This document shows, piece after piece, positions 1 to 64,000 of a stretch of DNA of 64,000 nt. The stretch covers positions 705,319 through 769,318 of the forward strand of contig CAZVTT010000001.1 in the NCBI GenBank assembly GCA_964629685.1, read 5' to 3'. A program made the position numbers and the translations under genes. The notes beneath the pieces are model-generated. The model was not told the origin of the DNA and ran no database searches. It worked only from the letters and a program-made list of their open reading frames with translations. The stretch's first letter is position 1. Each line of letters begins with the position of its first letter. The DNA comes from an uncultured Gammaproteobacteria bacterium (lineage in GTDB: Bacteria > Patescibacteriota > Microgenomatia > UBA10105 > UBA927).

Positions 1-1
1 C

Positions 2-226
2 TCGAATGTTTCTTCAATACCAGAAGTCGTGGGAAATTGTGGAATTCTTGTTGATCCTGACAATATTGCTCAAATAGCTACTGCGATGAAAGAAGTCCTG
101 AATAATGAACAAAAACGGAGTCTTATGCGTGAAAAAGGATTATCTCAATCTCGAAAATTTACGTGGAACAGAACAGTAGATTCCTTATTTCAAATATATA
201 ATGAAGTGTTACAGAGAGCTATTTGA
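2..226 (+). CDS. C-terminal fragment of a GT4 (GT-B fold) glycosyltransferase. The 5' end lies outside the window.
   Basis: Frame 2 is open from the window edge. The tail ...EVVGNCGILVDPDNIAQIATAMKEVLNNEQKRSLMREKGLSQSRKFTWNRTV... has the typical GT4 C-terminal pattern. It is convergent with the next gene and overlaps it by 18 nt. Confidence 0.5.
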   Translation, partial: SNVSSIPEVVGNCGILVDPDNIAQIATAMKEVLNNEQKRSLMREKGLSQSRKFTWNRTVDSLFQIYNEVLQRAI

Positions 227-1297
227 TAGAACTTTAGAGTATACCTTCACCGTCTCCATTGCCGCATGTTCCCAGGTAAACTGTTTTATATGTCTGTATC
301 CATTTTTACCTATTTTTCCTAATAATAATCTGTCTTTATATGCTGTAATCATGGCATTATTAAGTCCAAGATTTTGTGTATGGTCGTATAAATAGCCGAT
401 TTCATCCGGCAAATCTGTAATTGATCCCAATTTTGGAGCTATTATTGGTTTTCCAAATGAAAGAGCAAGTACAGCTGATCCACTGGTTGAAATTCGCGAA
501 AAAGGTAAAACTACTATATCTGCAGAATTAAAGTATATCTGGACATCATCATTATTAGCAGGGGTAGGGTCAAAAAGTATTTTACCAACTCCGTTTGTTA
601 AGCTGTTTAGTTTGACTTTATATTTTGGATCGGGACATTTCCCTTTAATAATCAGCAGGGAGTCCGGAATACTAACTAGAACTTTTTTATATTCGCGAAT
701 GAGTTCTTCAATTCCTTTATATTCTCTTAATTGACCAAAAAATAAGAAGATAAATGCATTTCCGGAAACTTTCAGCAGATTTCTAGCTTTATTCTTTGAT
801 AAATTGTTTTCGTAAGTTCCTATATAATTTGCATGGGGAATAACGGAAATATTCCTGCTATCTCCTTTTACTGACTCCAATTCAATACGAGTAGATTCCG
901 AGTGGACAATAATATGGTCAGCAAGGTTTAAAAGTATTTTTGTAATTTGTTGATCGTTTGAGGTCTCCGGTTCGTGGGGAACAACATTGTGTGCTGACCA
1001 GACAATTTTATATCCTAATAATTTAAGCCAATAGAGAGAGAAAATGGTGTTTATATACGATAAAAGCAGCATAAATGGATGTTTTGTTGGAAACGAAAAC
1101 ATAATCCAGTGTAAATGGAATAATTCGATGCCTTGAAGTCGATACATAAACACCTGAAAGTACCAAAAGAATAGATTTATGGTTGTGGACGATGTAAGTC
1201 GTTCTAAAAATGTAACGCTACAATTTTTCGTTGCCGTACTAGCATATAAAAGCGACAAATATGGATTTTCAACAGATGGATATACAAGTATTTTCAT
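209..1297 (-). CDS. GT4-family glycosyltransferase with an N-terminal membrane segment
   Basis: 362 aa ORF. The C-terminal half (FIFLFFGQLREYKGIEELIREY...IVVLPFSRISTSGSAVLALSFGKPIIAP) matches the GT-B nucleotide-sugar-binding pattern of GT4 enzymes. The gene is AT-rich. Confidence 0.55.
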   Translation of the reverse strand: MKILVYPSVENPYLSLLYASTATKNCSVTFLERLTSSTTINLFFWYFQVFMYRLQGIELFHLHWIMFSFPTKHPFMLLLSYINTIFSLYWLKLLGYKIVWSAHNVVPHEPETSNDQQITKILLNLADHIIVHSESTRIELESVKGDSRNISVIPHANYIGTYENNLSKNKARNLLKVSGNAFIFLFFGQLREYKGIEELIREYKKVLVSIPDSLLIIKGKCPDPKYKVKLNSLTNGVGKILFDPTPANNDDVQIYFNSADIVVLPFSRISTSGSAVLALSFGKPIIAPKLGSITDLPDEIGYLYDHTQNLGLNNAMITAYKDRLLLGKIGKNGYRHIKQFTWEHAAMETVKVYSKVLSNSSL

Positions 1298-1302
1298 AAT
1301 AA

Positions 1303-2184
1303 CTATAAGTGAATCAGTTCGCGATCGATTTTTTCAATAATTGAACTACTGTTGTCATCAAATTTTCGAGCAAATAAAATATCATGCGTTCCGAAATCAT
1401 TAGTAAAAGTACCTTTTTTTAGTATCGGAAAATCCTTTTCAGAAATGATTCTCGGGTTTGATTCACCCTTAATCCAGTTGGTATACATTACGTTCGGTTT
1501 AACACGATCCATAAACTTTGAATTTCCAATTATGGTATGGAAGAATGTTTCGTCCGGGATGAGTGTATGTTTCCAAAAGTTTACAAACTCAGGGTTATCG
1601 TCAATATATTCCAATATGTATTTAATGCATTCTCGGCTAAGTACCCACCACGAACTTCCACCAAATAACGTCATATGTCTATATTTTCGTGGTAATTCCC
1701 TTTTAATATCTAGGATGCGAATACTATGATTGAGTGCACGTTTTGTTAGGCCAAGTAGTGAGTCATTCCGATTAGCTTCCAACACACGAAAATATTGAAT
1801 ACGATCTAGCGTTTTTCCAGCCTCCGGCATTTTTACTATATTAATATGTTCTTTTTTTTGTTGACCCAAATATTTCTGAATATGCGCTTGGCTTCTGACC
1901 GGATAATCTGAACCATACAAAAGAATGAAATAGTCGTTACTTTTGTTGGTAATGGCATTTCTAAGTAGTTTTATTTGTGCTTCAACTTGACTAAATTCAC
2001 CCCAAAAGACTTTATGACTATTGGTTTCGAAATAAATATTACTTCCAGGTTTTATAGGGAAAGAATATTCGTGTTTTTTATCGATATGAATATACAAATA
2101 ATTGTTAACCGAAATTAATTCTTTTTGTAAACGGGTAAAATGATCGTGTTGATTATATGCTAGTAGGATATATGCTATTTTCAT
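1303..2184 (-). CDS. Core-2/I-branching (GT14-like) beta-glycosyltransferase
   Basis: 293 aa. The N-terminus MKIAYILLAYNQHDHFTRLQKEL is typical of bacterial 'Branch' (GT14) family members. The start ATGA-overlaps the upstream gene's stop. Confidence 0.45.
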   Translation of the reverse strand: MKIAYILLAYNQHDHFTRLQKELISVNNYLYIHIDKKHEYSFPIKPGSNIYFETNSHKVFWGEFSQVEAQIKLLRNAITNKSNDYFILLYGSDYPVRSQAHIQKYLGQQKKEHINIVKMPEAGKTLDRIQYFRVLEANRNDSLLGLTKRALNHSIRILDIKRELPRKYRHMTLFGGSSWWVLSRECIKYILEYIDDNPEFVNFWKHTLIPDETFFHTIIGNSKFMDRVKPNVMYTNWIKGESNPRIISEKDFPILKKGTFTNDFGTHDILFARKFDDNSSSIIEKIDRELIHL

Positions 2185-3734
2185 TTGTATTTTTGATTGA
2201 GAACTCCGTTTCTTTTTATTAGGTAACCTTTACCTAGAACAGAAGATTCAATGTAATTATTGTTAATCCATGTCAATACGGCATTGTGATATTCATTTTT
2301 AGGCTTAATTTCAGACAAATTGGTTCTATTGAGTGTGGGAATATTTAGTACTATAAGTTCTGGTGCACTAATGGATAAATCTTGGAGCAGTGTTTTTGTC
2401 GTAAGATCTGAATGACTTCCGTAGTCGAGAAAAGTCATAAAAGTAATTCCAGTAGGTAAAGGTCTTTTAGCATAGTAATACAAAATAGGATCGGATCCGT
2501 ATTGAAAAAAAGTTTCCGAAGCAGGTAGTATGGTATTAATGAATTCAGAAGTTTTTTTAGTTTCTACAAATGTATTACCGTATTTAATACGTGAGATATC
2601 ATTGGGGGTCCAGAAAATAAATCTGAATTGTACACAGGCAGAAAGAAACAATAATATAATTATTGTAAAATTTTGAAACTTTTTAACACTATTTGTTGTA
2701 ATATATTCAAATAGTAACCATGAACTTCCAATCGTAAATATTGGCAACCAGAGTTGATAATAGTGGGGATACCATTTTCCGGGTATAGAAATCATTAGTA
2801 TAACCGAGATTGTATAAACCAACAGGCTGTACCAGTAGTATTTTCGACTGATAATTCCGTTAATTAGTCCCATAATGAATAGTAATACAAAAGGTATAAA
2901 ACTAATAAAACGTTTTGTAAGTAATACTGTTGGTTTTAATCCAATTATAATATTTTTAACTATAGACGTTGTTTCTCCAGTGGCTTCTATTGTTCCCGAA
3001 TAACCCATATTAAAGTAAAAAACTGCGTATATAAAATTGTCCAGCCAGCCGTTGACAAAATAGTAACCAAATGTTCCAAACCAAAGTAAAACTGGTACAA
3101 CAGAAATCGGTAATACGGATAATAATTTTTTAGAAGATGAGGTGCTATCATTATTTAGTATTTGTAGAAGCGAAAAAAGGATGATTGGTACAAAAGTTAT
3201 ATGCTTAAATAAAGAGGAAATTCCAAGTAATAAACCTAAAATAGTATTTTTCTTTATTGAGTTATTTTTATTGTAAATAAGTAAAGCAAAGCTCGCTGTT
3301 AACAATGTATTTAAAAATACTTCAACATTAGGCTGATTTGCTTGTAAAGGTATATTTCCAGACAGAATTGTCCAGGTTAAGGCAGTAAGATAACCCGCTA
3401 ACTTGTTAAGTTTTAAACCTATAAAATATAATGCGATAAGTGTAAATATCGAAAACGTAACGTTAATTAGCCAGATTGTCCGGTCTCCATATCCGAAAAT
3501 GTATTCAAAGAAAGCATACGTAACATATACAAGTGGAGGTTTATGATCAAATAGGTCAATGTATAATAGTTTTCCGGAAAGTAACTCATGGCCATAAACT
3601 GCATATGTTCCAATATCTCGTTCAAAAGGTTCGTGAATAGTATGATATCTGACGAGACATATTATGATTGAACAGATAACAAGAAAGACAGTGGGATTTT
3701 GAGCGAAAGTTAAAAACTTAGAAAAAAGCTTCAT
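2181..3734 (-). CDS. Polytopic GT-C membrane glycosyltransferase, ArnT/PMT-like (GT39/83-like)
   Basis: The ORF is highly hydrophobic with more than 10 predicted TM segments. The first periplasmic loop carries ERDIGTYAVYGHELLSGKLLYIDLFDHKPPLVYV, the D-E...Y...KPPL motif of ArnT/PMT enzymes. The start was moved to the internal ATG at 3734, which ATGA-overlaps the upstream stop; the track starts the ORF at 3767. Confidence 0.5.
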   Translation of the reverse strand: MKLFSKFLTFAQNPTVFLVICSIIICLVRYHTIHEPFERDIGTYAVYGHELLSGKLLYIDLFDHKPPLVYVTYAFFEYIFGYGDRTIWLINVTFSIFTLIALYFIGLKLNKLAGYLTALTWTILSGNIPLQANQPNVEVFLNTLLTASFALLIYNKNNSIKKNTILGLLLGISSLFKHITFVPIILFSLLQILNNDSTSSSKKLLSVLPISVVPVLLWFGTFGYYFVNGWLDNFIYAVFYFNMGYSGTIEATGETTSIVKNIIIGLKPTVLLTKRFISFIPFVLLFIMGLINGIISRKYYWYSLLVYTISVILMISIPGKWYPHYYQLWLPIFTIGSSWLLFEYITTNSVKKFQNFTIIILLFLSACVQFRFIFWTPNDISRIKYGNTFVETKKTSEFINTILPASETFFQYGSDPILYYYAKRPLPTGITFMTFLDYGSHSDLTTKTLLQDLSISAPELIVLNIPTLNRTNLSEIKPKNEYHNAVLTWINNNYIESSVLGKGYLIKRNGVLNQKYK

Positions 3735-4597
3735 TTTGATTTTTCTCCTTCTAATAGAGCTATCCATAAGCCTAATCCGAAAGACAAATTATATGTTATT
3801 GTTTGAAAAGGATTATTTTTTATGTTTTTGATGAAAAGTGGAAGGAAAATAAGAAATAACATCGGAGAGTAAAATGAGACAATAAATACTGGTATTAATA
3901 CGAAATATGCTAGTACAACAATATCTGACCGTAGTATTTCTCCTCTTCTAGTCTTAAATTTTTTATATAATCTAAATCTAGCTTTACCATATCTGTAGGC
4001 TCTCTTAAATTCAGTTTGATAATTTCCCCAATTGTGGGTAACAATAGCAGTTGAGGCGAATTTAATTTTATATCCAGCAACTATAGCTCTCCATGTGAAA
4101 TCTACATCCGATCCATACTCGAACGTTTCATCGAAATATCCAATTTTGTTAAATACTTCTTTTTTTATTGCAAGATTTATGGTTGGTGCTTCCGAAAGAT
4201 ATTTTTTAGTATTTGATATACGGTCATGATTTCGAAAAGTATTTTGTTTATCAGATATCGTTTTACCAGCAACGATGTTTTCCTTGTCGCTATATATTGG
4301 TTTTAGTAAATTATTTAACCAATCCCTCTGCGGTATACAACTTGCGTCTATAAAGACAATTATTTCTCCTTTTGCGGCTTTTACACCTATATTCCGTTGC
4401 TCCGGAATTGTAATTTTCTTTTTATTTGCATGATACGGGATTACATGTATGTTTTTATTCTCAGGAAAAGATTCCAGCCTGTCAGAACCACTTACAACAA
4501 TAATCTCATGCTGCCTTGTTATATGCTGTTTTAAAATTGTTGCAACCGTTTGATATACGGATCTATCGTTTTTAGTAATTATTATTATTGAAATCAT
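3731..4597 (-). CDS. GT2-family glycosyltransferase
   Basis: 288 aa. MISIIIITKNDRSVYQTVATILKQ...IVFIDASCIP matches GT-A fold GT2 N-terminal motifs. Confidence 0.55.
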   Translation of the reverse strand: MISIIIITKNDRSVYQTVATILKQHITRQHEIIVVSGSDRLESFPENKNIHVIPYHANKKKITIPEQRNIGVKAAKGEIIVFIDASCIPQRDWLNNLLKPIYSDKENIVAGKTISDKQNTFRNHDRISNTKKYLSEAPTINLAIKKEVFNKIGYFDETFEYGSDVDFTWRAIVAGYKIKFASTAIVTHNWGNYQTEFKRAYRYGKARFRLYKKFKTRRGEILRSDIVVLAYFVLIPVFIVSFYSPMLFLIFLPLFIKNIKNNPFQTITYNLSFGLGLWIALLEGEKSK

Positions 4598-4598
4598 A

Positions 4599-6848
4599 TT
4601 AGCGAAAAATAGTTGACGATTTATTTGAATATATTTTGTTTTTGTTTTGTGTTAAGAAGTCGTACGGGTAAAGGTAGCTAATTGTTATTCCGGCAATATT
4701 TTTATATGAGATCCGTTTTACTTCGTTTGGATAACTTAAGAAAACATAGGATTGGATAAACATGTTAGCTGGGTGAATGTCTGTATTCGGATATAGAAAT
4801 TTATAGGAGGATGCAATATATTTAAAATTCGCATAGCCATCAGTGTAAACAGTAATCCCACTTTGCTCTTTATTTTTACTAAACCACTGAGAGGAAGCTT
4901 TTTCTGTTTCCAGCAAGTAATAGTTATTAAAGCCATCGCCAAAATTATTAAATTGTATAGTCGGATAAGTATTGCCCATTAGTTGACTAAGAAACCCTGT
5001 ATATATTAGAAAATAAGCAATACTGAGTGAGGAAGCTGAAATAAATAGAATTTTTTGTATTAATTTTTTAGTTATAAATGCGAATGGGAATAGTAATGGT
5101 ACTACCAGTAAGACTAAAAGTTGTTGAAATGTTCGAAGCAAGTCGTAGTCTAGTGTGAAAAAAGGAACAATCATAAAAATAAGAAGTACTGTTAATCCAC
5201 CGAGGGTAGAAGCTACAACGTCTATATGAAAGTGCTTTTTCCGTACATTTACTAACATTACGATTGCACCAATAATAATTATCAATTTGAATATCTTTTT
5301 CACTATTTCAGCTAAAAAGTTTATTTGATTGCTAATTTTAATAGGAATTTTTGCAGGAATAAATTCTGAAGATACTATAGTAGGTATATAGTCAGCATAA
5401 GTTGATGGGTTGTAATATCCAGAACTTCGATTCTTATTTGCAAACGAGTCCAGATAATCCTGGAAAATAACATTTCGGTCTTTTGGAGTGTACGACAGAT
5501 TAAATTGATCAAATGGGCTAGTTTGTTCTTTGCGGTTATCATCAGAAAAAATTGTATGTAACCTGCGGAATGAATTAGAGATATAACCTAAGATATTGCT
5601 TGAATTACTATTTAGATCGGAATACCAGAATAACGTCACTACTCCCAAAAACATTACCAAAAGAAATGAGAGATTACTTACTGCATGTGTTGTTTTAGTA
5701 ATTCTATGGATTAGTTTCAGAATTAAACTGTATCCATAAATACTGCTAAATAGAATTATGGCTACATAGGAAGTCGAATAGTGAGACACAATCATTCCTA
5801 AGGCAAAAAGAAAAATCATTGCTTTGTTTCCTGGAGAATTTACCTTATTGGTAAAAATAGAAAAGACGAGCAAAGCGAAAAAGAAAAACGATATTTCTTG
5901 TCTCATATGCATTGGAAGTGCATTTATGTATATTGGAAATGAGATAAAGAACAGTGAACCTATAAACGAATAGGTGTTAGTGAAGAACCGTTTAGCAAAT
6001 AGTAGAACAGTTACCGGAAGAAATGCTGTGAGAATCTGAAACAAAAACTTGAATACGATTAGCGGTTCAACGTCTAGAAGTTTCGCTATAAAAGTTGGGA
6101 ATAACGTAATACTTAAACAGGCATAATATGCGTGTTTTATACTGTTTACTACCCACTGGCCTTTTTGAAAAGTAGTCTGAAACATCATGTATTCCGTCAT
6201 AATGTCTGAACCGGCTATAAGCGTGTTTCTGGCAGATAGCATAAGGAGGATTGCCAATCCGATTGAATAAACTGCTGCGATATATACATACGTTTGAAGT
6301 CTTCTGGGGAATGAAAGTAGAGCCACTATATATACAGTTATAAAAGTGAGCATAAATAACGTTAGGGTGTTTGGTAGATTATTGGTGATTCTGTTAGCGC
6401 CGAAAATAGATAAAACAGGGAACAATAATGGAAGAAATGCCATTAGGACAGAGATTTTCTCTAGTCGTATTATTTGAGTAGAAAGTGTGACTGTTGTTTT
6501 TCTCAATAATATATATAACGCAAGAACGGCTATTGCAATGGAATAACCAGGTAACAGGTTGAGCTGGGATAATGGTTGAGTAATTCCCAGATAGGGTAAG
6601 GTTACATTAATACCTAGGCCCAAAAAAAGTAAAAAGGAAACACCTAAGCCTACAATATAAATACATTTTTCATAAATTGAGTCTGCATGAATCCGAAGAA
6701 TGAGTGATAGTAGGAATCCAGGTAATAAAAAAGACATTGGGAATGCATAAAAATAAACTCCTATCGGGTTTCTGATTAATACACTTAGGTTAAAAAATCC
6801 CAGTGCCAAAATAATCACTATGAACAACGATGTATACGATAGTTTCAT
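4599..6848 (-). CDS. Large polytopic membrane protein, DUF2206-like; a putative lipid-linked glycan transferase or polymerase
   Basis: 749 aa with many TM helices and a C-terminal soluble domain. Its general architecture resembles the DUF2206 family. The product call is weak. Confidence 0.35.
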   Translation of the reverse strand: MKLSYTSLFIVIILALGFFNLSVLIRNPIGVYFYAFPMSFLLPGFLLSLILRIHADSIYEKCIYIVGLGVSFLLFLGLGINVTLPYLGITQPLSQLNLLPGYSIAIAVLALYILLRKTTVTLSTQIIRLEKISVLMAFLPLLFPVLSIFGANRITNNLPNTLTLFMLTFITVYIVALLSFPRRLQTYVYIAAVYSIGLAILLMLSARNTLIAGSDIMTEYMMFQTTFQKGQWVVNSIKHAYYACLSITLFPTFIAKLLDVEPLIVFKFLFQILTAFLPVTVLLFAKRFFTNTYSFIGSLFFISFPIYINALPMHMRQEISFFFFALLVFSIFTNKVNSPGNKAMIFLFALGMIVSHYSTSYVAIILFSSIYGYSLILKLIHRITKTTHAVSNLSFLLVMFLGVVTLFWYSDLNSNSSNILGYISNSFRRLHTIFSDDNRKEQTSPFDQFNLSYTPKDRNVIFQDYLDSFANKNRSSGYYNPSTYADYIPTIVSSEFIPAKIPIKISNQINFLAEIVKKIFKLIIIIGAIVMLVNVRKKHFHIDVVASTLGGLTVLLIFMIVPFFTLDYDLLRTFQQLLVLLVVPLLFPFAFITKKLIQKILFISASSLSIAYFLIYTGFLSQLMGNTYPTIQFNNFGDGFNNYYLLETEKASSQWFSKNKEQSGITVYTDGYANFKYIASSYKFLYPNTDIHPANMFIQSYVFLSYPNEVKRISYKNIAGITISYLYPYDFLTQNKNKIYSNKSSTIFR

Positions 6849-9061
6849 AGAATTTGATTGTAAACCGTTATAAGTTTATCAATAGTGTTATTCCAGCTAA
6901 ATTTTTTCGAGTATTTGCTTACTTCTCTGCTTAAATGCATCCGCATAGGTACATTATCGATTAAAGTGTCAATGTCATGAGCAAATTGTACTGTGTTATT
7001 TATATTACCAAGAATACCCATACTATTAAGTATTTCCCGTACTTCTGGCGTATCATTCGCCACGATTGGTAGTCCCATTGCCATTGCTTCGAGTAAAACT
7101 AGTGGAAATGCCTCACGCTCTGAAGGTAGAATAAATATATCTGATGCTTTATACATTTCTATAAGCGCATTCCCTTTTAGAGTTCCATGAAATATTACGT
7201 TTGAAAGCTCAAGTTGTTTAGCAATATTTTCAGCTTTGCTTCTCAATTCTCCGTCTCCGACTATATGAAGTTCAACTGAGTTGCGGACGTGTGGTATTAC
7301 GTCAAGCAGTTTGAAAATATTTTTTTGGGTAGTAAGGCGGCCTACAAAAAGTAATTTGATGAACTTTTTAGGGCGAATAGTTCGTTTAAATAAATATTCA
7401 TTTTCAAAACCATTCGGAATTATGGTTATTTTTTCGGTTTTTAATCCATACAATTGTATAACTCTCTTTTTCTGAGTATTGTTTAAGACAATAATTTTGT
7501 TTGCATTTCGTAAAACGCGTTTTAGAAAGAGTTGCTTATATAACGGCAACAAAAAACCTAATTTTCCAGATGCACCCAAATCAATATGTATATGAGCAAC
7601 ATAAGGTATCCCTCTTACTTTAGCTATAAATGCCACAATTTCCGGAAAAAGCGCCTGGGCAATGTGTAAATGGATTATTGATCTTTTAGGTAATGAAAAA
7701 AGTTTTTTGATTAAGCCAAAGGGTATAGGAGTATGCGCAAGTTCAAACGCTTTTAACCGGGTAATTTCAAGTGATTCTGTTTTAAAATGATTATTAAATC
7801 CCAAAGATGTTGTAATCACTGATGTGTTTATATTATTAGCTTTGAGACCAGCAGTGATGTTTTCTACGCATTGTTCCATACCACCTAAGTGTGGGGGGTA
7901 ATATGGAGTGAGTTGAACTATGGATGGAATTCTTTCATTCTTATTCGCAATTTCGGATAACACATCCATATATTTTTGAGTTTTATTCTCCCATTGAAAT
8001 TTACTTGCTGTAATCAACCCGTTAGTTACTAAGTGATTAGCTTTTACTGTCTCTTTGAGCAGCGTACGAATTGCTGTTGCAAGTTCATGTGGATTCCCCG
8101 GTTCAACCAGTAATCCGTTTTTATTATGTGTTATTAGGTGTGGAATCCCGCCAATATTTGAGCCTATTACATTTGTTCCACAAGCCATAGCCTCCAGCAA
8201 TACCATACCGAAGGACTCAGCCTCAGATGTAGATGGTAGCACTAATATATTTGAAGATTGATATTCTTTTACTAAGTCCAGACCATTCCGTCTTCCTACA
8301 AATTTTACATGATTCTCTAGTTCGTAATTAACTGTCTGTTTTTTATATAGATCTACTGCATTCCCATCTCCAACTACGCGGAGATTAAGTGGAAAACCTT
8401 GCATATGTAAGATTTTTATGGCTGAAATTAATGTTGAAAGTCCTTTCCATTTGGTTGCATTGTCTATATTCCCGACGAAAAGTACAGTATTCTTTCGTTT
8501 TTTACCTGCAGCTTTATACTGGTTTAAATCAACTCCAGGTTGAATTAACCAGCTTGATCTAGCAATCGGAGCAATTTTTTCTTTTAAAAACGGTGGAGAT
8601 ATTGCTATTACTGCGTCTGAATTTTTTATTAGTTCTGGCAAAATGTTTTTTTCATAAACATTAATAATCGAATCTACAAGTAAATTGTTTTTTTTCATGC
8701 TCCCGGCATGATAGGTAAGAATAAAAGGGTTATTATTTTTTGCAAGATATGCCATATCCGCCATAAATGGAACGGGTGCGTGAGCATTAATAATGTCTGG
8801 CTTTTCTTTTTTAATAATTTCCCGTAAGTGAAAGTACCAATTCGGGTTTATTGGGGTATTCGAGAGTTTAAACAGCGTTGGTAGTCTATATATTTTTATA
8901 CCGTCCAAGGTTTCAGTAGTTATGGATTTATTATCAGACGAAGTCACTACAACAATCTCCATATGATAATCAAAACAAAGTTTTTGAGCTATTGAATATA
9001 CGTATCGTTCCAACCCTCCTACAGAAGGATAGAAATACGGAGTTGTAATAAGTATTTTCAT
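6845..9061 (-). CDS. Tandem double GT4 glycosyltransferase (GT4-GT4 fusion)
   Basis: 738 aa. Two GT-B units are present. The first begins MKILITTPYFYPSVGGLERYV and contains ...VLPSTSEAESFGMVLLEAMACGTNVIGS. The second begins SIVQLTPYYPPHLGGMEQCV and contains ...ILPSEREAFPLVLLEAMAMGLPIVA. Each carries an E-x7-E-like motif. Confidence 0.6.
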   Translation of the reverse strand: MKILITTPYFYPSVGGLERYVYSIAQKLCFDYHMEIVVVTSSDNKSITTETLDGIKIYRLPTLFKLSNTPINPNWYFHLREIIKKEKPDIINAHAPVPFMADMAYLAKNNNPFILTYHAGSMKKNNLLVDSIINVYEKNILPELIKNSDAVIAISPPFLKEKIAPIARSSWLIQPGVDLNQYKAAGKKRKNTVLFVGNIDNATKWKGLSTLISAIKILHMQGFPLNLRVVGDGNAVDLYKKQTVNYELENHVKFVGRRNGLDLVKEYQSSNILVLPSTSEAESFGMVLLEAMACGTNVIGSNIGGIPHLITHNKNGLLVEPGNPHELATAIRTLLKETVKANHLVTNGLITASKFQWENKTQKYMDVLSEIANKNERIPSIVQLTPYYPPHLGGMEQCVENITAGLKANNINTSVITTSLGFNNHFKTESLEITRLKAFELAHTPIPFGLIKKLFSLPKRSIIHLHIAQALFPEIVAFIAKVRGIPYVAHIHIDLGASGKLGFLLPLYKQLFLKRVLRNANKIIVLNNTQKKRVIQLYGLKTEKITIIPNGFENEYLFKRTIRPKKFIKLLFVGRLTTQKNIFKLLDVIPHVRNSVELHIVGDGELRSKAENIAKQLELSNVIFHGTLKGNALIEMYKASDIFILPSEREAFPLVLLEAMAMGLPIVANDTPEVREILNSMGILGNINNTVQFAHDIDTLIDNVPMRMHLSREVSKYSKKFSWNNTIDKLITVYNQIL

Positions 9062-10194
9062 AGAGAATATACTTCGGTAATTTCTTTAACTATTTGATCC
9101 CAGTCTTTTATTTTTTTTGACTTAACTGGTAGATTATTTTTTTTGGTACTCAGATATAAACCAATTGCAGACGCAATCGATTCAGGTGTTAATTTCGTAA
9201 CTATTCCATCATTTTTATCAGTAATTAGTGTTTTGGCAGCATTATTCGGTTCGTCAACAGTGACGACCACAAGTCCAACAGCTAAAGCTTCTATAACTAC
9301 AATTCCATAACCTTCACGACTTGAAGGAATAACCAGAATTTTTGATCCTTTTAGCAGACTATATAATTCTGTTTTTGTTGAGCAAAATTCTAGAAAGATG
9401 ATGTTTTTTTGTAAATCTAATGATTCTACTAGTAGGTTTAAATTATTTTTTTCCGGTCCATCTCCTATAATTAAGCATCGAATTGATGGTGTGGTTTTTT
9501 TTAGCACAGAGATAGCTTTGATAAGAATATCTACGTTTTTATGTTTCAGTAACCTGCCTGCAAAAATGACATCAGATTTTTGTATTGGTTTTGGAGCAGT
9601 CAGAATTTGTGCATAATTAACTCCATTATTAATAGTATGTATTTTTTTGTCGTCTACATATCTTAACAATCTTTCTTTTGTAACAAACGAACTGGCAATA
9701 AAAACATTTGGAAGTTGAAAACTAATATATTCAATTACACTTGAGATAAATCCGAGTACTCCCATATATTTCAACCAATATTTTTTCCCCCATACTTCAT
9801 GCCATGTGGCAAACATTTTTTTACCTTTTAACCAGCATGCTAGTCGTACTGAATACAGGGGGAAATACGGCATGTGATCAACGTCTATTACATCAAACTC
9901 TTCTTTAAACAATTTAAGACACGCGAGTCCAAACAGTATCCCTTGTTTAATGGATCTGCGTTCTCCTGAATAGAGCGGATAGAGGGGGGATATGGCATGG
10001 AGGGTAACCCCTTCCTCTATGCGAACCTTTTCCGGAGTAGTCCACCACTTCATGCAGTAGATGTGTACGTCGTATCCGCGTTTAGCCAGACGCATGGATA
10101 TTTCGTGGAGCCGGGTTTCTTTGCCCCCTTTGTTGTAGGGGTAAATAGCATCGGATACAAAAGCAATACGGTGAGCCGTTTTTGCATTAACCAT
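9058..10194 (-). CDS. GT4-family glycosyltransferase
   Basis: 378 aa with RIAFVSDAIYPYNKGGKETRLHEIS...VIPSSREGYGIVVIEALAVGLVVV. Confidence 0.6.
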   Translation of the reverse strand: MVNAKTAHRIAFVSDAIYPYNKGGKETRLHEISMRLAKRGYDVHIYCMKWWTTPEKVRIEEGVTLHAISPLYPLYSGERRSIKQGILFGLACLKLFKEEFDVIDVDHMPYFPLYSVRLACWLKGKKMFATWHEVWGKKYWLKYMGVLGFISSVIEYISFQLPNVFIASSFVTKERLLRYVDDKKIHTINNGVNYAQILTAPKPIQKSDVIFAGRLLKHKNVDILIKAISVLKKTTPSIRCLIIGDGPEKNNLNLLVESLDLQKNIIFLEFCSTKTELYSLLKGSKILVIPSSREGYGIVVIEALAVGLVVVTVDEPNNAAKTLITDKNDGIVTKLTPESIASAIGLYLSTKKNNLPVKSKKIKDWDQIVKEITEVYSL

Positions 10195-10206
10195 AGGCGT
10201 AGTAAT

Positions 10207-10956
10207 CTACAATGATTCTTCCTGTATTTGTCGAAGTTTTAACGGACGACGCGGATGAGGAGGTTGCCAGGAAAGATTTGTTATCAGCATGTGCATGATT
10301 TTGTAGCCGTCCCGGATAGAATCTATTTTTGACATCCCTTTGCGTTGGTCGTAGGTAATCGGAACAGAATATATTTTGTATCCCAGCTTTACCATTTTGG
10401 TAATCATTTCCATTTCCACGGCAAATCCGTTGGCATTTATATGTGGTTTTAGTACGTCTACTACTTCTTTTTTCCAGGCAAAATACCCGCTTAACACATC
10501 CGTAATATTGGCTTTGTAAAACTGCCGTACCATAAAGGTAAACATCCAGTTAGCTACACGGTGCTGAAAGCTGAGTGCATTGGCGTTTAATTTTCCACCC
10601 AATCGTGAACCCACGATTACATCACAAAAGTTACTGGACAATGGTTCGATAAGACGCAGTATCTCACTGGGTTTGTATGTATGATCCCCATCCAACATCA
10701 CTACATATCCGGCATCTTTGCTTACGGCGTTAAACCCTGCGCGGAGTGCATGGCCTTTGCCTTTGTTCCGTTCATGAATTATTTTTACTCCGAATTCTTT
10801 GGCTACTGCGGCGGTTTTATCGGTAGAATTGTTATCGATTACGATTACTTCCGTTTCCAGGCCATATCCCAGCATTTCCGCACGAGGGATTTCGGCCAGA
10901 ACGTGGCCGATACCGTCTTCTTCATTATGGCAGGGGATTAGAATAGAAATTTTCAT
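10207..10956 (-). CDS. GT2 polyprenol-phosphate sugar synthase (DPM1/GtrB-like)
   Basis: 249 aa. MKISILIPCHNEEDGIGHVLAEIP...VIVIDNNSTDKTAAVA...VVMLDGDHTY is the classic DPM1-like pattern. Confidence 0.6.
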   Translation of the reverse strand: MKISILIPCHNEEDGIGHVLAEIPRAEMLGYGLETEVIVIDNNSTDKTAAVAKEFGVKIIHERNKGKGHALRAGFNAVSKDAGYVVMLDGDHTYKPSEILRLIEPLSSNFCDVIVGSRLGGKLNANALSFQHRVANWMFTFMVRQFYKANITDVLSGYFAWKKEVVDVLKPHINANGFAVEMEMITKMVKLGYKIYSVPITYDQRKGMSKIDSIRDGYKIMHMLITNLSWQPPHPRRPLKLRQIQEESL

Positions 10957-10957
10957 A

Positions 10958-11401
10958 TTATTCTACAAATGTCCAAAAGTGGATATTTTGTTGTTGATCA
11001 GGTAAACTCACCTCAATTTTAGTACGTCCACTTACGGAGCTAATCATCGGATTTGCGTCAATAGTTTTCATATCGTTATGTGCCAAACGGATAAATCCTT
11101 CATCGAGTAATAATTTTCCGGACGACGTTGTTTCTGCAGTGATTTGGTATTTGTACTCCATAACCTTATTTTCTAAATTATGCAAGGTAAACCGGAACGG
11201 TATTTGTTCGTTTTGATTGCTAGTCTGAGGGAGTTCCATATGTCTCTCAAAATAGAGTTCCGAAAACTTTTCTGGTTCTGGAAGAAGGTGATACGTATTA
11301 AGTATACTTTTAATACTATGGGTATTCGCAGAAAGAAGGACTACAGCAGATAGAAGAGTGAATAATGTTGCGGATAATATTGCAATATTTCTGGTACTCA
11401 T
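10958..11401 (-). CDS. Small signal-anchored protein of unknown function
   Basis: A hydrophobic N-terminus (MSTRNIAILSATLFTLLSAVVLLS) is followed by about 120 aa of soluble sequence. The start was set at the ATG at 11401. It lies downstream of an extended -10 element. Confidence 0.35.
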   Translation of the reverse strand: MSTRNIAILSATLFTLLSAVVLLSANTHSIKSILNTYHLLPEPEKFSELYFERHMELPQTSNQNEQIPFRFTLHNLENKVMEYKYQITAETTSSGKLLLDEGFIRLAHNDMKTIDANPMISSVSGRTKIEVSLPDQQQNIHFWTFVE

Positions 11402-11486
11402 AAGCGAAAACACCGATTATGTTCTTAATAAATACAATAAACAGAGTCGTAGAAAGAAGACACTGGTTATTACTATAAGATTATTT

Positions 11487-11495
11487 GTGTCGCTA
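11487..11495 (-). promoter_or_regulatory. Extended -10 element (TGgTATAAT) for the minus-strand operon that begins at 11401
   Basis: The reverse complement of 11487-11495 reads TGGTATAAT. It sits in a 125-nt gap between two minus-strand genes. Confidence 0.35.
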
Positions 11496-11539
11496 AATTA
11501 TACCAGTTTTGTGTAGAGAAAGAAATATAGACTACGTTT

Positions 11540-13081
11540 CTATTGTATCAGATCTTTAATCATCCCCTCGATGGTCCTATTGGTATCGAAGAGTATTCCC
11601 ACCACTGATTGTTCGGGGACAGCAATTTTCATCGAAAGCGTGGTGTTTGCCGTTAAACTTTTAGCACCAAGTAATGTAAAACCGTCTTGTATATTTGAAG
11701 CTACATACGCACGGGCACGGACGTATCCTTTATATGGAGGGTTATTAATATTAACTGTAACTTCTTTTGGCGAATATTCGTCATTCACCAGAATAATACC
11801 GGTTTCGTTTCTGCTGTTTTTAAAAGCTAGTTGTGCAGCTAGATCTTTACCAGTAGAAAGAAAAATTCTACTATCGCCATTACCCAAACCAAGTGTTTTG
11901 CTTAAGAGTATCCAGCTTTTTGACTGAGGCAATAGTGTGGCTTGGTCATTTGTCCAACGGTAAAATGCATATTTTTCCTGGTCTATATTCGAATTTTTTG
12001 CATTTACCGGTTCAATAACGTGATAACTCGTACCTTTTATGCCATTTGTAAGGTAGTAGATAAGCCTTTTGGAAGTAAACGGTATAGCTAAATACGTATT
12101 GGTGTTGGGACTTGGTCTTCCTATATTCGTAGCAAAACTCCATTCTGTTACAAAAACAGGTAGGTCCTGACGGCCTCGCGAAAGCAATGTTTTTTGAATA
12201 ATTGGTAAGGCATCGTCATTTACGCCATAGTAATGGTAACTTACGAAATCGATATTGTTGGCAGTTCTTGGATCGACCAGAATCGTTTGTAAAATAGTGT
12301 TATTTTTTACATTCGAAAGCGTGGGACCTCCGATGGGTATCCGTTTCCCGTCGTTCATTTCTGCATCTACTTCCCTGATTGCCGTGGAAGCATAGTAATA
12401 AATGTTCGCATATGCCTGTTCTTTGGACATCCCACTGTTTTTTAAATCCAGAAATCGGGGATGATCTGGTTCGTTCCAAATTTCTATGTAATCAATTTTA
12501 GGACGAAAGTATTTATACGCTTTTTTTACAATATCTTTATAAACATCCCAGTCTTTTGGTACGCCGAACGTGGTTCCTGAGTACGTTAACCAGCTCGGAG
12601 CATAGGAAACTATGGCTATAGTAGTTAGGTTTCTGGATCGGGCATTATCAAAAAATATTTCCCTGCTTGCGATATTCGCTTTATTCCAATTTGTAACGTC
12701 CTGAATTCCGTTTACGTTCGCTTTATATGATTCCAAGGTAGTGTCTTTATGAAAAAAATATTCGAGTAAAAAGTCTTTTCGTATGGCTGTAACGCCCGCC
12801 GCAGTAATTTTATTCCACGCATCCTGGTGTTCCGGAAGGGGGGCATGGGCGCCGCCAAATACCAGAGGAGAACCTGTGGAAATTTGTTGGGCATAGTCTG
12901 CGTTCACAGTTGCAGTGGTGCTGGTAATTCCCAGTACGTCCGAGGTTCTATATACAATAAACTTACCTGATCGATATACCTGCTTGTATTCAGATATACC
13001 CGAGCTGAGAATCCTACCAATGGATATTGAAGCAATAATTAAGAGTACGAAAAATATGATTTTGGGTGGATTCAATTTCAT
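11540..13081 (-). CDS. Membrane-anchored glycoside hydrolase, clan GH-A (GH5/GH39-like)
   Basis: 513 aa with an N-terminal TM anchor. IEIWNEPDHPRF looks like an NEP acid/base motif. PVFVTEWSFAT looks like a TE(W) nucleophile motif. Confidence 0.45.
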   Translation of the reverse strand: MKLNPPKIIFFVLLIIASISIGRILSSGISEYKQVYRSGKFIVYRTSDVLGITSTTATVNADYAQQISTGSPLVFGGAHAPLPEHQDAWNKITAAGVTAIRKDFLLEYFFHKDTTLESYKANVNGIQDVTNWNKANIASREIFFDNARSRNLTTIAIVSYAPSWLTYSGTTFGVPKDWDVYKDIVKKAYKYFRPKIDYIEIWNEPDHPRFLDLKNSGMSKEQAYANIYYYASTAIREVDAEMNDGKRIPIGGPTLSNVKNNTILQTILVDPRTANNIDFVSYHYYGVNDDALPIIQKTLLSRGRQDLPVFVTEWSFATNIGRPSPNTNTYLAIPFTSKRLIYYLTNGIKGTSYHVIEPVNAKNSNIDQEKYAFYRWTNDQATLLPQSKSWILLSKTLGLGNGDSRIFLSTGKDLAAQLAFKNSRNETGIILVNDEYSPKEVTVNINNPPYKGYVRARAYVASNIQDGFTLLGAKSLTANTTLSMKIAVPEQSVVGILFDTNRTIEGMIKDLIQ

Positions 13082-13332
13082 TCTGAATTAGTTTTTGTAT
13101 TCTACACTATATATTTAGAATAAAACCAACAATTACTGTATCTTTGTACAATCCTTACACAATTCTTACAAGAGTGTATTACACTAAATATAGTGACCGC
13201 CCTATTATGGGATCAATTGAGTCATTCGTGAGGGATGGCTCTATCAGATAGGTCAAACGTCCCGCCAAGCGGGGCGAAATTATATTCATACATTTTTCTG
13301 GACCTGCTCCTTCATAAAAGAAAAAATACTAC

Positions 13333-13437
13333 GGTACAACCCTTTGGTACCTATACATAGGTATAAATAGATATATTTAGTACTAGTTAGGTATACATAT
13401 CTATACACTGCATGCTTCTATTGGGTACAACCATACC
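13333..13437. promoter_or_regulatory. Cluster of operator-like repeats just upstream of the plus-strand promoter
   Basis: There are two direct repeats: AGGTATAAATAGATATA (13359-13375) and AGGTATACATATCTATA (13389-13405). They match at 14 of 17 positions and are spaced 30 bp apart. They are flanked by two inverted repeats: GGTACAACC-N-GGTACC (13333-13351) and GGGTACAACCATACCC (13423-13437). Confidence 0.4.
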
Positions 13438-13443
13438 CCTGCG

Positions 13444-13472
13444 TTGACAGGATATGTGAGGAATGATACAAT
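13444..13472 (+). promoter_or_regulatory. Sigma70-type promoter: -35 TTGACA, 17-nt spacer, extended -10 TGaTACAAT
   Basis: TTGACA occupies 13444-13449. TGATACAAT occupies 13464-13472. The spacer is exactly 17 nt. It lies immediately upstream of the HTH gene and the large plus-strand operon. Confidence 0.55.
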
Positions 13473-13509
13473 GCCGGCCTATAAGTTTCGTTCTTATCTC
13501 GGTATTCTC

Positions 13510-13695
13510 ATGAGCTCAGACCAAGATCAACAATTTCTCACCGTAAAGGAAATAGCCAGATTTTTGAAGCTAAATCCGCTTACGATCTACGATTATATTC
13601 ACCTCAAACGCCTTCCGGCCGTTAAGTTTGGCCGCTACTATAGGGTAAGCAAATACGATTTACACAAGTTTATACAGAGTCAAAAAGTACGCTAA
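13510..13695 (+). CDS. Small helix-turn-helix DNA-binding protein (excisionase/MerR-type, HTH_17-like); a putative regulator
   Basis: LTVKEIARFLKLNPLTIYDYIHLKRLPAVKFGRYYRVSKYDLHKFI fits the excisionase-family HTH. The ATG at 13510 was chosen as start. The track ORF begins at a TTG (13444) that is actually the -35 hexamer. Confidence 0.5.
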   Translation: MSSDQDQQFLTVKEIARFLKLNPLTIYDYIHLKRLPAVKFGRYYRVSKYDLHKFIQSQKVR

Positions 13696-13697
13696 CC

Positions 13698-15992
13698 ATG
13701 AAAAAACCGACACTTTCCATTGTCATACCGGTATATAACGAAGAAGGGAACGTTAAACTTCTGCTGGAACGGATTAGCATGGCTATGAAGTCGGCAGGAA
13801 TAAAATACGAAGTCGTATTCATAGACGACCATTCTACCGATAAGACCGTAGAGATAATTAAATCCCTTTCTACCTCGTATCCGTTATCGCTCCTGAAAAA
13901 GAAAAAAGGTATGGCCCGCGGTAAAGCCAGCTCACTTCTGGCCGGATTTGCCTTTGCGAAAGCCGACGTTATTACCATGATCGATGCGGATTTGCAGTAT
14001 CCGCCCGAGGCTATTATTCCCATGTTTGAGAAAATCCTGCATGGAGCAGGGGTCGTAATCGCCAACCGCAAAAAACGTAAAACGGGATTTATCCGACAGG
14101 CAGCCAGCTTATCGTACCGCTACGTATTCGGAAACATCCTTTTGGGTTTTAAACATGACGTGCAGTCGGGGTTAAAAGTATTCCGCAAAGAAATAATCGA
14201 GCGGGTAGCTATAGCACCCAGCCAATGGATGTTTGACCTGGAATTTCTGGTCTTTGCCCGGGATGCGGGATACATTATTGAATCCCATGACATAGAATTT
14301 GCCCCGCGGCACACCGGTGCGGCCAAGATTAACGTGGTGACAGCTGCCGTAGAAATGGCACTCGCAGCAGTACAATTACGCGTCCGGAAAGACAATATTA
14401 TTCCGTTTCACGCTGAAACCAAAGAAAAACACGGAAACGGTTTCCATTTTAAAGGTCTGCCGTTCGTGAGTTATTCCGGCCTAAAACACTACGAAACTGC
14501 TTTTTTCCGGCTTTCTATCCGCCAAACCCTCTGGATTATCGGATTTTTGCTTATTTTAGCCGGAGCACTCATGATTTCGTGGCATGCGACCCTCGTCGGA
14601 CTCGTGGCACTGTTAACCGTGCTGTACTTTGTGGACATGGTGTTTAACTTTTCCCTTGTTCTCCGCAGCGTATCAAAAGATCGTGAGCTCATGATCGACG
14701 ATGAAGATACCAAAATTGCACCTGTTGGCGGTTGGCCGAAATACACTATTTTCTGCCCGCTTTATAAAGAATGGCAGGTTATTCCGCAGTTCGTCCGGGC
14801 TATGAGCCAACTGGATTATCCCAAAGACAAACTGCAGGTTATGCTCTTACTAGAAGAAGACGATACCGCCTCGGTAGAAAAAGTCGCCGAAATGGAATTA
14901 CCAAGCTACTTTACCGTGAAGGTTATTCCGCATAACAAGCCCAAAACGAAGCCCAAAGCGCTCAATTTCGGCTTACGCTATGCGACAGGGGAATATTCGG
15001 TCATTTATGATGCGGAAGACATTCCGGACCCGCTGCAGCTGAAAAAAGCCGTTCTGGCCTTTAAACGGTCTCCGTCTACGGTAAAGTGTATTCAGGCCAA
15101 GCTCAATTTCTATAATCCGCGTCAGAATTTACTGACTCGGATGTTTACCACGGAATATTCTTTGTGGTTCGACTTGGTGTTACCCGGATTACAGTCCATA
15201 GAAGCTCCTATTCCATTGGGAGGCACCTCCAATCACTTCCGCGTGTCGGATTTGCATATTCTGGGGGGCTGGGATGCCTTTAACGTGACCGAAGACTGTG
15301 ATTTGGGTATCAGGCTAGCCAAACGGGGATACCATACCGCCATCGTCAACTCAACCACTATGGAAGAAGCCAACAGTTCACTCTTGAACTGGTACGGTCA
15401 GCGTAGTCGGTGGATAAAGGGCTACATTCAGACATATATGGTTCACATGCGGGATCTGAGCCAGTTTTCGTTCTCCCGGGATAATCCTAACGGTTTTACC
15501 TTTCAGATGGTGGTGGGTGGCAAGATTTTGTCTTTGTTCATTAATCCGTTTATGTGGCTGATTACCATTAGCTACTTTTCGTTTAGGGCCACACTCGGAC
15601 CGATTATCGAAACATTCTATCCATTACCCGTGTTGTACATGGGTGTATTTTCCCTGGTATTCGGAAATTTCCTTTATATGTATTCATACATGATCGGCTG
15701 TTTCCGCCGGGAAGAATACGGACTGGTAAAGTTTGCCCTCATAACGCCATTGTACTGGCTGGCTATGAGCGCGGCAGCCTGGAAAGCCGTATGGGAAATA
15801 GTGTTTAACCCGCATTACTGGCACAAAACTACGCATGGGCTACATTTGGCTAAACAGCCTGAAGCTGCCGGTGCACATCGGTTCGGAATTGTGCAAAAGG
15901 TAAAAAAACATTTAGCCGCGCGTCGACAAAAAGCCAGACATTCACAGATCCTGCCACCGTATCGGAATATAGTCCATCCGAACGTTTCATAA
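13698..15992 (+). CDS. Two-domain GT2 fusion: an N-terminal DPM1/GtrB-like polyprenol-phosphate sugar synthase and a C-terminal processive beta-glycan synthase-like GT2 (PgaC/NodC/cellulose-synthase type), with multiple TM helices
   Basis: The N-terminal domain reads MKKPTLSIVIPVYNEEGNV...FIDDHSTDKT...MIDADLQYPP. A TM hairpin follows. The second domain carries DAED, TEDCDLG and the GQRSRWIKGY (QxxRW) motif. C-terminal TM helices follow that. Confidence 0.65.
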   Translation: MKKPTLSIVIPVYNEEGNVKLLLERISMAMKSAGIKYEVVFIDDHSTDKTVEIIKSLSTSYPLSLLKKKKGMARGKASSLLAGFAFAKADVITMIDADLQYPPEAIIPMFEKILHGAGVVIANRKKRKTGFIRQAASLSYRYVFGNILLGFKHDVQSGLKVFRKEIIERVAIAPSQWMFDLEFLVFARDAGYIIESHDIEFAPRHTGAAKINVVTAAVEMALAAVQLRVRKDNIIPFHAETKEKHGNGFHFKGLPFVSYSGLKHYETAFFRLSIRQTLWIIGFLLILAGALMISWHATLVGLVALLTVLYFVDMVFNFSLVLRSVSKDRELMIDDEDTKIAPVGGWPKYTIFCPLYKEWQVIPQFVRAMSQLDYPKDKLQVMLLLEEDDTASVEKVAEMELPSYFTVKVIPHNKPKTKPKALNFGLRYATGEYSVIYDAEDIPDPLQLKKAVLAFKRSPSTVKCIQAKLNFYNPRQNLLTRMFTTEYSLWFDLVLPGLQSIEAPIPLGGTSNHFRVSDLHILGGWDAFNVTEDCDLGIRLAKRGYHTAIVNSTTMEEANSSLLNWYGQRSRWIKGYIQTYMVHMRDLSQFSFSRDNPNGFTFQMVVGGKILSLFINPFMWLITISYFSFRATLGPIIETFYPLPVLYMGVFSLVFGNFLYMYSYMIGCFRREEYGLVKFALITPLYWLAMSAAAWKAVWEIVFNPHYWHKTTHGLHLAKQPEAAGAHRFGIVQKVKKHLAARRQKARHSQILPPYRNIVHPNVS

Positions 15993-15995
15993 CGT

Positions 15996-18488
15996 ATGTG
16001 GCAGATCAGATCGTTCGTACTATCCGGGCGCAAGCAGTTGTCTGCCAGTATAAAAACGGGCGGCGCATTTATTGCTGCCTCCATGATCGCCAATGTCGTG
16101 AACTTCCTCTACAGCGCATATCTGGGGCGTATTAGCGGATTTGAAGAGTTTGGACTTATCAGCTTGATTGCCAGCTTTCTGAATCTTTCGCAAATTCCGC
16201 TGCAGGCGTATTCCAGCACTATTTCCCACCGCACTTCGTATCTGTTCGGAAAATACGGAACACCGGCCAAGCCGTTTTGGGCTCATTTTCGGGGAGGAGC
16301 ATTAAAGCCGGCGTTACTGCTCAGTGGTGCCTGGCTGGTACTTATTCCGTTTATGGCGGCATTCTTTCAGACGGACAGATTGTTGCCGTTCTTACTGTTT
16401 ACTCCTATCTGGAGCGTAGGGGTAGCTGCTGCCGTAGATTCCGGCTTTTTGAGCGGGTCCATGCGGTTTAATACGCTGGCGGCCATGATGCTCTCCGAAG
16501 TTTCAGTGAAGTTTGCGGTAACAGTACTTATGGTGCTGATAGGCCTACCGCAATATGTGTATGTTGCGATTCCCGCCGGGATCATAACGTCGTACGTTAT
16601 CGGATGGCTCGTAGCGCGGGGGATTGTAACCAAACATATAGCACACGCGGATTTTCATTCTACCGTGTTGCCACGACGGTTTTATGCGTCATCCTTTTTA
16701 AGCAAGGTTTCCTTGGTAGCGTTTTTAACCATGGATGCCATGCTGGCCAAACATTATTTGCCGCCGAAAGAAGCGGGGCAGTATGCACTCCTTTCCCTGG
16801 TGGGAAAAATGGTATTTTTTATGGGAACATTATTTACTCAGTTCCTCACACCCCTGATCAGCAAGCATGAAGGTGCAGGCAGGAATTCGACTAAAATTTT
16901 TTGGGTAATATTACTACTCACCACTGCTGCAGTGTTGGGCGGCGTTACTACCGTCGGCGTATTCGGATATATTACTATTCCGTTCCTGTTGGGACCCAAA
17001 GCCTGGGACATTGTGGCGTATTTGCCCACATATACATTTGCCATGGGTTGTATGGCGATTGCCATGGGTTTTGTTTCGTACCATCAGTCACGACGGGTAC
17101 ACTTGTTCGCGGTTGCCAGCTTCGGCATGTCGCTGATCATGCTTACGGGCATAGTGCTGTGGCACGGATCGGTAGAAGAAATAGCCAAGGTGCTCACGGT
17201 GAGCGGAATTATTTTTCTGATGGTAACCATGTTTCTGCATCGGTTCCATGAGGCGGTTTCCACCGTAATCCGGAATATCCGTGATTTTTTGGAGCTGTTT
17301 CTGGACGATAAGCAAAAACGGGAGGGCATGCCTAATTCCCTCCGGATACTGATATTTAATTGGCGAGATACCCAACATGTTTGGGCTGGAGGAGCCGAGG
17401 AATATATTCATCAGCTCAGCAAACGGTGGGTAAAGGATGGACACAGCGTAACCGTTTTTTGCGGAAATGATCAGAAACACGCCCGGAATGAAGTAATAGA
17501 TGGTGTGCAGATGGTCCGGCGCGGGGGCTTTTACATGGTATATCTGTGGGCGGCACTGTATTATATTTTTCGCTTTCGTGGACAATTTGACGTCATCGTA
17601 GATGCCGAGAACGGAATTCCATTTTTTACCCCGCTTTTCGTGCGCAAACCCACTATATTACTTATTCATCATGTTCATCAGGACGTTTTCCGGGATCAAT
17701 TATGGTTACCGCTCGCCATGCTGGCTACATTCCTGGAAACAAAACTTATGCCCATGCTGTACCGGAATGTCCCGGTCGTAACCGTATCCGAATCATCCAA
17801 AAAAGAAATTCTGCGGGTAGGATTTGGTGTAGCCAATACGGTAACTATTGTGTATCCGGGAATAGAGCCTGAACTGTATAAAACCGTCCGCAAAACTGCG
17901 CATCCGTCAGTGCTATATCTGGGACGATTACGGCCGTACAAACAAGTAGATGTGCTTATCCGGGCATTTGCCAAAGCGCTTTCCGCTCATCCGGAAATGA
18001 AGCTGACGATAGCCGGGGAAGGCGTAAGTTTGAAAGAACTGGAAACACTTGCGAATTCGCTCAATATTTCCCACGCGGTGCAATTTACCGGCCGGGTTTC
18101 GGAACGGGAAAAAGTGGCGTTGCTTGGATCGCACTGGGTTATGGTACAGCCGTCTTCCATAGAAGGATGGGGTATTACCGTGATAGAAGCAAACGCCTGC
18201 GGTACGCCGGTGATTGCGTCTGACGTACACGGATTACGGGATTCGGTCGTAGACGAAAAGACCGGACTATTGGTGCATCCGGGAGACCATCAGAGTCTGG
18301 CTGCTGCCGTATCGTATGTGATTACCCATCATGAAGACCGGAAACAAATGACCGCTGCCGCTCTCGATTGGTCTAAATCATTTGATTGGGATCAAAGTGC
18401 CGCCGTATTTTTACAGGTTCTTAAACGCAGTATTACCGGACATAGAAAAACAATTTCCGGCAGACCAATTACGACTATTGCCCGATAA
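15996..18488 (+). CDS. Wzx-like (MOP superfamily) flippase fused to a C-terminal GT4 glycosyltransferase
   Basis: The first 430 aa or so are polytopic with flippase-like topology. The C-terminal region reads LRILIFNWRDTQHVWAGGAEEYIHQL...VQPSSIEGWGITVIEANACGTPVIASDVHGLRDSVVDEKTGLLV, which is the GT4 EX7E region. Confidence 0.6.
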   Translation: MWQIRSFVLSGRKQLSASIKTGGAFIAASMIANVVNFLYSAYLGRISGFEEFGLISLIASFLNLSQIPLQAYSSTISHRTSYLFGKYGTPAKPFWAHFRGGALKPALLLSGAWLVLIPFMAAFFQTDRLLPFLLFTPIWSVGVAAAVDSGFLSGSMRFNTLAAMMLSEVSVKFAVTVLMVLIGLPQYVYVAIPAGIITSYVIGWLVARGIVTKHIAHADFHSTVLPRRFYASSFLSKVSLVAFLTMDAMLAKHYLPPKEAGQYALLSLVGKMVFFMGTLFTQFLTPLISKHEGAGRNSTKIFWVILLLTTAAVLGGVTTVGVFGYITIPFLLGPKAWDIVAYLPTYTFAMGCMAIAMGFVSYHQSRRVHLFAVASFGMSLIMLTGIVLWHGSVEEIAKVLTVSGIIFLMVTMFLHRFHEAVSTVIRNIRDFLELFLDDKQKREGMPNSLRILIFNWRDTQHVWAGGAEEYIHQLSKRWVKDGHSVTVFCGNDQKHARNEVIDGVQMVRRGGFYMVYLWAALYYIFRFRGQFDVIVDAENGIPFFTPLFVRKPTILLIHHVHQDVFRDQLWLPLAMLATFLETKLMPMLYRNVPVVTVSESSKKEILRVGFGVANTVTIVYPGIEPELYKTVRKTAHPSVLYLGRLRPYKQVDVLIRAFAKALSAHPEMKLTIAGEGVSLKELETLANSLNISHAVQFTGRVSEREKVALLGSHWVMVQPSSIEGWGITVIEANACGTPVIASDVHGLRDSVVDEKTGLLVHPGDHQSLAAAVSYVITHHEDRKQMTAAALDWSKSFDWDQSAAVFLQVLKRSITGHRKTISGRPITTIAR

Positions 18489-18490
18489 AT

Positions 18491-19552
18491 ATGAAAAACC
18501 AACAAAAACCACCGGTAGAAGCGTCCATGATCACCAAATTATTTTCCGTGGTGTGGGCTCAATTCGGATTAGTTTGGGATAAGGCCAGGGGTATAGTCGT
18601 GGTGCCACATTTGCCTGACAGAGTAGAAGGATATCAATTTGTCCGGAGAATTCAGCCGGAAAAATCCGGCCCGATTGCCGTCGGCGTCTACGTGAACAAC
18701 CGCGGTGAACAGATTGCCGTAAAAGTGTGGGAAGGGCGATATAAAACCCGGGCGTATTTCGAAACAATACACGAAATTATTACCGTGTGGACGTTAAACC
18801 AGGTGGCTAAACGCGTGCATTTACGGATTCCGGCCGCCATTCGCCATGTAAACGTACCGAACGTGGTGACGTTCGAAGTTGCACCCCAAAAATTATTACT
18901 GGCCACGGAATGGAGTCATGGTGATTTATTTAAGACCGCAACTCCACAACAGCAGATTTCGTTATACGAACAGTGCCGGCAGTATTTTACGGCCTTATCC
19001 GCACATATTACTCCGGCGGAGCGCCGGGTATTCGGAGATAAAACCCGGAATTATATTTTCTGGTTATATCCGGCAATAATTCTGACTGCCTGCTTCCGGC
19101 ATCCGGAACTGATTCCGCCTATTCTGGGCGGTGCCATGAATACATTAAACGGGTTTAGGTATTTGGCCTCGGAGTTGGAACAGGGACTGGTGCATGGTGA
19201 TTTACACGGAAATAACGTGTTGTGGAATCAAAAAGAAACGGTGATTGTCGATACGGCGAACGTGATGTGGAGTTATACCATAATAGAATATTTAGCGACG
19301 TTGGCCTCTCCGTTAACCCCGAAAGCCCTGGAGGAATATGTAGCCATGACCGTGCGGGACCAGGTAAATAAAACGGTAAAACAGCGGGTAGCCGGAAAAT
19401 TCATATCTGCATTTATCGGTATATTCGACCTGACCATCAGACTTACGCCGGCGCATATGAACGCAGCATTACGGTTGGTGCGGGGAGAGTATTTCCCGAA
19501 TACCGTCACGGCGTTGCCGACAGCATCGAAAGTAAAACAGGTACGGGTTTAA
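18491..19552 (+). CDS. Protein-kinase-fold phosphotransferase (APH/Kdo-kinase-like); a putative glycan or small-molecule kinase
   Basis: IAVKVWEG provides a VAIK-like lysine. HGDLHGNNVLW is a Brenner/HRD-like catalytic loop. IVDTANV is a DFG-equivalent. Confidence 0.5.
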   Translation: MKNQQKPPVEASMITKLFSVVWAQFGLVWDKARGIVVVPHLPDRVEGYQFVRRIQPEKSGPIAVGVYVNNRGEQIAVKVWEGRYKTRAYFETIHEIITVWTLNQVAKRVHLRIPAAIRHVNVPNVVTFEVAPQKLLLATEWSHGDLFKTATPQQQISLYEQCRQYFTALSAHITPAERRVFGDKTRNYIFWLYPAIILTACFRHPELIPPILGGAMNTLNGFRYLASELEQGLVHGDLHGNNVLWNQKETVIVDTANVMWSYTIIEYLATLASPLTPKALEEYVAMTVRDQVNKTVKQRVAGKFISAFIGIFDLTIRLTPAHMNAALRLVRGEYFPNTVTALPTASKVKQVRV

Positions 19553-19554
19553 CT

Positions 19555-20271
19555 ATGAACTTAAAACAAATACTATTCTCATCACCCCTATTTTCTTTAT
19601 TCGGGAAGGTGGTGCGTATGCTAAAGCCGAAATCATCCTTTCGGCTGGGTACAAAAACGACTATACCGTTAAGCACAAAATACGGATTGGATCGGGGTAC
19701 ACCGGTAAACCGATATTGGATAAAAAAAGCTATAGCGTTATGGAAATCCGATATCAGGGGAACGGTACTGGAAATAGGCGACCGCCGTTATACGTCCGAA
19801 TTTGGTGGGCAGGCAGTTAAGCGGTCGGATATCCTGGATATAGTAAAAACAAACTCGGCTGCCACTATTATCGGCGATCTGCGGAATGTAAAAAAACAAA
19901 TTAAGAACAATACCTACGACTGTATTATCCTGACGCACGTATTGGGGATGATAGATGATTATTCTGCGGCCATCCGGGAATGTCACCGGATACTTAAACC
20001 GGGTGGAGTATTGCTGGTTACCGTAGCCGCGTTTAGCCCGGTACTTGAACAGGCAAGCTCGTACTGGCGATTTACCGAGGCAGGTGCCAAATATGCATTC
20101 TCAGGTGTGTTTTCGAAAACAACAGTACAAAGTTACGGAAACGTATACAGCGGACAGGCATTTTGGGTGGGAATGTCGCAGGAAGAACTCACGCGGGAAG
20201 AGCTTGATTTTGACGATGAGCGGTATCCCTGTGTCATTGCCATTCGGGCGGTGAAGGAGGACAACGTATGA
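19555..20271 (+). CDS. Class I SAM-dependent methyltransferase
   Basis: VLEIGDRRYTSEFGG is a glycine-rich motif I. LKPGGVLLVTV is a post-motif II feature. Confidence 0.55.
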   Translation: MNLKQILFSSPLFSLFGKVVRMLKPKSSFRLGTKTTIPLSTKYGLDRGTPVNRYWIKKAIALWKSDIRGTVLEIGDRRYTSEFGGQAVKRSDILDIVKTNSAATIIGDLRNVKKQIKNNTYDCIILTHVLGMIDDYSAAIRECHRILKPGGVLLVTVAAFSPVLEQASSYWRFTEAGAKYAFSGVFSKTTVQSYGNVYSGQAFWVGMSQEELTREELDFDDERYPCVIAIRAVKEDNV

Positions 20272-21194
20272 AGGCGTCCTTAAAAACCGTGACGGTAATA
20301 ATTCCGGCGCATAATGAGGCCGGCCAATTAAAAGACTTGCTTGGGGAAATACTTCAGCAAAAGCTGGTAAGCGGTGTGCTGAAGAAAATAATCGTATATT
20401 CGGACGGCAGTACTGACGGGACGGTTGCAGTGGTGAAGGGCCTGAAGGATTCCCGTTTGGAACTCCTGGTAGGAAAAACACAAAAAGGCAGAGCCGTCAG
20501 ACAAACACAGATGATGCAGACATGTACGTCTGATATTCTGATATTGCTGGATGCCGATATTGTCCTTACGGACGTAAATACCCTGGAACACCTGATTAAG
20601 CCTATTAGCACCGGAAAGGCAGAGCTTACTGCTGCGGCTATCCGGAATTTACCCCCTCAGACCTGGATAGAAAAAACGCTTTCCGCCAGTATGGAGCTGA
20701 AACATGAAATTTTCGCGTCGTGGAAGCAGGGAATAAATATATACAGCTGCACCGGACCGGCCAGGGCTATGGCTAAAACGTTTTACCGCAGTCTGCGGTA
20801 TAGTCATAGTGACGGGGAAGATATGTATACGTATTTGTCCTGCGTGAGTAAGGGGTTTCGGTTTGTGCCGGTACCATCATCCGTCGTGTATTACCGTCTG
20901 CCCACTAATCTGGCGGATTACTTTAAGCAATCGAAACGGTTTATATTTGCTCCCCAATATCTGTACGCTGAATTCGGAGAACACGCCGTACGCCGCGAAT
21001 TTGCAATACCGATATTTCACTCCGTCATTTGTTGCCTGAAAGCGGCACCGGGTATGTGGCACAAGGTGGGATATGTGTTGTCATACGTACTGGTTTTAGT
21101 AAGCAGCAGAATATTGAGTACATTCCGACCGAAGGTATCGGAAACCTGGCAGGCAAGTTCAACCAAAACGGTACGGGCGGGAGGGGCGGTATGA
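20268..21194 (+). CDS. GT2-family glycosyltransferase
   Basis: VTVIIPAHNEAGQLKDLLGEILQQ...LLDADIVL. The start ATGA-overlaps the upstream stop. Confidence 0.55.
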   Translation: MKASLKTVTVIIPAHNEAGQLKDLLGEILQQKLVSGVLKKIIVYSDGSTDGTVAVVKGLKDSRLELLVGKTQKGRAVRQTQMMQTCTSDILILLDADIVLTDVNTLEHLIKPISTGKAELTAAAIRNLPPQTWIEKTLSASMELKHEIFASWKQGINIYSCTGPARAMAKTFYRSLRYSHSDGEDMYTYLSCVSKGFRFVPVPSSVVYYRLPTNLADYFKQSKRFIFAPQYLYAEFGEHAVRREFAIPIFHSVICCLKAAPGMWHKVGYVLSYVLVLVSSRILSTFRPKVSETWQASSTKTVRAGGAV

Positions 21195-22012
21195 ACTGGC
21201 GGAGGAGACAGGTACTGCTGGCGGTATTTCGGGTCGTACGGTCCGGTATTTATCGGAGTTTGGCAACCTGGGATAAAGTGTGGGGAAATCAGAACCCGCT
21301 GGCTATATATTGTTATCACAGTATCGGCGATGACTGGCGGTTTAGCGTGCGGCAGTCCGAATTAAAAAAACAGTTATTTTACCTGGCCGGGCAAGGTACA
21401 CCCGTAACGCTTTCAGACGTCGAAGCCTACCTGCAGGGACGCAAAGAACTACCCCGACCGGCATTTGCCATTACGTTTGATGACGGCTATGCCGATATAT
21501 TTGAAAGCAAACACCTCTTTCGGCGGTTGGGGATTCGGCCGACTGTTTTTGTATTAAGTGACCGTAAGGCCGCCAACAGAAATATACTGGCCACCGAAAA
21601 GCCGTTACTTGAACCGGTGCAGATTAAATCATTGCGGAAATCGGGTTGGTACATAGGTTCACACAGCGCCACGCACAGCGTACTCACGAATTTAAATAAA
21701 GACAGATTACGGCACGAAATAACCGATTCCAAGCGGAAATTACAACGGATGATAGGTGCACCGGTGCGGTTTTTTTCCTATCCCAAAGGGAAATATTCCA
21801 ATTCGGTGATAGAAACTGTCAACCGGGCGGGGTACACCATTGCCGTATCCATGGATGACGGATTAATAGGGCGGGATACTTCCCGGGTACACGTACCCAG
21901 AATAGGCGTTGATCAGACACACAGTTTTTCGGAGTTTACTACCCTGGCTTCACCGTCTGTGGTGGCGTTCCGGAATATGGTAAAGCGTTCTGCCTTCGGT
22001 AAATACGTATGA
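21191..22012 (+). CDS. Polysaccharide deacetylase (NodB homology domain, CE4)
   Basis: AITFDDGYADIFE and IGSHSATHSVLTNL give the TFDDG and H-x-x-x-H motifs. The start was set at the ATG at 21191, which ATGA-overlaps the upstream stop; the track ORF at 21029 would overlap the previous gene by 165 nt. Confidence 0.65.
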   Translation: MNWRRRQVLLAVFRVVRSGIYRSLATWDKVWGNQNPLAIYCYHSIGDDWRFSVRQSELKKQLFYLAGQGTPVTLSDVEAYLQGRKELPRPAFAITFDDGYADIFESKHLFRRLGIRPTVFVLSDRKAANRNILATEKPLLEPVQIKSLRKSGWYIGSHSATHSVLTNLNKDRLRHEITDSKRKLQRMIGAPVRFFSYPKGKYSNSVIETVNRAGYTIAVSMDDGLIGRDTSRVHVPRIGVDQTHSFSEFTTLASPSVVAFRNMVKRSAFGKYV

Positions 22013-23196
22013 AACAAAAACAGATACATGCCGTTGTGAAATATTTTTATCCGGTGGCAGCCGGTATAGAAACAAACATGCTGGAAACGTACAGCGTGTT
22101 GGTACAACGCGGCTGGAACGTAACCGTACACACGTCTACGAACACCCTTACGGAAGAGAACATATTACCGTCAGCGGAAGAGGTTCGCGGTATCCAAGTA
22201 CAAAGGTATCGGTACAACTGGTGGAGTTTCTGGCCGCAGTTACCCTGGGATAGTGCGGATGTGATCGCTCTGCACAATTTTAATGTTATTCCCCACGGGT
22301 TTTTATTATTCTATGCCTGGTGGCGGAAGATTACCGGTAAACGCGTACCCGTGATGATTCTTACTCCACACGGCGGGTATACCCCTGACTGGTTAATATT
22401 CCATCCGGTAGTGGCTTGGGCAAAGCGAATGTATCACGCGACGGTGGGTCTCTGGTTGATCAGGATGGCCTTAAATGGTATCCGGGCTGTGTCTGAGTGG
22501 GAACGGTTGGAAATAGCCGGTATGGGCGTTCGTACGGCCTTAATCCGGGTAATTGCCAATGGGATAGAAGACGAAGCCTACGGAAATGTAGATCACGAGG
22601 CCGGTGATCGGATTAAAAAACGAGTGAAAGGGTTCGGGAAATACCTGATTCAGATAGGCAGAATTTACGATATAAAAAATTACGAAACGGTATTGCAGGC
22701 GTTAACACAAATGCCTGCGGATATTAACTTTGTAATTGTCGGGCCGGTGGGAAGTAATGAGTATTTAGCATCGCTCAAACGGTTGATTGCGGATCTGCAT
22801 CTGGAAAATAGAGTGTTTTTTGCCGGCGTCGTGCGCGGCTATGATAAATACTACCTCATCAAACACGCTGCCATGATGGTCCATATGGCACGTTGGGAAA
22901 GTTTCTGTAATGCCGTACATGAAGGCATGAGTCAGGCTCGTGTGTGTATCGTGGCAGATAATACGGCGCTGAGATTTTTGGTGGAAGACGGGATAAACGG
23001 GTATCGGGTTCCGACTACAGACAGTACGGCATTGGCAAATAAAGTGCTGTATGTACTGGATAAAAAACATGCAGCAGAAATAACCAAAATTACGGCTACG
23101 GCTAAGAAATTTGCTCTGGCACACTCCTGGAAAAACGTGGCCATAACTATCGAATCCTGGTTAATTGATTTACTGTCGGAAAAGGAGCGGAAATGA
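22009..23196 (+). CDS. GT4-family glycosyltransferase
   Basis: 395 aa. The N-terminus HAVVKYFYPVAAGIETNMLETYSVLVQRGWNVTVHT is GT-B-like. A C-terminal GT4-like region is present. The start ATGA-overlaps the upstream stop. Confidence 0.5.
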   Translation: MKQKQIHAVVKYFYPVAAGIETNMLETYSVLVQRGWNVTVHTSTNTLTEENILPSAEEVRGIQVQRYRYNWWSFWPQLPWDSADVIALHNFNVIPHGFLLFYAWWRKITGKRVPVMILTPHGGYTPDWLIFHPVVAWAKRMYHATVGLWLIRMALNGIRAVSEWERLEIAGMGVRTALIRVIANGIEDEAYGNVDHEAGDRIKKRVKGFGKYLIQIGRIYDIKNYETVLQALTQMPADINFVIVGPVGSNEYLASLKRLIADLHLENRVFFAGVVRGYDKYYLIKHAAMMVHMARWESFCNAVHEGMSQARVCIVADNTALRFLVEDGINGYRVPTTDSTALANKVLYVLDKKHAAEITKITATAKKFALAHSWKNVAITIESWLIDLLSEKERK

Positions 23197-24089
23197 AATT
23201 AACGCGGACCATTACCATAGGGATTCCGGCATACAACGAATCAGCCAATATTGTAAAACTGATTGAGGCAGTACAGGCTCAAAAGTTGTCCGGCTTCAGC
23301 ATAAAAGAAATATTGGTCATTTCGGATGCTTCAGAAGATAATACGGATTCACTGGTCCGGTCGGTGCATGATTCCCGGGTCAAATTGTTCCGGAATCGTA
23401 CCAGGCAGGGGCAATCATTGTCGCAAAATATACTGTTAAAAAAGGCTACCGGTGACGTACTGGTATTACTGAATGCCGATACGCTTCCTGCAAATCCGTA
23501 TGCAGTTCAAAAACTGGCCGAAACGATCATGGATGGCGCGGATTACGCTATTGCCCGGGCTTGGCCGGTAGCGGCACGTACCTGGTTTGAACGGGTCATT
23601 AATTACAGTGTGTATTTGCGGACGGCCATTTTCGAACGGTTTCCAAATTATGACACCATTTATTTGTGTGGCGGCCGGGGCAGGGCTATGAGTCAGCGGC
23701 TGTACCGTAAGTTCCGCTGGAAGAAAGTGTTTACGGAAGACGTTTTCGCGTTTCTTTACTGCAAAAAATACGGGTTTAAAACCCAATATCAGCCGAAATC
23801 GGTCATTCTTTTCCGATCGCCAATAGACTGGCATGATCACAGCAAGCAAAGTCGTCGTTTCCGAGCCGGGCCGGAAGAACTGTTTCCGTATTTTGGCGAA
23901 GAAACGGTGCGTCAGTCATTTAAACTCCCGCTATCCGTAGCCGTGCCACCTATCCTTTTTTACCTGTTGCGGCACCCGTTGTGGTCTTTGGCTTACCTAA
24001 GCGTCTATCTGTTTACTAAATTGGCAGCTCCCCCACAAGCTACCGCCACGTGGTCGGTGTCTACGTCATCGAAGGGGCTAACATCATGA
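23193..24089 (+). CDS. GT2-family glycosyltransferase
   Basis: ITIGIPAYNESANIVKLIEAVQAQ...VLLNADT. Confidence 0.55.
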   Translation: MKLTRTITIGIPAYNESANIVKLIEAVQAQKLSGFSIKEILVISDASEDNTDSLVRSVHDSRVKLFRNRTRQGQSLSQNILLKKATGDVLVLLNADTLPANPYAVQKLAETIMDGADYAIARAWPVAARTWFERVINYSVYLRTAIFERFPNYDTIYLCGGRGRAMSQRLYRKFRWKKVFTEDVFAFLYCKKYGFKTQYQPKSVILFRSPIDWHDHSKQSRRFRAGPEELFPYFGEETVRQSFKLPLSVAVPPILFYLLRHPLWSLAYLSVYLFTKLAAPPQATATWSVSTSSKGLTS

Positions 24090-25303
24090 AAGCACCCTTT
24101 GTATTTATTCCGAATGTAACTACTCCTACAAACCTGGGTGATGCTGCAATGTACAAAAGTCTCCGGGAGTTGATTAGACGGGCTTTTCCGCAGGCCAGGG
24201 TGGCAATCGGTACCGGCGATCCGCAATTGCAGACTGATACTACGGTCAAAAAGCAGTTAAGTGTGTTCGATTGGATGATTATGGACAGGCGTGATCCGAT
24301 TACCCGGATAATTCGGATGCTCTGGGTAAGCCTGTACTATGTAAGCTATGTTTGGCGAATGCCGTGGTTACGGCAGAATAAAGCCTTAAGTGATTTGCTG
24401 GTCTCGTATGAACAGGCAGATCTGGTTGTTACCGTTGGATGCGGGTTTCTACGCGCCAGACCGGGAATATCACAGGCGATTAATCTGTTTTTGGTTTTAT
24501 TCCTATTTCGCTTTGCCAAAGTACTGAAAAAGCAGGTAATTGTATCTCCGTTGAGTTTCGGCCCCTTTGCCTACGAGTGGGAAGCCAGGATGTGCGCACA
24601 GGTATTAGACGGATTTACCGTGGTAGGCGCCCGCGAAGAATATTCGTATATGGCCATGCAGAAATATGGAGTAAAAAATGTGGTTTTATCCTGTGACCAG
24701 GCGCTGCTATTGCCAAAACGCAAAGGGAATCAGTCTAAGCGTCCGGTGGTGGGGTTTGTGATCCGTCCGTGGCTACCTTTGGAAGGTCAGAATAGTCTGG
24801 AAAAGGCTTATGCTCTTGCACTCTTTTCACTGCAGCAAAAAACGGATGTTGAATTGTTACCGATTGTGCAGGTGCAGGCTCCGTACGCTCAAAAAGAAGA
24901 TGATTCCGTGGCTTTGGCTCGGGTTGTTAGCACTCTTGATATGCTAGGTGCTAGAGTGCGGAAGCCCATAATTTTACGTGATATTTCACACGCGGAAAAG
25001 ACATACGGAGCAACCGTGTTAGTTTTGGGTATGAGGATGCATGCAAACATAATTTCTGCCACTCAATACGTGCCGTTTGTGGCAATTGCCTATGAATATA
25101 AAACACAGGGCATAGCCGGGACGTTAGGGATGAACGATTTTGTGTTACCGTGTGAAGATGTAACTCCGGAAGTACTGAGCGGATTATTGGAACGGGCATT
25201 CAGACAACGGACGGCGTTACGGACCAGGATAAAAAGCCGGGTACTGACACTGCAGCGAACGGAAACGGAGAAATGGGTGCGAATTCTGAGGGCTGCCTTA
25301 TGA
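24086..25303 (+). CDS. Polysaccharide pyruvyl transferase (CsaB/WcaK-like)
   Basis: MKAPFVFIPNVTTPTNLGDAAMYKSL, with its N-x-GD-A motif, is typical of the PS_pyruv_trans family. The start at 24086 is preceded by GAAGGGG and ATGA-overlaps the upstream stop. Confidence 0.5.
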   Translation: MKAPFVFIPNVTTPTNLGDAAMYKSLRELIRRAFPQARVAIGTGDPQLQTDTTVKKQLSVFDWMIMDRRDPITRIIRMLWVSLYYVSYVWRMPWLRQNKALSDLLVSYEQADLVVTVGCGFLRARPGISQAINLFLVLFLFRFAKVLKKQVIVSPLSFGPFAYEWEARMCAQVLDGFTVVGAREEYSYMAMQKYGVKNVVLSCDQALLLPKRKGNQSKRPVVGFVIRPWLPLEGQNSLEKAYALALFSLQQKTDVELLPIVQVQAPYAQKEDDSVALARVVSTLDMLGARVRKPIILRDISHAEKTYGATVLVLGMRMHANIISATQYVPFVAIAYEYKTQGIAGTLGMNDFVLPCEDVTPEVLSGLLERAFRQRTALRTRIKSRVLTLQRTETEKWVRILRAAL

Positions 25304-26199
25304 CCACACCACATCCAAGCATAACCATCGGTATACCCACTGTTTTGGCTGGTAAGCATTTGGTTCGGACGGTGGCGTCCATTTTCGAACAAACGATCCC
25401 GGTGAGTGCCGCGAGCGTAAAGATAATGTTGGACGGACAACCTATGCCGGTAAGTACGCTGAGAGCCCTTTCTCCGGAAATCAGAGTCAGAAAAACAGCT
25501 TCCCGTCAGGGACAATCCGCTAAATTAGATGATTTATTGGCGACCTCCCGGAGTGAATTGATTATTTCTACCAATGACGATGTGGTGTGGGCTCAAAATG
25601 CGCTGGAGCGGATTTATGCTGTGAGGCAATCCTCCCGGGCGGATTTAATCTGTGTCGGCGTGCGTCCGCTTCCTGCGCATACGGTTATGGAGAAGATACT
25701 ATCTGTCGGTACGGATATAAAAAATGAGGTCATACGCCGAACGCCGGGTCAGCAAACGTACCTGGTGTGTAACGGTAGATTGCTTGCGGTTTCCGCAAAG
25801 TTAGCTTCAAAAATGCGGGTTCCGTATAACATTTGGAACAATGACGCATTTATGTATTTGTTTGCCAAGCGAAACGGGTTTACCGTGGCGTATATAGACG
25901 AACCACTTTGTGCGTTCCGTGATCCTGCAACGCTTAAGGAGTATATCTTACAGACACTGAAATTTCAGCAATCCCGAAAGGAAAATGAGGCTGTTTTTGG
26001 TCCGCTGGGTAGCGAATATAGTATACCCATGAAGGTCAGAATACCGGCAATATTTGCCGTATTACGGAAGCGCCCGTGGTGGGGGAGCATTTATTTGGTT
26101 TTGTATCTTATTACCCGCTTGGTAGCAGTAGTGGTACCGCTTCCACAAAAACACAAACCATACTGGCCTATAGACATGAGTACGAAAGAGTTGGATTAG
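25300..26199 (+). CDS. GT2-like glycosyltransferase
   Basis: SITIGIPTVLAGKHLVRTVASIFEQT...ISTNDDVV. The start at 25300 ATGA-overlaps the upstream stop. Confidence 0.45.
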   Translation: MTTPHPSITIGIPTVLAGKHLVRTVASIFEQTIPVSAASVKIMLDGQPMPVSTLRALSPEIRVRKTASRQGQSAKLDDLLATSRSELIISTNDDVVWAQNALERIYAVRQSSRADLICVGVRPLPAHTVMEKILSVGTDIKNEVIRRTPGQQTYLVCNGRLLAVSAKLASKMRVPYNIWNNDAFMYLFAKRNGFTVAYIDEPLCAFRDPATLKEYILQTLKFQQSRKENEAVFGPLGSEYSIPMKVRIPAIFAVLRKRPWWGSIYLVLYLITRLVAVVVPLPQKHKPYWPIDMSTKELD

Positions 26200-26287
26200 G
26201 CGCTTTTTTTAAAGGTCATAATAATACCTCAGGATCTGAGGGTAGTAATTTGAGGAAAATTTAGCTATAATAATAGTCTTATAGAAT

Positions 26288-27820
26288 ATGAAAATAGGTC
26301 TATTTGGTCCGACCGCAAACGGAGGACAACATCGAAAAGGTAGTCGTCTGCGCTTCGGTGAAATCCTTACCATTAACCATCTACTTGGTGGCGTGTTTGT
26401 GCTGCTGCTCCTTTTGCTGAAAGGAACGTTCGGTTCCGGATTACAGCAGGCTACTACGCTTTCCACACCAGGAAATGCTTTTGAATCATCCATCGTGCGG
26501 GGCAGGTATGCGTTAACGCTCAGTCTGGCAGAAAACGGTGCGTTTACGTTTTCCCGGCCTATCGCTGAATTTGCCGCCCCGGATGTAGCGTATCTCGGGC
26601 AAGGTAAATTTGCTTCCATGTTCCCTCCGGGAATAGGCGTGCTGGCAGTTCCGTTTTATGTGGTGGGCAGAATGGCCAATGCCGGACAGTTAGTGACCAT
26701 GTCTCTGCCCTTACTGCTTACGGTTTTAAACGTATTTTTGCTTTTCCGGGTATGCCGCGCTTTTGGATTTGATCAGGCGGTGAGTGCTCTCACCGGGTTA
26801 ATCGTTACCCTGGGGACGGCGGTTTTGCCGTACAGTACGCAGTTGGTACAGCACCAGGTGGCTCTGGCCGTAGTGTTGGGGATGATGCGGGTAAGTTTAC
26901 TGCCGCAAACCATTCGCCGCAGAATATTGTTGTGGGGTATAGCATCCGCATCCGTGGTGTTTGACTGGCCTAATGCAGTGCTGGTGCTGCCGTTTTTGCT
27001 GTTGGATATACGAAATATGGTGGTAAGGCACGGAAAATTCAGCCTGCAGACAATGCTGCGGGATATACTTTTTCTGTTTTCTGCCGTCGGTGTCCCACTC
27101 ACCGGATTTGCCATATATAACTCTATTGCTAACGGAAATCCGTTTCAGATCGGTCAGTTTGCTCCATCCGTAACCCAGTTCCCAAATCCTTTTTCCTGGT
27201 TGTGGGCTCTACTATTTAGCCACATCGGCGCAGCGTTTCAGTTTACCAGGATTCCTTTCGGGTTGTGGGTACTGGGTGGGAGTACGGAACGGGGAGTATT
27301 ATTTTTTGCTCCCGTTATGTTGCTTTCGTTGCTTGGTATTATGTCGCTCTGGAGAAAATACCCGATCGTTGTAACTGCGCAGATAACCAGCATCGCTTTA
27401 ACATTGGGTTTGTATAGTTCTTTCGGTGACGTCTGGGGCGGGGCTGCATTCGGACCACGGTACCTCATTCCGGTTTTCGGCCTGGCTGCTCCTTTTTTGG
27501 CTAGTGCGCTGCACACCTGGCGGAAAACCCGTTGGTTTACAGGGATACTAAGCGTTACGTTGCTTTGGAGTGTCGGCATAAACATGCTGGGTGCTGTAAC
27601 GACGGTACTGCTACCTGGTGCGGAAGATTTGGCCACCGGCGGTTTGGGATCTACGCTTTTACCCGCCTGGGAAGTTCTGGCTACCGGACAGATGGGTTCT
27701 TTTCTGTATCGTCTCGGGTTACAGTATATAGTGCCGGGTATTGGATTCTACGGTTTTATGCTGGTACTCGCGTTGGGACTAATAGTACCTGTTTGGTTGG
27801 CTGTTTTTACCGATAAATGA
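26288..27820 (+). CDS. Polytopic GT-C-type membrane glycosyltransferase (PMT_2/ArnT-like); paralog of the next gene
   Basis: About 12 TM segments. The first loop reads RGRYALTLSLAENGAFTF...FPPGIGVLAVPFYVVG. It is clearly homologous to the 27817 product. Confidence 0.45.
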   Translation: MKIGLFGPTANGGQHRKGSRLRFGEILTINHLLGGVFVLLLLLLKGTFGSGLQQATTLSTPGNAFESSIVRGRYALTLSLAENGAFTFSRPIAEFAAPDVAYLGQGKFASMFPPGIGVLAVPFYVVGRMANAGQLVTMSLPLLLTVLNVFLLFRVCRAFGFDQAVSALTGLIVTLGTAVLPYSTQLVQHQVALAVVLGMMRVSLLPQTIRRRILLWGIASASVVFDWPNAVLVLPFLLLDIRNMVVRHGKFSLQTMLRDILFLFSAVGVPLTGFAIYNSIANGNPFQIGQFAPSVTQFPNPFSWLWALLFSHIGAAFQFTRIPFGLWVLGGSTERGVLFFAPVMLLSLLGIMSLWRKYPIVVTAQITSIALTLGLYSSFGDVWGGAAFGPRYLIPVFGLAAPFLASALHTWRKTRWFTGILSVTLLWSVGINMLGAVTTVLLPGAEDLATGGLGSTLLPAWEVLATGQMGSFLYRLGLQYIVPGIGFYGFMLVLALGLIVPVWLAVFTDK

Positions 27821-29403
27821 TTATGAAGCTACTCGATCACATACTTATCGGTCTTGGAAAATTGACGGTAGCGTTATTACCGGTAATTTTGCTGCTCGCC
27901 ATGGGTATGGCGTTTTACGGTGTGACGCTGCGGGGTATTGCCGGTAAACCGGACATCGCTGCGGTAAAAGATAATTTAGACCAGGCAACACAACCCTTTG
28001 AACTTTCTCCGGAACGGGGTAGGTATGCAATTATTGTGTCTCTGGCAGAAGATGGTACCTTTTCGCTCCGTCCTGACTTGGGCATGATGGTGTATCCAGA
28101 CGTAGGATATTACAACGGTAAATTTTACTCTTACTTTGCTCCCGGTATATCCGTGTTTGCTCTGCCGTTTTATCAGTTGGGTTTACTGTATAACCTTCCT
28201 CAGGTAGCGGCATATGCATCAGTTGCCGTAACCGCAATACTTAATTTGGTTTTATTGTACGTAATCTGTCGGTGGGTGTTCCGGTTACCCCTTTGGGCAA
28301 GTTTGGCTGCACCCATTATTTTCGGTTTTGGAACCACATCCTGGAGCTATGCCATTACGCTCTATCAGCATCAAATGACCACGTTCTTAATATTAAGCAG
28401 TTTTATGGCGGTATGGAAAATTACCCAGGGAACCCGTTGGAATCCGATACTCGCGTCCTGGGTTTGGTTTGCCTTCGGGTTTGCCGTGTTTATTGATTAC
28501 CCCAATGTGTTGCTGATGGCTCCCGTGATGTTGTATTTTGCCTGGAGTCTATTTGAGCGGGTAAACATAGTCGGAAAAAAGCTGACGGTAACCATCCGTC
28601 CTTCGTTACTGCTAACATCTGTGGTATTAATTACCTGGATATTTGTACATGGGTATTACAACCAGGTGAACTTCGGCAGCTGGAAACGGGTAAGCGGCAG
28701 CTTGGTGGGATACAAATCGATTCTGGAAAAAGATCTGCAGAATCAGGAAAATCCTGAGGCTGTCATCGAAGGGGAAAAGGGCGAAAAAAATCCGGTTAAA
28801 TTCTTCTCTGAGGAAAAAACGCCTTTCGGCTTTTATACCTTACTCTATTCGGAAGACCGCGGACTATTATTGTACGCACCGATATTGGCCGTAGGTATTC
28901 TCGGGCTATTCTGGGCTGCCCGGCAAAAAAATGCTGCCATGAGCGCCTTAATCGGATCAGTAGGGGTAAACGTGTTTCTGTATTCCAGTTGGGGAGATCC
29001 TTGGGGTGGTTGGGCTTATGGACCGCGGTATTTGATTCCGAGCATGGCATACTTGTCTGTTTTCGCCATGCTGTGGCTGGTGCACGGTAAATGGCGACCG
29101 TTCTTCCGGATTATCTCCTGGCCATTGTTTGGATTTTCCAGTGCCGTTGCTTTACTGGGTGCGCTGACGACCAATTCGGTACCGCCGAAAGTGGAAGCCG
29201 ATTATTTAAAAACCGGGTATAACTTTTTCCGTAATTTGGATTTTTACCTTGACGGACGAAGCGGCAGCTTTGCACTGCGCGAATATTTATGGCCGTACGT
29301 TACTCTGGGTCAGTTATTCGGATATATCTGGTTATTTTTACTGGTGATAATGTTTGTGTTGTTGATCGTTATGCCGTTATTCCGGAGGCGAAATGGACAT
29401 TAA
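27817..29403 (+). CDS. Polytopic GT-C-type membrane glycosyltransferase (PMT_2/ArnT-like); paralog of the previous gene
   Basis: ERGRYAIIVSLAEDGTFSL...FAPGISVFALPFYQLG parallels the corresponding loop of the 26288 product. Its ATG at 27817 lies immediately upstream of the previous gene's TGA at 27818-27820, so the two ORFs are out of frame; the exact start/stop junction could not be pinned down. Confidence 0.45.
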   Translation: MIMKLLDHILIGLGKLTVALLPVILLLAMGMAFYGVTLRGIAGKPDIAAVKDNLDQATQPFELSPERGRYAIIVSLAEDGTFSLRPDLGMMVYPDVGYYNGKFYSYFAPGISVFALPFYQLGLLYNLPQVAAYASVAVTAILNLVLLYVICRWVFRLPLWASLAAPIIFGFGTTSWSYAITLYQHQMTTFLILSSFMAVWKITQGTRWNPILASWVWFAFGFAVFIDYPNVLLMAPVMLYFAWSLFERVNIVGKKLTVTIRPSLLLTSVVLITWIFVHGYYNQVNFGSWKRVSGSLVGYKSILEKDLQNQENPEAVIEGEKGEKNPVKFFSEEKTPFGFYTLLYSEDRGLLLYAPILAVGILGLFWAARQKNAAMSALIGSVGVNVFLYSSWGDPWGGWAYGPRYLIPSMAYLSVFAMLWLVHGKWRPFFRIISWPLFGFSSAVALLGALTTNSVPPKVEADYLKTGYNFFRNLDFYLDGRSGSFALREYLWPYVTLGQLFGYIWLFLLVIMFVLLIVMPLFRRRNGH

Positions 29404-30982
29404 TCTGAGCTGGATGCTTTCTATTGCAGAAAGACTAAAACGGTGGGCGCATGCACGGCCCGGGCTGTTTTTTGTACTGACACCTGCCATAAGTACGGCG
29501 GTGGTTAGTACACTGTATTTCCTGATGCAGGATACCATCGTGGCCTACGGGGACGCGGAATCGCATTTAAATATTGCCAAACGGGTTATTCATAGTATTA
29601 CCCCCGGTATTGCCCAGCTGGGAGGCATCTGGTTACCACTGCCGCACGTGATGATGGTGCCGTTCGTTGCCATAGACGCATTGTGGCGTACTGGCTTGGC
29701 CGGATCAATTGTTTCCGGTATGTGTTATCTGATTGCGGCAGTATTCCTGTACAAATTAGCCATGCTGGTGATCGGAAACAAATGGGCGGCGGTGCTTACA
29801 TCACTCGTATTTGTATTTAATCCCAATATTATGTATTTGCAGGCGACGTCCATGACGGAGCTGCCGTTAATCGCATTTTTTACATTATCCAGTTATTTCT
29901 TTATAAAATATCTGAAGGGTAAACAGCCGTTATACTCGCTGGTGTTGGCAGCATTCTTTGGATTTTGCGCCGTTTTGTCCCGCTATGATGGTTGGTTTTT
30001 GGTTCTTTTTGAGTCTTTGATTATTGGGATTCAGGGTTTTGTATTGCGTTGGAAATGGAAAAAAATAGAGGGTAGCGGAATTTTGTTCGTGACCTTGGCG
30101 TTCTTCGGTATTCTGCTCTGGCTATTGTGGGGACAGCTTATTCTGGGGAATGCGCTATATTTTACGCAAAGTCAGTTTAGTGCCCAGACCCAGCAACGGG
30201 CCTGGCTTGCCAAAGGTGAATTACCGGCGTATCACAATGCCTGGTTGGCAGCAGCATATTATTTTGTGACGGCGATGGGTAATGCCGGAATTTTATTGTG
30301 GTTTGTGGCTATCGCGGGTTTGATAGTATATTTGCGCCGGGGGACAGACAGAAAAAGATTTTTAATAGTGTTATTGCTGATGGTGCCGTTTCTGTTTAAC
30401 TTTGTAACCTTATTCATGGGGCAGTCGGTAATTTTTATACCGCACCTGACACCCGTGTCTTTTGAATGGCGGTTATTTAACGTACGGTACGGTGCCATGA
30501 TGATTCCCGTGGTCGCGTTTTTTATCGGAACGTTATTCAGCAGAGCCTCAAAATTCGGAAAAGTAGTTATACTGGGTTTGTTTATGGCGCAATTTGGATT
30601 ATTCGGAATCGGATATACCAATGTCATTAGTTATGCCGATGGTGTAGTAGGGTTATCCCATGCCAAACGGCCTGACGCCGAGCAATGGATGAAACAACAC
30701 TATGACGGCGGACTGGTACTTTTGGATGACTATGCACGTACCATGAGTATTATCCGGGCAGGCATTCCGATGCAGAATGTAATATATATTGGGAATAAGC
30801 CGTATTGGGAAGAGTCATTGCAGGACCCGGCCAAATATGCGGTATGGATCGTAATGCAGAAAGATGATGCCGTGTGGACGAGTTTAATAAACGATAAGGC
30901 AGTAGAAGGCAGACTTTACGCAACATTTGAAAAAGTTTATACTTCCCCGGAAATTCTCATTTTTCGCCGTCAGGAAAAATAA
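29393..30982 (+). CDS. Polytopic GT-C-type membrane glycosyltransferase (GT39/PMT_2-like)
   Basis: 529 aa and very hydrophobic. The N-terminal loop reads IVAYGDAESHLNIAKRV. Confidence 0.45.
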   Translation: MDINLSWMLSIAERLKRWAHARPGLFFVLTPAISTAVVSTLYFLMQDTIVAYGDAESHLNIAKRVIHSITPGIAQLGGIWLPLPHVMMVPFVAIDALWRTGLAGSIVSGMCYLIAAVFLYKLAMLVIGNKWAAVLTSLVFVFNPNIMYLQATSMTELPLIAFFTLSSYFFIKYLKGKQPLYSLVLAAFFGFCAVLSRYDGWFLVLFESLIIGIQGFVLRWKWKKIEGSGILFVTLAFFGILLWLLWGQLILGNALYFTQSQFSAQTQQRAWLAKGELPAYHNAWLAAAYYFVTAMGNAGILLWFVAIAGLIVYLRRGTDRKRFLIVLLLMVPFLFNFVTLFMGQSVIFIPHLTPVSFEWRLFNVRYGAMMIPVVAFFIGTLFSRASKFGKVVILGLFMAQFGLFGIGYTNVISYADGVVGLSHAKRPDAEQWMKQHYDGGLVLLDDYARTMSIIRAGIPMQNVIYIGNKPYWEESLQDPAKYAVWIVMQKDDAVWTSLINDKAVEGRLYATFEKVYTSPEILIFRRQEK

Positions 30983-32235
30983 TGAACTATCTTTTGTTTC
31001 TTTTTATCGTGTGCGGTTTGCTTCTGAAACCTGCACAGGTTTTTGCAGCTGAACGTTTTTGGCCGATAGTATCTATAGATACCATGAAATATTCCCGGGA
31101 CAGAGCCCGCGAGTCGGGAATGAGAGAGCAGATACCGGCGTATATTACCGCGGTGGCGGCACTTCAGCCCACTCATATAGCGATAGGGACTCCCTATGAT
31201 GAAGAATTTTATCCTGTGATGAAGGTTTGGGTTGACGAAATCAGAAAGCAGAACATGCATGTTTGGTTCCGGGGTAATTTTTCCGGATGGGAGGGGTGGT
31301 TTGATTATCCGAAATTAAAATCGGTGGCGGAGCATCATATAAAAACCCGGGCTTTTATTGAGAAGCATCCGGATTTATTTGAAAATGGGGATATTTTTAC
31401 TCCGGCTCCGGAACCGGAAAATGGTTTGATCCGGGATCCAAGGCATGCAGACGGTAATAAAACGGAGTTCTTAAAATTCTTGACGGATTCATATAGTACC
31501 TGTGCTACAGCTATGAAAAAAGTCAAAAAGGATGTGCGCTGCGGATATTTTTCCATGAACGGAGACGTAGCCAGGGAAATAATGACCAAAGAGGCGGTGG
31601 CTTCAAGCGGCGGTGTGTTGGTTATAGACCATTACGTAAAGGAACCGGAGAAATTAGTGAAGGATGTGGAGTTTTTGTATGAAAAATACGGGTATCCGGT
31701 GGTGTTGGGGGAATTCGGGGCACCAATTCCCGACATAAACGGCAATATGACTCCTGAGCAGCAATCCGGGTATATTACGGATGTGCTTACCGGATTGTTG
31801 CGGTTAAAAGAAAAAGTCGGCGGTATGAACTATTGGACCGCTTTTGACGGTACTACGCAGCTCTTTCAGAAAGATTTAGTTGCCAGACCGGCTGCCAGCG
31901 CCCTTTCACTCATGTATAAACCTTCGGTGTTACGCGGTACGGTAACCGATCAATTCCATGCACCGCTTAAAGATGTGACGTTAATGGTGGCCAAGGGAGC
32001 CGTAACCGTAAAAACGAATGCTGACGGTGTATACGAATTGCCATTACCGAATTTAGTCACAAAAGTAGTAGTTTCTCCTCCTGATGAGACTTTGGTGGCA
32101 GGCGTGGTTAACGTAGAGCTGGAAACCAGAAGCGATATGGAACGGAATATTATTTTAAGCAGGACGGATAACAGTTTTTATGGTCGGGTTGTGCGCTTTT
32201 TACGAAATTTTGTGGCTAAAATACTATCTCAGTAA
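30982..32235 (+). CDS. Secreted clan GH-A-like glycoside hydrolase with a C-terminal beta-sandwich (CarboxypepD_reg-like) domain
   Basis: A signal peptide is present (MNYLLFLFIVCGLLLKPAQVFAAE). PAPEPENG is a candidate acid/base motif. VVLGEFGAP is a candidate nucleophile motif. The C-terminus reads GTVTDQFHAPLKDVTLMVAKGAVTVKTNADGVYELP. Confidence 0.4.
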   Translation: MNYLLFLFIVCGLLLKPAQVFAAERFWPIVSIDTMKYSRDRARESGMREQIPAYITAVAALQPTHIAIGTPYDEEFYPVMKVWVDEIRKQNMHVWFRGNFSGWEGWFDYPKLKSVAEHHIKTRAFIEKHPDLFENGDIFTPAPEPENGLIRDPRHADGNKTEFLKFLTDSYSTCATAMKKVKKDVRCGYFSMNGDVAREIMTKEAVASSGGVLVIDHYVKEPEKLVKDVEFLYEKYGYPVVLGEFGAPIPDINGNMTPEQQSGYITDVLTGLLRLKEKVGGMNYWTAFDGTTQLFQKDLVARPAASALSLMYKPSVLRGTVTDQFHAPLKDVTLMVAKGAVTVKTNADGVYELPLPNLVTKVVVSPPDETLVAGVVNVELETRSDMERNIILSRTDNSFYGRVVRFLRNFVAKILSQ

Positions 32236-32326
32236 CCGGCACGTTTCGGTGAGGTAGTTTTGACATATATAGATATAGATATGATGTCTTGATGATTACT
32301 TGATACTCCTATAGTGTAAAAGCACT

Positions 32327-33220
32327 ATGAAAACTGCCCATTTCGTACCGTTAACCCTTGTTTTTGTTCTCTCTTTTTTTGTACTCGCCCGTTCGGTTTC
32401 CGCTGCTGCTCCCGATGGTGCAGGGCCTTGGGCTGACGCCGTTACCTCTTTCAGCCAGGGATTTACCAAAGACGGAAGCTCTGTCCCGGCACTCAGGAGT
32501 GATCCTGCGGCGGCGCTAGGGGTAGCCGAAGATGATACCGCAGAAGGTCATTTTGTTTCATTGGGATTCGGCGGAGTACTAACCTTACGTTTTGATAATC
32601 CGGTCCGGACCGGTGTGCTCGTGTTTGAGGCTACAAACCCCAATTATCCGGCGGAAAAGGCTACTATTTCTGTTTCTGCTGACGGGGTAAGTTGGACTTC
32701 CGCGGGAAGCATTTCCCAGGACGGACAGGTTTCGTTGCCGGAGGGGATTACCTGTGCCAAATACGTGAAAATTACGGACACCAGTATAAAGGAAGATTTT
32801 GTCGAAGGATCTGCTGATGCATATGATGTAGATGGGGTGAAAGCGGTTGGTACCGAGCCCTGTTCGAACCCAACTCCGACTCCGTCTCCCACGCCAACAC
32901 CTACACCGGACGGTTGTGGACCGGACACGAATGTAAATATTTCCGGGAACGGAGCCGGTTCGGTAAACAAGGTGATTAAGAATGGCTCGAATTCAACCAG
33001 CGTCGTGGTTGGTGCTCAATCCAAGGTCAAAACGACCGTAAAAACCAAAGCTGTTTCCGGAAATAATAAAGTTAAGAATAATACCGGAGGAGGGGTAACG
33101 GTAACGTCCGGCTCCAGTACCTCTTCTACCACCGTGGGAACGGTGGTGGGAGGTACCACTGTCAGTGTCACTAATTCCTGCTGCGGCTGCGGTGAATCCT
33201 GCTCCCATAAAACGGAGTAA
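32327..33220 (+). CDS. Secreted protein with an unknown beta-rich N-terminal domain, a PT-rich linker and a Cys-rich C-terminal tail; paralog of the next gene
   Basis: A signal peptide is present. The domain AAAPDGAGPWADAV...LGFGGVLTLRFDN...SADGVSWTSAGSISQDGQVSLPEGITCAKYVKITDTS is shared with the 33348 product. The linker is TPTPSPTPTPTP. The protein ends SCCGCGESCSHKTE. Confidence 0.45.
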   Translation: MKTAHFVPLTLVFVLSFFVLARSVSAAAPDGAGPWADAVTSFSQGFTKDGSSVPALRSDPAAALGVAEDDTAEGHFVSLGFGGVLTLRFDNPVRTGVLVFEATNPNYPAEKATISVSADGVSWTSAGSISQDGQVSLPEGITCAKYVKITDTSIKEDFVEGSADAYDVDGVKAVGTEPCSNPTPTPSPTPTPTPDGCGPDTNVNISGNGAGSVNKVIKNGSNSTSVVVGAQSKVKTTVKTKAVSGNNKVKNNTGGGVTVTSGSSTSSTTVGTVVGGTTVSVTNSCCGCGESCSHKTE

Positions 33221-33286
33221 AGGGTAAAGGCAAAGTGCAATAAAATCTACTGTTTTAGCCTCAATTATTTAGGCCTATAGCGCCTA

Positions 33287-33314
33287 TTGCTTTTTGTTCT
33301 TTGTGTGCTATAAT
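33287..33314 (+). promoter_or_regulatory. Putative promoter: -35 TTGCTT, 16-nt spacer, extended -10 TGcTATAAT
   Basis: TTGCTT occupies 33287-33292. TGCTATAAT occupies 33306-33314. It is preceded by a weak hairpin (TAGGC...GCCTA, 33270-33286) and a T-rich run, which may act as a terminator for the upstream gene. Confidence 0.35.
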
Positions 33315-33347
33315 ACATCTCTATTGTATAAGTTATAGGACACAATT

Positions 33348-34439
33348 ATGAACAAATTTTTCAGCTTGATTTTCGTATTGGCTTTCCTGGCTTTAACGCC
33401 TACTTTTGCATATTCTGCAGCTCCAGACGGTAATGGTCCCTGGGCAGATGGCGTAGTAACTTCTCACCAAACTACTATTCGAAACGGCGCTCTTGTTAGC
33501 GACGTAGCACCGGCCCGTAGCAATCCACAATCGGCCGTTGGTGTGGCAGAGAATGACACTACCGAAGGAAATTTCTTTTCTTTAGGATTCGGCGGATCAA
33601 TTACCCTGAGTTTTGATAACGGTATTCGTGGTGGTGTAATCGTAGTGGAAGCGACTAATCCACAGTATCCGGTAGAACATGCTCAAGTAGAGGTTTCTGC
33701 GGACGGATCTACCTGGTTTAGTGCAGGTTCTATAGATCAGGACGGTGAAGTGAATATGCCGGAAGATCTGGCATGTGCACGCTTTGTGCGGATTACCGAT
33801 ACCAGTAACGTAAATGATTTTGCTGAAGATACTGCAGATGGATTTGATGTCGATGGTGTACAGGCGCGTGATGCCGGTTCCTGTGAACCTACGGAAACTC
33901 CAAGCGTTACGCCTACACCCAGCCCAACTCAGGCTCCGTCAAACGACAACAATAATAACAACAATAATAATGGTGGTGGCAGTGGCCAGCCGGCACAATG
34001 TAATGCCGCTAAACCTCCTACCCCGACTTTAACATCGGTAAACCGTACCAGTGGAACAACGGCAAATCTTACCTGGACCGCCGTATCACCGGTAACGCAT
34101 TATGCAATATCGTACGGTTTAAAACCGGGTGAATATCAGTACGGCGTACCGAATACCGGAAACGTCACCAGTTTTTCCATTGGTGGTCTAGATCCAAACG
34201 CATCGTATTACTTTTCAGTTCGTGCCATAAATGACTGTACTCCTGGAGAAGCTTCCGGAAACGGATCAACAGGCAGCGTGCTGGGTGCCAGCACCGGCGG
34301 ACAGGTATTGGGGGCATCTACCGATACACTCGCGGCCACCGGATCATCTGCTGAATTGTTCAGAATACTGTCTGCAGTGGCAACTTCTGTTGTTACGGCC
34401 ACAGTTCTGCTACGATCAGTTCAGGATGAAAATAGGTAA
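33348..34439 (+). CDS. Secreted surface protein: unknown N-terminal domain, a poly-Asn/PT linker, a fibronectin-III-like domain and a C-terminal LAATG sortase sorting signal
   Basis: The N-terminal domain is homologous to that of the 32327 product. The linker reads TPSVTPTPSPTQAPSNDNNNNNNNNGGGSG. The FN3-like stretch reads LTWTAVSPVTHYAISYGLKPGEYQY...SYYFSVRAIND. The C-terminus has LAATG (nt 34329-34343), then a hydrophobic stretch, then RSVQDENR. Confidence 0.55.
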   Translation: MNKFFSLIFVLAFLALTPTFAYSAAPDGNGPWADGVVTSHQTTIRNGALVSDVAPARSNPQSAVGVAENDTTEGNFFSLGFGGSITLSFDNGIRGGVIVVEATNPQYPVEHAQVEVSADGSTWFSAGSIDQDGEVNMPEDLACARFVRITDTSNVNDFAEDTADGFDVDGVQARDAGSCEPTETPSVTPTPSPTQAPSNDNNNNNNNNGGGSGQPAQCNAAKPPTPTLTSVNRTSGTTANLTWTAVSPVTHYAISYGLKPGEYQYGVPNTGNVTSFSIGGLDPNASYYFSVRAINDCTPGEASGNGSTGSVLGASTGGQVLGASTDTLAATGSSAELFRILSAVATSVVTATVLLRSVQDENR

Positions 34440-34992
34440 GCTACCGGAAAAAATCAGACAAAACGTTATTCCGTTTCTTTTTCTATCGTTGTCTTCTGGG
34501 GTATTGGTGTATATTCTGTTGGGAACAGCTTCCCCGAATACCAAACCGATACCGGTTCCCACGAATCCCATCGTTACTGTTACCACTACACCGGTAGCGG
34601 AAACGAAACATCCGCCAGTTGCTATCCGTATTCCCGCTATAAAAAGTGAATTACCCGTTCAGGCGGCTTTGGTTCATGATAATCAGTGGGACATGTTTGA
34701 TAATGCAGTAGCGTGGTTGTCGACATCCGCAGTTCCCGGGGAAGGGAACGTAATTCTTTATGCACATAACCGCGCCAAATTGTGGCGGGATTTGTATAAA
34801 GTAAAACCCGGTGATGTTATAGAAGTTCAACAGCAAGATACCTGGTTACGGTACATCGTGACCGAGTCACGAACGGTAACACCCAAGGATATAGACGCGA
34901 TTCTGGCAAGTCAGGAACAGCTCACGTTGTATACCTGTGAAGGAACTTTTGACCAGAAACGCCGCCTTGTTTACGCTGCTCCGGAAAAATAA
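34426..34992 (+). CDS. Sortase (transpeptidase), membrane-anchored
   Basis: An N-terminal TM helix is present. ILYAHNR supplies a His motif. LTLYTCEG supplies the TLxTC catalytic Cys. An Arg lies 9-10 residues downstream (QKRRLVY). The start was set at the ATG at 34426, which overlaps the substrate gene's 3' end by 14 nt. Confidence 0.55.
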   Translation: MKIGKLPEKIRQNVIPFLFLSLSSGVLVYILLGTASPNTKPIPVPTNPIVTVTTTPVAETKHPPVAIRIPAIKSELPVQAALVHDNQWDMFDNAVAWLSTSAVPGEGNVILYAHNRAKLWRDLYKVKPGDVIEVQQQDTWLRYIVTESRTVTPKDIDAILASQEQLTLYTCEGTFDQKRRLVYAAPEK

Positions 34993-35049
34993 ATCCTGCT
35001 TGGTGTGGAATTTTTTTGTGTACCTCTATATAGTGGTAATAGAGACCTT

Positions 35050-36078
35050 ATGTTTGGGCTATTACGACATTTATTTCTTCCGCATCATACCAATAATCAT
35101 CGGGCTAAGTTGCTGCACCTCGATGCCCTTTGTGTATACGTCTTACTGTTTGCTATCTTTAACTTCACCATCAAAATCGGTCATCGTCAGTTTCCCGATA
35201 TATTGGGATACGCGACGGATATTCAGGTAGAACAATTGCTTTCACTGACCAATGCCAAGCGTGCTGAAAATGGATTAGGTTCACTCACGTATAATTCCAA
35301 ACTTGCTCAGGCAGCAGCCGGTAAGGCTGCCGATATGTTTGCCAAAGGATACTGGGCGCACGTGGCGCCGGATGGAAAAACGCCGTGGGATTTTATCAAA
35401 GGGGCAGGATATACCTATACCGTTGCCGGAGAAAATCTGGCGAAGAACTTCCAAAATAGCGGGGGCGTAGTGGACGCTTGGTTGGCATCTCCGTCACACA
35501 GAGAAAATTTACTTAAAGGAAATTACAAAGAGGTGGGTTTTGCTGTTGTAAACGGTGTATTAAACGGTGAAGAAACCACTTTGGTGGTCCAGATGTTCGG
35601 GACATCTACCGGTGCGGAAGTGGCCAGCGCTACTAAAAACAGTGTGGTAAAAGTTGTTCAGGCGCAGGAGCCTACAAATACGCCAACACCTACAAGCGTT
35701 ATAGCATTGGCGCAAGTTGAACCCACTTCAATTCCCGAAACTCCTACACCTACCGAAGAGTTAACACCGACGGAAACTCCCAATCCGGTGGAAGTTACAC
35801 CGGTAGCTTCCGTGATTGAACAATCACCTCCGTCTACCCCAATCGGAAGTGGAATGTTTTTGTCTTCATATAATCAGCCGATGGTAAATATACCGACACT
35901 GAGACGGGATGTTGCTATGGCTTTTGCCGGATTTATGATCGGAATACTGGCGCTGGATGTATGGCATATGACACGGAAAAAAGCCGTAAGGGCTACCGGT
36001 CATACGTTGGCACATATAGCGTTTTTGGCAGCATTAATTATTGGTATTAGTGCAGTTTTGCCGGGTAATATTTTATGA
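35050..36078 (+). CDS. CAP/SCP/PR-1-like (YkwD-type) extracellular domain protein with an N-terminal TM helix, a PT-rich linker and a C-terminal TM region
   Basis: TNAKRAENGLGSLTYNSKLAQAAAGKAADMFAKGYWAHVAPDGKTPWDFIKGAGYTYTVAGENLA...VDAWLASPSHRENLLKGNYKEVGFAVV matches the CAP superfamily. The linker reads PTNTPTPTSV...ETPTPTEELTPTETPNPVEVTPV. Confidence 0.55.
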   Translation: MFGLLRHLFLPHHTNNHRAKLLHLDALCVYVLLFAIFNFTIKIGHRQFPDILGYATDIQVEQLLSLTNAKRAENGLGSLTYNSKLAQAAAGKAADMFAKGYWAHVAPDGKTPWDFIKGAGYTYTVAGENLAKNFQNSGGVVDAWLASPSHRENLLKGNYKEVGFAVVNGVLNGEETTLVVQMFGTSTGAEVASATKNSVVKVVQAQEPTNTPTPTSVIALAQVEPTSIPETPTPTEELTPTETPNPVEVTPVASVIEQSPPSTPIGSGMFLSSYNQPMVNIPTLRRDVAMAFAGFMIGILALDVWHMTRKKAVRATGHTLAHIAFLAALIIGISAVLPGNIL

Positions 36079-36329
36079 AATCACATGTAGATAAAGTAAA
36101 TCTGCTGGTGCTCGTAGCCATATTGGGTTTGGGGATAGGTACATTTGTATACGCCCGCAGCGACAGGAGTCTGCAGCTTGCTGTAGGAATTGTTACCGCG
36201 GTGGCATATGTGCTCTGGGGACTGTTACATCATTCCCTGAAGGGTGACTTGTATCCGAAAGTCGTGGTAGAATATGTGCTCATTGGTGTGATTTCGATTC
36301 TATTACTGACGACTGTCGTAGGGTATTAA
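36075..36329 (+). CDS. Small two-TM membrane protein of unknown function
   Basis: 84 aa with two hydrophobic helices. The start ATGA-overlaps the upstream stop. Confidence 0.35.
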   Translation: MKSHVDKVNLLVLVAILGLGIGTFVYARSDRSLQLAVGIVTAVAYVLWGLLHHSLKGDLYPKVVVEYVLIGVISILLLTTVVGY

Positions 36330-36355
36330 CGGAAAACTGCGTAGAAGGAGGAGCT

Positions 36356-37096
36356 ATGAAAGGTGTAATTCTCGCCGGAGGACTTGCCACCAGACTTCGC
36401 CCATTAACGCTTGTAACCAACAAGCATTTACTTCCCGTGTATAACAAGCCCATGATTTATTACCCGTTGGAAGCCATGCAAAAGGCAGGGATTAAAGAAG
36501 TATTGTTAACGACGTCCGGTGACCATGTGGGTCACTTTGCCAATTTGCTCAAATCCGGAGATGATTTTGGTTTGCGGTTGTATTATGCGATTCAACAGAA
36601 CCCCAAAGGTGGTATAGCCGATGCGGTAGCGCTGGCGGAAGAATTCGCTCATGACGAACCGGTGCTCGTGTTATTAGGTGACAATATTTTTAACTTTAAT
36701 CTGGAAGCAGCCATAGCGGGATTCGAGAAGAACGGCGGTAAAGGCGCGATGGTGTTCGGTGTGCATAAAGATACGGAATCGCGGCAGTATGGCGTTATAG
36801 AAGTAGACGGATCGGGTAAAGTGCTGTCTATTGAAGAGAAACCGGAACATCCCAAGTCCGATATTGCCCAAACCGGAATTTATGTTTACGACAGTCGCGT
36901 GTTTGAACTTATTAAACAACTTGAACCTTCTAAACGCGGTGAGTTGGAAGTAACGGATTTAAATAATTTTTATCTGAAAGACAACAGTTTAACCTGTGAC
37001 ATTATTGATTGGTGGGTGGATGCAGGAACTTCCCATGAAGAATTACTGAGGGCCAGTAATGAAGTTGCCGAAATGGTCCAGAATGGGAAACTATGA
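36356..37096 (+). CDS. rmlA: Glucose-1-phosphate thymidylyltransferase-like sugar nucleotidyltransferase (short RmlA type)
   Basis: MKGVILAGGLATRLRPLTLVTNKHLLPVYNKPMIYYPLEAM closely follows the RmlA N-terminal consensus. A strong RBS (GAAGGAGGAG) lies 6 nt upstream. Confidence 0.65.
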   Translation: MKGVILAGGLATRLRPLTLVTNKHLLPVYNKPMIYYPLEAMQKAGIKEVLLTTSGDHVGHFANLLKSGDDFGLRLYYAIQQNPKGGIADAVALAEEFAHDEPVLVLLGDNIFNFNLEAAIAGFEKNGGKGAMVFGVHKDTESRQYGVIEVDGSGKVLSIEEKPEHPKSDIAQTGIYVYDSRVFELIKQLEPSKRGELEVTDLNNFYLKDNSLTCDIIDWWVDAGTSHEELLRASNEVAEMVQNGKL

Positions 37097-37566
37097 TTAC
37101 CGGAGTGGTAGTAAAAAAATTAGTCCGTCACCCTGACGAACGTGGCTATTTTGAAGAAATGATCAGAAATACCGACCCTTTTTTCCGTGAAGGATTCGGA
37201 CAGGTATCACATTCGCATATGGTAGACGGGGTCGTAAAGGCTTGGCATATCCATAAAACGCAAATAGATTGGTGGTATGTCGTAGCCGGTACAATCAAGG
37301 CGGTAGTATACGATGCCCGCAAAGACTCTGATACGTATAAACGAACGCAGGAATTCGTCATGGGTGAGAATGGGGAGGCGATAGTACTAAAAATTCCACC
37401 GGGCGTGGCACACGGATTAAAAGTAGTGGCGGGACCAGCCGATTTGGTATATGTCACCAGTTCTATTTATACTCCCGACGAAGAAGGCCGAATCCCTTAC
37501 GATGATAAGGAAATCGGATATGATTGGGTACAGGGTAAGCCGATAAGTAATAAAAAAATTACCTAG
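37093..37566 (+). CDS. rmlC: dTDP-4-dehydrorhamnose 3,5-epimerase (cupin)
   Basis: HPDERGYFEE...AWHIHKTQIDWWYVVAGTIKAVVYDARKDSDTY...IPPGVAHGL. The start ATGA-overlaps the rmlA stop. Confidence 0.65.
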   Translation: MITGVVVKKLVRHPDERGYFEEMIRNTDPFFREGFGQVSHSHMVDGVVKAWHIHKTQIDWWYVVAGTIKAVVYDARKDSDTYKRTQEFVMGENGEAIVLKIPPGVAHGLKVVAGPADLVYVTSSIYTPDEEGRIPYDDKEIGYDWVQGKPISNKKIT

Positions 37567-37581
37567 CAAACCGGTGAATTC

Positions 37582-38793
37582 ATGCCAAAACCTCATAAGC
37601 AGTCAACTTCGGCTGACGAAGTAAAATTCCCTCTGAAAAAAGTACTGGTGTTACTGTCTATCTGGAAAGTAGCATTACTCTGTTTTGCATGGTTGGGAAC
37701 GAAAGTCCTGACGTTGCAAACAATGTTTTTACCAGTACCGGATTTGCGCAGCGGTGTACCGTTTGGTCAATGGGTATGGGCAAATATGGACGGTGACCAC
37801 TACACCCGTATTGCCCGATGGGGGTACGCGGGAGGCCAACATATTTTTTTTCCGCTACTGCCGATTGCTATTCAATTTACCCATACTATTACCGGACTGC
37901 CGTATATTTCCAGTGGGCTGCTGGCGACACACGTTTTATTCCTTACCGCACTTTGGTTTGTCTATAAATTGTTAAAAGTTGAAGGTCAGCGGGCGCTGTT
38001 TCCCGTATTGTTACTTATAATTCTTTGCTTTCCGACATCCGGTTTTTACACAGCCATATATACGGATTCTATTTTCTTCCTGATGGCGACCATGACGATT
38101 TATTTCGGGCGAACCAGGCAATTTTGGCTGGCAGGATTAACCGGCTTTTTGGCGGGAATGACCAGATTAAACGGACTGGCACTCATCGGATACATCGGTA
38201 TTGAATATCTTTTCGGAGAAGTAGATGTATTTACTGTCGGATTCAAACACGTCATTGCAGCGATAAAAAGACAGTTACATCCGAAAACTTTGATGACAAG
38301 TGGCGCACTATTGGCAATCGGACCGGCTTTCGGACTCTTTATGTATTTATGGTATACCCAACAACAATACGGGGATTGGTATCTGGTATTTTCGGATGCG
38401 TCTATTTGGGGCAGGCAGCATATGGTATTTCCGCTGCAGACGTTCTGGCGCTATATCAAAATACTTTTTCTTTCTGATCACACTACATTTGTGTACTGGG
38501 TGGCCATATACGAACTTCTTTCAACGGTGTTTTATTTTGCTATTCTTGGGTGGTCGTGGAAAAAAATCAGAATTTCCTATTGGTGTTATACCTTATTTTA
38601 TTTACTGATCCCGTTAAGTACAGGCACTCTTCAAGGTATGAACAGATACGGATTGCATTTATTTCCGTTTTTTTTCGGATTGGCTTTGCTTTTTAAACGG
38701 TATCCCCGTTGGCTTTGGGTATATTGTGGCATCGGAATATTGCTACTCGCATTAACCGTGATGGCGTATACCCGTGGCTATTTTATTGCGTAA
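37582..38793 (+). CDS. Polytopic membrane protein; a putative GT-C mannosyltransferase-like enzyme
   Basis: 403 aa with about 10 TM segments. The loop WANMDGDHYTRIARWGYAGGQHIFFPLLP carries a D..Y motif. It is embedded within the rml genes. Confidence 0.35.
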   Translation: MPKPHKQSTSADEVKFPLKKVLVLLSIWKVALLCFAWLGTKVLTLQTMFLPVPDLRSGVPFGQWVWANMDGDHYTRIARWGYAGGQHIFFPLLPIAIQFTHTITGLPYISSGLLATHVLFLTALWFVYKLLKVEGQRALFPVLLLIILCFPTSGFYTAIYTDSIFFLMATMTIYFGRTRQFWLAGLTGFLAGMTRLNGLALIGYIGIEYLFGEVDVFTVGFKHVIAAIKRQLHPKTLMTSGALLAIGPAFGLFMYLWYTQQQYGDWYLVFSDASIWGRQHMVFPLQTFWRYIKILFLSDHTTFVYWVAIYELLSTVFYFAILGWSWKKIRISYWCYTLFYLLIPLSTGTLQGMNRYGLHLFPFFFGLALLFKRYPRWLWVYCGIGILLLALTVMAYTRGYFIA

Positions 38794-38822
38794 GACTGCG
38801 TGTTCCTGTTACTATACTGACT

Positions 38823-39839
38823 ATGAAACTACTCGTAACCGGCGGTGCCGGATTTATCGGTTCTAACTTTATTCTGTATTGGTTGGAACAGCATCCGGAA
38901 GATAGTATCGTTAATTTTGACGCGCTGACGTATGCCGGCAATCTGGAAAATCTCGTTTCGGTTAAAGACAATCCGCATTATACTTTTATAAAAGGTGACA
39001 TTTGCGACCGAGAGGCTGTACTGCAGGTCATGCAGGGAATTGATTGCGTGGTACATTTTGCAGCGGAAAGTCATGTGGACCGTTCAATTCTTGATCCGTC
39101 AGCGTTTGTCAGGACGAACGTGTTGGGTACGGACGTACTATTATCCGTAAGTAAAGAAATAGGGGTAAAACGTTTCCATCATGTGTCTACGGATGAAGTA
39201 TTCGGTGCACTGCCTTTGGGTACCACCGATAAATTTTCAGAAACTACCGCATATAATCCCCACAGTCCGTATTCCGCCAGTAAAGCCGGTTCGGACCATT
39301 TAGTACGGGCATATGCAGATACATACGGATTGCCGGTTACGATTACGAATTGTTCGAATAACTTCGGACCCTACCAATTCCCGGAAAAATTGATTCCCCT
39401 TGCCATTACCAATCTGTTGGAAGGGAAAAAAGTACCGGTATACGGAGATGGATTATATGTACGTGATTGGTTGTTTGTGGAAGACCATTGCCGCGGTATA
39501 GCAGCAGTGCTGGAAAAAGGTAAGTTAGGGGAAACATATTGCCTCGGTGGTATGACCGATGATGTGAGTAATTTGGATTTGATAAAAATGATTTTGGCGT
39601 TTATGGGTAAAAGTGAAGATCAGATTGAATACGTAAAAGACAGACCCGGACACGATCGGCGGTATGCCATAGACTGGTCAAAAAGTAAAAATGAATTAGG
39701 TTGGGAACCTCAGCATGACGTAAAAACCTGGATGGAAAAAACTGTGACTTGGTACCAACAACATCGTGATTGGTGGCAGAACGTTAAAACAGGTGCGTAT
39801 CAAACCTACTATAAACAACAATACGGAGGAAAAGTATGA
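38823..39839 (+). CDS. rmlB: dTDP-glucose 4,6-dehydratase
   Basis: MKLLVTGGAGFIGSNFILYWLEQHPEDSIVNFDALTYAGNLENL...YSASKAGSDHLVRAY carries the SDR YxxxK motif. The start was set at the ATG at 38823; the track ORF extends 5' across the upstream gene. Confidence 0.75.
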   Translation: MKLLVTGGAGFIGSNFILYWLEQHPEDSIVNFDALTYAGNLENLVSVKDNPHYTFIKGDICDREAVLQVMQGIDCVVHFAAESHVDRSILDPSAFVRTNVLGTDVLLSVSKEIGVKRFHHVSTDEVFGALPLGTTDKFSETTAYNPHSPYSASKAGSDHLVRAYADTYGLPVTITNCSNNFGPYQFPEKLIPLAITNLLEGKKVPVYGDGLYVRDWLFVEDHCRGIAAVLEKGKLGETYCLGGMTDDVSNLDLIKMILAFMGKSEDQIEYVKDRPGHDRRYAIDWSKSKNELGWEPQHDVKTWMEKTVTWYQQHRDWWQNVKTGAYQTYYKQQYGGKV

Positions 39840-40693
39840 AAATTCTGGGTACGGGACTATCGGGATTAGTCGGCGGACGTATAGTGGAGGTATTGCAGGA
39901 TCGTTATGAATTTGAAAACTTAAGTCTGGAAACGGGTGTGGATATTACTAAACCCGGGGTTGTGGATGAGTATGTTTCCAAATCGGAAGCTCCCTGGGTC
40001 TGGCATTTCGCAGCCAGAACGGATGTAGATGGAATAGAGGCCGAAAAAGTCCAGGGTGAACATAGCTTAACCTGGACGGTAAACGTAAAAGCGACGGAGC
40101 ATATAGTGGAGGCGTGTAAAAAATACGGGAAACGATTGCTCTATTTGTCGACCGACTTCGTTTTTGACGGCACCCATCCCACGTATACTGAAGACGATAA
40201 ACCAAATCCGCAAAGTTGGTACGCCCAAACGAAATATGAAGGTGAGCAGCGTGTACTGAGTTTGGGTGACCACGGACTGGTCGTTCGTATCGCCAACCCG
40301 TATCGTACTCCTTGGAGCGGGAAACCGGATTTTATTCAGCGGATAGTGGCCAGACTGGAAGCGAAACAACCGGTAAACGTTCCGGCCGGTCAATTGTTTA
40401 TTCCCACGTTTATAGATGATATTGCTATGGCCATAGATGCACTTATGACCCATACCGGAAACGGTATTTATCATGCAGTCGGCAGCGAAGCGTTAACGCC
40501 TTTGGCTGTTGTAGAGGCCTTAACCGTTGCCTATAAGATTACTCAGGCGGATATTAGTCAGGTGCCGTTTACCCAATATTTTGCCGGGCGTGCACCCAGA
40601 CCTTTCCAGGCAGTGCTGAGTAATGCTAAAATAACCAAATTAGGTCTTCACATGTCGACCTTCAGTGAAGGTCTGCGGAAGATACGTGTATAA
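39836..40693 (+). CDS. rmlD: dTDP-4-dehydrorhamnose reductase
   Basis: MKILGTGLSGLVGGRIVEVL...YAQTKYEGEQ...LYLSTDFVFDG. The start ATGA-overlaps the rmlB stop. Confidence 0.65.
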   Translation: MKILGTGLSGLVGGRIVEVLQDRYEFENLSLETGVDITKPGVVDEYVSKSEAPWVWHFAARTDVDGIEAEKVQGEHSLTWTVNVKATEHIVEACKKYGKRLLYLSTDFVFDGTHPTYTEDDKPNPQSWYAQTKYEGEQRVLSLGDHGLVVRIANPYRTPWSGKPDFIQRIVARLEAKQPVNVPAGQLFIPTFIDDIAMAIDALMTHTGNGIYHAVGSEALTPLAVVEALTVAYKITQADISQVPFTQYFAGRAPRPFQAVLSNAKITKLGLHMSTFSEGLRKIRV

Positions 40694-40726
40694 TCAATCA
40701 CGCCCGTTAAAGGAGGAAAGTATTGT

Positions 40727-42025
40727 ATGACTATTACGTTTATCGGTCACGGCTATGTAGGTCTAGTGACTGCTGCAGTTTTTGCTGATCTGGGAAATAC
40801 CGTTTGGGTAGTTGGCCGCACAAAAGAGAAAATAGAAAAACTGAAAAAGGGTATTGCCCCTTTTTATGAACCGGGATTGGCCGAGCTCGTGAAGCGGAAT
40901 GTTGACGCCAAACGATTAATCTTTACCCTGGATTATAAAGAAGCTGTCGTTCCCTCTTCCATTATTTTTATTGCCGTCGGAACTCCGCCGAAAGCCACCG
41001 GTGAAGCTGATCTTTCCAGTGTGTTTAGTGCGGCGGAGGATATCGGAAAGTCACTGGTCGGATATAAGGTTGTCGTTACCAAAAGTACCGTTCCTCCGGG
41101 TACCAACCGGAAAGTCGGAGATATATTGCAGAAAGTTAAACCGGAAGGTGCAACATTTGCTATTGCTTCGTGTCCGGAGTTTTTACGCGAGGGTACAGCT
41201 ATAGCCGATACCATGCATCCCGACCGGGTAGTAATCGGAACAACGTCAGACAGGGCCAAACAGCTGTTATTGGATTTACACAAATCCATAGACGGTAAAA
41301 CGGTTTTGTGTAATGTAGAAACGGCAGAGTTAATAAAATATGCCTCAAACTCGTTGTTGTCCACCAAAATTTCGTTTGCCAATGCTATTGCGTTTTTGGC
41401 CGAAAAAGTAGGTGCAGATGCTGAGCGGGTATTGGAGGGTGTGGGTCTGGATCGTCGCTTAGGGCGGAGCTTCCTCTATCCTGGAGTTGGATACGGCGGC
41501 AGCTGTTTCCCGAAAGACGTAAAAGCGCTCATTGCCTTGGCAACACAATATGATTATGACTTTAAACTGCTTAAGTCCGTGGATGAGATAAATAAAGAAG
41601 CAGTCCGTCATTTTATAGATAAAATAATCCGTCAGTATGGTGCGGGTATAAAAAAATCGACGTTTGCCATTCTGGGATTATCATTTAAACCCGATACCGA
41701 CGATATGCGCGAAGCACCGTCTATCGTGGTCATAAATGAATTGCTGAAGAAGGGTGCAAAAGTGGTGGTATATGATCCTATTGCCATGGAAAACGCAAAA
41801 ACGGTACTTCCTAAAGGTATCACCTACGCCAAAGATGCATATAGCGCTGCTAAAGGTGCAGACGGCGTAGTGGTTCTGACCGAATGGAACGAATTCCGGC
41901 AATTGGATTTGGTGAAACTAGCAAAAGGTCTGAATTCCTTAGTCTTATTTGACGGAAGAAACATATATGAGCCGGAAACCGTAAAGAAGCTTGGGTATAC
42001 ATATTTCGGTGTCGGCAGAATGTAA
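40727..42025 (+). CDS. ugd: UDP-glucose 6-dehydrogenase
   Basis: MTITFIGHGYVGLVTAAVFADLGNTVWVV...GGSCFPKDVKAL carries the catalytic Cys motif. The RBS is AAAGGAGGAAAG. Confidence 0.75.
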   Translation: MTITFIGHGYVGLVTAAVFADLGNTVWVVGRTKEKIEKLKKGIAPFYEPGLAELVKRNVDAKRLIFTLDYKEAVVPSSIIFIAVGTPPKATGEADLSSVFSAAEDIGKSLVGYKVVVTKSTVPPGTNRKVGDILQKVKPEGATFAIASCPEFLREGTAIADTMHPDRVVIGTTSDRAKQLLLDLHKSIDGKTVLCNVETAELIKYASNSLLSTKISFANAIAFLAEKVGADAERVLEGVGLDRRLGRSFLYPGVGYGGSCFPKDVKALIALATQYDYDFKLLKSVDEINKEAVRHFIDKIIRQYGAGIKKSTFAILGLSFKPDTDDMREAPSIVVINELLKKGAKVVVYDPIAMENAKTVLPKGITYAKDAYSAAKGADGVVVLTEWNEFRQLDLVKLAKGLNSLVLFDGRNIYEPETVKKLGYTYFGVGRM

Positions 42026-42066
42026 AGATTGGTATAAGATGGTATTAACAAACCCGTTAAGAAGCG

Positions 42067-42096
42067 GTTTGCGAAACTGGTGTTTGCAAACGTTTC
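42067..42096 (+). promoter_or_regulatory. Palindromic repeat / hairpin between ugd and the Gmd-like gene (GTTTGCGAAAC ... GTTTGCAAAC-GTTTC)
   Basis: GTTTGC (42067-72) can pair with GCAAAC (42086-91). A GUUUCU run follows. Its function is unclear; it may be an attenuator or an operator. Confidence 0.2.
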
Positions 42097-42109
42097 TGGA
42101 AAGGTATTT

Positions 42110-43066
42110 ATGGCAAAACGAGCCTTAATTACAGGAATTGCAGGATTTGTAGGGAGCCACTTGGCTGAATTGCTTATCCAGGAAGGATATGAAATTCATG
42201 GGCTGTGCCGTCCCCGCAGCAAAATGGATCATATAGAGTCCATTAGCGGTAAATTGCATCTGGAAGATGCTGATTTATTGGATTCACATAGTCTGTATAC
42301 GACCCTTTCACGGATAAAACCGGATTATATTTTCCATTTGGCTGCACAGTCATTCGTTCCCACATCATGGGTGTCACCATCCGTTACTTTGGAAGTGAAC
42401 ATTGTCGGTTCGGCAAATTTATTTGAAGCCGTTCGTCAGGCGGACATTGACCCGGTTATTCAGATTGCCTGTTCCTCAGAAGAGTACGGTTTGGTACACG
42501 AAGACGAAGTGCCGATTACGGAAAATAATCCGTTGCGGCCGTTGAGTCCATATGCAGTTTCCAAAGTGGCGATGGATTATTTGGGATACCAATATTATCA
42601 ATCGTACAAAGTAAAAATAGTACGCACCCGCGGATTTAATCATACCGGTCCACGAAGGGGCGAAACGTTTGCGGAATCAAATTTTGCCAAACAAATCGCC
42701 ATGATAGAAAAAGGTAAACAGGATCCGGTAATTCATGTGGGGAATTTGGATGCTAAGCGGGATTATACGGATGTACGCGATATGGTTCGTGCCTATCTTT
42801 TAGCCGTGCAGAAATGCGATCCGGGTGATGTGTACAACATCTGTACGGGGAAGGCTATCCGCATCGGTGACATGTTGGACATGTTGCTTTCTTACAGCAA
42901 AATAAAGGTAGACGTAAAACCGGATCCCTCCAGAATGCGGCCGTCAGATGTGCCGGTTTTGATTGGTGATAATTCAAAATTTGTCGCCAAGACAGGTTGG
43001 AAAGACACAGTGCCATTTGAGAAAACCATGGAAGATCTCCTGAATTATTGGCGGGAACGGGTTTAA
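42110..43066 (+). CDS. NAD-dependent sugar-nucleotide dehydratase/reductase, GDP-mannose 4,6-dehydratase (Gmd/Rmd)-like
   Basis: KRALITGIAGFVGSHLAELLIQEGYEIHGLCRPRSKMDHIESI...YAVSKVAMDYL. The start was set at the ATG at 42110, downstream of a GGAAAGG element. Confidence 0.55.
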   Translation: MAKRALITGIAGFVGSHLAELLIQEGYEIHGLCRPRSKMDHIESISGKLHLEDADLLDSHSLYTTLSRIKPDYIFHLAAQSFVPTSWVSPSVTLEVNIVGSANLFEAVRQADIDPVIQIACSSEEYGLVHEDEVPITENNPLRPLSPYAVSKVAMDYLGYQYYQSYKVKIVRTRGFNHTGPRRGETFAESNFAKQIAMIEKGKQDPVIHVGNLDAKRDYTDVRDMVRAYLLAVQKCDPGDVYNICTGKAIRIGDMLDMLLSYSKIKVDVKPDPSRMRPSDVPVLIGDNSKFVAKTGWKDTVPFEKTMEDLLNYWRERV

Positions 43067-43075
43067 CGCAGATAT

Positions 43076-44185
43076 ATGCACGTAGTTGTAATTCTACCCA
43101 CGTTCAACGAGCGTGAGAATATTGAGCTAATGCTCAACACGCTGATGGATGTGACTAAGGGTATACATGGTCATACCTTCTCGGTGTTGGTGGTGGACGA
43201 TAATTCCCCCGACGGAACCCAGGATGTAGTAAAGTCGTACCAAAAATCTCACAAGCAGGTCCAATTGTTAACCGGTGCTAAAGAGGGTTTGGGCCGGGCG
43301 CTTTTGCGGGGTATGACATATGCGGTAGATGAGATGAAAGCCGATATCCTGCTGCAGTTAGACGCGGATTTATCGCATAATCCTGCCGATATAAAAAAGT
43401 TTATAGCGGCGATAGATACGGGTGCGGATTTTGTGGTCGGCAGCCGCTATATCCCGGGCGGATCTATTCCGGAAAACTGGGGGATAAACAGAAAAATTTA
43501 CAGCATTATCGGTAATTCCATCGTCCGCTTCGGTTTGGGCTATCCATCGGTTCATGATTGGACCGGAGGATTTCGGGCGTTTTCGGCAAAATACTTTCAG
43601 GCCGTGAAACACAAAATGCATTCATATAGCGGGTATGTGTATCAAATTGCATTCTTGCATAAATCCATTCAGGAAGGTGCCCAGGTTACGGAAGTACCGA
43701 TTCACTTTACCGATCGACGTTACGGACATTCAAAAATCGCGCCATCTGAATATATCCGTAAAGTATTTGAATACGTTATCCGTCAGCGGGTAAAGCGGAC
43801 TATACGCGGATCATTTGGAAAATTTTTGGTCGTGGGATCAATCGGTTTCGTAATAAACACTATAATTTTGGAAATTATGGTGCATTCCGGATTCCATCCT
43901 TCGGTAGGAAGTGCCATTGGAGCGGAATTTGCAATTGTTTCTAATTTTTTTCTGAATAATGCCTGGACCTTCCGTCATAAAAAGGCTAATGGTTCGGGAA
44001 CTATGCTGCGAAAATTGTTAAAGTTTAACACGACCTCATTCGGTGCCATATTGCTGCAGGCCGTAACGGTATATATCGGTACGCATTTGATCGGTGTCGA
44101 GTTCTACCGTGTATTTTATTTAATGGGTATCGGTTTCGGTTTGGTTTGGAATTATTGGATGTACTCCCGGGTAATTTGGAAATAA
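43076..44185 (+). CDS. GT2 polyprenol-phosphate sugar synthase (DPM1/GtrB-like) fused to a C-terminal GtrA-like 4-TM domain
   Basis: MHVVVILPTFNERENIELML...VVDDNSPDGTQDVV...QLDADLSHNP. The C-terminal 120 aa or so are hydrophobic and GtrA-like (FLVVGSIGFVINTIILEIM...). Confidence 0.65.
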   Translation: MHVVVILPTFNERENIELMLNTLMDVTKGIHGHTFSVLVVDDNSPDGTQDVVKSYQKSHKQVQLLTGAKEGLGRALLRGMTYAVDEMKADILLQLDADLSHNPADIKKFIAAIDTGADFVVGSRYIPGGSIPENWGINRKIYSIIGNSIVRFGLGYPSVHDWTGGFRAFSAKYFQAVKHKMHSYSGYVYQIAFLHKSIQEGAQVTEVPIHFTDRRYGHSKIAPSEYIRKVFEYVIRQRVKRTIRGSFGKFLVVGSIGFVINTIILEIMVHSGFHPSVGSAIGAEFAIVSNFFLNNAWTFRHKKANGSGTMLRKLLKFNTTSFGAILLQAVTVYIGTHLIGVEFYRVFYLMGIGFGLVWNYWMYSRVIWK

Positions 44186-44237
44186 TATAGTAGTACCCGA
44201 TGCAGCGGCGGGACGATTTACCCGAAAAAGCCGACAT

Positions 44238-45914
44238 ATGCGGAAATATCTTGCGACAGTTAAACATATTCTTGGCGCTACTTCGACACGGACACTTTTT
44301 GTATTACTGCTGATACTGGCCGCAGCCGCTTTCTTACGGTTATATCGTATATCGGAGTATCTGACATTCTTGGGTGATGAGGGTCGCGATGTGCTGGTGG
44401 TAAAGCGCATAATCGTGGACGGAAAATTAACCCTGTTGGGTCCGACAGCGTCCGTGGGCGGATTTTTTTTGGGACCGCTGTATTACTACTTTATGGCGCC
44501 GTTCCTTTGGCTTTGGCGCCTGGATCCTACCGGTCCGGCAGTTATGGTGGCAATGTTCGGAGTCGCGACGGTATGGTTGGTTTATAGAGTGGGAAGGGCA
44601 TGGTTTTCTGAATCAGTTGGTTTATTTGCGGCGGGTCTTTACGCAGTATCACCGCTTACGATAGCCTATTCCCGATCTTCATGGAATCCGAATTTAGTAC
44701 CGTTTTTTTCTTTAGCAACAATGGCCTTGCTGTGGTATATGGCGGTAAAAAGAAACCCACGCTGGTGGTTCGTAATCGGGATGCTATTGGGTATGGGGCT
44801 CCAGTTCCATTATTTATTTTTGTTTTTATTTCCGGTAGTAGGTTTCTGGTTTATCGGACTACTGTTCTTTACCAAAAAATCCACGGACAAAAAAACGTTT
44901 TCCTGGAAAGAACGCATAGTTTCTTTTCTGACAGGAGTTGGCGGATTCCTGGTCGGAAATTCACTTTTTTTATTATTTGAATTGCGTCATGGTTTTCCCA
45001 ATGTCCGATCGATTATACGATTTCTGGGGGAAGGCAAAGATACCGGATTTTCCTGGACAACATTTATTCAGAATTGCTCAGAAGTCACGTTCCGTCTGTT
45101 CGGTAGATTATTGTACCGGTTACCGTCCGGTGAAATGTGGCATTTATACCCGGATTGGCAAACTCAACTTTGGCAACAGGTTACCTGGATTACCGTATTC
45201 GGAACTCTGGCATTGTCTGTATGGCTGGCGCTCGGTTCCGTAACCTGGTGGGGAAAACGGTTAACATTAAATGCCGTACAAATGAGACGTCTGCAACTTG
45301 CAGCACGATTATTACTATTATGGTTCGGCACGGTAATTATTTTATTCGGGTTTTACAAGCGCGGCATTTACGATTATTATTTTGGATTGTTCTTTGCATT
45401 ACCGTTTTTACTTCTGGCGGTAACCGCAGGAGTCCTCTGGCGCTGGCTGTATTCCTGGCGGGTAGGCAGTGCAGTTAAGTTGTATTGGGTAATACCGCTT
45501 GTATGGTTCGGATTACTTTGGTTTAACTGGCAAGGACGGCCTTTTTTGTATCCGCCGAACAATCAACTTGAACAAACTAAACGGATTGCCCGAGCGGCAG
45601 TCGATAAAGCGGAAGGAAAACCGTTTAACTTCGCGCTGATCACTGCGACGAATTCCGACCATGCGTACCGATACTTTTTTGAGATTTGGGGACACAAACC
45701 TGTTACGATTGAAAACACGGATGTTGATCCGGAGCGGAAATCGGTAACCGATCAGTTAATAATTATTTGTGAAGATACCGGTTGTCAGCCTCTTGGACAT
45801 CCGCTATGGGAAGTGGCAGGTTTCGGCCGGGCGGAAAAAGCCGGAGAGTGGGAAGTACCGTACGTTAAAGTATTCCGGATGGTTCATTATGTAGAACCTG
45901 CTAAATCATTATGA
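44238..45914 (+). CDS. Polytopic GT-C membrane glycosyltransferase, ArnT/PMT-like (GT39/83-like)
   Basis: 558 aa. The first loop reads FLGDEGRDVLVVKRIIVDGKLTLLGPTASVGGFFLGPLYYY. About 12 TM segments are present. It sits directly downstream of a GtrB-like GT2. Confidence 0.55.
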   Translation: MRKYLATVKHILGATSTRTLFVLLLILAAAAFLRLYRISEYLTFLGDEGRDVLVVKRIIVDGKLTLLGPTASVGGFFLGPLYYYFMAPFLWLWRLDPTGPAVMVAMFGVATVWLVYRVGRAWFSESVGLFAAGLYAVSPLTIAYSRSSWNPNLVPFFSLATMALLWYMAVKRNPRWWFVIGMLLGMGLQFHYLFLFLFPVVGFWFIGLLFFTKKSTDKKTFSWKERIVSFLTGVGGFLVGNSLFLLFELRHGFPNVRSIIRFLGEGKDTGFSWTTFIQNCSEVTFRLFGRLLYRLPSGEMWHLYPDWQTQLWQQVTWITVFGTLALSVWLALGSVTWWGKRLTLNAVQMRRLQLAARLLLLWFGTVIILFGFYKRGIYDYYFGLFFALPFLLLAVTAGVLWRWLYSWRVGSAVKLYWVIPLVWFGLLWFNWQGRPFLYPPNNQLEQTKRIARAAVDKAEGKPFNFALITATNSDHAYRYFFEIWGHKPVTIENTDVDPERKSVTDQLIIICEDTGCQPLGHPLWEVAGFGRAEKAGEWEVPYVKVFRMVHYVEPAKSL

Positions 45915-46660
45915 AACCCTATTTATCGGTAGTTATACCTGCATATAACGAAGAAAAAAACATCCGGTTAGGTGCCTTGGATAAAGTGTCGCGGTATTTG
46001 GAGCACCAAACGTTTTCGTGGGAAGTATTGATGGTAAATGACGGTTCAAGTGACGATACGAACGCGCTGCTTTCGGCTTTTGCACAAATGAATAAAGGTT
46101 TTTCAGTAATTAACGATCCCCATCGGGGGAAAGCTGCAACCGTAATGAGCGGAATGTTAAAAGCACAGGGCGAAATTGTCTTATTCACGGATTTGGACCA
46201 GGCGACGCCGTTAACGGAAGTGGAAAAATTACTTCCCTGGTTTTCGCAGGGGTATGATGTTGTTATCGGTTCCCGTAGTTCCAGGCGGGCAGGAGCTCCT
46301 TTTCTGCGCAGGTTTATTTCGCGTGGATTTATTTTATTGAGGAGATTAATATTGGGACTCCGGCGGATTTCCGATACGCAGTGTGGGTTTAAAGCGTTCA
46401 GACGAGAGGTGGCTGCCGAAATTTTCCATAAAATAAAGCTATATCGTGATATGCAAACGGTAAGCGGATCTATGGTGACAGCCGGGTTTGATATTGAAGT
46501 TTTATTTTTAGCGAAACAACTGGGATATAAAATAAAGGAAGTTCCGGTTGAATGGCATTATGTAGAAACCAGAAGGGTAAATCCGATAAAAGACTCCATT
46601 CAGGGTTTACTGGATATTATCCGGATCCGGATTAATGCTACCAGAGGACTTTACCGCTAA
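45911..46660 (+). CDS. GT2 polyprenol-phosphate sugar synthase (DPM1-like / dolichyl-phosphate beta-glucosyltransferase-like)
   Basis: LSVVIPAYNEEKNIRLGALDKV...MVNDGSSDDT...FTDLDQATP. The start ATGA-overlaps the upstream stop. Confidence 0.6.
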   Translation: MKPYLSVVIPAYNEEKNIRLGALDKVSRYLEHQTFSWEVLMVNDGSSDDTNALLSAFAQMNKGFSVINDPHRGKAATVMSGMLKAQGEIVLFTDLDQATPLTEVEKLLPWFSQGYDVVIGSRSSRRAGAPFLRRFISRGFILLRRLILGLRRISDTQCGFKAFRREVAAEIFHKIKLYRDMQTVSGSMVTAGFDIEVLFLAKQLGYKIKEVPVEWHYVETRRVNPIKDSIQGLLDIIRIRINATRGLYR

Positions 46661-46669
46661 AAACGATTC

Positions 46670-47827
46670 ATGAAGGCTAGACAATACATGCCGCTCATTC
46701 TTCTCGCCGGTCATGGTATCGGTGCGCTGGCGTTGCTATTCTATTCCTTTACCCAAATAGATTTGGCGTTAACTCTATCCCGCGCCAATGTGGTCCAAGC
46801 AGTACAACGGCAGTTTCAGTACATCGGATTTTTTAACCGGCCGCTTTCTACGGTATTGTATCTCGGTATTCTGATATGGCTGTTTGTTTGGTATGTATTT
46901 ACTGTGTGGGCAACAGTGAAACAGCGGCTGTCTGCCGGCCAGATTTGGCGACTGGTGGGGGCGGTTACTTTTTTACTGGTGTTTTCGTATCCGGCATTTT
47001 CTTATGACATTTTTAATTACATGTTTTCTGCAAAAACGGTCGTGTTTTATCACAAAAATCCGTATGTGGTAATTCCGCTGGAATTTACCGGTTATGAGCC
47101 GTGGTTGAGTTTCATGCGGTGGACACATCTTCCCACCGCGTACACACCGTTGTGGATTCTGTTAACGTTGCCGTTTTATGTGTTGGGTTTGGGTACGTTT
47201 ATCCTGACGTTGTGGAGTTTTAAAATTCTGGCTGCGTTATTCTACTTGGGAACGGTATTGGGAATAAAACGATTCCTTGATCGTGCTGCGCCCAAATATG
47301 CACTGACGGGAATGATCGTCTTTGCGCTAAATCCTCTCGTTTTGGTGGAAAGTCTGGTAAGTGCCCACAACGACATCGTGATGATGTGTTTGGCGGTATG
47401 GGGATTAGTGTTGTTGCAGGAACGTAAACGGTTTTCCGGATTATTAGTGGTTTCGCTTTCCGTGGCGATGAAACTAATGACCGTATTTTTGTTACCGGTA
47501 TTTGTATTGAAGTGGAAACGCTGGATGTTATTGATGCTTATGTTTACCGGATTTGTGTTAGTTCAATTTCAGCGCAGCGTACTGCCGTGGTATTTTTTAT
47601 GGGTAATCCCATTTGTGGCATTGTTGCCGGAATCCGTTCCGGTATTTATTGTTTCCTTGGGGTTTTCCATCGGTTTACTATTACGGTATGCCGCCCCCAT
47701 TTATTACGGGAATTGGAATGCTCCCGTACCGACGATCGAACTGTGGGTTACCTGGATTCCGGTGGGGATAGCGGTATTGTTGGCTGCTGTCTGGTTCATA
47801 ATTCAGAAATTTCGGTTAGCGAAATAA
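46670..47827 (+). CDS. Polytopic membrane protein; a putative GT-C-type glycosyltransferase (unclassified)
   Basis: 385 aa with about 11 TM segments. It lies directly downstream of a DPM1-like GT2. Confidence 0.35.
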   Translation: MKARQYMPLILLAGHGIGALALLFYSFTQIDLALTLSRANVVQAVQRQFQYIGFFNRPLSTVLYLGILIWLFVWYVFTVWATVKQRLSAGQIWRLVGAVTFLLVFSYPAFSYDIFNYMFSAKTVVFYHKNPYVVIPLEFTGYEPWLSFMRWTHLPTAYTPLWILLTLPFYVLGLGTFILTLWSFKILAALFYLGTVLGIKRFLDRAAPKYALTGMIVFALNPLVLVESLVSAHNDIVMMCLAVWGLVLLQERKRFSGLLVVSLSVAMKLMTVFLLPVFVLKWKRWMLLMLMFTGFVLVQFQRSVLPWYFLWVIPFVALLPESVPVFIVSLGFSIGLLLRYAAPIYYGNWNAPVPTIELWVTWIPVGIAVLLAAVWFIIQKFRLAK

Positions 47828-47836
47828 GTTCACGCA

Positions 47837-47863
47837 ATCACTCCCGGTGCACGCGGGAGTGAT
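47837..47863. terminator. Strong inverted repeat (10-bp arms, ATCACTCCCG / CGGGAGTGAT) between convergent genes; a probable bidirectional terminator
   Basis: Arms at 47837-47846 and 47854-47863, with a 7-nt loop. It lies between the stop of the plus-strand gene (47827) and the stop of the minus-strand gene (47881). There is no strong U-tract on either side. Confidence 0.4.
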
Positions 47864-47880
47864 GTACGATCGGCATTCGG

Positions 47881-48396
47881 TTACTGTGTTTCGGTCGGTG
47901 CGTCGGGTGGACCGCCTGCTCCGCGAAATCCACCATGCCCTTTCATGCCCATTCCTCCCATAAGATACTTTACGTCTATACCGTTTTGAGATGCCCAGGT
48001 CTCAAGTTCGGTCCGTTTGGTTTCCATAGCTGTCTTGCGTTCTGCAGCGGTTTTACCCTGCATGGTTTGCCTTTCGGTCTGACGGTTTGCCTGCATTTCC
48101 TTATGTTTTGTGATGATGAGCTGTTTTTGTGCTTCGGTTATTTTCCCTTCCGTAACATATTGGGTTAACTGTGTTTCATATTTTGCCTCCATTTCAGCTT
48201 GACGCTCGGTACGTTCCTGGTCAAATACGGCCTGGACGTCGCTCTTGTTCAATCCGAATTTATCGGCAATTTTTTGAACGATGGACGACATCGGGTCGGA
48301 TGAGGGTGTACTTTGCGCAAATACTTTTCCGGAGGTAAATAATCCTGCTCCGGCAAGAGTGATTGCCAAAGCTGTGATGGCTAATTGTTTTTTCAT
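47881..48396 (-). CDS. Secreted Lys/Glu/Gln-rich helical protein (DUF2680-like?) with a Gly-rich C-terminal tail
   Basis: The signal peptide is MKKQLAITALAITLAGAGLFTSGKVFAQS. The body is a charged helical repeat region (...EMEAKYETQLTQYVTEGKITEAQKQLIITKHKEMQANRQTERQ...). The tail is GGMGMKGHGGFRGAGGPP. The start at 48396 has a GGAGGTG RBS. It is the only minus-strand gene in block B. Confidence 0.5.
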   Translation of the reverse strand: MKKQLAITALAITLAGAGLFTSGKVFAQSTPSSDPMSSIVQKIADKFGLNKSDVQAVFDQERTERQAEMEAKYETQLTQYVTEGKITEAQKQLIITKHKEMQANRQTERQTMQGKTAAERKTAMETKRTELETWASQNGIDVKYLMGGMGMKGHGGFRGAGGPPDAPTETQ

Positions 48397-48523
48397 GTAT
48401 TTCACCTCCTTTCCGATTACCATGAGCCCATCATAAAACGGTAAACTGAATTTTTGCTTAATCATTAACCTTGCGCACTTGTCAGTTTGCTGTATTGCTG
48501 CAGACTCACGTATAATTGGCGGT

Positions 48524-50044
48524 ATGAAACTCAATCTCCGGAAACATTTTTCCGATACGGTAATTACGGGTGGACTTTCGCTATTTTACGCGGTTACCCG
48601 TTTAACTAATTTAACAGGATTACCTATTTTTACCGATGAAGCAATCTATATTCGCTGGTCACAAATAGGCGCCAGTGACGCAAATTGGCGTTTTATTTCG
48701 CTGACGGACGGGAAACAGCCTTTGTTTACCTGGATTATGATGGGGTTATTAAAAATAATTCCCGATCCGTTGTTTGCTGGAAGAATGGTATCAGTGCTTG
48801 CGGGAGCGGCCAGTTGCATTGGTTTGTGGATATTGGTAAAAGAATTGTTTAAAAATAAGAAAATTGCGTACATTACCGTAGCACTGTATTTAATTTCTCC
48901 CTTCTCTACCGTTTATGACCGTATGGCGCTTTACGATTCGTTGTCTGCGGCATTTGCTATCTGGAATTTATATTTGGCTGTTCGCTTGGTGCGTAATCCG
49001 CGTCTGGATTTAGCGCTCATATTCGGGATGGCATTGGGTGCCGGTATGTTAAATAAAACTTCTGGTTTTTTGAGTTTGTATCTCTTGCCGTTAACCCTGC
49101 TCTTATTTGACTGGAAATCCAAAAAATTGCAGTCACGGCTGCTTCAGTGGGGTATTTTTGTGGTGATAGCTGCAGGAATATCTCAGGCTATGTACGGCGT
49201 ACTTAGGTTATCGCCGTTTTTTCATATGATCGGTCAGAAAGATGCCGTTTTCGTATATCCGTTGCGTGAATGGCTTACCCATCCCTTTTTATTTTTCCGC
49301 GGGAATATGAATGGTTTATTTGATTGGGCAATTTCATATTTATCATGGCCGGTATTTCTAATCGCTTTGGTACCGTTATTCTGGCCGAGACAATGGCTGC
49401 GGGAAAAATTATTGTTATACGGTATGTGGCTGGCTCCCTTATGTGCTCTGGGTTTATTCGGTAGAATTCTTTATCCCCGGTATATTCTGTTTATGATAAT
49501 GCCTTTATTCGTATTGGCGGCAATGACTGTATATGAAATACTTAGAAAATACGGAAGGCAGGTTATCGGTATTGTGGCACTATTTATTATAGTAGCGCCC
49601 AGTATCTCCACATCGTATGTTTTCATTACCAATCCCAGATATGCGCCTATTCCTTTTGCCGATAGGGGACAATTCATTGACGATTGGCCTTCAGGTTGGG
49701 GCGTAGCGGAAGTAAATGAATATCTGCGGAAAGAAGCAGAAAAAGGGCATATAAGCGTATTTACGGAAGGGACGTTTGGTTTAATGCCGTATTCCGTAGA
49801 AATCGCTTTGGTTACAAATCCGAATGTAACCATAAAAGGAATTTGGCCGCTACCGGAAGAACTGCCGGCGGAAGTTATGGAAAAGGTAAAATCTGAACCA
49901 ATATACATGATACTCAATGAAACTCAGGAAGCGCCTCCGGCATGGCATATGGAGTTGCTCGCGACATACCAGAAAGGAACCCGTCAGGATCGTGCACTTA
50001 GATTATTCCGAGTGCATCTCCCGGTAGCCACCCGGTATGAGTAA
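48524..50044 (+). CDS. Polytopic GT-C membrane glycosyltransferase, ArnT/PMT-like (GT39/83-like)
   Basis: The first loop FTDEAIYIRWSQIGASDANWRFISLTDGKQPLFTWIMMG carries the D-E..Y...K(Q)PL motif. The start was set at the ATG at 48524, which is preceded by TATAAT at 48511-48516. Confidence 0.55.
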   Translation: MKLNLRKHFSDTVITGGLSLFYAVTRLTNLTGLPIFTDEAIYIRWSQIGASDANWRFISLTDGKQPLFTWIMMGLLKIIPDPLFAGRMVSVLAGAASCIGLWILVKELFKNKKIAYITVALYLISPFSTVYDRMALYDSLSAAFAIWNLYLAVRLVRNPRLDLALIFGMALGAGMLNKTSGFLSLYLLPLTLLLFDWKSKKLQSRLLQWGIFVVIAAGISQAMYGVLRLSPFFHMIGQKDAVFVYPLREWLTHPFLFFRGNMNGLFDWAISYLSWPVFLIALVPLFWPRQWLREKLLLYGMWLAPLCALGLFGRILYPRYILFMIMPLFVLAAMTVYEILRKYGRQVIGIVALFIIVAPSISTSYVFITNPRYAPIPFADRGQFIDDWPSGWGVAEVNEYLRKEAEKGHISVFTEGTFGLMPYSVEIALVTNPNVTIKGIWPLPEELPAEVMEKVKSEPIYMILNETQEAPPAWHMELLATYQKGTRQDRALRLFRVHLPVATRYE

Positions 50045-51593
50045 AATAAAAGCGTATCAGTGGTTGGGCGTTATAATTGTTTTACTGGCAGCTTTCGTTG
50101 TCCTTTCCCCGTTAATTAAACCGGGTTTTTTTATTACCGATGACGGTGACTGGATGGTGATCCGGTTAAGTGCGTTCTACCAAAGCTTACGGGAAGGTCA
50201 ATTTCCTGTTCGGTTTTTAGGGCGTCTCAACAGTAGTTACGGATATCCGGTCGCTAATTTCTTATATCCGGGATATCTGTATTTGGGATCGGTAATACAC
50301 GCGGTCGGAATTTCGTATGTGGATTCGGTTAAATTAATTTTTTTCGGATCTGTCGTTATAGGTAGTTTTGGCAGTTTTTTTTGGCTACGGCGCCGTTTCG
50401 GACCGTTAACCAGCACGGTAGGGGCAATAGGGTATGCCTGGTCTCCGTATTTGTTATTTGATATTTATAAAAGGGGTTCCGTGGGGGAAGTGTTGGCAAT
50501 GGGGATAGTGCCTTTAGCTCTGTGGGCTATGGAAACGGAACGCCGCGTATTATTTGCTGTATTTATAGCCGCGATAATAGTCAGTCATAATTCGCTTGCA
50601 GCATTATTCGTATCACTGTTGCTGATCCTGGTGCTGCTTAGGCAGCAGTGGAAGTTTTTGCCGTTTATTGTGAGCGGCCTGTGTATGTCCGCATTTTTTT
50701 GGTTTCCTGCATTATTTGAACAGCGGTATGTTATTTTTTCCCGGATTACCGTATCAGATCCGAATCAATATTTTGTTCCGCCTGCCCTGTTGGTGCAGTT
50801 GGGGGTGGTATATGTAGGAGCGTTTATTCTGGCTGCTAAACGTAACTTCGGAAAAGTGGGAAGTCGTTTGTATTTAGTAAGTTTTATTATTGCACTTATT
50901 TTGGCTACACCCCTTTCACTTATGGTCTGGAAATTGCGCATTTTTGCCCAGGTGTTTCAGTTTCCGTATCGGTTTCTATCATTGGTAACCGTATTGGGAC
51001 CATGGGTATTAGGGTTAGCTATGGAAGAGTTTTCCCAGAAATACCGGTGGTTGGTGGCAGTCATAGTGTGCTTCTTACTATTTTACCCGGCGTATCAAAA
51101 CCAGCATCGGATACAGATGGTAGATAGACCGGATGGATATTATTCAACCAATGAAGCGACAACTACCGTGGCAGATGAATATTTACCTATCTGGGCCAGA
51201 GTCAGGTCAGATAGTCGTGCCTACACTCGGATTCAGAGTTTTCAGGGTGATGCACAGATAGAAATTAAACAGGCAACTACGCAACGGGTTGATGCCGTAA
51301 TTCTTGCTAAAGAGCCAAGCACTATTCAGATAAACACATTGTACTATCCCGGGTGGGGTGTCATGCTGAACGGTGTACCCGTAAAGCCGGATGCCAGTAA
51401 TGAATTTGGTGTAATGCGGATACGGGTTCCCGCCGGTACTCATAGAATTTACGCGGAGTTTAGGGAAACCGTGTTACGGTTCTGTGCGGATATGGTTTCA
51501 CTTTTTGCGTTTGTAATTACTTTAGGATATCCCTTTTTTCGATCACGTATGATGAAAAATATGCTAACGGTGCGGAAAAAAGCTAAAAAATGA
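50037..51593 (+). CDS. Polytopic membrane protein; a putative GT-C-type glycosyltransferase; paralog of the next gene
   Basis: 518 aa. The N-terminus reads PGFFITDDGDWMVIRLSAFYQSLREGQFPVRFLGRLNSSYGYPVANFLYPG. It aligns with the 51590 product. Confidence 0.4.
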   Translation: MSKIKAYQWLGVIIVLLAAFVVLSPLIKPGFFITDDGDWMVIRLSAFYQSLREGQFPVRFLGRLNSSYGYPVANFLYPGYLYLGSVIHAVGISYVDSVKLIFFGSVVIGSFGSFFWLRRRFGPLTSTVGAIGYAWSPYLLFDIYKRGSVGEVLAMGIVPLALWAMETERRVLFAVFIAAIIVSHNSLAALFVSLLLILVLLRQQWKFLPFIVSGLCMSAFFWFPALFEQRYVIFSRITVSDPNQYFVPPALLVQLGVVYVGAFILAAKRNFGKVGSRLYLVSFIIALILATPLSLMVWKLRIFAQVFQFPYRFLSLVTVLGPWVLGLAMEEFSQKYRWLVAVIVCFLLFYPAYQNQHRIQMVDRPDGYYSTNEATTTVADEYLPIWARVRSDSRAYTRIQSFQGDAQIEIKQATTQRVDAVILAKEPSTIQINTLYYPGWGVMLNGVPVKPDASNEFGVMRIRVPAGTHRIYAEFRETVLRFCADMVSLFAFVITLGYPFFRSRMMKNMLTVRKKAKK

Positions 51594-53254
51594 AACGCCA
51601 AATTGTTGCTTATGTTTTGGTATTGCTGGCAGCGGTGTTAAGTGTCCGGATGTTGTTCCAACCCGGATTTTATCCAATGCATGACGATACACAGATAGCC
51701 CGCGTTGTTACCATGGGACATGCGTTACTCCGCGGGCAATTCCCGGTGCGATGGGTTTCGGATTTGGGATACGGATATGGTTACCCCATCTATAATTTTT
51801 ACGGACCGCTTCCGTATTATATAGGCGGTGGTCTATATGCTTTGGGAATGAGCGGTATTGCAGCCGCGAAGGGAATGATTTTCATTTCTTCACTGTTATC
51901 CGCGGTGTTTATGTTTACACTGTTGCGGAGGCTGGTAGGTAACTCCGGTGCAATCGTGGGGACCGTATTTTTTCTGTTTGCACCATACCGGGCAGTGAAT
52001 ATTTTCGTACGGGGTGCGGTGGGAGAAGCGTGGGCGATTTCATTTTTTCCATTACTTCTCCTGGGATTGGTACTTACGTATGTAAAAAAGCGGCGGTTTG
52101 ACAGTAGTGTAATCGGCGGTTTAGGTCTTGCAGGTATTATTGTTTCACACACACTGCTGGGTTATGTAACTGTGCTTCTGAGCAGTGTCGGGTTAGGTAT
52201 CGTGTGGGTATACGAGGTAGTTACCAAACGGTTTGACCTGTCACGGATGATACGCCAGGCTGGCGTACTCCTTTGCGGATTACTTCTGAGTGCTTTCTTC
52301 TGGCTGCCCGCTTTTGCGGAAAAACGTTTTACGAATGTAGATAGTCAGGTAAGCTTGACTGCGGATTATCATACTCATTTTGTTTGTCCCGAGCAGTTGT
52401 GGTATTCACCCTGGGGATTCGGCGGGTCGGTAGCCGGCTGTACTGACGGAATGTCTTTTAGCCTCGGTAAGATAACACTCTTTACCGCATTGTGGGGTAT
52501 TTTGCTGACGCTGTTATTCTGGCGTAAAGTGCCCAAACGGATACAAACGTTAGCGATTGTTGGTATCGGTATTGCCGGAATTTCGGTATTTTTGACGACG
52601 TCCTGGTCCCTGATTTTCTGGGAAAATTTGCCGAATTTTGCATATTTGCAGTATCCGTGGCGGTTCCTGGGACTTACGGGATTCGGATTGTCACTAGTAG
52701 CGGGGTTGGCGGTATTGCGTATCAAAACACCATTTCGTTGGATACTTGGTGGCGTACTCGTGACTGCGATAATATTCCGAAACGGTACCTTGTTTACTCC
52801 TCAATTTCCGATACCGCAGATCAGCAGTTTCTATGAATCTCCAGCGGATATCCGTTATCGGGTATCAAAAATATCCGATGAATATCTTCCTCCCGGCATT
52901 GTTAAACCCCGTACCCCGGCGGAAGTGGTGAGGGAAACGGTTCCGGGAAATAGTAGCCTTAGCGTGGGAACGGAAATAGATACGGAAACGTATGTAAAAG
53001 CTATTTTGCTGACTAAAACGGTACAGGATATCCGAATAAACAGGGCCTACTTTCCCGGATGGGAATATAGGGTAAACGGGACTATAGTTACGCCGAAAAT
53101 TGAAAACGGACTTCCCGTTTTGACGATTCCCGGAGAAGACAGTACAATGCAAATGTTCTTCCGGGACACGCCGATTCGCCGGTTGAGTAATGTAGTAACG
53201 CTCGGCGCTATTATTATTTTACTATTTTATTATGGCAGGAAAACCATCGCTTAA
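51590..53254 (+). CDS. Polytopic membrane protein; a putative GT-C-type glycosyltransferase; paralog of the previous gene
   Basis: 554 aa. The N-terminus reads PGFYPMHDDTQIARVVTMGHALLRGQFPVRWVSDLGYGYGYPIYNFYGP. The start ATGA-overlaps the upstream stop. Confidence 0.4.
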   Translation: MKRQIVAYVLVLLAAVLSVRMLFQPGFYPMHDDTQIARVVTMGHALLRGQFPVRWVSDLGYGYGYPIYNFYGPLPYYIGGGLYALGMSGIAAAKGMIFISSLLSAVFMFTLLRRLVGNSGAIVGTVFFLFAPYRAVNIFVRGAVGEAWAISFFPLLLLGLVLTYVKKRRFDSSVIGGLGLAGIIVSHTLLGYVTVLLSSVGLGIVWVYEVVTKRFDLSRMIRQAGVLLCGLLLSAFFWLPAFAEKRFTNVDSQVSLTADYHTHFVCPEQLWYSPWGFGGSVAGCTDGMSFSLGKITLFTALWGILLTLLFWRKVPKRIQTLAIVGIGIAGISVFLTTSWSLIFWENLPNFAYLQYPWRFLGLTGFGLSLVAGLAVLRIKTPFRWILGGVLVTAIIFRNGTLFTPQFPIPQISSFYESPADIRYRVSKISDEYLPPGIVKPRTPAEVVRETVPGNSSLSVGTEIDTETYVKAILLTKTVQDIRINRAYFPGWEYRVNGTIVTPKIENGLPVLTIPGEDSTMQMFFRDTPIRRLSNVVTLGAIIILLFYYGRKTIA

Positions 53255-53978
53255 TGTAGTTATTCCCGTATACAACGAAGAGAAAGAATTGGAAGATAGT
53301 GTCAGAACGCTTCATGCATATCTTAACGGTCATTTGCCGGATTTTGATTGGATTATTACCGTTGTAGATAATGCTTCAACTGACGGTACCTGGAGTATTG
53401 CCCAGAAGCTTGCCAAAAGCATAAAACAGGTAAAAGCGCATCGGTTACCGCAAAAAGGCAGGGGACGGGCAGTTAAGTACGTTTGGCAACAGCATAAAGC
53501 GGATGTAGTGGCGTATATGGATGTAGACTTATCTACAGATCTTAAGCATTTTCCGCCGTTAGTCAGATCTTTGCTGAGAGGGTATGATGTAGCCATTGGC
53601 AGTAGAAATGCCCGGGGTGCACGGGTGTACGGAAGAGGTTTACTACGGACAATTACGTCTAAAGGATATATTTTCCTGATCAAAATGTTCTTTTTTGTTC
53701 ACTTTTCTGACGCTCAGTGTGGATTTAAAGCCGTAAGCAGGAAAATAGTGGAAACGGTATTGCCTGCTATTGAAGATAATGAATGGTTTTTTGACACGGA
53801 ACTCCTTCTCCTGACAGAGAAAATGGGGTATCGTATATATGAGGAGCCCGTTACCTGGATAGATAATCCCGGCTCAACGGTTCGTGTAATGAAGACCGCC
53901 CAGGGAGACCTCGCCGGACTTTGGCGATTATTTGTCAGCCGTCCCTGGAATAGACCGCATGAACGAAATAGACATTAG
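53232..53978 (+). CDS. GT2 polyprenol-phosphate sugar synthase (DPM1/GtrB-like)
   Basis: LNVVIPVYNEEKELEDSVRTL...VVDNASTDGT...YMDVDLSTD. Confidence 0.6.
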   Translation: MAGKPSLNVVIPVYNEEKELEDSVRTLHAYLNGHLPDFDWIITVVDNASTDGTWSIAQKLAKSIKQVKAHRLPQKGRGRAVKYVWQQHKADVVAYMDVDLSTDLKHFPPLVRSLLRGYDVAIGSRNARGARVYGRGLLRTITSKGYIFLIKMFFFVHFSDAQCGFKAVSRKIVETVLPAIEDNEWFFDTELLLLTEKMGYRIYEEPVTWIDNPGSTVRVMKTAQGDLAGLWRLFVSRPWNRPHERNRH

Positions 53979-55413
53979 TCTCATCAAGAAAAAATCGCTT
54001 TCAGGGATCGTCGCCCTTACCAAACGGACGTTTTTGTTACAAGTATTTGGTTTTGTAACGATGTTCTTTTTGGGAATTTTCCTTAACCGGCCTGACTTCG
54101 GTGTGTTTGGTGTGGTTTCCGCATTTATTAACTTTTTGGCCTACTTTTCTGATGTGGGGTTAGCCGGTGCATTGATACAGAAGAAAGAAGAGCTTACTGA
54201 AGACGATTTAGCTACTACATTTACTATACAGCAGATTTTAGTCGGCGCTCTGGTTATAGGAGCATTGGTATTTTCAGGGCCGCTAACGTCGTTCTATAAA
54301 TTAAATTCGAACGGATTGTGGCTATTTCGCGCACTACTTTTATCGTTTTTTCTCTCTTCCTTAAAAACCATTCCTTCGATAATTCTGGAACGGAAACTTG
54401 ATTTTAACCGCCTGGTTATCCCCCAGATATTGGAAACAATGGCATTTAATGCCGTTACGCTGGTGTTGGCATGGCGCGGGTTTGGTGTGGCCAGTTTTAC
54501 CTGGGGTGCGCTTTCCAGGGCAATCATAGGACTAGTTGCGATGTATGTGGTTTGCCCGTGGAAAATCAGGGTAGGAATTAACAGGGAAGTGGCAAAGCAC
54601 TTATTCCGTTTCGGAATTCCGTTTCAGTGGAATTCCATACTGGCGTTACTGAAGGATGATCTGATGTTTTTATTCCTGGGGAAAATACTTCCGCTGGGGG
54701 ATTTAGGCTTTATCGTTTGGGCGAAAAAATGGGCAGAGGTTCCACTCAGACTGGTTATGGATAATGTCGTGCGGGTAACATTTCCCGCTTTCTCACGACT
54801 GCAGCATGATGTAAAAGTATTAGGCGATACCATAGAGAAAGCTTTATTTGGTGTCTCTATGGCAGTATTTCCGCTATACGGGGGAATGCTATTCTTTATG
54901 CTGCCGTTTATTCATGTCGTACCGAAATACGAAAAATGGGAGCCGGCCATGTTCTCGTTTTATTTGATGTGTTTATCATCAATATTTGCCAGTTTGTCTA
55001 CACCGCTTACCAATGCCTTGAATGCAATAGGAAGGATTAAAACGACACTGGTACTTATGGCCATCTGGGTGGTACTAACCTGGGTGCTCACGCTCACGTT
55101 CTTACATTTCTTCGGATACAATGGATTTTCTTTGGCTTTGTTTGCTATTTCGCTGTCACTCTTTGTAGTGATTCGACTGGTAAAGCGTACCGTTAATTTC
55201 TCATTTTGGCATAGCGTACGGTTTCCTTTACTGGGATTACTTCTTCAGTCGGGATTATATGCGGTATGTCTGTCATTCGGGCCGCAATCCATGTGGTGGC
55301 TTATACCTGTGGGATGCGCGGGTGTTATACTGTACGGAGGAACCGTGTGGCATTTTGAGCGACAGCGGATTCTTCCGATACTGTCCGGTCTACGCGGCAA
55401 ATACCAGGTATGA
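53932..55413 (+). CDS. Wzx-like oligosaccharide flippase (MOP superfamily polysaccharide biosynthesis protein)
   Basis: About 14 TM segments in the typical Wzx layout. An alternative start exists at the ATG at 53959. It overlaps the end of the upstream GT2. Confidence 0.5.
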   Translation: MSAVPGIDRMNEIDISLIKKKSLSGIVALTKRTFLLQVFGFVTMFFLGIFLNRPDFGVFGVVSAFINFLAYFSDVGLAGALIQKKEELTEDDLATTFTIQQILVGALVIGALVFSGPLTSFYKLNSNGLWLFRALLLSFFLSSLKTIPSIILERKLDFNRLVIPQILETMAFNAVTLVLAWRGFGVASFTWGALSRAIIGLVAMYVVCPWKIRVGINREVAKHLFRFGIPFQWNSILALLKDDLMFLFLGKILPLGDLGFIVWAKKWAEVPLRLVMDNVVRVTFPAFSRLQHDVKVLGDTIEKALFGVSMAVFPLYGGMLFFMLPFIHVVPKYEKWEPAMFSFYLMCLSSIFASLSTPLTNALNAIGRIKTTLVLMAIWVVLTWVLTLTFLHFFGYNGFSLALFAISLSLFVVIRLVKRTVNFSFWHSVRFPLLGLLLQSGLYAVCLSFGPQSMWWLIPVGCAGVILYGGTVWHFERQRILPILSGLRGKYQV

Positions 55414-56318
55414 GCACACTTGCAGTCGTGGTTTCCGCATGGAATGAGGAACAGCATTTAGCCGATTGTTTGGCATCTGCTCAATGGGCAGATGAACTTA
55501 TTGTAGTAGACAGTGCTTCAACGGATAAAACTCCGGAAATAGCTAAAACTTTCACTAAACACGTATATACCCAGCCGAATCAAATGATGTTGAACCTGAA
55601 TAAGAATTTCGGGTTTTCCCGGGCTACCGCTGATTGGATTCTTTCACTGGACGCTGATGAAGAACTTACGCCTGAACTTGCCCACGAAATACGTATGTGT
55701 ATGGAATCCGATACTGCAAATGGATATTGGTTACCCAGAAAAAACATTATTTTCGGTCAATGGATTAAGCATGGTTTATGGTGGCCGGATAAGCAATTAC
55801 GGCTGTTCCGGCGCGGAAAAGGAAAATTTCCCTGTAAGCATATACATGAATATATTGCCGTAGACGGGACTGTAGCTGAAATCAAGGAACCGTTCGTGCA
55901 TTATAACTACCGGTACATATCTCAATTTATCCGGAAAATGGATCAAATATATACGGAGAGCGAAGTGACTCAATATTTGGAAAAACACAAACAACTTCAT
56001 TGGCATGATGCCATCCGTATGCCCGTCGGAGACTTTGTGAAAATTTACTTTATGCTGGAAGGGTATAAAGACGGATTGCATGGGTTGGTACTCAGTATTC
56101 TTCAGGCTTTTTACGCATTTGTAATTTTTGCGAAAGCCTGGGAAAAACGGGGGTTCCCCTCACAGGATATTCCGTTAAATTCCGTGAACGCGGCGTTGTC
56201 TACTTCATTATCGGAAATTAAATATTGGCAGCTGACGGCCGCGATAAAACACAGCCGTTCTGTGTTCTCCCGGTTGTGGCTAAAGGTACAACGGAAATAT
56301 GTCACCCAAACTGAGTGA
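55410..56318 (+). CDS. GT2-family glycosyltransferase
   Basis: LAVVVSAWNEEQHLADCLASAQWADELIVVDSASTDKT...SLDADEEL. The start ATGA-overlaps the upstream stop. Confidence 0.55.
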   Translation: MSTLAVVVSAWNEEQHLADCLASAQWADELIVVDSASTDKTPEIAKTFTKHVYTQPNQMMLNLNKNFGFSRATADWILSLDADEELTPELAHEIRMCMESDTANGYWLPRKNIIFGQWIKHGLWWPDKQLRLFRRGKGKFPCKHIHEYIAVDGTVAEIKEPFVHYNYRYISQFIRKMDQIYTESEVTQYLEKHKQLHWHDAIRMPVGDFVKIYFMLEGYKDGLHGLVLSILQAFYAFVIFAKAWEKRGFPSQDIPLNSVNAALSTSLSEIKYWQLTAAIKHSRSVFSRLWLKVQRKYVTQTE

Positions 56319-56898
56319 CGTGTTATTGCCGCCACTCATATTATTTTTATCGTTTAATGTCCTGATACTTAATCTGGTAGTTTTTTCCCGCCATGCGGAA
56401 CAAGCTGCCGTTACCGTGGAATCCGTTACACCAACGGTAACTCCTTCGGCCTCACTCACTCCCACAGCCAGTCCTTCTCCTACGGCTATACCGCTTCCGG
56501 TAACAAAATTAAGCATTACCCCTACCGGTATTCCCGGTGTAAAGGAAATATATATTCCGTTGGGGACTGGTAGGACGACGAATAATGAATGGGAAGAACT
56601 TCCCGCAACGGAAGTAGCGGTAAATACAGCCAATTACCCGATAATATCCAAAGTGTATTTTGAAGTATTTATGCATATTACGACCGGAAACGGAACGATG
56701 CAGGCTAAACTGTATAATAGTACGGATCGTCATGACGTTTGGTTTAGTGAAGTATCTATGACCGGCGATCGTGTCACCCGTCTCGAAGTGCCGATATCTT
56801 TAGATGCCGGGAATAAGCGATATAAAGTTATGGTTAAATCATCATTAAAAGCCGAGGCGGTAGTGGATAATGCGCGAATTAAGATTCAGTTCAAGTAA
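56299..56898 (+). CDS. Signal-anchored secreted protein with a PT/S-rich linker and a beta-rich domain of unknown function
   Basis: N-terminal hydrophobic helix. The linker is TPTVTPSASLTPTASPSPTAIPLPV. A domain of about 130 aa follows. Confidence 0.35.
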   Translation: MSPKLSDVLLPPLILFLSFNVLILNLVVFSRHAEQAAVTVESVTPTVTPSASLTPTASPSPTAIPLPVTKLSITPTGIPGVKEIYIPLGTGRTTNNEWEELPATEVAVNTANYPIISKVYFEVFMHITTGNGTMQAKLYNSTDRHDVWFSEVSMTGDRVTRLEVPISLDAGNKRYKVMVKSSLKAEAVVDNARIKIQFK

Positions 56899-56901
56899 AG
56901 T

Positions 56902-57840
56902 ATGAATACGGATATGAAGGAATCAAAAAAAATTGCGGTTATACTGGTGAATTGGAATGGTAAACACGACACGTTAACCTGTCTGAAATCACTGGAGCTG
57001 TTGGATACCGGTGTGCACCACGTAAATATTATTGTGGTTGATAACGGTTCTACCGACGGATCGGTTGCTGCAATTTCGGAAAAGTATCCCGAGGTAAATA
57101 TTATCGAATCGTCTGATAATACCGGATTCACCGGAGGAAATAATTTGGGAATTGAACTGGCACTTACTCAGAGCGCAGATATCGTTTGGCTGCTGAATAA
57201 CGATACTATAGTAGATTCCCATGCCCTGTTACCGCTGGTGGATGAACTTACAAAAAAAGAAATCGGAATTGTAGGGTCAAAAATATTTTTTATGTCCGGG
57301 CGTGAGTTTCATAAAGAGCGATATAAAGAATCGGAAAAGGGTAAAGTTATTTGGTATGCAGGAGGAGTCATAGATTGGAAAAACGTGTATGCCAGTCATA
57401 AGGGCGTAGATGAAGTTGATGTGGGGCAATTTAAAGATACGGAATCAACTCCATTCGTGAGTGGTTGTTCCATGGCGATCCGTAGGGATGTGCTTGAGAC
57501 AGTGGGTGTGTTTGATACCAGGTACTATTTGTATTTTGAGGATATAGATCTTTGTCTAAGGGCAAAGCGGAAAAAATACCGACTACATTTCGTTCCGGAT
57601 TCTATCGTTTGGCATAAAAACGCCGGTTCATCGGATAAACCCGGTAATCCTTTGCATAATTATTACCTAACGCGGAATAGATTTTTGTTCGGTTTTACGT
57701 ATGCATCCTGGCGAACAAAACGGGCTCTCCTTATTGAAGCATGGCGTATATTTACAACCGGTACGGTAGAGCAACGTGCTGCCGTCCGCGACTTGTTTTT
57801 ACTGAGATTCGGAGGACGATTTACATGGCAGAGTCAGTAA
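56902..57840 (+). CDS. GT2-family glycosyltransferase (rhamnosyltransferase-like)
   Basis: KIAVILVNWNGKHDTLTCLKSL...IIVVDNGSTDGS...NTGFTGGNNLG...LNNDTIVD. Confidence 0.6.
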   Translation: MNTDMKESKKIAVILVNWNGKHDTLTCLKSLELLDTGVHHVNIIVVDNGSTDGSVAAISEKYPEVNIIESSDNTGFTGGNNLGIELALTQSADIVWLLNNDTIVDSHALLPLVDELTKKEIGIVGSKIFFMSGREFHKERYKESEKGKVIWYAGGVIDWKNVYASHKGVDEVDVGQFKDTESTPFVSGCSMAIRRDVLETVGVFDTRYYLYFEDIDLCLRAKRKKYRLHFVPDSIVWHKNAGSSDKPGNPLHNYYLTRNRFLFGFTYASWRTKRALLIEAWRIFTTGTVEQRAAVRDLFLLRFGGRFTWQSQ

Positions 57841-58580
57841 CGATTACTGCAATTATTATTGCCAAGAATGAAGCGGAACTTATTCCGCTTTGTTTGTCCG
57901 GCCTTTCCTGGGTAGACGAAATAATTGTAATTGATAATATTTCCAGTGATGAGACTGTATCACTTGCAAAAAAAGCTGGCGCGAAGGTGTTTACGGTTTC
58001 ATCGAATGATTTTTCCGTATTACGCACTGCGGGTTTACATCACGCTCGCGGCACCTGGGTTCTGTATATAGATGCAGATGAACGGGTAACCCCTGCATTA
58101 AAACAGGAAATATTGGGTATCATTGCAGCCGGAGAAAAAGCCCATATTACCGGATATTATGTACAACGAAATAATATTTATCTGGGGCACCCGTGGCCCA
58201 CGCGCGATAAAATGCAGCGTTTATTTTTGAAAAATGCGTTTAAGGGGTGGCATGGGAAATTACACGAAAGCGCGGAAATTGAAGGGAGCTATGGTACGTT
58301 AACAGAACCTTTACTGCACTATACGCACCGAAGCCTGGAGCAGATGGCGGCCAAAACAAATGAATGGTCGGAGGTAGAAGCCGATCTGCGACTGCAGGCA
58401 CATCATCCTCCCGTGGTATGGTGGCGCTTAATACGGGTATTTGTGACCGGTTTTTTTGCAACGTTTGTTGCTCAAAAAGGATGGAAAGCCGGTACGGTAG
58501 GTTGGATCGAAAGTATATATCAGGGATTCAGTTACGTCGTTACCTATGCCAAGCTTTGGGAAAAACAACAGACTGCATAA
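57825..58580 (+). CDS. GT2-family glycosyltransferase
   Basis: ITAIIIAKNEAELIPLCLSGLSWVDEIIVIDNISSDET...YIDADERV. The start at 57825 has a GGAGGA RBS 8 nt upstream. Confidence 0.55.
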   Translation: MAESVTITAIIIAKNEAELIPLCLSGLSWVDEIIVIDNISSDETVSLAKKAGAKVFTVSSNDFSVLRTAGLHHARGTWVLYIDADERVTPALKQEILGIIAAGEKAHITGYYVQRNNIYLGHPWPTRDKMQRLFLKNAFKGWHGKLHESAEIEGSYGTLTEPLLHYTHRSLEQMAAKTNEWSEVEADLRLQAHHPPVVWWRLIRVFVTGFFATFVAQKGWKAGTVGWIESIYQGFSYVVTYAKLWEKQQTA

Positions 58581-60894
58581 CTATTTAAAACCGGGAAAAC
58601 TACTGCCGTTTGCCGTGGTTATTTGCCTTTGGTTGTTTTTTTCTGCGCCGTTTTGGTTAAAAGACTTAATGCCTTTCCCGACCAAGTACCTGGTTTCATT
58701 TTTTCCGCCCTGGAGCGCTTCCTATGCTATGCCGGTTAAGAATGCGGCTATGCCGGATGTGATTACGCAAATATATCCTTGGAAATATTTAACCATACAA
58801 ACCTGGAGTCTGGCACAAATACCGTTGTGGAACCCGTATAGTTTTGCTGGAACATTTCAGGCGGCAAATTATCAATCGGCCGTATTTTCGCCGTTTAATA
58901 TATTTTATGCGATGTTTCCGCCGTCCGTCGCTTGGAGCGTGGTAGTGCTGCTGCAACCGTTACTGGCAGGTTGGGGTATGTATTTGCTGCTCAGAGCACT
59001 CGGACGATCCAGGTTGGCCCGTATTGTCGGCAGTGTCGCATTTATGTTTTGTGGTTTTATGACTACCTGGATGGCGTATGGAACGCTGGGGCATGCTGCG
59101 TTATGGTTACCCTGGATATTTGCCGTTGTGTTGCAGTACGAACGTAAACCCGGATTCTTGTGGGGGGCATGTCTGGCGTTCGGATTGGCATTATCTTTTT
59201 TATCCGGACATTTTCAGATAAGCCTGTATGTAGCTGCCGCCACGCTTCTATTTATTCTCTTCAGAATGCGTTGGGGTCTATTAGGACGCAAAGGGATAAA
59301 CGCTTTGGGGTTTGTTTTAACAGGAGTATTGATTTCGCTGCCTCAATTATGGCTTACGCTGGATGCCTACACGCAATCTGTCCGCAGCAGCAGTTTTGTG
59401 AAGGGTGAAATTATTCCCTGGTCATACCTGGTAACCATGATTGCTCCAGATTTTTATGGAAATCCGGTAACCAGGAATGATTGGTTCGGTCATTACGCGG
59501 AGTGGGCGACGTATGTTGGGGTTGTTCCATGGATATTGGCAATGGTTGCCATTTTTTTCCGTAGGACGAAAGAAACGGTTGTATTTATGTTGATTGCGCT
59601 GGGAGGTTTGTTATTGGCACTTCCTACCCCTTTTTCCGACGTGCTGTTTATGTTAAGGATTCCTGTTTTGTCCACTAGTGCCGCATCACGCATAGTCATA
59701 CTGGTGAGTTTCTCCTTGTCGGTTCTGGCGGCGTTCGGCTTTGACGTCATAAAAGAAACTATTCCTACAGTCCAGCGGAAACGCTATTGGTGGTTTATCG
59801 GGGGGATAGGCGGTTTGTGGATCATTATTTGGACAATATTGCTGGTGTTTCATCCGTTGGAAGCGGAAAAAATGGCAGTGGCAAAGCGGAATCTGATATT
59901 GCCGTCAATAACTATGATAACGGGTTTGGTTTGTCTTTTTTTCGTTACGTATACCCGGAAAGCATGGCGGAATATCGGACTGCTCCTGTTAGTTATCATT
60001 TCCGTTTTGGAAATGTACAGATACGTAACCAAATGGTTACCGTTTGAACCGGAAGAATATTTCTATCCCGAAACGGCAGTGCTTGGATATTTAACGAAGC
60101 GGGTAGGAAATGAACGTGTGTTCGGAAATATCGGTGGAGAAGTCGGTGTGCGCTTTAATATTCCTCTGATTGAAGGATATGATGCCATGTACCAGGGGAG
60201 ATATGGAGAATTTATCCGATCTGCAGGTTCCGGCAAATACGAACAGTCCGGCAGATCCGTAGTTAATTTAGAAAAGCATGGGTTATATGCGGAGCAGGTA
60301 CTACAAATGCTCGGCGTACGGTACGTGGTTCACCGTAAGAGTGATGGCAGAAGTCCCTGGGCTTATCCTGTTTGGCTGTTTGATCATTATAGACAGGTGT
60401 ACACGGATGACTATTATGAAGTATATGAAAATACTAAAGCGCTTCCCCGGGTTTATCTGGCCTCGGACATATTTGTCAGAAGCGCGAAAGAAGATATTCT
60501 TACTACCGTATTTTCACCGGAGTTTAATTACGCGACTACTGTAGTATTGGAATCGAGTCCAACACAAACGCCGGCCACGGGAAACGGCAGGGCACAAATA
60601 GTGTCGTATTCGCCAAACACGGTTAGCATCACGTCAGAATCTGAAGTCCCGAAAGTATTAGTATTATCGGATGTATACGAAAAGGGATGGAAAGCGACGG
60701 TAAACGGCGTTCCCGTTCCCGTATATAGAGCAAATTATGCGTTTCGGGCAGTGTCTGTTCCCGCCGGTAAAGTGACGGTAGAATTTATGTACCAACCGAA
60801 TGGTGTCCGTTATGGTTTACCGATAGCCGGATTGGTGATGATTCTGCTTTTTGGTGGGTTGATAAAACAATGGTATGAAAATAGGCATCTATAA
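58546..60894 (+). CDS. YfhO-family polytopic membrane glycosyltransferase (GT-C fold)
   Basis: 782 aa. The N-terminal membrane domain and C-terminal extracytoplasmic domain show the YfhO-like layout. It is a clear paralog of the 61922 ORF. Confidence 0.55.
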   Translation: MPSFGKNNRLHNYLKPGKLLPFAVVICLWLFFSAPFWLKDLMPFPTKYLVSFFPPWSASYAMPVKNAAMPDVITQIYPWKYLTIQTWSLAQIPLWNPYSFAGTFQAANYQSAVFSPFNIFYAMFPPSVAWSVVVLLQPLLAGWGMYLLLRALGRSRLARIVGSVAFMFCGFMTTWMAYGTLGHAALWLPWIFAVVLQYERKPGFLWGACLAFGLALSFLSGHFQISLYVAAATLLFILFRMRWGLLGRKGINALGFVLTGVLISLPQLWLTLDAYTQSVRSSSFVKGEIIPWSYLVTMIAPDFYGNPVTRNDWFGHYAEWATYVGVVPWILAMVAIFFRRTKETVVFMLIALGGLLLALPTPFSDVLFMLRIPVLSTSAASRIVILVSFSLSVLAAFGFDVIKETIPTVQRKRYWWFIGGIGGLWIIIWTILLVFHPLEAEKMAVAKRNLILPSITMITGLVCLFFVTYTRKAWRNIGLLLLVIISVLEMYRYVTKWLPFEPEEYFYPETAVLGYLTKRVGNERVFGNIGGEVGVRFNIPLIEGYDAMYQGRYGEFIRSAGSGKYEQSGRSVVNLEKHGLYAEQVLQMLGVRYVVHRKSDGRSPWAYPVWLFDHYRQVYTDDYYEVYENTKALPRVYLASDIFVRSAKEDILTTVFSPEFNYATTVVLESSPTQTPATGNGRAQIVSYSPNTVSITSESEVPKVLVLSDVYEKGWKATVNGVPVPVYRANYAFRAVSVPAGKVTVEFMYQPNGVRYGLPIAGLVMILLFGGLIKQWYENRHL

Positions 60895-61921
60895 TCCGTA
60901 TCTTAATACGCTTGGCGGTGGAGAATACTATCTGCTTTCCGTTGCGGCTGCTTTGGCAGAACGACACGATGTAAGTGTTTTTTGGAATGATTCCACAATA
61001 CTTTCCAAAATAGGAGTGCGGTTTGGTTTAGCTACGGAAAAAATCCGGATTGTCCCAAATTTCTGGACGGATTCACTGGTACGGAAACTTTCTGCCAGTG
61101 CAGACTATGACGCCATATTGTGGGTTACTGACGGAAGCATACCCGTTACGTTAGCACAAAAATTGATAGTAGTAGCACAGTATCCTTTTCCGGGTCCTGT
61201 CTCGCTCGGCCAAAGAATAAAGCTTCACAGAACGACAGCGGTAGTATGTTATTCGGAATTCGTAAAACAACACATTGATGTTCGCTGGGGCGTACAGGCA
61301 AAGGTTATTACCCCCGGTATAAATATTCATGAGTATGCTACCGAAGCCAAACAACCGGTAATACTGTCTGTGGGCAGATTTACCCGGGGAAAAAATGCAA
61401 AAAAGCACGAAGAAATGATTACGGCGTTTAAGCATGTTAGGCATAGGGGTATTCCCTTGTCACTCGTATTGGCCGGCGCGGTATTACCTGATGATGAAGC
61501 GTACGTGCGGGAAATTTCCACTTTGACCTCCGGGTATCCTATCAGCCTGAAAACAAATATTCCGGTTACTGAGCTCCGTAAGTTATATGCTTCCTCCTTG
61601 TTCTATTGGCATGCAGCAGGATATGGTGAAAATCTGGATACCCATCCCGAAAGGGCCGAACATTTCGGTATAACTACGGTAGAAGCCATGGCTTCCGGTT
61701 GTATCCCCTGCGTGTTTTCCGGCGGAGGGCAGAAGGAAATTGTCCGGAATGGTATAGATGGGTTTACCTGGACAACTATTCCTGAATTAGTAACTATAAC
61801 GGCATCGGCTTATCGGAACCGTACGGATTGGGAGCCTATGGCAAAAGCCGCCAGATTACGGTCCGAAGATTACAGAATAGAGAAAACGGTGCGGCAATTT
61901 ACAGCACTCATAGAAGGGTAA
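60875..61921 (+). CDS. GT4-family glycosyltransferase
   Basis: MKIGIYNPYLNTLGGGEYYLLSVAAAL...ILSVGRFTRGKNAKKHEEMI...FGITTVEAMASGCIPCVFSGGG. Confidence 0.55.
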   Translation: MKIGIYNPYLNTLGGGEYYLLSVAAALAERHDVSVFWNDSTILSKIGVRFGLATEKIRIVPNFWTDSLVRKLSASADYDAILWVTDGSIPVTLAQKLIVVAQYPFPGPVSLGQRIKLHRTTAVVCYSEFVKQHIDVRWGVQAKVITPGINIHEYATEAKQPVILSVGRFTRGKNAKKHEEMITAFKHVRHRGIPLSLVLAGAVLPDDEAYVREISTLTSGYPISLKTNIPVTELRKLYASSLFYWHAAGYGENLDTHPERAEHFGITTVEAMASGCIPCVFSGGGQKEIVRNGIDGFTWTTIPELVTITASAYRNRTDWEPMAKAARLRSEDYRIEKTVRQFTALIEG

Positions 61922-64000
61922 ATGATAACAAAACGCGTAAAATATTATATTGCTTTATTGGTATTGGTAATTGCTGCCTTAGGCTTTTTTAAAGATACCT
62001 GGGTGCAGGGAAAATTGCCGATTCCGACGGATGCTATGGTTGGTCTGTATCATCCGTATCGGGATACTTTTGCGGAGCAGTTCCCCCGTGGTGTTCCGTT
62101 TAAAAATTTTTTGACAACCGATCCGATCCGACAGCAAATACCTTGGCGTAAGTTAGCCGTGGACCAATGGAAACAAGGCAATATACCCTGGTGGAATCCA
62201 AGCTCCTTTTCCGGTATGCCCATGGCAGCAAACATTCAGGCAGCGGTATTTTATCCGTTAAATATTGTTTTTTTTGCGCTTCCGTTTCCGACTGCTTGGA
62301 CCATCCTTATTATCCTTCAGCCATTAATGGCTGCGTTATTCATGTTTGTCTATCTGCGGGGTCGATCATTTAGGTTGGCTTCTGCTACATTCGGAAGTGT
62401 AATCTGGGCGTTTTGCGGATTTCATATTTCGTGGCTTACATGGGGTACTATTAATCACGTTACTTTATGGATCCCGTTAGCACTATTCTGCGCCGACATA
62501 CTGCGAAAAGCGGCAGATGCGCCCACGCCAAAGGGATCCTTTCTTAAGCAAATGGTATCTCACGTAAATGTCCTGGCAGGACCGGCTCTGGCTCTGGGGG
62601 GAATCATGACTTTGCAGGTGTTTGCCGGCCATATCCAGATGGCGTTGTATAGTATTGTCCTTATTATTTGCTACATTATTTTTTTTCCTGCAGACAGAAG
62701 CAAACATAAAATTAATAGAGTACGATTAAGTATCGGCTTGGGCACCGTTGTTGTTTCTACCGCTCTGATATCCGCTATTCAGTTAATCCCATTGGGATTG
62801 TTACTGGCTCAATCCAGCAGAGTTGATCAGTTCTTGAATTGGCAAAAGGAAGGGTGGTTTTTACCGTGGCAACATCTGGTGCAGTTTATAGCTCCGGATT
62901 TCTTCGGGAATCCTGCGACATTAAACTATTGGGGAATATGGAATTATGGTGAATTTATCGGATATATAGGACTGATTCCGTTCACATTTGCACTTTCTGC
63001 GTTACTTCAAGCAAGGAGAAATCAGTTTGTCCGTTTTTGGGGAAGCATACTTGGGTTAACTTTGTTATTCATGCTCCCATGGTTCGGTTCTGAGATGCTC
63101 TATATTTTGCATTTGCCGGTTCTGTCCGTACTGCAACCTACCCGGTTGATGGTTATCGTTTCTCTTTCACTTGTGGTACTCGCGGTATACGGATTTGATG
63201 AATGGATGAAATTGCGGCTTATACCCAAAAAGACGGTTGCCATACTGAGTTTAGTTTTCCTATTGTTGTGGGGGTTTATTTATTTTTCAGGGCGTCACGC
63301 ATCCGGAGACCTTTTGACAAATATATTGGTTACCAAAAGAAACATGGTAATTCCTTCCGGATTATTTTTAATTGAGATAGTGGTGCTTATTGCAGCGCAG
63401 TTCAGTATACGACTGCATGATAGGAAATTTTTTTCCGGTTTGGTGCTGGTGGTATTTATGTTGGCATTAGCGGATTTATACCGGATGGGTTGGAAATTCG
63501 TACCATTTACGGATCCCCGGTATTTTTATCCGGAATCTAAAGCGATTACCTTTCTGCAGCTACAGCCTAAACCATTCAGGATAATGACTACAGATGACAG
63601 AATCCTGGCACCGAATATATCCGGATATTACCATCTGGAAAGTATAGAAGGATATGATCCCCTGTATCTAAGCAGATACGAACGGTTAATAGCCGCTTCG
63701 GAGAAGGGTTCTGCCGACGTAAATCCACCATATGGTTACAATCGGATTATTACTCCCCGCAATGTTACCTCACCTGTTATCCCGTTACTAAATGTGAAAT
63801 ATGTATTGTCTCTGACGGAAATTAATACTCCCAACTTGAGTGAAGTATTTCGCGAAGGGACTACCAGAATCTATGAATTAACATCCACATTACCCCGCGC
63901 ATATTTTGCTGCCACGGTAAAGCGCGTGGGTCCGGGGGAAGATGTTTTAGCAAAATTGTTTTTGCCAGAATTTACAGGAACAACAGCCTGGGTAGAAGAA
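61922..64000 (+). CDS. YfhO-family polytopic membrane glycosyltransferase, N-terminal about 690 aa. The 3' end lies outside the window.
   Basis: Frame 2 is open from the ATG at 61922 to the window end; it is absent from the ORF track only because no stop occurs in-window. Motifs match the 58546 product: IPTDAMVGLYHPYRD vs FPTKYLVSFFPPWSAS; IPWWNPSSFSGMPMAANIQAAVFYP vs IPLWNPYSFAGTFQAANYQSAVFSP; IAPDFFGNPAT vs IAPDFYGNPVT. Confidence 0.55.
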   Translation, partial: MITKRVKYYIALLVLVIAALGFFKDTWVQGKLPIPTDAMVGLYHPYRDTFAEQFPRGVPFKNFLTTDPIRQQIPWRKLAVDQWKQGNIPWWNPSSFSGMPMAANIQAAVFYPLNIVFFALPFPTAWTILIILQPLMAALFMFVYLRGRSFRLASATFGSVIWAFCGFHISWLTWGTINHVTLWIPLALFCADILRKAADAPTPKGSFLKQMVSHVNVLAGPALALGGIMTLQVFAGHIQMALYSIVLIICYIIFFPADRSKHKINRVRLSIGLGTVVVSTALISAIQLIPLGLLLAQSSRVDQFLNWQKEGWFLPWQHLVQFIAPDFFGNPATLNYWGIWNYGEFIGYIGLIPFTFALSALLQARRNQFVRFWGSILGLTLLFMLPWFGSEMLYILHLPVLSVLQPTRLMVIVSLSLVVLAVYGFDEWMKLRLIPKKTVAILSLVFLLLWGFIYFSGRHASGDLLTNILVTKRNMVIPSGLFLIEIVVLIAAQFSIRLHDRKFFSGLVLVVFMLALADLYRMGWKFVPFTDPRYFYPESKAITFLQLQPKPFRIMTTDDRILAPNISGYYHLESIEGYDPLYLSRYERLIAASEKGSADVNPPYGYNRIITPRNVTSPVIPLLNVKYVLSLTEINTPNLSEVFREGTTRIYELTSTLPRAYFAATVKRVGPGEDVLAKLFLPEFTGTTAWVEE

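Follow-up and report, generated by a model that had tools for sequence, protein, structure and literature searches.

Gene Organization of the Locus

Positions 18491–26199 of the window (the whole stretch of DNA that was analyzed, 64 kb in length) comprise eight tightly packed genes (Table 1). As already noted in the sequence-only reading, seven consecutive ORFs between 19555 and 26199 are joined by 4-nt ATGA start/stop overlaps; direct reading of the sequence shows one terminal stop in each ORF and places the six junctions at 20268, 21191, 22009, 23193, 24086, and 25300. The kinase gene at 18491 is separated from its neighbor on either side by a gap of 2 nt. Alternative start codons are present upstream (TTG 21029, GTG 24050, and ATG 25273). 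The ATGA starts are nevertheless supported, since independent gene calls yielded the same protein lengths and since all six junctions are retained, despite differing flanking bases, in the related locus L002, which carries the same eight genes with protein identities of about 57–90%. In case of the kinase gene the start is ambiguous: gene callers picked M13 (18527), and L002 retains both of the possible ATGs.

Overlaps of 4 nt occur at 15 of the 48 same-strand junctions in the window and are a habit of this genome. For a run of at least six overlaps among the window junctions a permutation probability of 0.014 was obtained, and therefore the run is modestly non-random; that L002 has kept it carries more weight. 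Translational coupling between the block genes is plausible, and the overlaps would keep the enzymes of the block co-expressed. The candidate promoter, situated in a 616-nt divergent intergenic region, is likely the start of the transcription unit, as judged from its match to the consensus. The functional unit probably exceeds the eight genes considered earlier and extends from 13698 to about 32235.

Table 1. Features of the locus with position in the window, strand, and supporting evidence.
Feature	Position	Strand	Evidence
Best sigma-70-like promoter match, TTGACA-17-TACAAT with extended TG	13444..13472	+	11/12 matches, consensus match only
Double GT2, 764 aa	13698..15992	+	Pfam/NCBIfam profiles, motifs, homologues
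MOP-fold domain and GT4, 830 aa	15996..18488	+	Pfam, AF2 model, Foldseek
APH/protein-kinase-like phosphotransferase, 353 aa (341 aa from ATG 18527)	18491..19552	+	Pfam, model, catalytic residues
Class I SAM-dependent methyltransferase	19555..20271	+	Pfam, homologues, fusion to kinase in P0068
GT2 glycosyltransferase GT2a (DAD95)	20268..21194	+	Pfam, motif, synteny
CE4/NodB-type polysaccharide deacetylase	21191..22012	+	Pfam, NCBIfam, motifs
GT4 glycosyltransferase (E297-x7-E305)	22009..23196	+	Pfam, NCBIfam, motif, synteny
GT2 glycosyltransferase GT2b, paralogue of GT2a	23193..24089	+	Pfam, homologues
Polysaccharide pyruvyl transferase, 405 aa	24086..25303	+	Pfam, CsaB model, homologue survey
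Divergent GT2, GT2c	25300..26199	+	Pfam 30.1 bits, C-terminal hydrophobic anchor aa 260-283
Polytopic membrane protein MEM1	26288..27820	+	Weak match to LA_3751/LA_3752 family
Polytopic membrane protein MEM2, MEM1 paralogue	27817..29403	+	Retained in every CPR locus examined
PMT_2 (GT-C) membrane glycosyltransferase-like protein MEM3	29393..30982	+	Conserved in CPR loci
Secreted 417-aa protein, signal peptide and CarboxypepD_reg domain	30982..32235	+	Closes conserved locus

Enzyme Families and Catalytic Motifs

Pfam HMM searches confirmed the earlier assignment of a SAM methyltransferase, a NodB deacetylase, a pyruvyl transferase, and four glycosyltransferases (three GT2 and one GT4). The GT2 matches reached 66 bits (20268), 79 bits (23193), and a weak 30 bits (25300), the GT4 match at 22009 80 bits, and the PS_pyruv_trans match at 24086 117 bits. 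The deacetylase (Polysacc_deac_1, 82.8 bits) contains the motifs TFDD95, HSATH158, and RFFSYP193, and the methyltransferase (Methyltransf_23/11, 39 bits) belongs to a large uncharacterized family with an atypical motif I (LEIGD). The protein-kinase-fold phosphotransferase proposed at 18491 was recovered by an APH match of 27.4 bits (cut-off 23.2), limited to aa 224–289, with the catalytic residues K78, H235, D237, N242, and D254 intact; its structure model (pLDDT 93.6) has an APH-type fold that matches APH and AmiN in Foldseek. Neither a signal peptide nor an N-terminal transmembrane segment was found in any of the eight block proteins.

The two genes upstream of the block encode multidomain proteins. 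In the product of 13698, the N-terminal GT2 domain resembles ArnC/DPM1 polyprenyl-phosphate sugar synthases, and the second one, which bears TED531 and QRSRW568 and ends in transmembrane helices, resembles a processive synthase. The product of 15996 combines a C-terminal GT4 (148.6 bits) with an N-terminus of about 12 helices adopting a MOP-superfamily (Wzx/MurJ/MATE) fold, of which the AF2 model (aa 1–440, pLDDT 83.9) matches MATE, WzxE, and MurJ at TM 0.6–0.7 in Foldseek. Downstream of the block, the family matched by MEM1 comprises putative, GT-C-like glycosyltransferases.

The sequence-only reading had predicted a phosphorylated, O-methylated, N-deacetylated, and pyruvylated heteropolysaccharide. 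Enzyme families and catalytic motifs speak for a tailored heteroglycan, but O-methyl and phosphate as two independent marks are uncertain; the methyltransferase may act on a hydroxyl, an amine, or a phosphate.

Microsynteny in the CPR

The host belongs to the Patescibacteria (CPR), which are tiny, uncultured bacteria, and is not a Firmicute. Syntenic relatives of the locus occur in Saccharibacteria and Woesebacteria. The protein encoded by 13698 shares 58–60% identity with Saccharibacteria loci, and in most CPR relatives it is fused with the product of the next gene, resulting in giant fusions of 1348–1593 aa. In Woesebacteria, the order kinase, methyltransferase, GT2, deacetylase, GT4, GT2 is repeated. 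In detail, the loci of CP066693.1 (L008), L012, and L094 start with a giant GT2-GT2-MOP-GT4 fusion, the kinase (sometimes two), and the methyltransferase, followed by a GT2 (except for L094), the deacetylase, the GT4, further GT2 genes, and membrane proteins; the secreted CarboxypepD_reg protein ends the array in the two loci with a long enough contig, L008 and L012. Among the block proteins, the GT4 of 22009 is the most strongly conserved in CPR loci, with E values of 1e-118 to 1e-135 in L005, L008, L009, and L012. The block represents a polysaccharide operon of ordinary enzyme families in an uncharacterized CPR setting.

GT2a adjoins the deacetylase in CPR loci, and in L005 both are fused with the MEM2 membrane protein into a single protein. 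There the deacetylase has a GT2 on one side and a polytopic membrane domain on the other, which makes its topology ambiguous. The CE4 enzyme is replaced in L092 and L009 by a PIG-L de-N-acetylase that is not homologous to it, and de-N-acetylation is therefore argued to be a conserved requirement of the pathway. The pyruvyl transferase gene is missing from the otherwise collinear loci L005, L008, L009, and L012 as well as from L092, and only 8 close homologues were found; judged by gene content, it is a lineage-specific accessory gene that occurs in only some CPR loci.

In all four kinase-seeded loci with enough flank, the methyltransferase is located directly downstream of, or fused to, the kinase. 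The fusion protein P0068 combines a kinase-family protein with a methyltransferase that shares 48% identity with that of the window, along the entire length of the latter. Further members of the kinase family are fused to a MOP domain (P0126, P0136, P0101, and P0114; E values down to 1e-88), to a GT4 (P0135), or to a GT2a-like GT2 (P0038 and P0133). These fusions to methyltransferase, flippase domain, GT4, and GT2 argue for one membrane-associated assembly line and raise the hypothesis of a WbdD-like methyl-phosphate tag.

Proposed Pathway and Alternative Explanations

The region 18491–26199 probably encodes the enzymes that assemble and tailor an envelope glycoconjugate at the cytoplasmic face, as one block of a locus that is conserved across the Patescibacteria. 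From the observed protein families and folds, the preserved catalytic motifs, the syntenic gene order, and the fusions found in nature we infer the order of the reactions, their substrates, the lipid carrier, and the identity and role of the end product as follows. At the inner face, the glycosyltransferases of 22009, 20268, 23193, and 25300 and the GT4 half of 15996 would build a lipid-linked oligosaccharide, from which the CE4 deacetylase would then remove an acetyl group, most likely the N-acetyl of a hexosamine, and to which the pyruvyl transferase would add a pyruvate ketal from PEP. The APH-fold kinase would phosphorylate a sugar hydroxyl with ATP, and the methyltransferase would transfer a SAM-derived methyl group, possibly to the phosphate introduced by the kinase. 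ATP, SAM, PEP, and nucleotide sugars, the co-substrates of the block, are cytoplasmic. The MOP-fold domain of 15996 would flip the finished intermediate across the membrane, and outside the GT-C-like proteins of 26288, 27817, and 29393 would extend or transfer it. It speaks against this pathway that an initiating phosphoglycosyl transferase of the Bac_transf or MraY/WecA type was found neither in the 64-kb window nor in related loci.

It is tempting to speculate that kinase and methyltransferase together would place a methyl-phosphate at the non-reducing terminus of the chain as a chain-terminating or export-licensing tag, similar to the terminators WbdD of E. coli O9a and Klebsiella O3 (chemistry described in PMC3482155) and ORF6 of Klebsiella O7. 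This sub-hypothesis, compatible with the proposed pathway, is possible but rather doubtful. As in these systems, there is a genetic link between a kinase and a class I methyltransferase: the genes adjoin with a 2-nt gap, the order is the same in all four informative loci, and the fusion P0068 occurs at the same position in the same locus type. Furthermore, the kinase shares the APH/AmiN-like fold, AmiN being the structure that the O7 terminator kinase is reported to resemble most in fold (PMC11231755), and the kinase–MOP flippase fusions of other genomes, which distinguish this family from WbdD and ORF6, would fit an export checkpoint. However, no sequence similarity of the pair to WbdD or ORF6 was detectable, WbdD is absent from the top 50 Foldseek matches of the kinase, the kinase model lacks a coiled-coil ruler, and the domain order of the fusion (kinase, then methyltransferase) is reversed. 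The window contains no ABC transporter, with or without a carbohydrate-binding module. Outside the CPR, the methyltransferase family usually occurs without a kinase (16 of 17 well-flanked loci) and is linked to a deacetylase instead. Of the 17 methyltransferase loci flanked on each side by 3 kb or more, 12 (e.g., L019 and L067) have a same-strand CE4 homologue no farther than 3 kb away, in most cases abutting, and this methyltransferase-deacetylase(-GT2) group recurs well outside the CPR. It would suit a Nod-factor-like route, in which a GT2 adds HexNAc, the CE4 enzyme exposes the amine, and the methyltransferase N-methylates it, comparable to NodC, NodB, and NodS and independently of the kinase. 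The three gene types lie side by side, the deacetylase, which has no signal peptide, is presumably cytoplasmic, GT2a and deacetylase are fused in L005, and both GT2 and deacetylase weakly match the NodC and NodB models. Such a route is unlikely, since these matches are far below the cut-offs, the GT2s are not NodC equivalogs, the methyltransferase is unrelated to NodS at the sequence or profile level, and an acyltransferase is missing; moreover, gene linkage alone cannot tell which atom is methylated.

CsaB pyruvylates the secondary cell-wall polymer for the anchoring of SLH proteins in Bacillus anthracis and Paenibacillus alvei. The sequence-only reading had suggested a ligand of this kind, i.e., a pyruvylated secondary cell-wall polymer of which the ketal would bind SLH-domain surface proteins, but nothing tested supports this Firmicute-style anchor, which we consider quite unlikely. 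A genuine PS_pyruv_trans domain is present within an envelope-glycan locus of a monoderm-like bacterium, among curated NCBIfam models CsaB comes closest to it, ahead of WcaK (97.7 and 38 bits, respectively), and some Patescibacteria encode 8–10 SLH proteins (bioRxiv 10.1101/2024.03.08.584096). Nevertheless, the score is below half of the CsaB equivalog cut-off (213.1), and SLH domains were detected by HMM neither in the 50 window ORFs nor in the ten flanking ORFs scanned in L003/L004, nor among precomputed matches around L090/L091. Genes for ManNAc supply or transfer, MnaA (Epimerase_2) and TagA (WecG), are missing from the 64-kb window, a sortase signal (LAATG) is present in the neighboring surface protein, the host is a CPR bacterium, and the pyruvyl transferase is an add-on dispensable in collinear loci. 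Very unlikely, finally, is a synthase-dependent route to a PNAG-, chitin-, or cellulose-type exopolysaccharide, in which the product of 13698 would polymerize and export a homopolymer that the CE4 enzyme would partly deacetylate in the manner of PgaB or IcaB, whereas the remaining genes would serve a different glycan. The processive-synthase motifs of 13698 would fit such a polymer better than the flippase route, the protein has a C-terminal membrane domain, its best NCBIfam matches are PgaC/IcaA (109.8 bits) and CelA, and the deacetylase matches the PgaB and IcaB models. All these scores are, however, far below the equivalog cut-offs (PgaC: 422), and the deacetylase has no signal peptide. In most relatives a single polypeptide contains the synthase, the MOP domain, and the GT4, and the block follows directly in conserved order, which argues for one pathway.

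Comparison to Other Glycan Systems

In actinobacterial PIM/LM/LAM and eukaryotic GPI biosynthesis, cytoplasmic GT4 steps and de-N-acetylation are followed by flipping and by GT-C enzymes using polyprenyl-phosphate sugars. Similar to these systems, the locus unites a DPM1/Ppm1-like GT2, GT4s, a flippase, several GT-C-like proteins, and a de-N-acetylase (CE4, or PIG-L in relatives) without a classical phosphoglycosyl transferase. The likeness is one of logic only, with homology at the superfamily level at most, and implies no inositol chemistry.

With the Wzx-type capsule and exopolysaccharide operons, e.g., B. subtilis eps with EpsO and colanic acid with WcaK, the locus shares a long co-directional array of GT2 and GT4 genes, a pyruvyl transferase, a MOP flippase, and overlapping stop/start codons. 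In contrast to these operons, no phosphoglycosyl transferase, recognizable Wzy polymerase, or chain-length regulator was found here, the flippase domain is fused to a GT4 and in relatives also to the synthase-like GT2, and GT-C-like proteins occupy the position expected for the polymerase.

Conserved locus architecture and domain fusions

Judged from the neighbourhood comparison, the eight tailoring genes at 18491-26199 belong to one variant of a conserved CPR system, with a predicted functional unit that extends from 13698 to approximately 32235. The recurring CPR locus consists of three parts, i.e., a giant GT2-GT2-MOP-GT4 protein of 1348-1593 aa, which is split into 13698 and 15996 in the window, a variable tailoring block, and a membrane part with one to three GT-C-like proteins followed by a CarboxypepD_reg protein. 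Two Saccharibacteria MAGs, the only matches in a pattern scan of GTDB species representatives with the pyruvyl transferase, are syntenic with the window in the flanking core genes. In case of Woesebacteria CP066693.1 and the homologous locus L012, the block comprises kinase, kinase, methyltransferase, GT2, deacetylase, GT4, GT2, and GT2 genes, which corresponds to the order in the window minus the pyruvyl transferase.

Members of the kinase family of 18491 occur in different genomes as fusions to a methyltransferase (protein P0068), a MOP domain, a GT4, and a GT2 like 20268. The MOP part of the kinase-MOP fusions is homologous to the corresponding half of 15996, with E-values down to 1e-88. 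Further fusions are listed below. In the homologous loci L092 and L009, a non-homologous PIG-L de-N-acetylase takes the place of the CE4 enzyme, which suggests de-N-acetylation of a GlcNAc-type residue as a required step of the pathway. Taken together, the gene fusions and the PIG-L replacement support the view that the locus proteins form a single membrane-associated assembly line. Domain shuffling within the CPR locus is extensive. The fusion in L005 leaves the topology of the deacetylase ambiguous.

Promoter-like site of the window and gene fusions in homologous CPR loci
Feature	Length (aa)	Location	Coordinates	Strand	Remark
Candidate promoter-like site, strong		window	13444-13472	+	consensus match; upstream of 13698
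Synthase + MOP-GT4 fusion	1348	L004	1422-5468		
Pyruvyl transferase + GT2 fusion	711	L003	9995-12130		
GT2 (like the 20268 product, GT2a) + CE4 deacetylase + membrane protein fusion	1106	L005	12221-15541		
GT2 + PIG-L deacetylase + membrane protein fusion	1096	L092	8642-11932		

Two genes on the same strand, 13698 and 15996, precede the block. The former codes for a double GT2 protein with an ArnC/DPM1-like and a processive-synthase-like domain (Glyco_trans_2_3, 77.6 bits). The product of 15996 ends in a GT4 domain, and its N-terminal 440 residues are predicted to adopt a MOP-superfamily transporter fold, with MATE, WzxE, and MurJ as Foldseek matches (TM 0.6-0.7). A second flippase is encoded at 53932 (Polysacc_synt_3, 176.6 bits). 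Downstream of the block, where a Wzy-type polymerase might be expected, 26288 and 27817 encode polytopic proteins with no Pfam match and weak matches to the putative glycosyltransferases LA_3751/LA_3752; they are followed by the polytopic membrane protein 29393 (PMT_2, GT-C) and the secreted CarboxypepD_reg protein 30982. A MOP flippase is shared with Wzx/Wzy assembly, but an initiating phosphoglycosyl transferase was not found, as neither Bac_transf nor Glycos_transf_4 had a match in the window or the related loci.

Gene run and enzyme assignments

Seven genes from 19555 to 26199 are chained by six 4-nt overlaps, with the ATG placed on the preceding TGA, at 20268, 21191, 22009, 23193, 24086, and 25300. 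Both the list of ORFs and the junction sequences themselves thus bear out the ATGA-coupled run proposed by the sequence-only reading. The kinase-like gene 18491-19552 is separated by a 2-nt gap from its neighbour on either side. Upstream alternative starts are possible in three genes (TTG 21029, GTG 24050, and ATG 25273). These longer ORFs were rejected in favour of the ATGA starts, because protein lengths are the same in independent gene calls and both junctions and lengths are conserved in L002, a relative of the window with proteins approximately 57-90% identical, in which all six ATGA junctions are kept and the flanking nucleotides differ. The kinase gene starts at 18491 or at 18527; L002 retains both ATGs. 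Fifteen of the 48 same-strand junctions of the window show the 4-nt overlap, and for a run of at least six, permutation gives a probability of 0.014. The run is genuine and departs modestly from chance, with compact gene packing as a genome-wide habit here.

Pfam and NCBIfam agree with the proposed methyltransferase, NodB deacetylase, pyruvyl transferase, and four glycosyltransferases. In detail, 19555 encodes a class I methyltransferase; 21191 is a CE4/NodB deacetylase (Polysacc_deac_1, 82.8 bits) with Asp-His-His metal triad motifs TFDD95, HSATH158, and RFFSYP193; 24086 matches PS_pyruv_trans (PF04230) over aa 16-337 with 117 bits (cut-off 25.3); 20268, 23193, and 25300 are GT2 enzymes, the latter with a weak match; and 22009 is a GT4 enzyme with an E-x7-E motif. 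None of the eight block proteins carries a signal peptide, and a C-terminal hydrophobic anchor is present in 25300 only. As the co-substrates of these enzymes are cytoplasmic, tailoring must precede export.

The kinase assignment was examined further by family, residues, and model, since the Pfam APH match of 18491 is marginal (27.4 bits vs the gathering cut-off of 23.2) and confined to aa 224-289; relatives score up to 67 bits. An exhaustive HMMER search yielded a family of 282 cluster representatives. Among 64 aligned members, K78, H235, D237, and N242 never vary and D254 is kept in at least 90%, and the catalytic set of 18491 is complete (beta-3 Lys, HxD loop with downstream Asn, metal-binding Asp). 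The AlphaFold (AF2) model shows a bilobal kinase fold (pLDDT 93.6) with APH(3'), APH(9), APH(4), and AmiN as best Foldseek matches (E approximately 1e-8, TM 0.4-0.55), i.e., it resembles aminoglycoside, spectinomycin, and hygromycin phosphotransferases and the amicoumacin kinase AmiN. The Pfam score above cut-off, the catalytic residues, and the predicted fold uphold the earlier assignment: 18491 is, as modelled, a bona fide APH-fold kinase, probably active and of the type that acts on small-molecule or sugar hydroxyls. Sequence and profile searches of the PDB with the kinase, the methyltransferase, and the MOP domain returned generic matches alone, without a specific functional family; a single-sequence search with the pyruvyl transferase returned no match. 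Two kinase paralogues occur in tandem in the Woesebacteria locus (6212-8001) and in L012 (8093-10002); the window has one. Tandem copies, or two kinase domains joined in one protein, were also seen in the relatives P0003, P0004, P0005, P0007, P0014, P0050, and P0056.

Named homologues of the methyltransferase belong to Woesebacteria, Microgenomates, WWE3, and 'PAT' bins. Kinase and methyltransferase genes adjoin each other, and in P0068, which sits precisely at the position of both genes in a locus of the same type, the methyltransferase part is 48% identical to 19555 over its full length. A universal kinase-methyltransferase pair was rejected, as the methyltransferase usually occurs without the kinase outside CPR loci.

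Candidate chemistries

The coupling of kinase and methyltransferase, by adjacency and by fusion in P0068, suggests that the two enzymes may install a methyl-phosphate tag by analogy with WbdD, which makes a methyl-phosphate cap (PMC3482155), and with Klebsiella O7 ORF6, whose kinase is likewise AmiN-like (PMC11231755). The usual lack of a kinase beside the methyltransferase family outside CPR argues against this analogy, as does the missing resemblance to WbdD itself: no WbdD chain was present in the phmmer and profile PDB results for the kinase and methyltransferase queries or among the top 50 Foldseek matches of the kinase model, the model of 18491 contains no extended coiled coil that could serve as molecular ruler, and the scanned window ORFs gave no ABC_tran or ABC2_membrane match, whereas WbdD is served by an ABC transporter with a carbohydrate-binding module that reads the cap. 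A phosphocholine route via a LicA-like choline kinase and a phosphoethanolamine N-methyltransferase was set aside, given that the window holds no LicC/LicD and PMT matches of the methyltransferase are marginal. In L019, a non-CPR locus, LicD lies next to a homologue of the methyltransferase. For methyltransferase, deacetylase, and GT2, a logic resembling that of NodC/NodB/NodS is conceivable by analogy, as a CE4 deacetylase lies near the methyltransferase, usually abutting, in 12 of 17 well-flanked loci (at least 3 kb on both sides; CE4 counted within 3 kb on the same strand). In non-CPR loci, mostly from soil metagenomes, a CE4 deacetylase and a GT2 usually come directly after the methyltransferase (L019, L067, and 10 others in L018-L080). 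In one locus the neighbours of this group include LicD and an FkbM methyltransferase, and in another an ABC exporter. The three genes give the impression of a portable cassette.

A PNAG-like synthase route is conceivable as well. With TED531, QRSRW568, and a membrane domain, 13698 shares the processive-synthase motifs (TED, QxxRW) of PgaC/BcsA-type enzymes, but equivalog level is not reached for either PgaC_IcaA (109.8 bits, cut-off 422.3) or CelA (87.7 bits, cut-off 699.1). The proposal that a CsaB-type pyruvylated wall polymer anchors SLH proteins is, on present evidence, the weakest of these four narrower ideas. In its favour, SLH proteins are present in some Patescibacteria (bioRxiv 10.1101/2024.03.08.584096). 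However, 24086 stays below the cut-off of the CsaB equivalog TIGR03609 (97.7 bits vs 213.1) and is an accessory gene, missing from collinear CPR loci. Furthermore, no SLH domain was detected in 50 window ORFs, ten flanking ORFs of L003/L004, or the precomputed matches around L090/L091, and a ManNAc acceptor pathway (MnaA, i.e., UDP-GlcNAc 2-epimerase, a TagA/WecG-type ManNAc transferase, and TagO) left no Epimerase_2, Glyco_tran_WecG, or Glycos_transf_4 match in any scanned window ORF; such genes may be present in other parts of the genome. The neighbourhood holds a sortase and its LAATG substrate. Neither the SLH-anchoring nor the Firmicute framing of the sequence-only reading is supported, and a Firmicute origin was rejected because the nearest genome-derived loci are those of the Saccharibacteria MAGs and assemblies of Woesebacteria and other CPR are collinear.

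Proposed pathway and significance

Assembly and tailoring inside, flipping by the MOP domain, and finishing by GT-C proteins outside is the best-supported account, for which we infer the step order, substrates, and lipid carrier. A lipid-linked oligosaccharide would be built at the cytoplasmic face and tailored there by deacetylation, pyruvylation, phosphorylation, and methylation; the MOP domain would then flip the intermediate over the membrane, and GT-C-like proteins would extend or transfer it outside.

It is tempting to speculate further that Patescibacteria share an undescribed pathway for an envelope glycoconjugate and that the block represents its cytoplasmic half, although as a whole we consider this reading unlikely. 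Such a pathway would dispense with a classical phosphoglycosyl transferase at its start. A GT4 step followed by de-N-acetylation, the logic of GPI, PIM, and mycothiol synthesis, would be used, possibly with a lipid scavenged from the host as acceptor. The kinase-methyltransferase pair would tag the intermediate, and the fusion of kinase and MOP flippase in several genomes suggests that methyl-phosphate might act as a 'ready for export' mark. GT-C enzymes would finish the product after flipping and, if true, the pathway would lead to a lipoglycan-like surface polymer of these epibiotic bacteria.

CPR/Patescibacteria live attached to host cells, and surface chemistry is therefore central to their biology. 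The locus recurs across distant CPR classes, constant in its core and variable in its tailoring block, and is therefore a concrete candidate for the main surface glycan of CPR that lends itself to testing. The fusions connect the kinase family, so far uncharacterised, with flippase and methyltransferase, and they raise the question whether methyl-phosphate tagging extends beyond the O-antigen systems of Gram-negative bacteria. Taken singly, the enzymes come from large and familiar families, and polysaccharide operons with tight overlaps are nothing unusual; less ordinary are the CPR setting, the flippase-glycosyltransferase fusion (with the kinase in relatives), and the apparent absence of a classical initiating transferase. 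According to a 2017 genome paper, envelope formation and structure were still unclear for all CPR studied (PMC5220378), and our literature searches returned nothing specific on the locus, on pyruvylation in Saccharibacteria, or on CPR glycan clusters.

Other features of the window

Taken as a whole, the window (64 kb) is a glycan island. A separate glycan cluster at 1-13081 (minus strand) is divergent from 13698-64000 (plus strand) and encodes GT4, GT14 'Branch', PMT_2, GT2, DUF2206, double GT4, and GH5/39-like hydrolase proteins. At approximately 1-10 kb the G+C content is 0.30-0.34, compared with 0.43-0.49 from 14 kb on; the cluster of low G+C may stem from horizontal transfer or represent a hypervariable region for surface glycans.

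Downstream of the glycan locus (32327-34992), 32327 and 33348 encode secreted paralogues with a common N-terminal AAPDG-GPWAD domain. The latter, located directly upstream of the sortase gene 34231, contains an fn3 domain, and its C-terminus consists of an LAATG signal, a hydrophobic stretch, and charged residues, in this order. The glycan locus of L090 is likewise followed by the same pair of secreted protein and sortase, so that the sortase system would seem to belong to the conserved neighbourhood.

In the rml operon (37093-38793), the RmlC-like ORF 37093 (157 aa) also matches Polysacc_synt_C and is followed by 37582 (403 aa), which has no Pfam or NCBIfam match. Due to the 85-nt overlap of the RmlB-like ORF 38709, as listed, with 37582, its true start is probably located further downstream. 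Between 43076 and 60894, small DPM1/GtrB-like GT2 genes (43076 with a GtrA domain, 45911, and 53232) repeatedly adjoin genes of large GT-C-type membrane proteins (PMT_2 44238 and 48479, GT87 46670, PTPS_related 51590, and YfhO 58546), which implies several extracytoplasmic glycosylation systems using polyprenyl-phosphate sugars. The sole minus-strand ORF of at least 150 aa in the plus-strand region (47881-48534) has no family match and overlaps the start of the listed 48479 ORF; it may be a spurious call, or the start assigned to 48479 may be wrong.

Follow-up and report, generated by a model that had tools for sequence, protein, structure and literature searches.

In Streptomyces coelicolor, the class E sortases SrtE1 and SrtE2 anchor the long chaplins; the type motif of this class is LAXTG, and SrtE1 carries Tyr229 in a lengthened β3/β4 loop (Kattke et al. 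2016, PMC5148588). In class E, the β6/β7 loop is long (26 residues) and, compared with class A, carries an insertion of 21 aa. The class A sortases of Bacillales, such as SrtA of B. anthracis (2kw8/2rui) and of L. monocytogenes (5hu4), are housekeeping enzymes that act on many unlinked LPXTG proteins and need Pro at P3. Class C sortases possess a lid with a DP[WFY] motif and a C-terminal membrane helix, and the proteobacterial class GN ('marine') sortase (TIGR03784) is dedicated to a single, adjacent target. Characterised wall-anchoring sortases are known to use the amine of a peptidoglycan precursor, and pilus sortases the amine of a pilin lysine. The 64,000-nucleotide stretch of DNA analysed here (the window) holds a genuine cargo-sortase module that is a variant of this known mechanism, and the pair is largely ordinary, but its enzyme fits none of the curated sortase classes and the recognition tag is unusually long and repeated. 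The direct observations concern gene structure, domain identities, catalytic residues, and the conservation of both the extended signal and the gene pairing.

Gene organization and surroundings

The ORF list of the window contains three consecutive genes on the + strand, encoding a paralog, the cargo (substrate) protein, and the sortase (Table 1), at the coordinates given in the initial annotation. The ATG of the sortase gene lies within a longer mechanical ORF (34231-34992), and the start at 34426 is backed by homologs of 180-190 aa, one of them 96% identical across 100% of the length. The 14-nt overlap with the cargo stop codon (TAA, 34437-34439), also annotated previously, was confirmed. 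The intergenic hairpin and the TGcTATAAT element, both consensus matches only, suggest that cargo and sortase may form their own transcription unit.

Table 1. Coordinates of genes, protein domains, and sequence signals in the paralog-cargo-sortase locus.
Feature	Residues	Position	Strand	Basis or remark
Paralog gene	297 aa	32327..33220	+	ORF
Paralog signal peptide; PT linker	1-26; 181-194	within gene 32327..33220	+	
Paralog CBM32/discoidin-like N-domain	27-180	32405..32866	+	alignment with cargo N-domain family
Paralog C-terminal module, Asn/Thr/Gly/Ser-rich, Cys-flanked	195-297	32909..33217	+	
Terminator-like hairpin and T-run		33270-33286, within feature 33270..33314	+	intergenic, sequence read
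TGcTATAAT		33306-33314	+	3' of hairpin, intergenic; consensus match
Cargo (substrate) gene	363 aa	33348..34439	+	ORF
Sec-type signal peptide	1-23	33348..33416	+	sequence
N-terminal domain	24-180 (157 aa)	33417..33887	+	AF2, Foldseek; galactose-binding-domain-like / CBM32 / F5-8 type C beta-sandwich
PT-rich and poly-Asn linker	poly-Asn run 201-208	33888..34019	+	sequence
Fibronectin type III domain	225-303	34020..34256	+	Pfam fn3 (PF00041)
Two VLGAST heptad copies	311-316 and 320-325	34278..34322	+	shortly before cleavage motif
LAATG pentapeptide	328-332	34329..34343	+	sequence, conserved in homologs
Hydrophobic membrane-spanning stretch; charged tail RSVQDENR	333-355; 356-363	34344..34436	+	
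Sortase gene	188 aa	34426..34992	+	ORF; ATG start 34426
Sortase membrane anchor; Pro/Thr linker; catalytic domain	14-33;; ~60-188	within 34426..34992	+	

A large glycan-biosynthesis region surrounds the pair, in agreement with the glycosylation island proposed earlier. It includes genes for GT2/GT4 glycosyltransferases together with a GtrA-type GT2, for enzymes such as polysaccharide deacetylase, pyruvyl transferase, and UDP-glucose dehydrogenase, and for a PMT_2-like membrane protein, as well as rhamnose-pathway-type genes (nucleotidyl transferase, dTDP-sugar epimerase, dehydratase, and RmlD-type reductase). The surrounding locus would build an envelope glycan, with its rhamnose-pathway and pyruvyl-transferase genes, and synteny of the pair with glycan-biosynthesis genes was found in several genomes.

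Affiliation of the sortase

The product of the third gene is a sortase, as first proposed: it passed Pfam PF04203 (80.5 bits vs 26.6, E=1e-22) and TIGR01076 (45.5 bits vs 39.35) and has the His-Cys-Arg triad in conserved order and sequence context (xxHN, TLxTC, and Arg further on). Across 87 homologs, His114 (YAHN), Cys171 (LYTCEG), and Arg179 are without exception the same, and Arg180 is near-invariant, with L in its place occasionally. The catalytic residues His126, Cys187, and Arg196 of SrtA from B. anthracis (BaSrtA) align with His114, Cys171, and Arg180. Transpeptidase activity on the sorting signal is predicted.

None of the NCBIfam class models was passed by the window sortase or its 86 relatives, and 0/87 clade members reached E<=1e-20 for any NCBIfam model. 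The best class-specific partial match was to class C (NF033745, 52 bits vs a cut-off of 160), above class E (NF033747, 44 bits vs 160, E=2e-11), SrtD (36.8 vs 140), class D (35.9 vs 165), class F (34.9 vs 166), and GN (27.9 vs 158 bits), and models of classes A and B were absent among the matches of the window sortase at E<=0.1. In a profile search of the PDB, the best matches were the class A structures 2kw8 (BaSrtA, E=1e-11) and 5hu4 (L. monocytogenes SrtA, E=2e-10) together with class D 4d7w. The one chain recognised as class E, 5utt (SrtA of A. oris), stood near the bottom of the 47 PDB matches (E=5e-5), among which no S. coelicolor SrtE1 entry was seen.

The initial annotation had by implication linked the enzyme to class E, and an ordinary housekeeping sortase of this actinobacterial type, with the cargo as one of many LAXTG substrates and adjacent by chance, would account for both the LAATG of the window cargo, which fits the class E type motif (PMC5148588), and the partial class E match. 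However, this match falls below even that of the class C model, the nearest structures belong to classes A and D, and the adjacency of the two genes is kept even with unrelated cargo. The spacing from His to Cys is 57 residues in the window sortase, compared with 69 in SrtE1 and 64 in SaSrtA, and therefore there is no long β6/β7 loop. Likewise, by alignment rather than structure, the class E Tyr was not found in sortase residues 90-108 (DNAVAWLSTSAVPGEGN), the segment that aligns to the β3/β4 loop and precedes β4 and His114, where an invariant Trp97 stands. Class E membership was rejected, and this reading of the pair is very improbable. The resemblance to the actinobacterial class E systems such as SrtE1 and SrtE2 lies in the Ala at P3, the membrane anchor, the His/Cys/Arg triad, and the Cys-to-Arg spacing of 9, whereas the 188-aa window sortase lacks their long β6/β7 loop, β3/β4 Tyr, and long cytoplasmic tail, its gene directly follows that of a substrate with two upstream VLGAST heptads, and it occurs in Patescibacteria, not Actinobacteria.

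The nearest solved relatives by sequence are the class A enzymes of Bacillales, with which it shares the compact catalytic domain, the same Cys-to-Arg spacing, and the N-terminal membrane anchor; however, identity is at most ~30%, the class A NCBIfam model gave no score at E<=0.1, and P3 is Ala or Gly in 187/189 distinct tails of the family rather than Pro. With class GN it has in common one sortase gene paired with one target bearing a non-canonical signal, although the GN signal is another one and the present family combines a constant signal with highly diverse cargo.

A class C-like sortase that assembles pili or fibres, polymerising the cargo head-to-tail or via lysine instead of anchoring monomers, is quite improbable. 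It would suit the best partial HMM match and a sortase encoded with its own substrate in the fashion of a pilus island, and also the two cargo-sortase pairs found in some loci (L004, L007). Nevertheless, the score lies far under the cut-off, and no class C marks were found in the window sortase: there is no 'DP' dipeptide and hence no DP[WFY] lid, and the protein, which stops 8 residues past Arg180, lacks a membrane helix at its C-terminus. Instead of CnaA/CnaB pilin domains, the cargo bears CBM32-like and FN3 domains. At alignment position 22 of the N-domain, where Lys is near-invariant, the window cargo has Arg, and each sortase has one cargo in place of a set of shaft, tip, and base pilins. 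The window sortase is assigned to a clade of Patescibacteria sortases that lies outside the curated classes A-F.

A repeated sorting signal paired with its sortase gene

The cargo has an N-terminal leader followed, at the C-terminus, by a pentapeptide, a hydrophobic stretch, and charged residues. The tripartite sorting signal annotated around LAATG is real and conserved in homologs, but it extends further: the pentapeptide closes a longer signal with repeats, which in the window cargo reads SVLGAST-GG-QVLGAST-DT-LAATG; the predicted sortase target stretch lies in GSVLGASTGGQVLGASTDTLAATGSS. The family consensus is (x)VLGAST-x-(x)VLGAST-(Dx)-[LM]AxTG, of which LAATG forms the end. Two VLGAST copies are present in 159/189 distinct tails, the gap to the pentapeptide is 0 or 2 residues, and LAxTG or MAxTG prevail among the pentapeptides, which lie 25-42 residues from the C-terminus across signal-bearing proteins. 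When a profile built from the 60 C-terminal residues was searched against 1.84 billion proteins, the extended signal was found in at least 203 protein clusters, and its position was at or near the C-terminus in all 150 matches listed except two of low score (P0346, P0374). The domains of these cargo proteins are diverse and unrelated, including lectin-like, Ig-like, TSP1-like, and ice-binding-like ones, and among 144 new signal matches the N-domain of the window cargo occurred in only 3 and FN3 in 7. No NCBIfam sorting-signal model matched the cargo at E<=0.1, no Pfam model covered its C-terminus, and the extended VLGAST signal is undescribed in curated models or in the literature searched.

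Compared with classical Lys/Arg-rich sorting tails, the charged tail of the cargo is the weaker one: a single Arg directly follows the hydrophobic stretch, acidic residues come next, and another Arg stands last. This weakly basic tail is the only feature that could be taken to indicate that LAATG is coincidental, the C-terminus being a plain membrane anchor and the sortase acting elsewhere. However, when the whole window was scanned in six frames for [LIVMF][PAG]x[TSA][GASN] followed by a hydrophobic run and a basic residue at the ORF end, just the cargo gene and one spurious antisense ORF came up, and the same signal is conserved in the homologs; chance occurrence was set aside on these grounds. 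Moreover, pentapeptide and repeats are kept in hundreds of proteins whose cargo parts are unrelated, and at the loci checked the signal always adjoins a sortase gene. Coincidence is effectively refuted by this conservation and adjacency across the checked loci, and is scarcely conceivable.

The adjacency itself was kept at all checkable loci, 22/22 from the sortase side and 12 from the cargo side, which strongly supports the dedicated pair proposed in the initial annotation. In GTDB genomes searched with the sortase profile, the signal-bearing ORF ends at or overlaps the sortase start in all 22 loci, and a sortase was present in 6/6 metagenome loci that had been found by the DNA pattern of the signal and had downstream sequence, one of them as a short partial match. 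The sortase gene is directly 3' of the cargo gene in L002, L003, L004 (two pairs), L005, L006, and L007, and sortases at 30-36% identity to that of the window still adjoin signals of the QVLGAST/QILGIST type. The named records are all Microgenomates or Patescibacteria, apart from one Chloroflexota (26% identity), and 227 cargo homologs were found, for which the source names among the matches listed are all Patescibacteria groups; a protein identical to the cargo is encoded on an NCBI contig of 953,690 bp. A sortase family that is near-ubiquitous in Microgenomates has been reported (Méheust et al. 2019, PMC6744442).

These data make it likely that the cargo and sortase genes form a two-gene module in a Microgenomates-type (Patescibacteria/CPR) bacterium, with a secreted cargo paralog encoded before it, and that this module serves to anchor the cargo. 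The Sec signal peptide would export the cargo, whose C-terminal hydrophobic segment and charged tail would keep it in the membrane. The sortase, a putative type-II membrane protein made from the overlapping downstream gene, would bind SVLGAST-GG-QVLGAST-DT-LAATG and cut between Thr331 and Gly332, the site expected from the established sortase mechanism, via Cys171, His114, and Arg180. The thioacyl intermediate would then be resolved onto the amine of a cell-wall precursor, presumably of peptidoglycan, leaving the lectin-like domain covalently displayed on the cell surface. As a rule, sortases of this clade are encoded directly 3' of their predicted cargo. Release of the cargo by hydrolysis, or its transfer to another acceptor such as the local envelope glycan or a lipid, is unlikely, since the sequence gives no pointer to another acceptor; it would nonetheless agree with the embedding of the pair among syntenic glycan-biosynthesis genes, with a CPR envelope structure that is called unclear in the literature (PMC5220378), and with VLGAST repeats that have no precedent in peptidoglycan-anchoring signals.

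For the anchoring module, we infer a role of the VLGAST repeats in recognition by the sortase, although their conservation could instead reflect the spread of signal and sortase as a cassette, or a function as spacer or glycosylation site. That the window sortase represents a distinct, Patescibacteria/Microgenomates-specific "seventh class" is a serious possibility that falls somewhat short of being probable. Such a class would comprise minimal enzymes of 160-280 aa with the signature AWLSTSxxPGEGN...YAHN...LTLYTCxGxFDxKR, obligately encoded directly 3' of, and often overlapping, the single protein processed, whatever the cargo, and recognising the tandem-heptad signal (x)VLGAST-(x)VLGAST-(Dx)-[LMFY]AxTG. 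The cleavage heptad appears as a third, diverged copy of the repeat (for example EVLGATT-DVLGATG in P0010), and recognition would therefore reach well beyond the pentapeptide.

Displayed domains and significance for Patescibacteria

Outward, the cargo would present an FN3 spacer, a PT/poly-Asn linker, on which glycosylation is a matter of speculation, and a distal CBM32/discoidin-like domain. The FN3 domain scored above the Pfam cut-off (39 bits vs 25, E=9e-10) and is flanked by Cys218 and Cys297. All cargo homologs keep the mature N-terminus AAPDGxGPWAD, and their N-domain always starts directly after the hydrophobic leader; within this domain, Cys143 is invariant and Cys179 almost so. Initially thought to match nothing recognisable, the N-domain gave an AF2 model (pLDDT 93.4, pTM 0.89) with a discoidin-type beta-sandwich, whose best Foldseek matches in the PDB were the F5/8 C-domains of chitobiase (3ggl/3f2z), CBM32 modules (4lks/5zu6), and the muskelin discoidin domain (E=2e-4 to 1e-3, TM 0.5-0.63). 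Recurring sub-threshold Pfam matches point in the same direction: PF22633 was matched by 23/86 N-domain members and PF00754 by 13/86, with a best E-value for F5/8 type C models of 2.8e-5 across the family, although all remained under the gathering score (~16-17 bits vs 28.2 and 14-16 bits vs 27.8). According to the model, the N-domain is a distant CBM32/discoidin-type beta-sandwich and probably a glycan binder, although TM is only moderate and sequence identity to solved CBM32-like members is only 8-17%. It also differs from CBM32 in its context, being the distal part of a small, presumably wall-anchored protein and not attached to a glycoside hydrolase.

The paralog shares this N-domain (54% identity over ~200 aa, BLASTP E=1e-71; weak F5_F8_type_C matches, E=0.02-0.04) and, as described initially, has a Cys-rich tail instead of a sorting signal, which was absent from its sequence. 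The tail contains Cys197, ISGNGAGS (aa 205-212), a beta-rich Asn/Thr/Gly segment, and CCGCGESC (aa 285-292), and ends in SCCGCGESCSHKTE. The same type of tail is found on ~45 homologs, and AF2 gave no confident model of it (pLDDT 45). The paralog would presumably be released or held non-covalently, and by analogy only, cargo and paralog resemble an anchored-plus-free pair such as the anchored long and secreted short chaplins of the class E system.

Much of bacterial diversity belongs to Patescibacteria/CPR, which presumably live in attachment to other cells, yet little is understood of how they build and decorate their surface. For one major lineage, the module described here gives a simple, testable rule, namely a VLGAST...[LM]AxTG tag on a surface protein with its own small sortase gene directly 3', that would allow systematic prediction of wall-displayed, mostly unannotated proteins in Microgenomates genomes. 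If the repeats are recognised, sortase and tag would form an orthogonal pair whose long recognition sequence may be of use in protein ligation. In the window, the cargo is likely a wall-anchored lectin adjoining envelope-glycan genes, which points to glycan binding, of self or host, as its role.

Organization of the cargo-sortase locus

Reading of the open reading frames (ORFs) recovered the three genes of interest at exactly the positions proposed in the initial annotation, namely the sortase substrate (cargo), the sortase, and an upstream paralog of the cargo.

Positions of the cargo-sortase genes, their domains, and neighboring features in the window (aa, position within the protein)
Feature	Position	Strand	Size	Description
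Second glycan cluster	1-13100	-		GT4, GT2, core-2/Branch enzyme, PMT_2-like, DUF2206, GH39/GH5-like; GC content of the region 0.30-0.40 vs 0.43-0.49 in the remaining window
Secreted protein	30982-32235	+	417 aa	Unassigned N-terminal region; sub-threshold CarboxypepD_reg-like domain, aa 317-367
Paralog	32327-33220		297 aa	Leader and N-terminal domain, PT linker, Cys-flanked Asn/Thr/Gly/Ser-rich tail ending SCCGCGESCSHKTE
Paralog tail	32909-33217	+	103 aa	Conserved unannotated Cys-flanked module, also in homologs P0054-P0109
Cargo	33348-34439	+	363 aa	Hydrophobic leader at N-terminus
Cargo N-terminal domain	aa 24-180			Conserved, begins AAPDGNGPWAD
Cargo linker				PT-rich, with eight consecutive Asn (aa 201-208)
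Cargo FN3 domain	aa 225-303			Pfam, 39 bits vs 25
Cargo C-terminus				...GSVLGASTGGQVLGASTDT-LAATG-SSAELFRILSAVATSVVTATVLL-RSVQDENR
Cargo sorting signal			30 aa	With VLGAST copies: GSVLGASTGGQVLGASTDTLAATGSSAELF
Sortase	34426-34992	+	188 aa	ATG 14 nt before the cargo stop codon; hydrophobic N-terminal anchor (aa 14-33), Pro/Thr linker, sortase domain
CAP/YkwD-family protein	35005-36078	+		Directly after the sortase; Pfam CAP E=3e-18; PT-rich linker, hydrophobic C-terminal region
Small membrane protein	36075-36329	+	84 aa	Weak DUF5656 match

The paralog shares 54% identity with the cargo across the leader and N-terminal domain (E=1e-71). A six-frame scan of the 64-kb window detected sorting-signal-like C-termini only in the cargo and in one spurious antisense ORF. 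The stretch between the paralog and the cargo contains a terminator-like hairpin as well as a TGcTATAAT element; going by these pattern matches, the cargo and sortase genes appear to form a unit of their own with coupled translation. No RNA families were identified by an Rfam scan of the whole window.

The pair is located inside an envelope-glycan gene block that exceeds 40 kb, for which the earlier description as a "glycosylation island" is a fair label. This block encodes GT2 and GT4 glycosyltransferases, a polysaccharide deacetylase, a pyruvyl transferase, a UDP-glucose dehydrogenase, a GtrA-type GT2, and rhamnose-pathway-type enzymes (an NTP transferase, a dTDP-sugar 3,5-epimerase, a member of the 4,6-dehydratase family, and an RmlD-type reductase), as well as a PMT_2-like membrane protein and two adjacent membrane-protein-sized ORFs (~510-530 aa) without a Pfam match. 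The second glycan cluster, at the start of the window, is compositionally distinct and was possibly acquired horizontally or is hypervariable.

Some neighboring genes recur in related loci of other genomes. Locus L002 keeps the order paralog-cargo-sortase, with a CAP-domain gene and an RmlA-type nucleotidyl-transferase gene further downstream, and its CAP gene is followed by a gene (90 aa) similar in size to that of the small membrane protein. A CAP-domain gene is also found near the pair in L005, and in L002 and L004 genes resembling that of the 417-aa secreted protein precede the paralog or the cargo.

Classification of the sortase

The sortase domain was recognized by Pfam (E=1e-22) and by TIGR01076, the latter above its cut-off. 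Across 87 aligned sortases, comprising the window enzyme and 86 relatives, His114, Cys171, and Arg179 were invariant and the Arg180 column, whose aligned counterpart in B. anthracis SrtA is Arg196, was near-invariant (R, occasionally L). The initial annotation had taken the signal to be of the type used by class E enzymes. The implied class E assignment of the enzyme failed: the HMM score was far below the cut-off, the loop features were missing, and the nearest PDB matches belonged to classes A and D. The NCBIfam models gave 52 bits for class C (cut-off 160), 44 for class E (160), 36.8 for SrtD (LPxTATN) (140), 35.9 for class D (165), 34.9 for class F (166), and 27.9 for GN (158), while the class A and class B models gave no match at E<=0.1, and none of the 87 clade members reached E<=1e-20 with any NCBIfam model. 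In the profile search against the PDB, the best matches were to class A (2kw8, 5hu4) and class D (4d7w) structures. The one chain recognized as class E, 5utt (A. oris SrtA), ranked near the bottom (5e-5), and no S. coelicolor SrtE1 entry was seen among the 47 matches. Searches for papers on entries 9IOK, 9IV0, and 9M5J found none of relevance.

Two features mark class E sortases, the beta3/beta4 loop (16 residues), which carries a conserved Tyr, and the beta6/beta7 loop (26 residues); the catalytic residues of SrtE1 are His251, Cys320, and Arg329 (Kattke et al., PMC5148588). In contrast, the segment preceding beta4 in the window sortase (DNAVAWLSTSAVPGEGN) has no Tyr and contains an invariant Trp97, and the spacing from His to Cys is 57 residues, compared with 69 in SrtE1. 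The hallmarks of class C, a lid motif and a C-terminal helix, are absent from its sequence. The conserved triad, considered together with the class models, the PDB ranking, and the loop features, indicates at the sequence level that the enzyme is a bona fide sortase whose clade falls outside the curated classes. The way in which it would accept Ala or Gly at P3 may differ from that of class E.

In related locus L007, the region 5097-9454 (minus strand) also contains a second, different sortase, which has the motif MMTCWPPG and shares 26% identity with the window enzyme. It comes after two other proteins, one of 331 aa and one of more than 2,394 aa in which SpaA and SdrD_B domains abound. Some of these genomes therefore have another sortase type as well, with other signals.

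The sorting signal and its pairing with the sortase

The LAATG sorting signal noted in the initial annotation is real, but the pentapeptide is only part of a conserved tandem-repeat module common to many cargo families. Alignment of homolog C-termini revealed a near-invariant G-Q-V-L-G-A-S-T-D-[TV]-L-A-A-T-G, with another (x)VLGAST copy ahead of it. In a number of sequences, such as the homolog P0010 (QVLGTST...EVLGATT-DVLGATG), the cleavage heptad can itself be seen to be a third repeat copy. No NCBIfam or Pfam model recognizes this C-terminal module. A word-indexed homology search with a 60-aa signal query, which offers few usable 5-mer words, returned only 2 matches; an exhaustive HMM search of 1.84 billion cluster representatives with a signal profile of 60 positions recovered 203 proteins at E<=1e-3, 20 of them at E<=1e-10. 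Among the 150 matches listed, the profile matched at or near the C-terminus, except in the low-scoring proteins P0346 and P0374.

Among 189 distinct tails, 159 contained two VLGxxT copies, the gap between VLGxxT and the pentapeptide was 0 residues in 97 and 2 residues in 84, and the distance from the pentapeptide to the C-terminus was 25-42 residues. The pentapeptides were LAxTG (84), MAxTG (55), LGxTG (18), FAxTG (9), and YAxTG (7), with LPxTG in only 2. The newly recovered proteins rarely carried the N-terminal domain (3 of 144) or FN3 (7 of 144); Pfam domains such as CarboxypepD_reg, DUF4215, Big_1, TSP1, SdrD_B, SpaA, and ice-binding-like were found in a minority of the signal proteins, most having no match.

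The proposal of a dedicated sortase-substrate pair was supported by gene adjacency in loci found from either side. Six cargo proteins picked solely for sitting on long contigs (P0018, P0028, P0045, P0266, the FN3-only P0115, and the TSP1-type P0324) all had a sortase directly downstream, and two cargo-sortase pairs were present in L004. A degenerate DNA pattern for VLGASTDTLAATG identified 7 metagenome loci, some of them near-duplicates, and a sortase was present in all six with downstream sequence, one as a short partial match. From the sortase side, a profile scan that took a single genome from each GTDB species yielded 23 loci, including one distant Chloroflexota locus (26% identity); in all 22 others, a same-strand, signal-bearing ORF ended at or overlapped the sortase start. 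The more distant signals of Davies- and Curtissbacteria were of the form xVLGxxT-x-LG-x-T-[GS], with cargo ORFs of ~100-140 aa (stop-to-stop). Signals of the QVLGAST/QILGIST type still adjoin sortases just 30-36% identical to the window enzyme, and this retention argues for selection acting on the repeat, the alternative being that signal and sortase spread together as a cassette.

Cargo domains, the paralog, and distribution in Patescibacteria

The N-terminal domain of the cargo, earlier said to match nothing recognizable, proved to be CBM32-like by AF2 modeling (pLDDT 93.4, pTM 0.89; 86-sequence alignment) and Foldseek. Comparison with the PDB retrieved Bacteroides chitobiase F5/8-type-C domains, CBM32 modules, the muskelin discoidin domain, and lectinolysin (E=1.7e-4 to about 3e-3, TM 0.5-0.63, 8-17% identity), and sub-threshold Pfam matches recurred among the aligned sequences (PF22633 in 23 of 86, best E=2.8e-5; PF00754 in 13 of 86). 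Both lines place the modeled domain, as a distant member, in the galactose-binding-domain-like superfamily; most simply, it is a putative glycan-binding module. Cys143 is fully conserved and Cys179 nearly so, and the two may form a disulfide.

Head-to-tail polymerization of the cargo through the mature N-terminus AAPDG was rejected, since in the model Pro3 onward lies inside the confidently folded domain and other cargo families have no such N-terminus; a pilin-type Lys was likewise discarded, the near-invariant Lys at position 22 of the domain being Arg in the window cargo. In further proteins, the N-terminal domain is followed by the signal alone (no FN3), by another kind of globular tail, or by LPNTG. 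Homologs P0089 and P0106 end in repeated PNTG motifs, LPNTG, and a hydrophobic tail without VLGAST/LAxTG, so that the domain is also combined with a different signal type.

The architecture of the paralog is common to about 45 homologs, in which the N-terminal domain and PT linker are followed by a module of ~100 aa (CxxC...QxNxT...ANTGGNKAxKNTGG...TGNA...VTGGxN...CCC...TNVTISGNGAGSTNTV), with a Lys-rich end in most. The window paralog lacks this Lys-rich end and has an ISGNGAGS segment before the core, and its module looks circularly permuted. The tail had no Pfam or NCBIfam match, and its AF2 model, from a 39-sequence alignment with the first 15 residues misaligned, had a mean pLDDT of 45 and a pTM of 0.19, values at which no fold can be stated. 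Our best guess, of low confidence, is that the paralog partners the anchored protein, either as a secreted protein or through non-covalent association.

A protein identical to the cargo is present on a 953,690-bp NCBI contig. The source names, where shown, of 227 cargo homologs were all of Patescibacteria type (Patescibacteria group, Levybacteria, Parcubacteria), as were those of 140 sortase homologs (e.g., Gottesmanbacteria), and the loci of the GTDB scan carried Gottesman-, Woese-, Davies-, Curtiss-, and Chisholmbacteria, "Patescibacteria group", and "Gammaproteobacteria binchicken" titles. Nine loci (L008, L009, L013, L018, L019, L023, L024, L027, and L028) show a Microgenomates-type cargo-sortase pair under "uncultured Gammaproteobacteria bacterium" titles; these titles ("isolate binchicken_* / SRP* / ERP*") look like placeholder or wrong taxonomy.

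In the literature searched, the string VLGAST was not found, and the LAATG matches listed were nucleotide strings or unrelated, save a few possibly on bacterial signals (C. diphtheriae cell wall; Tat substrates). A sortase family has been reported from over half of the CPR genomes, near-ubiquitous in Microgenomates (Méheust et al. 2019, PMC6744442), and lectin, FN3, and "sortase motifs" have been mentioned as features of CPR surface proteins (PMC5220378); sortases and their substrates were thus already known in Patescibacteria/CPR. The CPR papers found mention sortases only in passing, and nothing in the literature searched described the signal, class, or gene organization of these sortases. 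The mechanism would be that of the known sortase paradigm, and the system is new as a variant, in which an unclassified sortase clade from Patescibacteria comes together with an extended signal and an obligate pairing of cargo and sortase.
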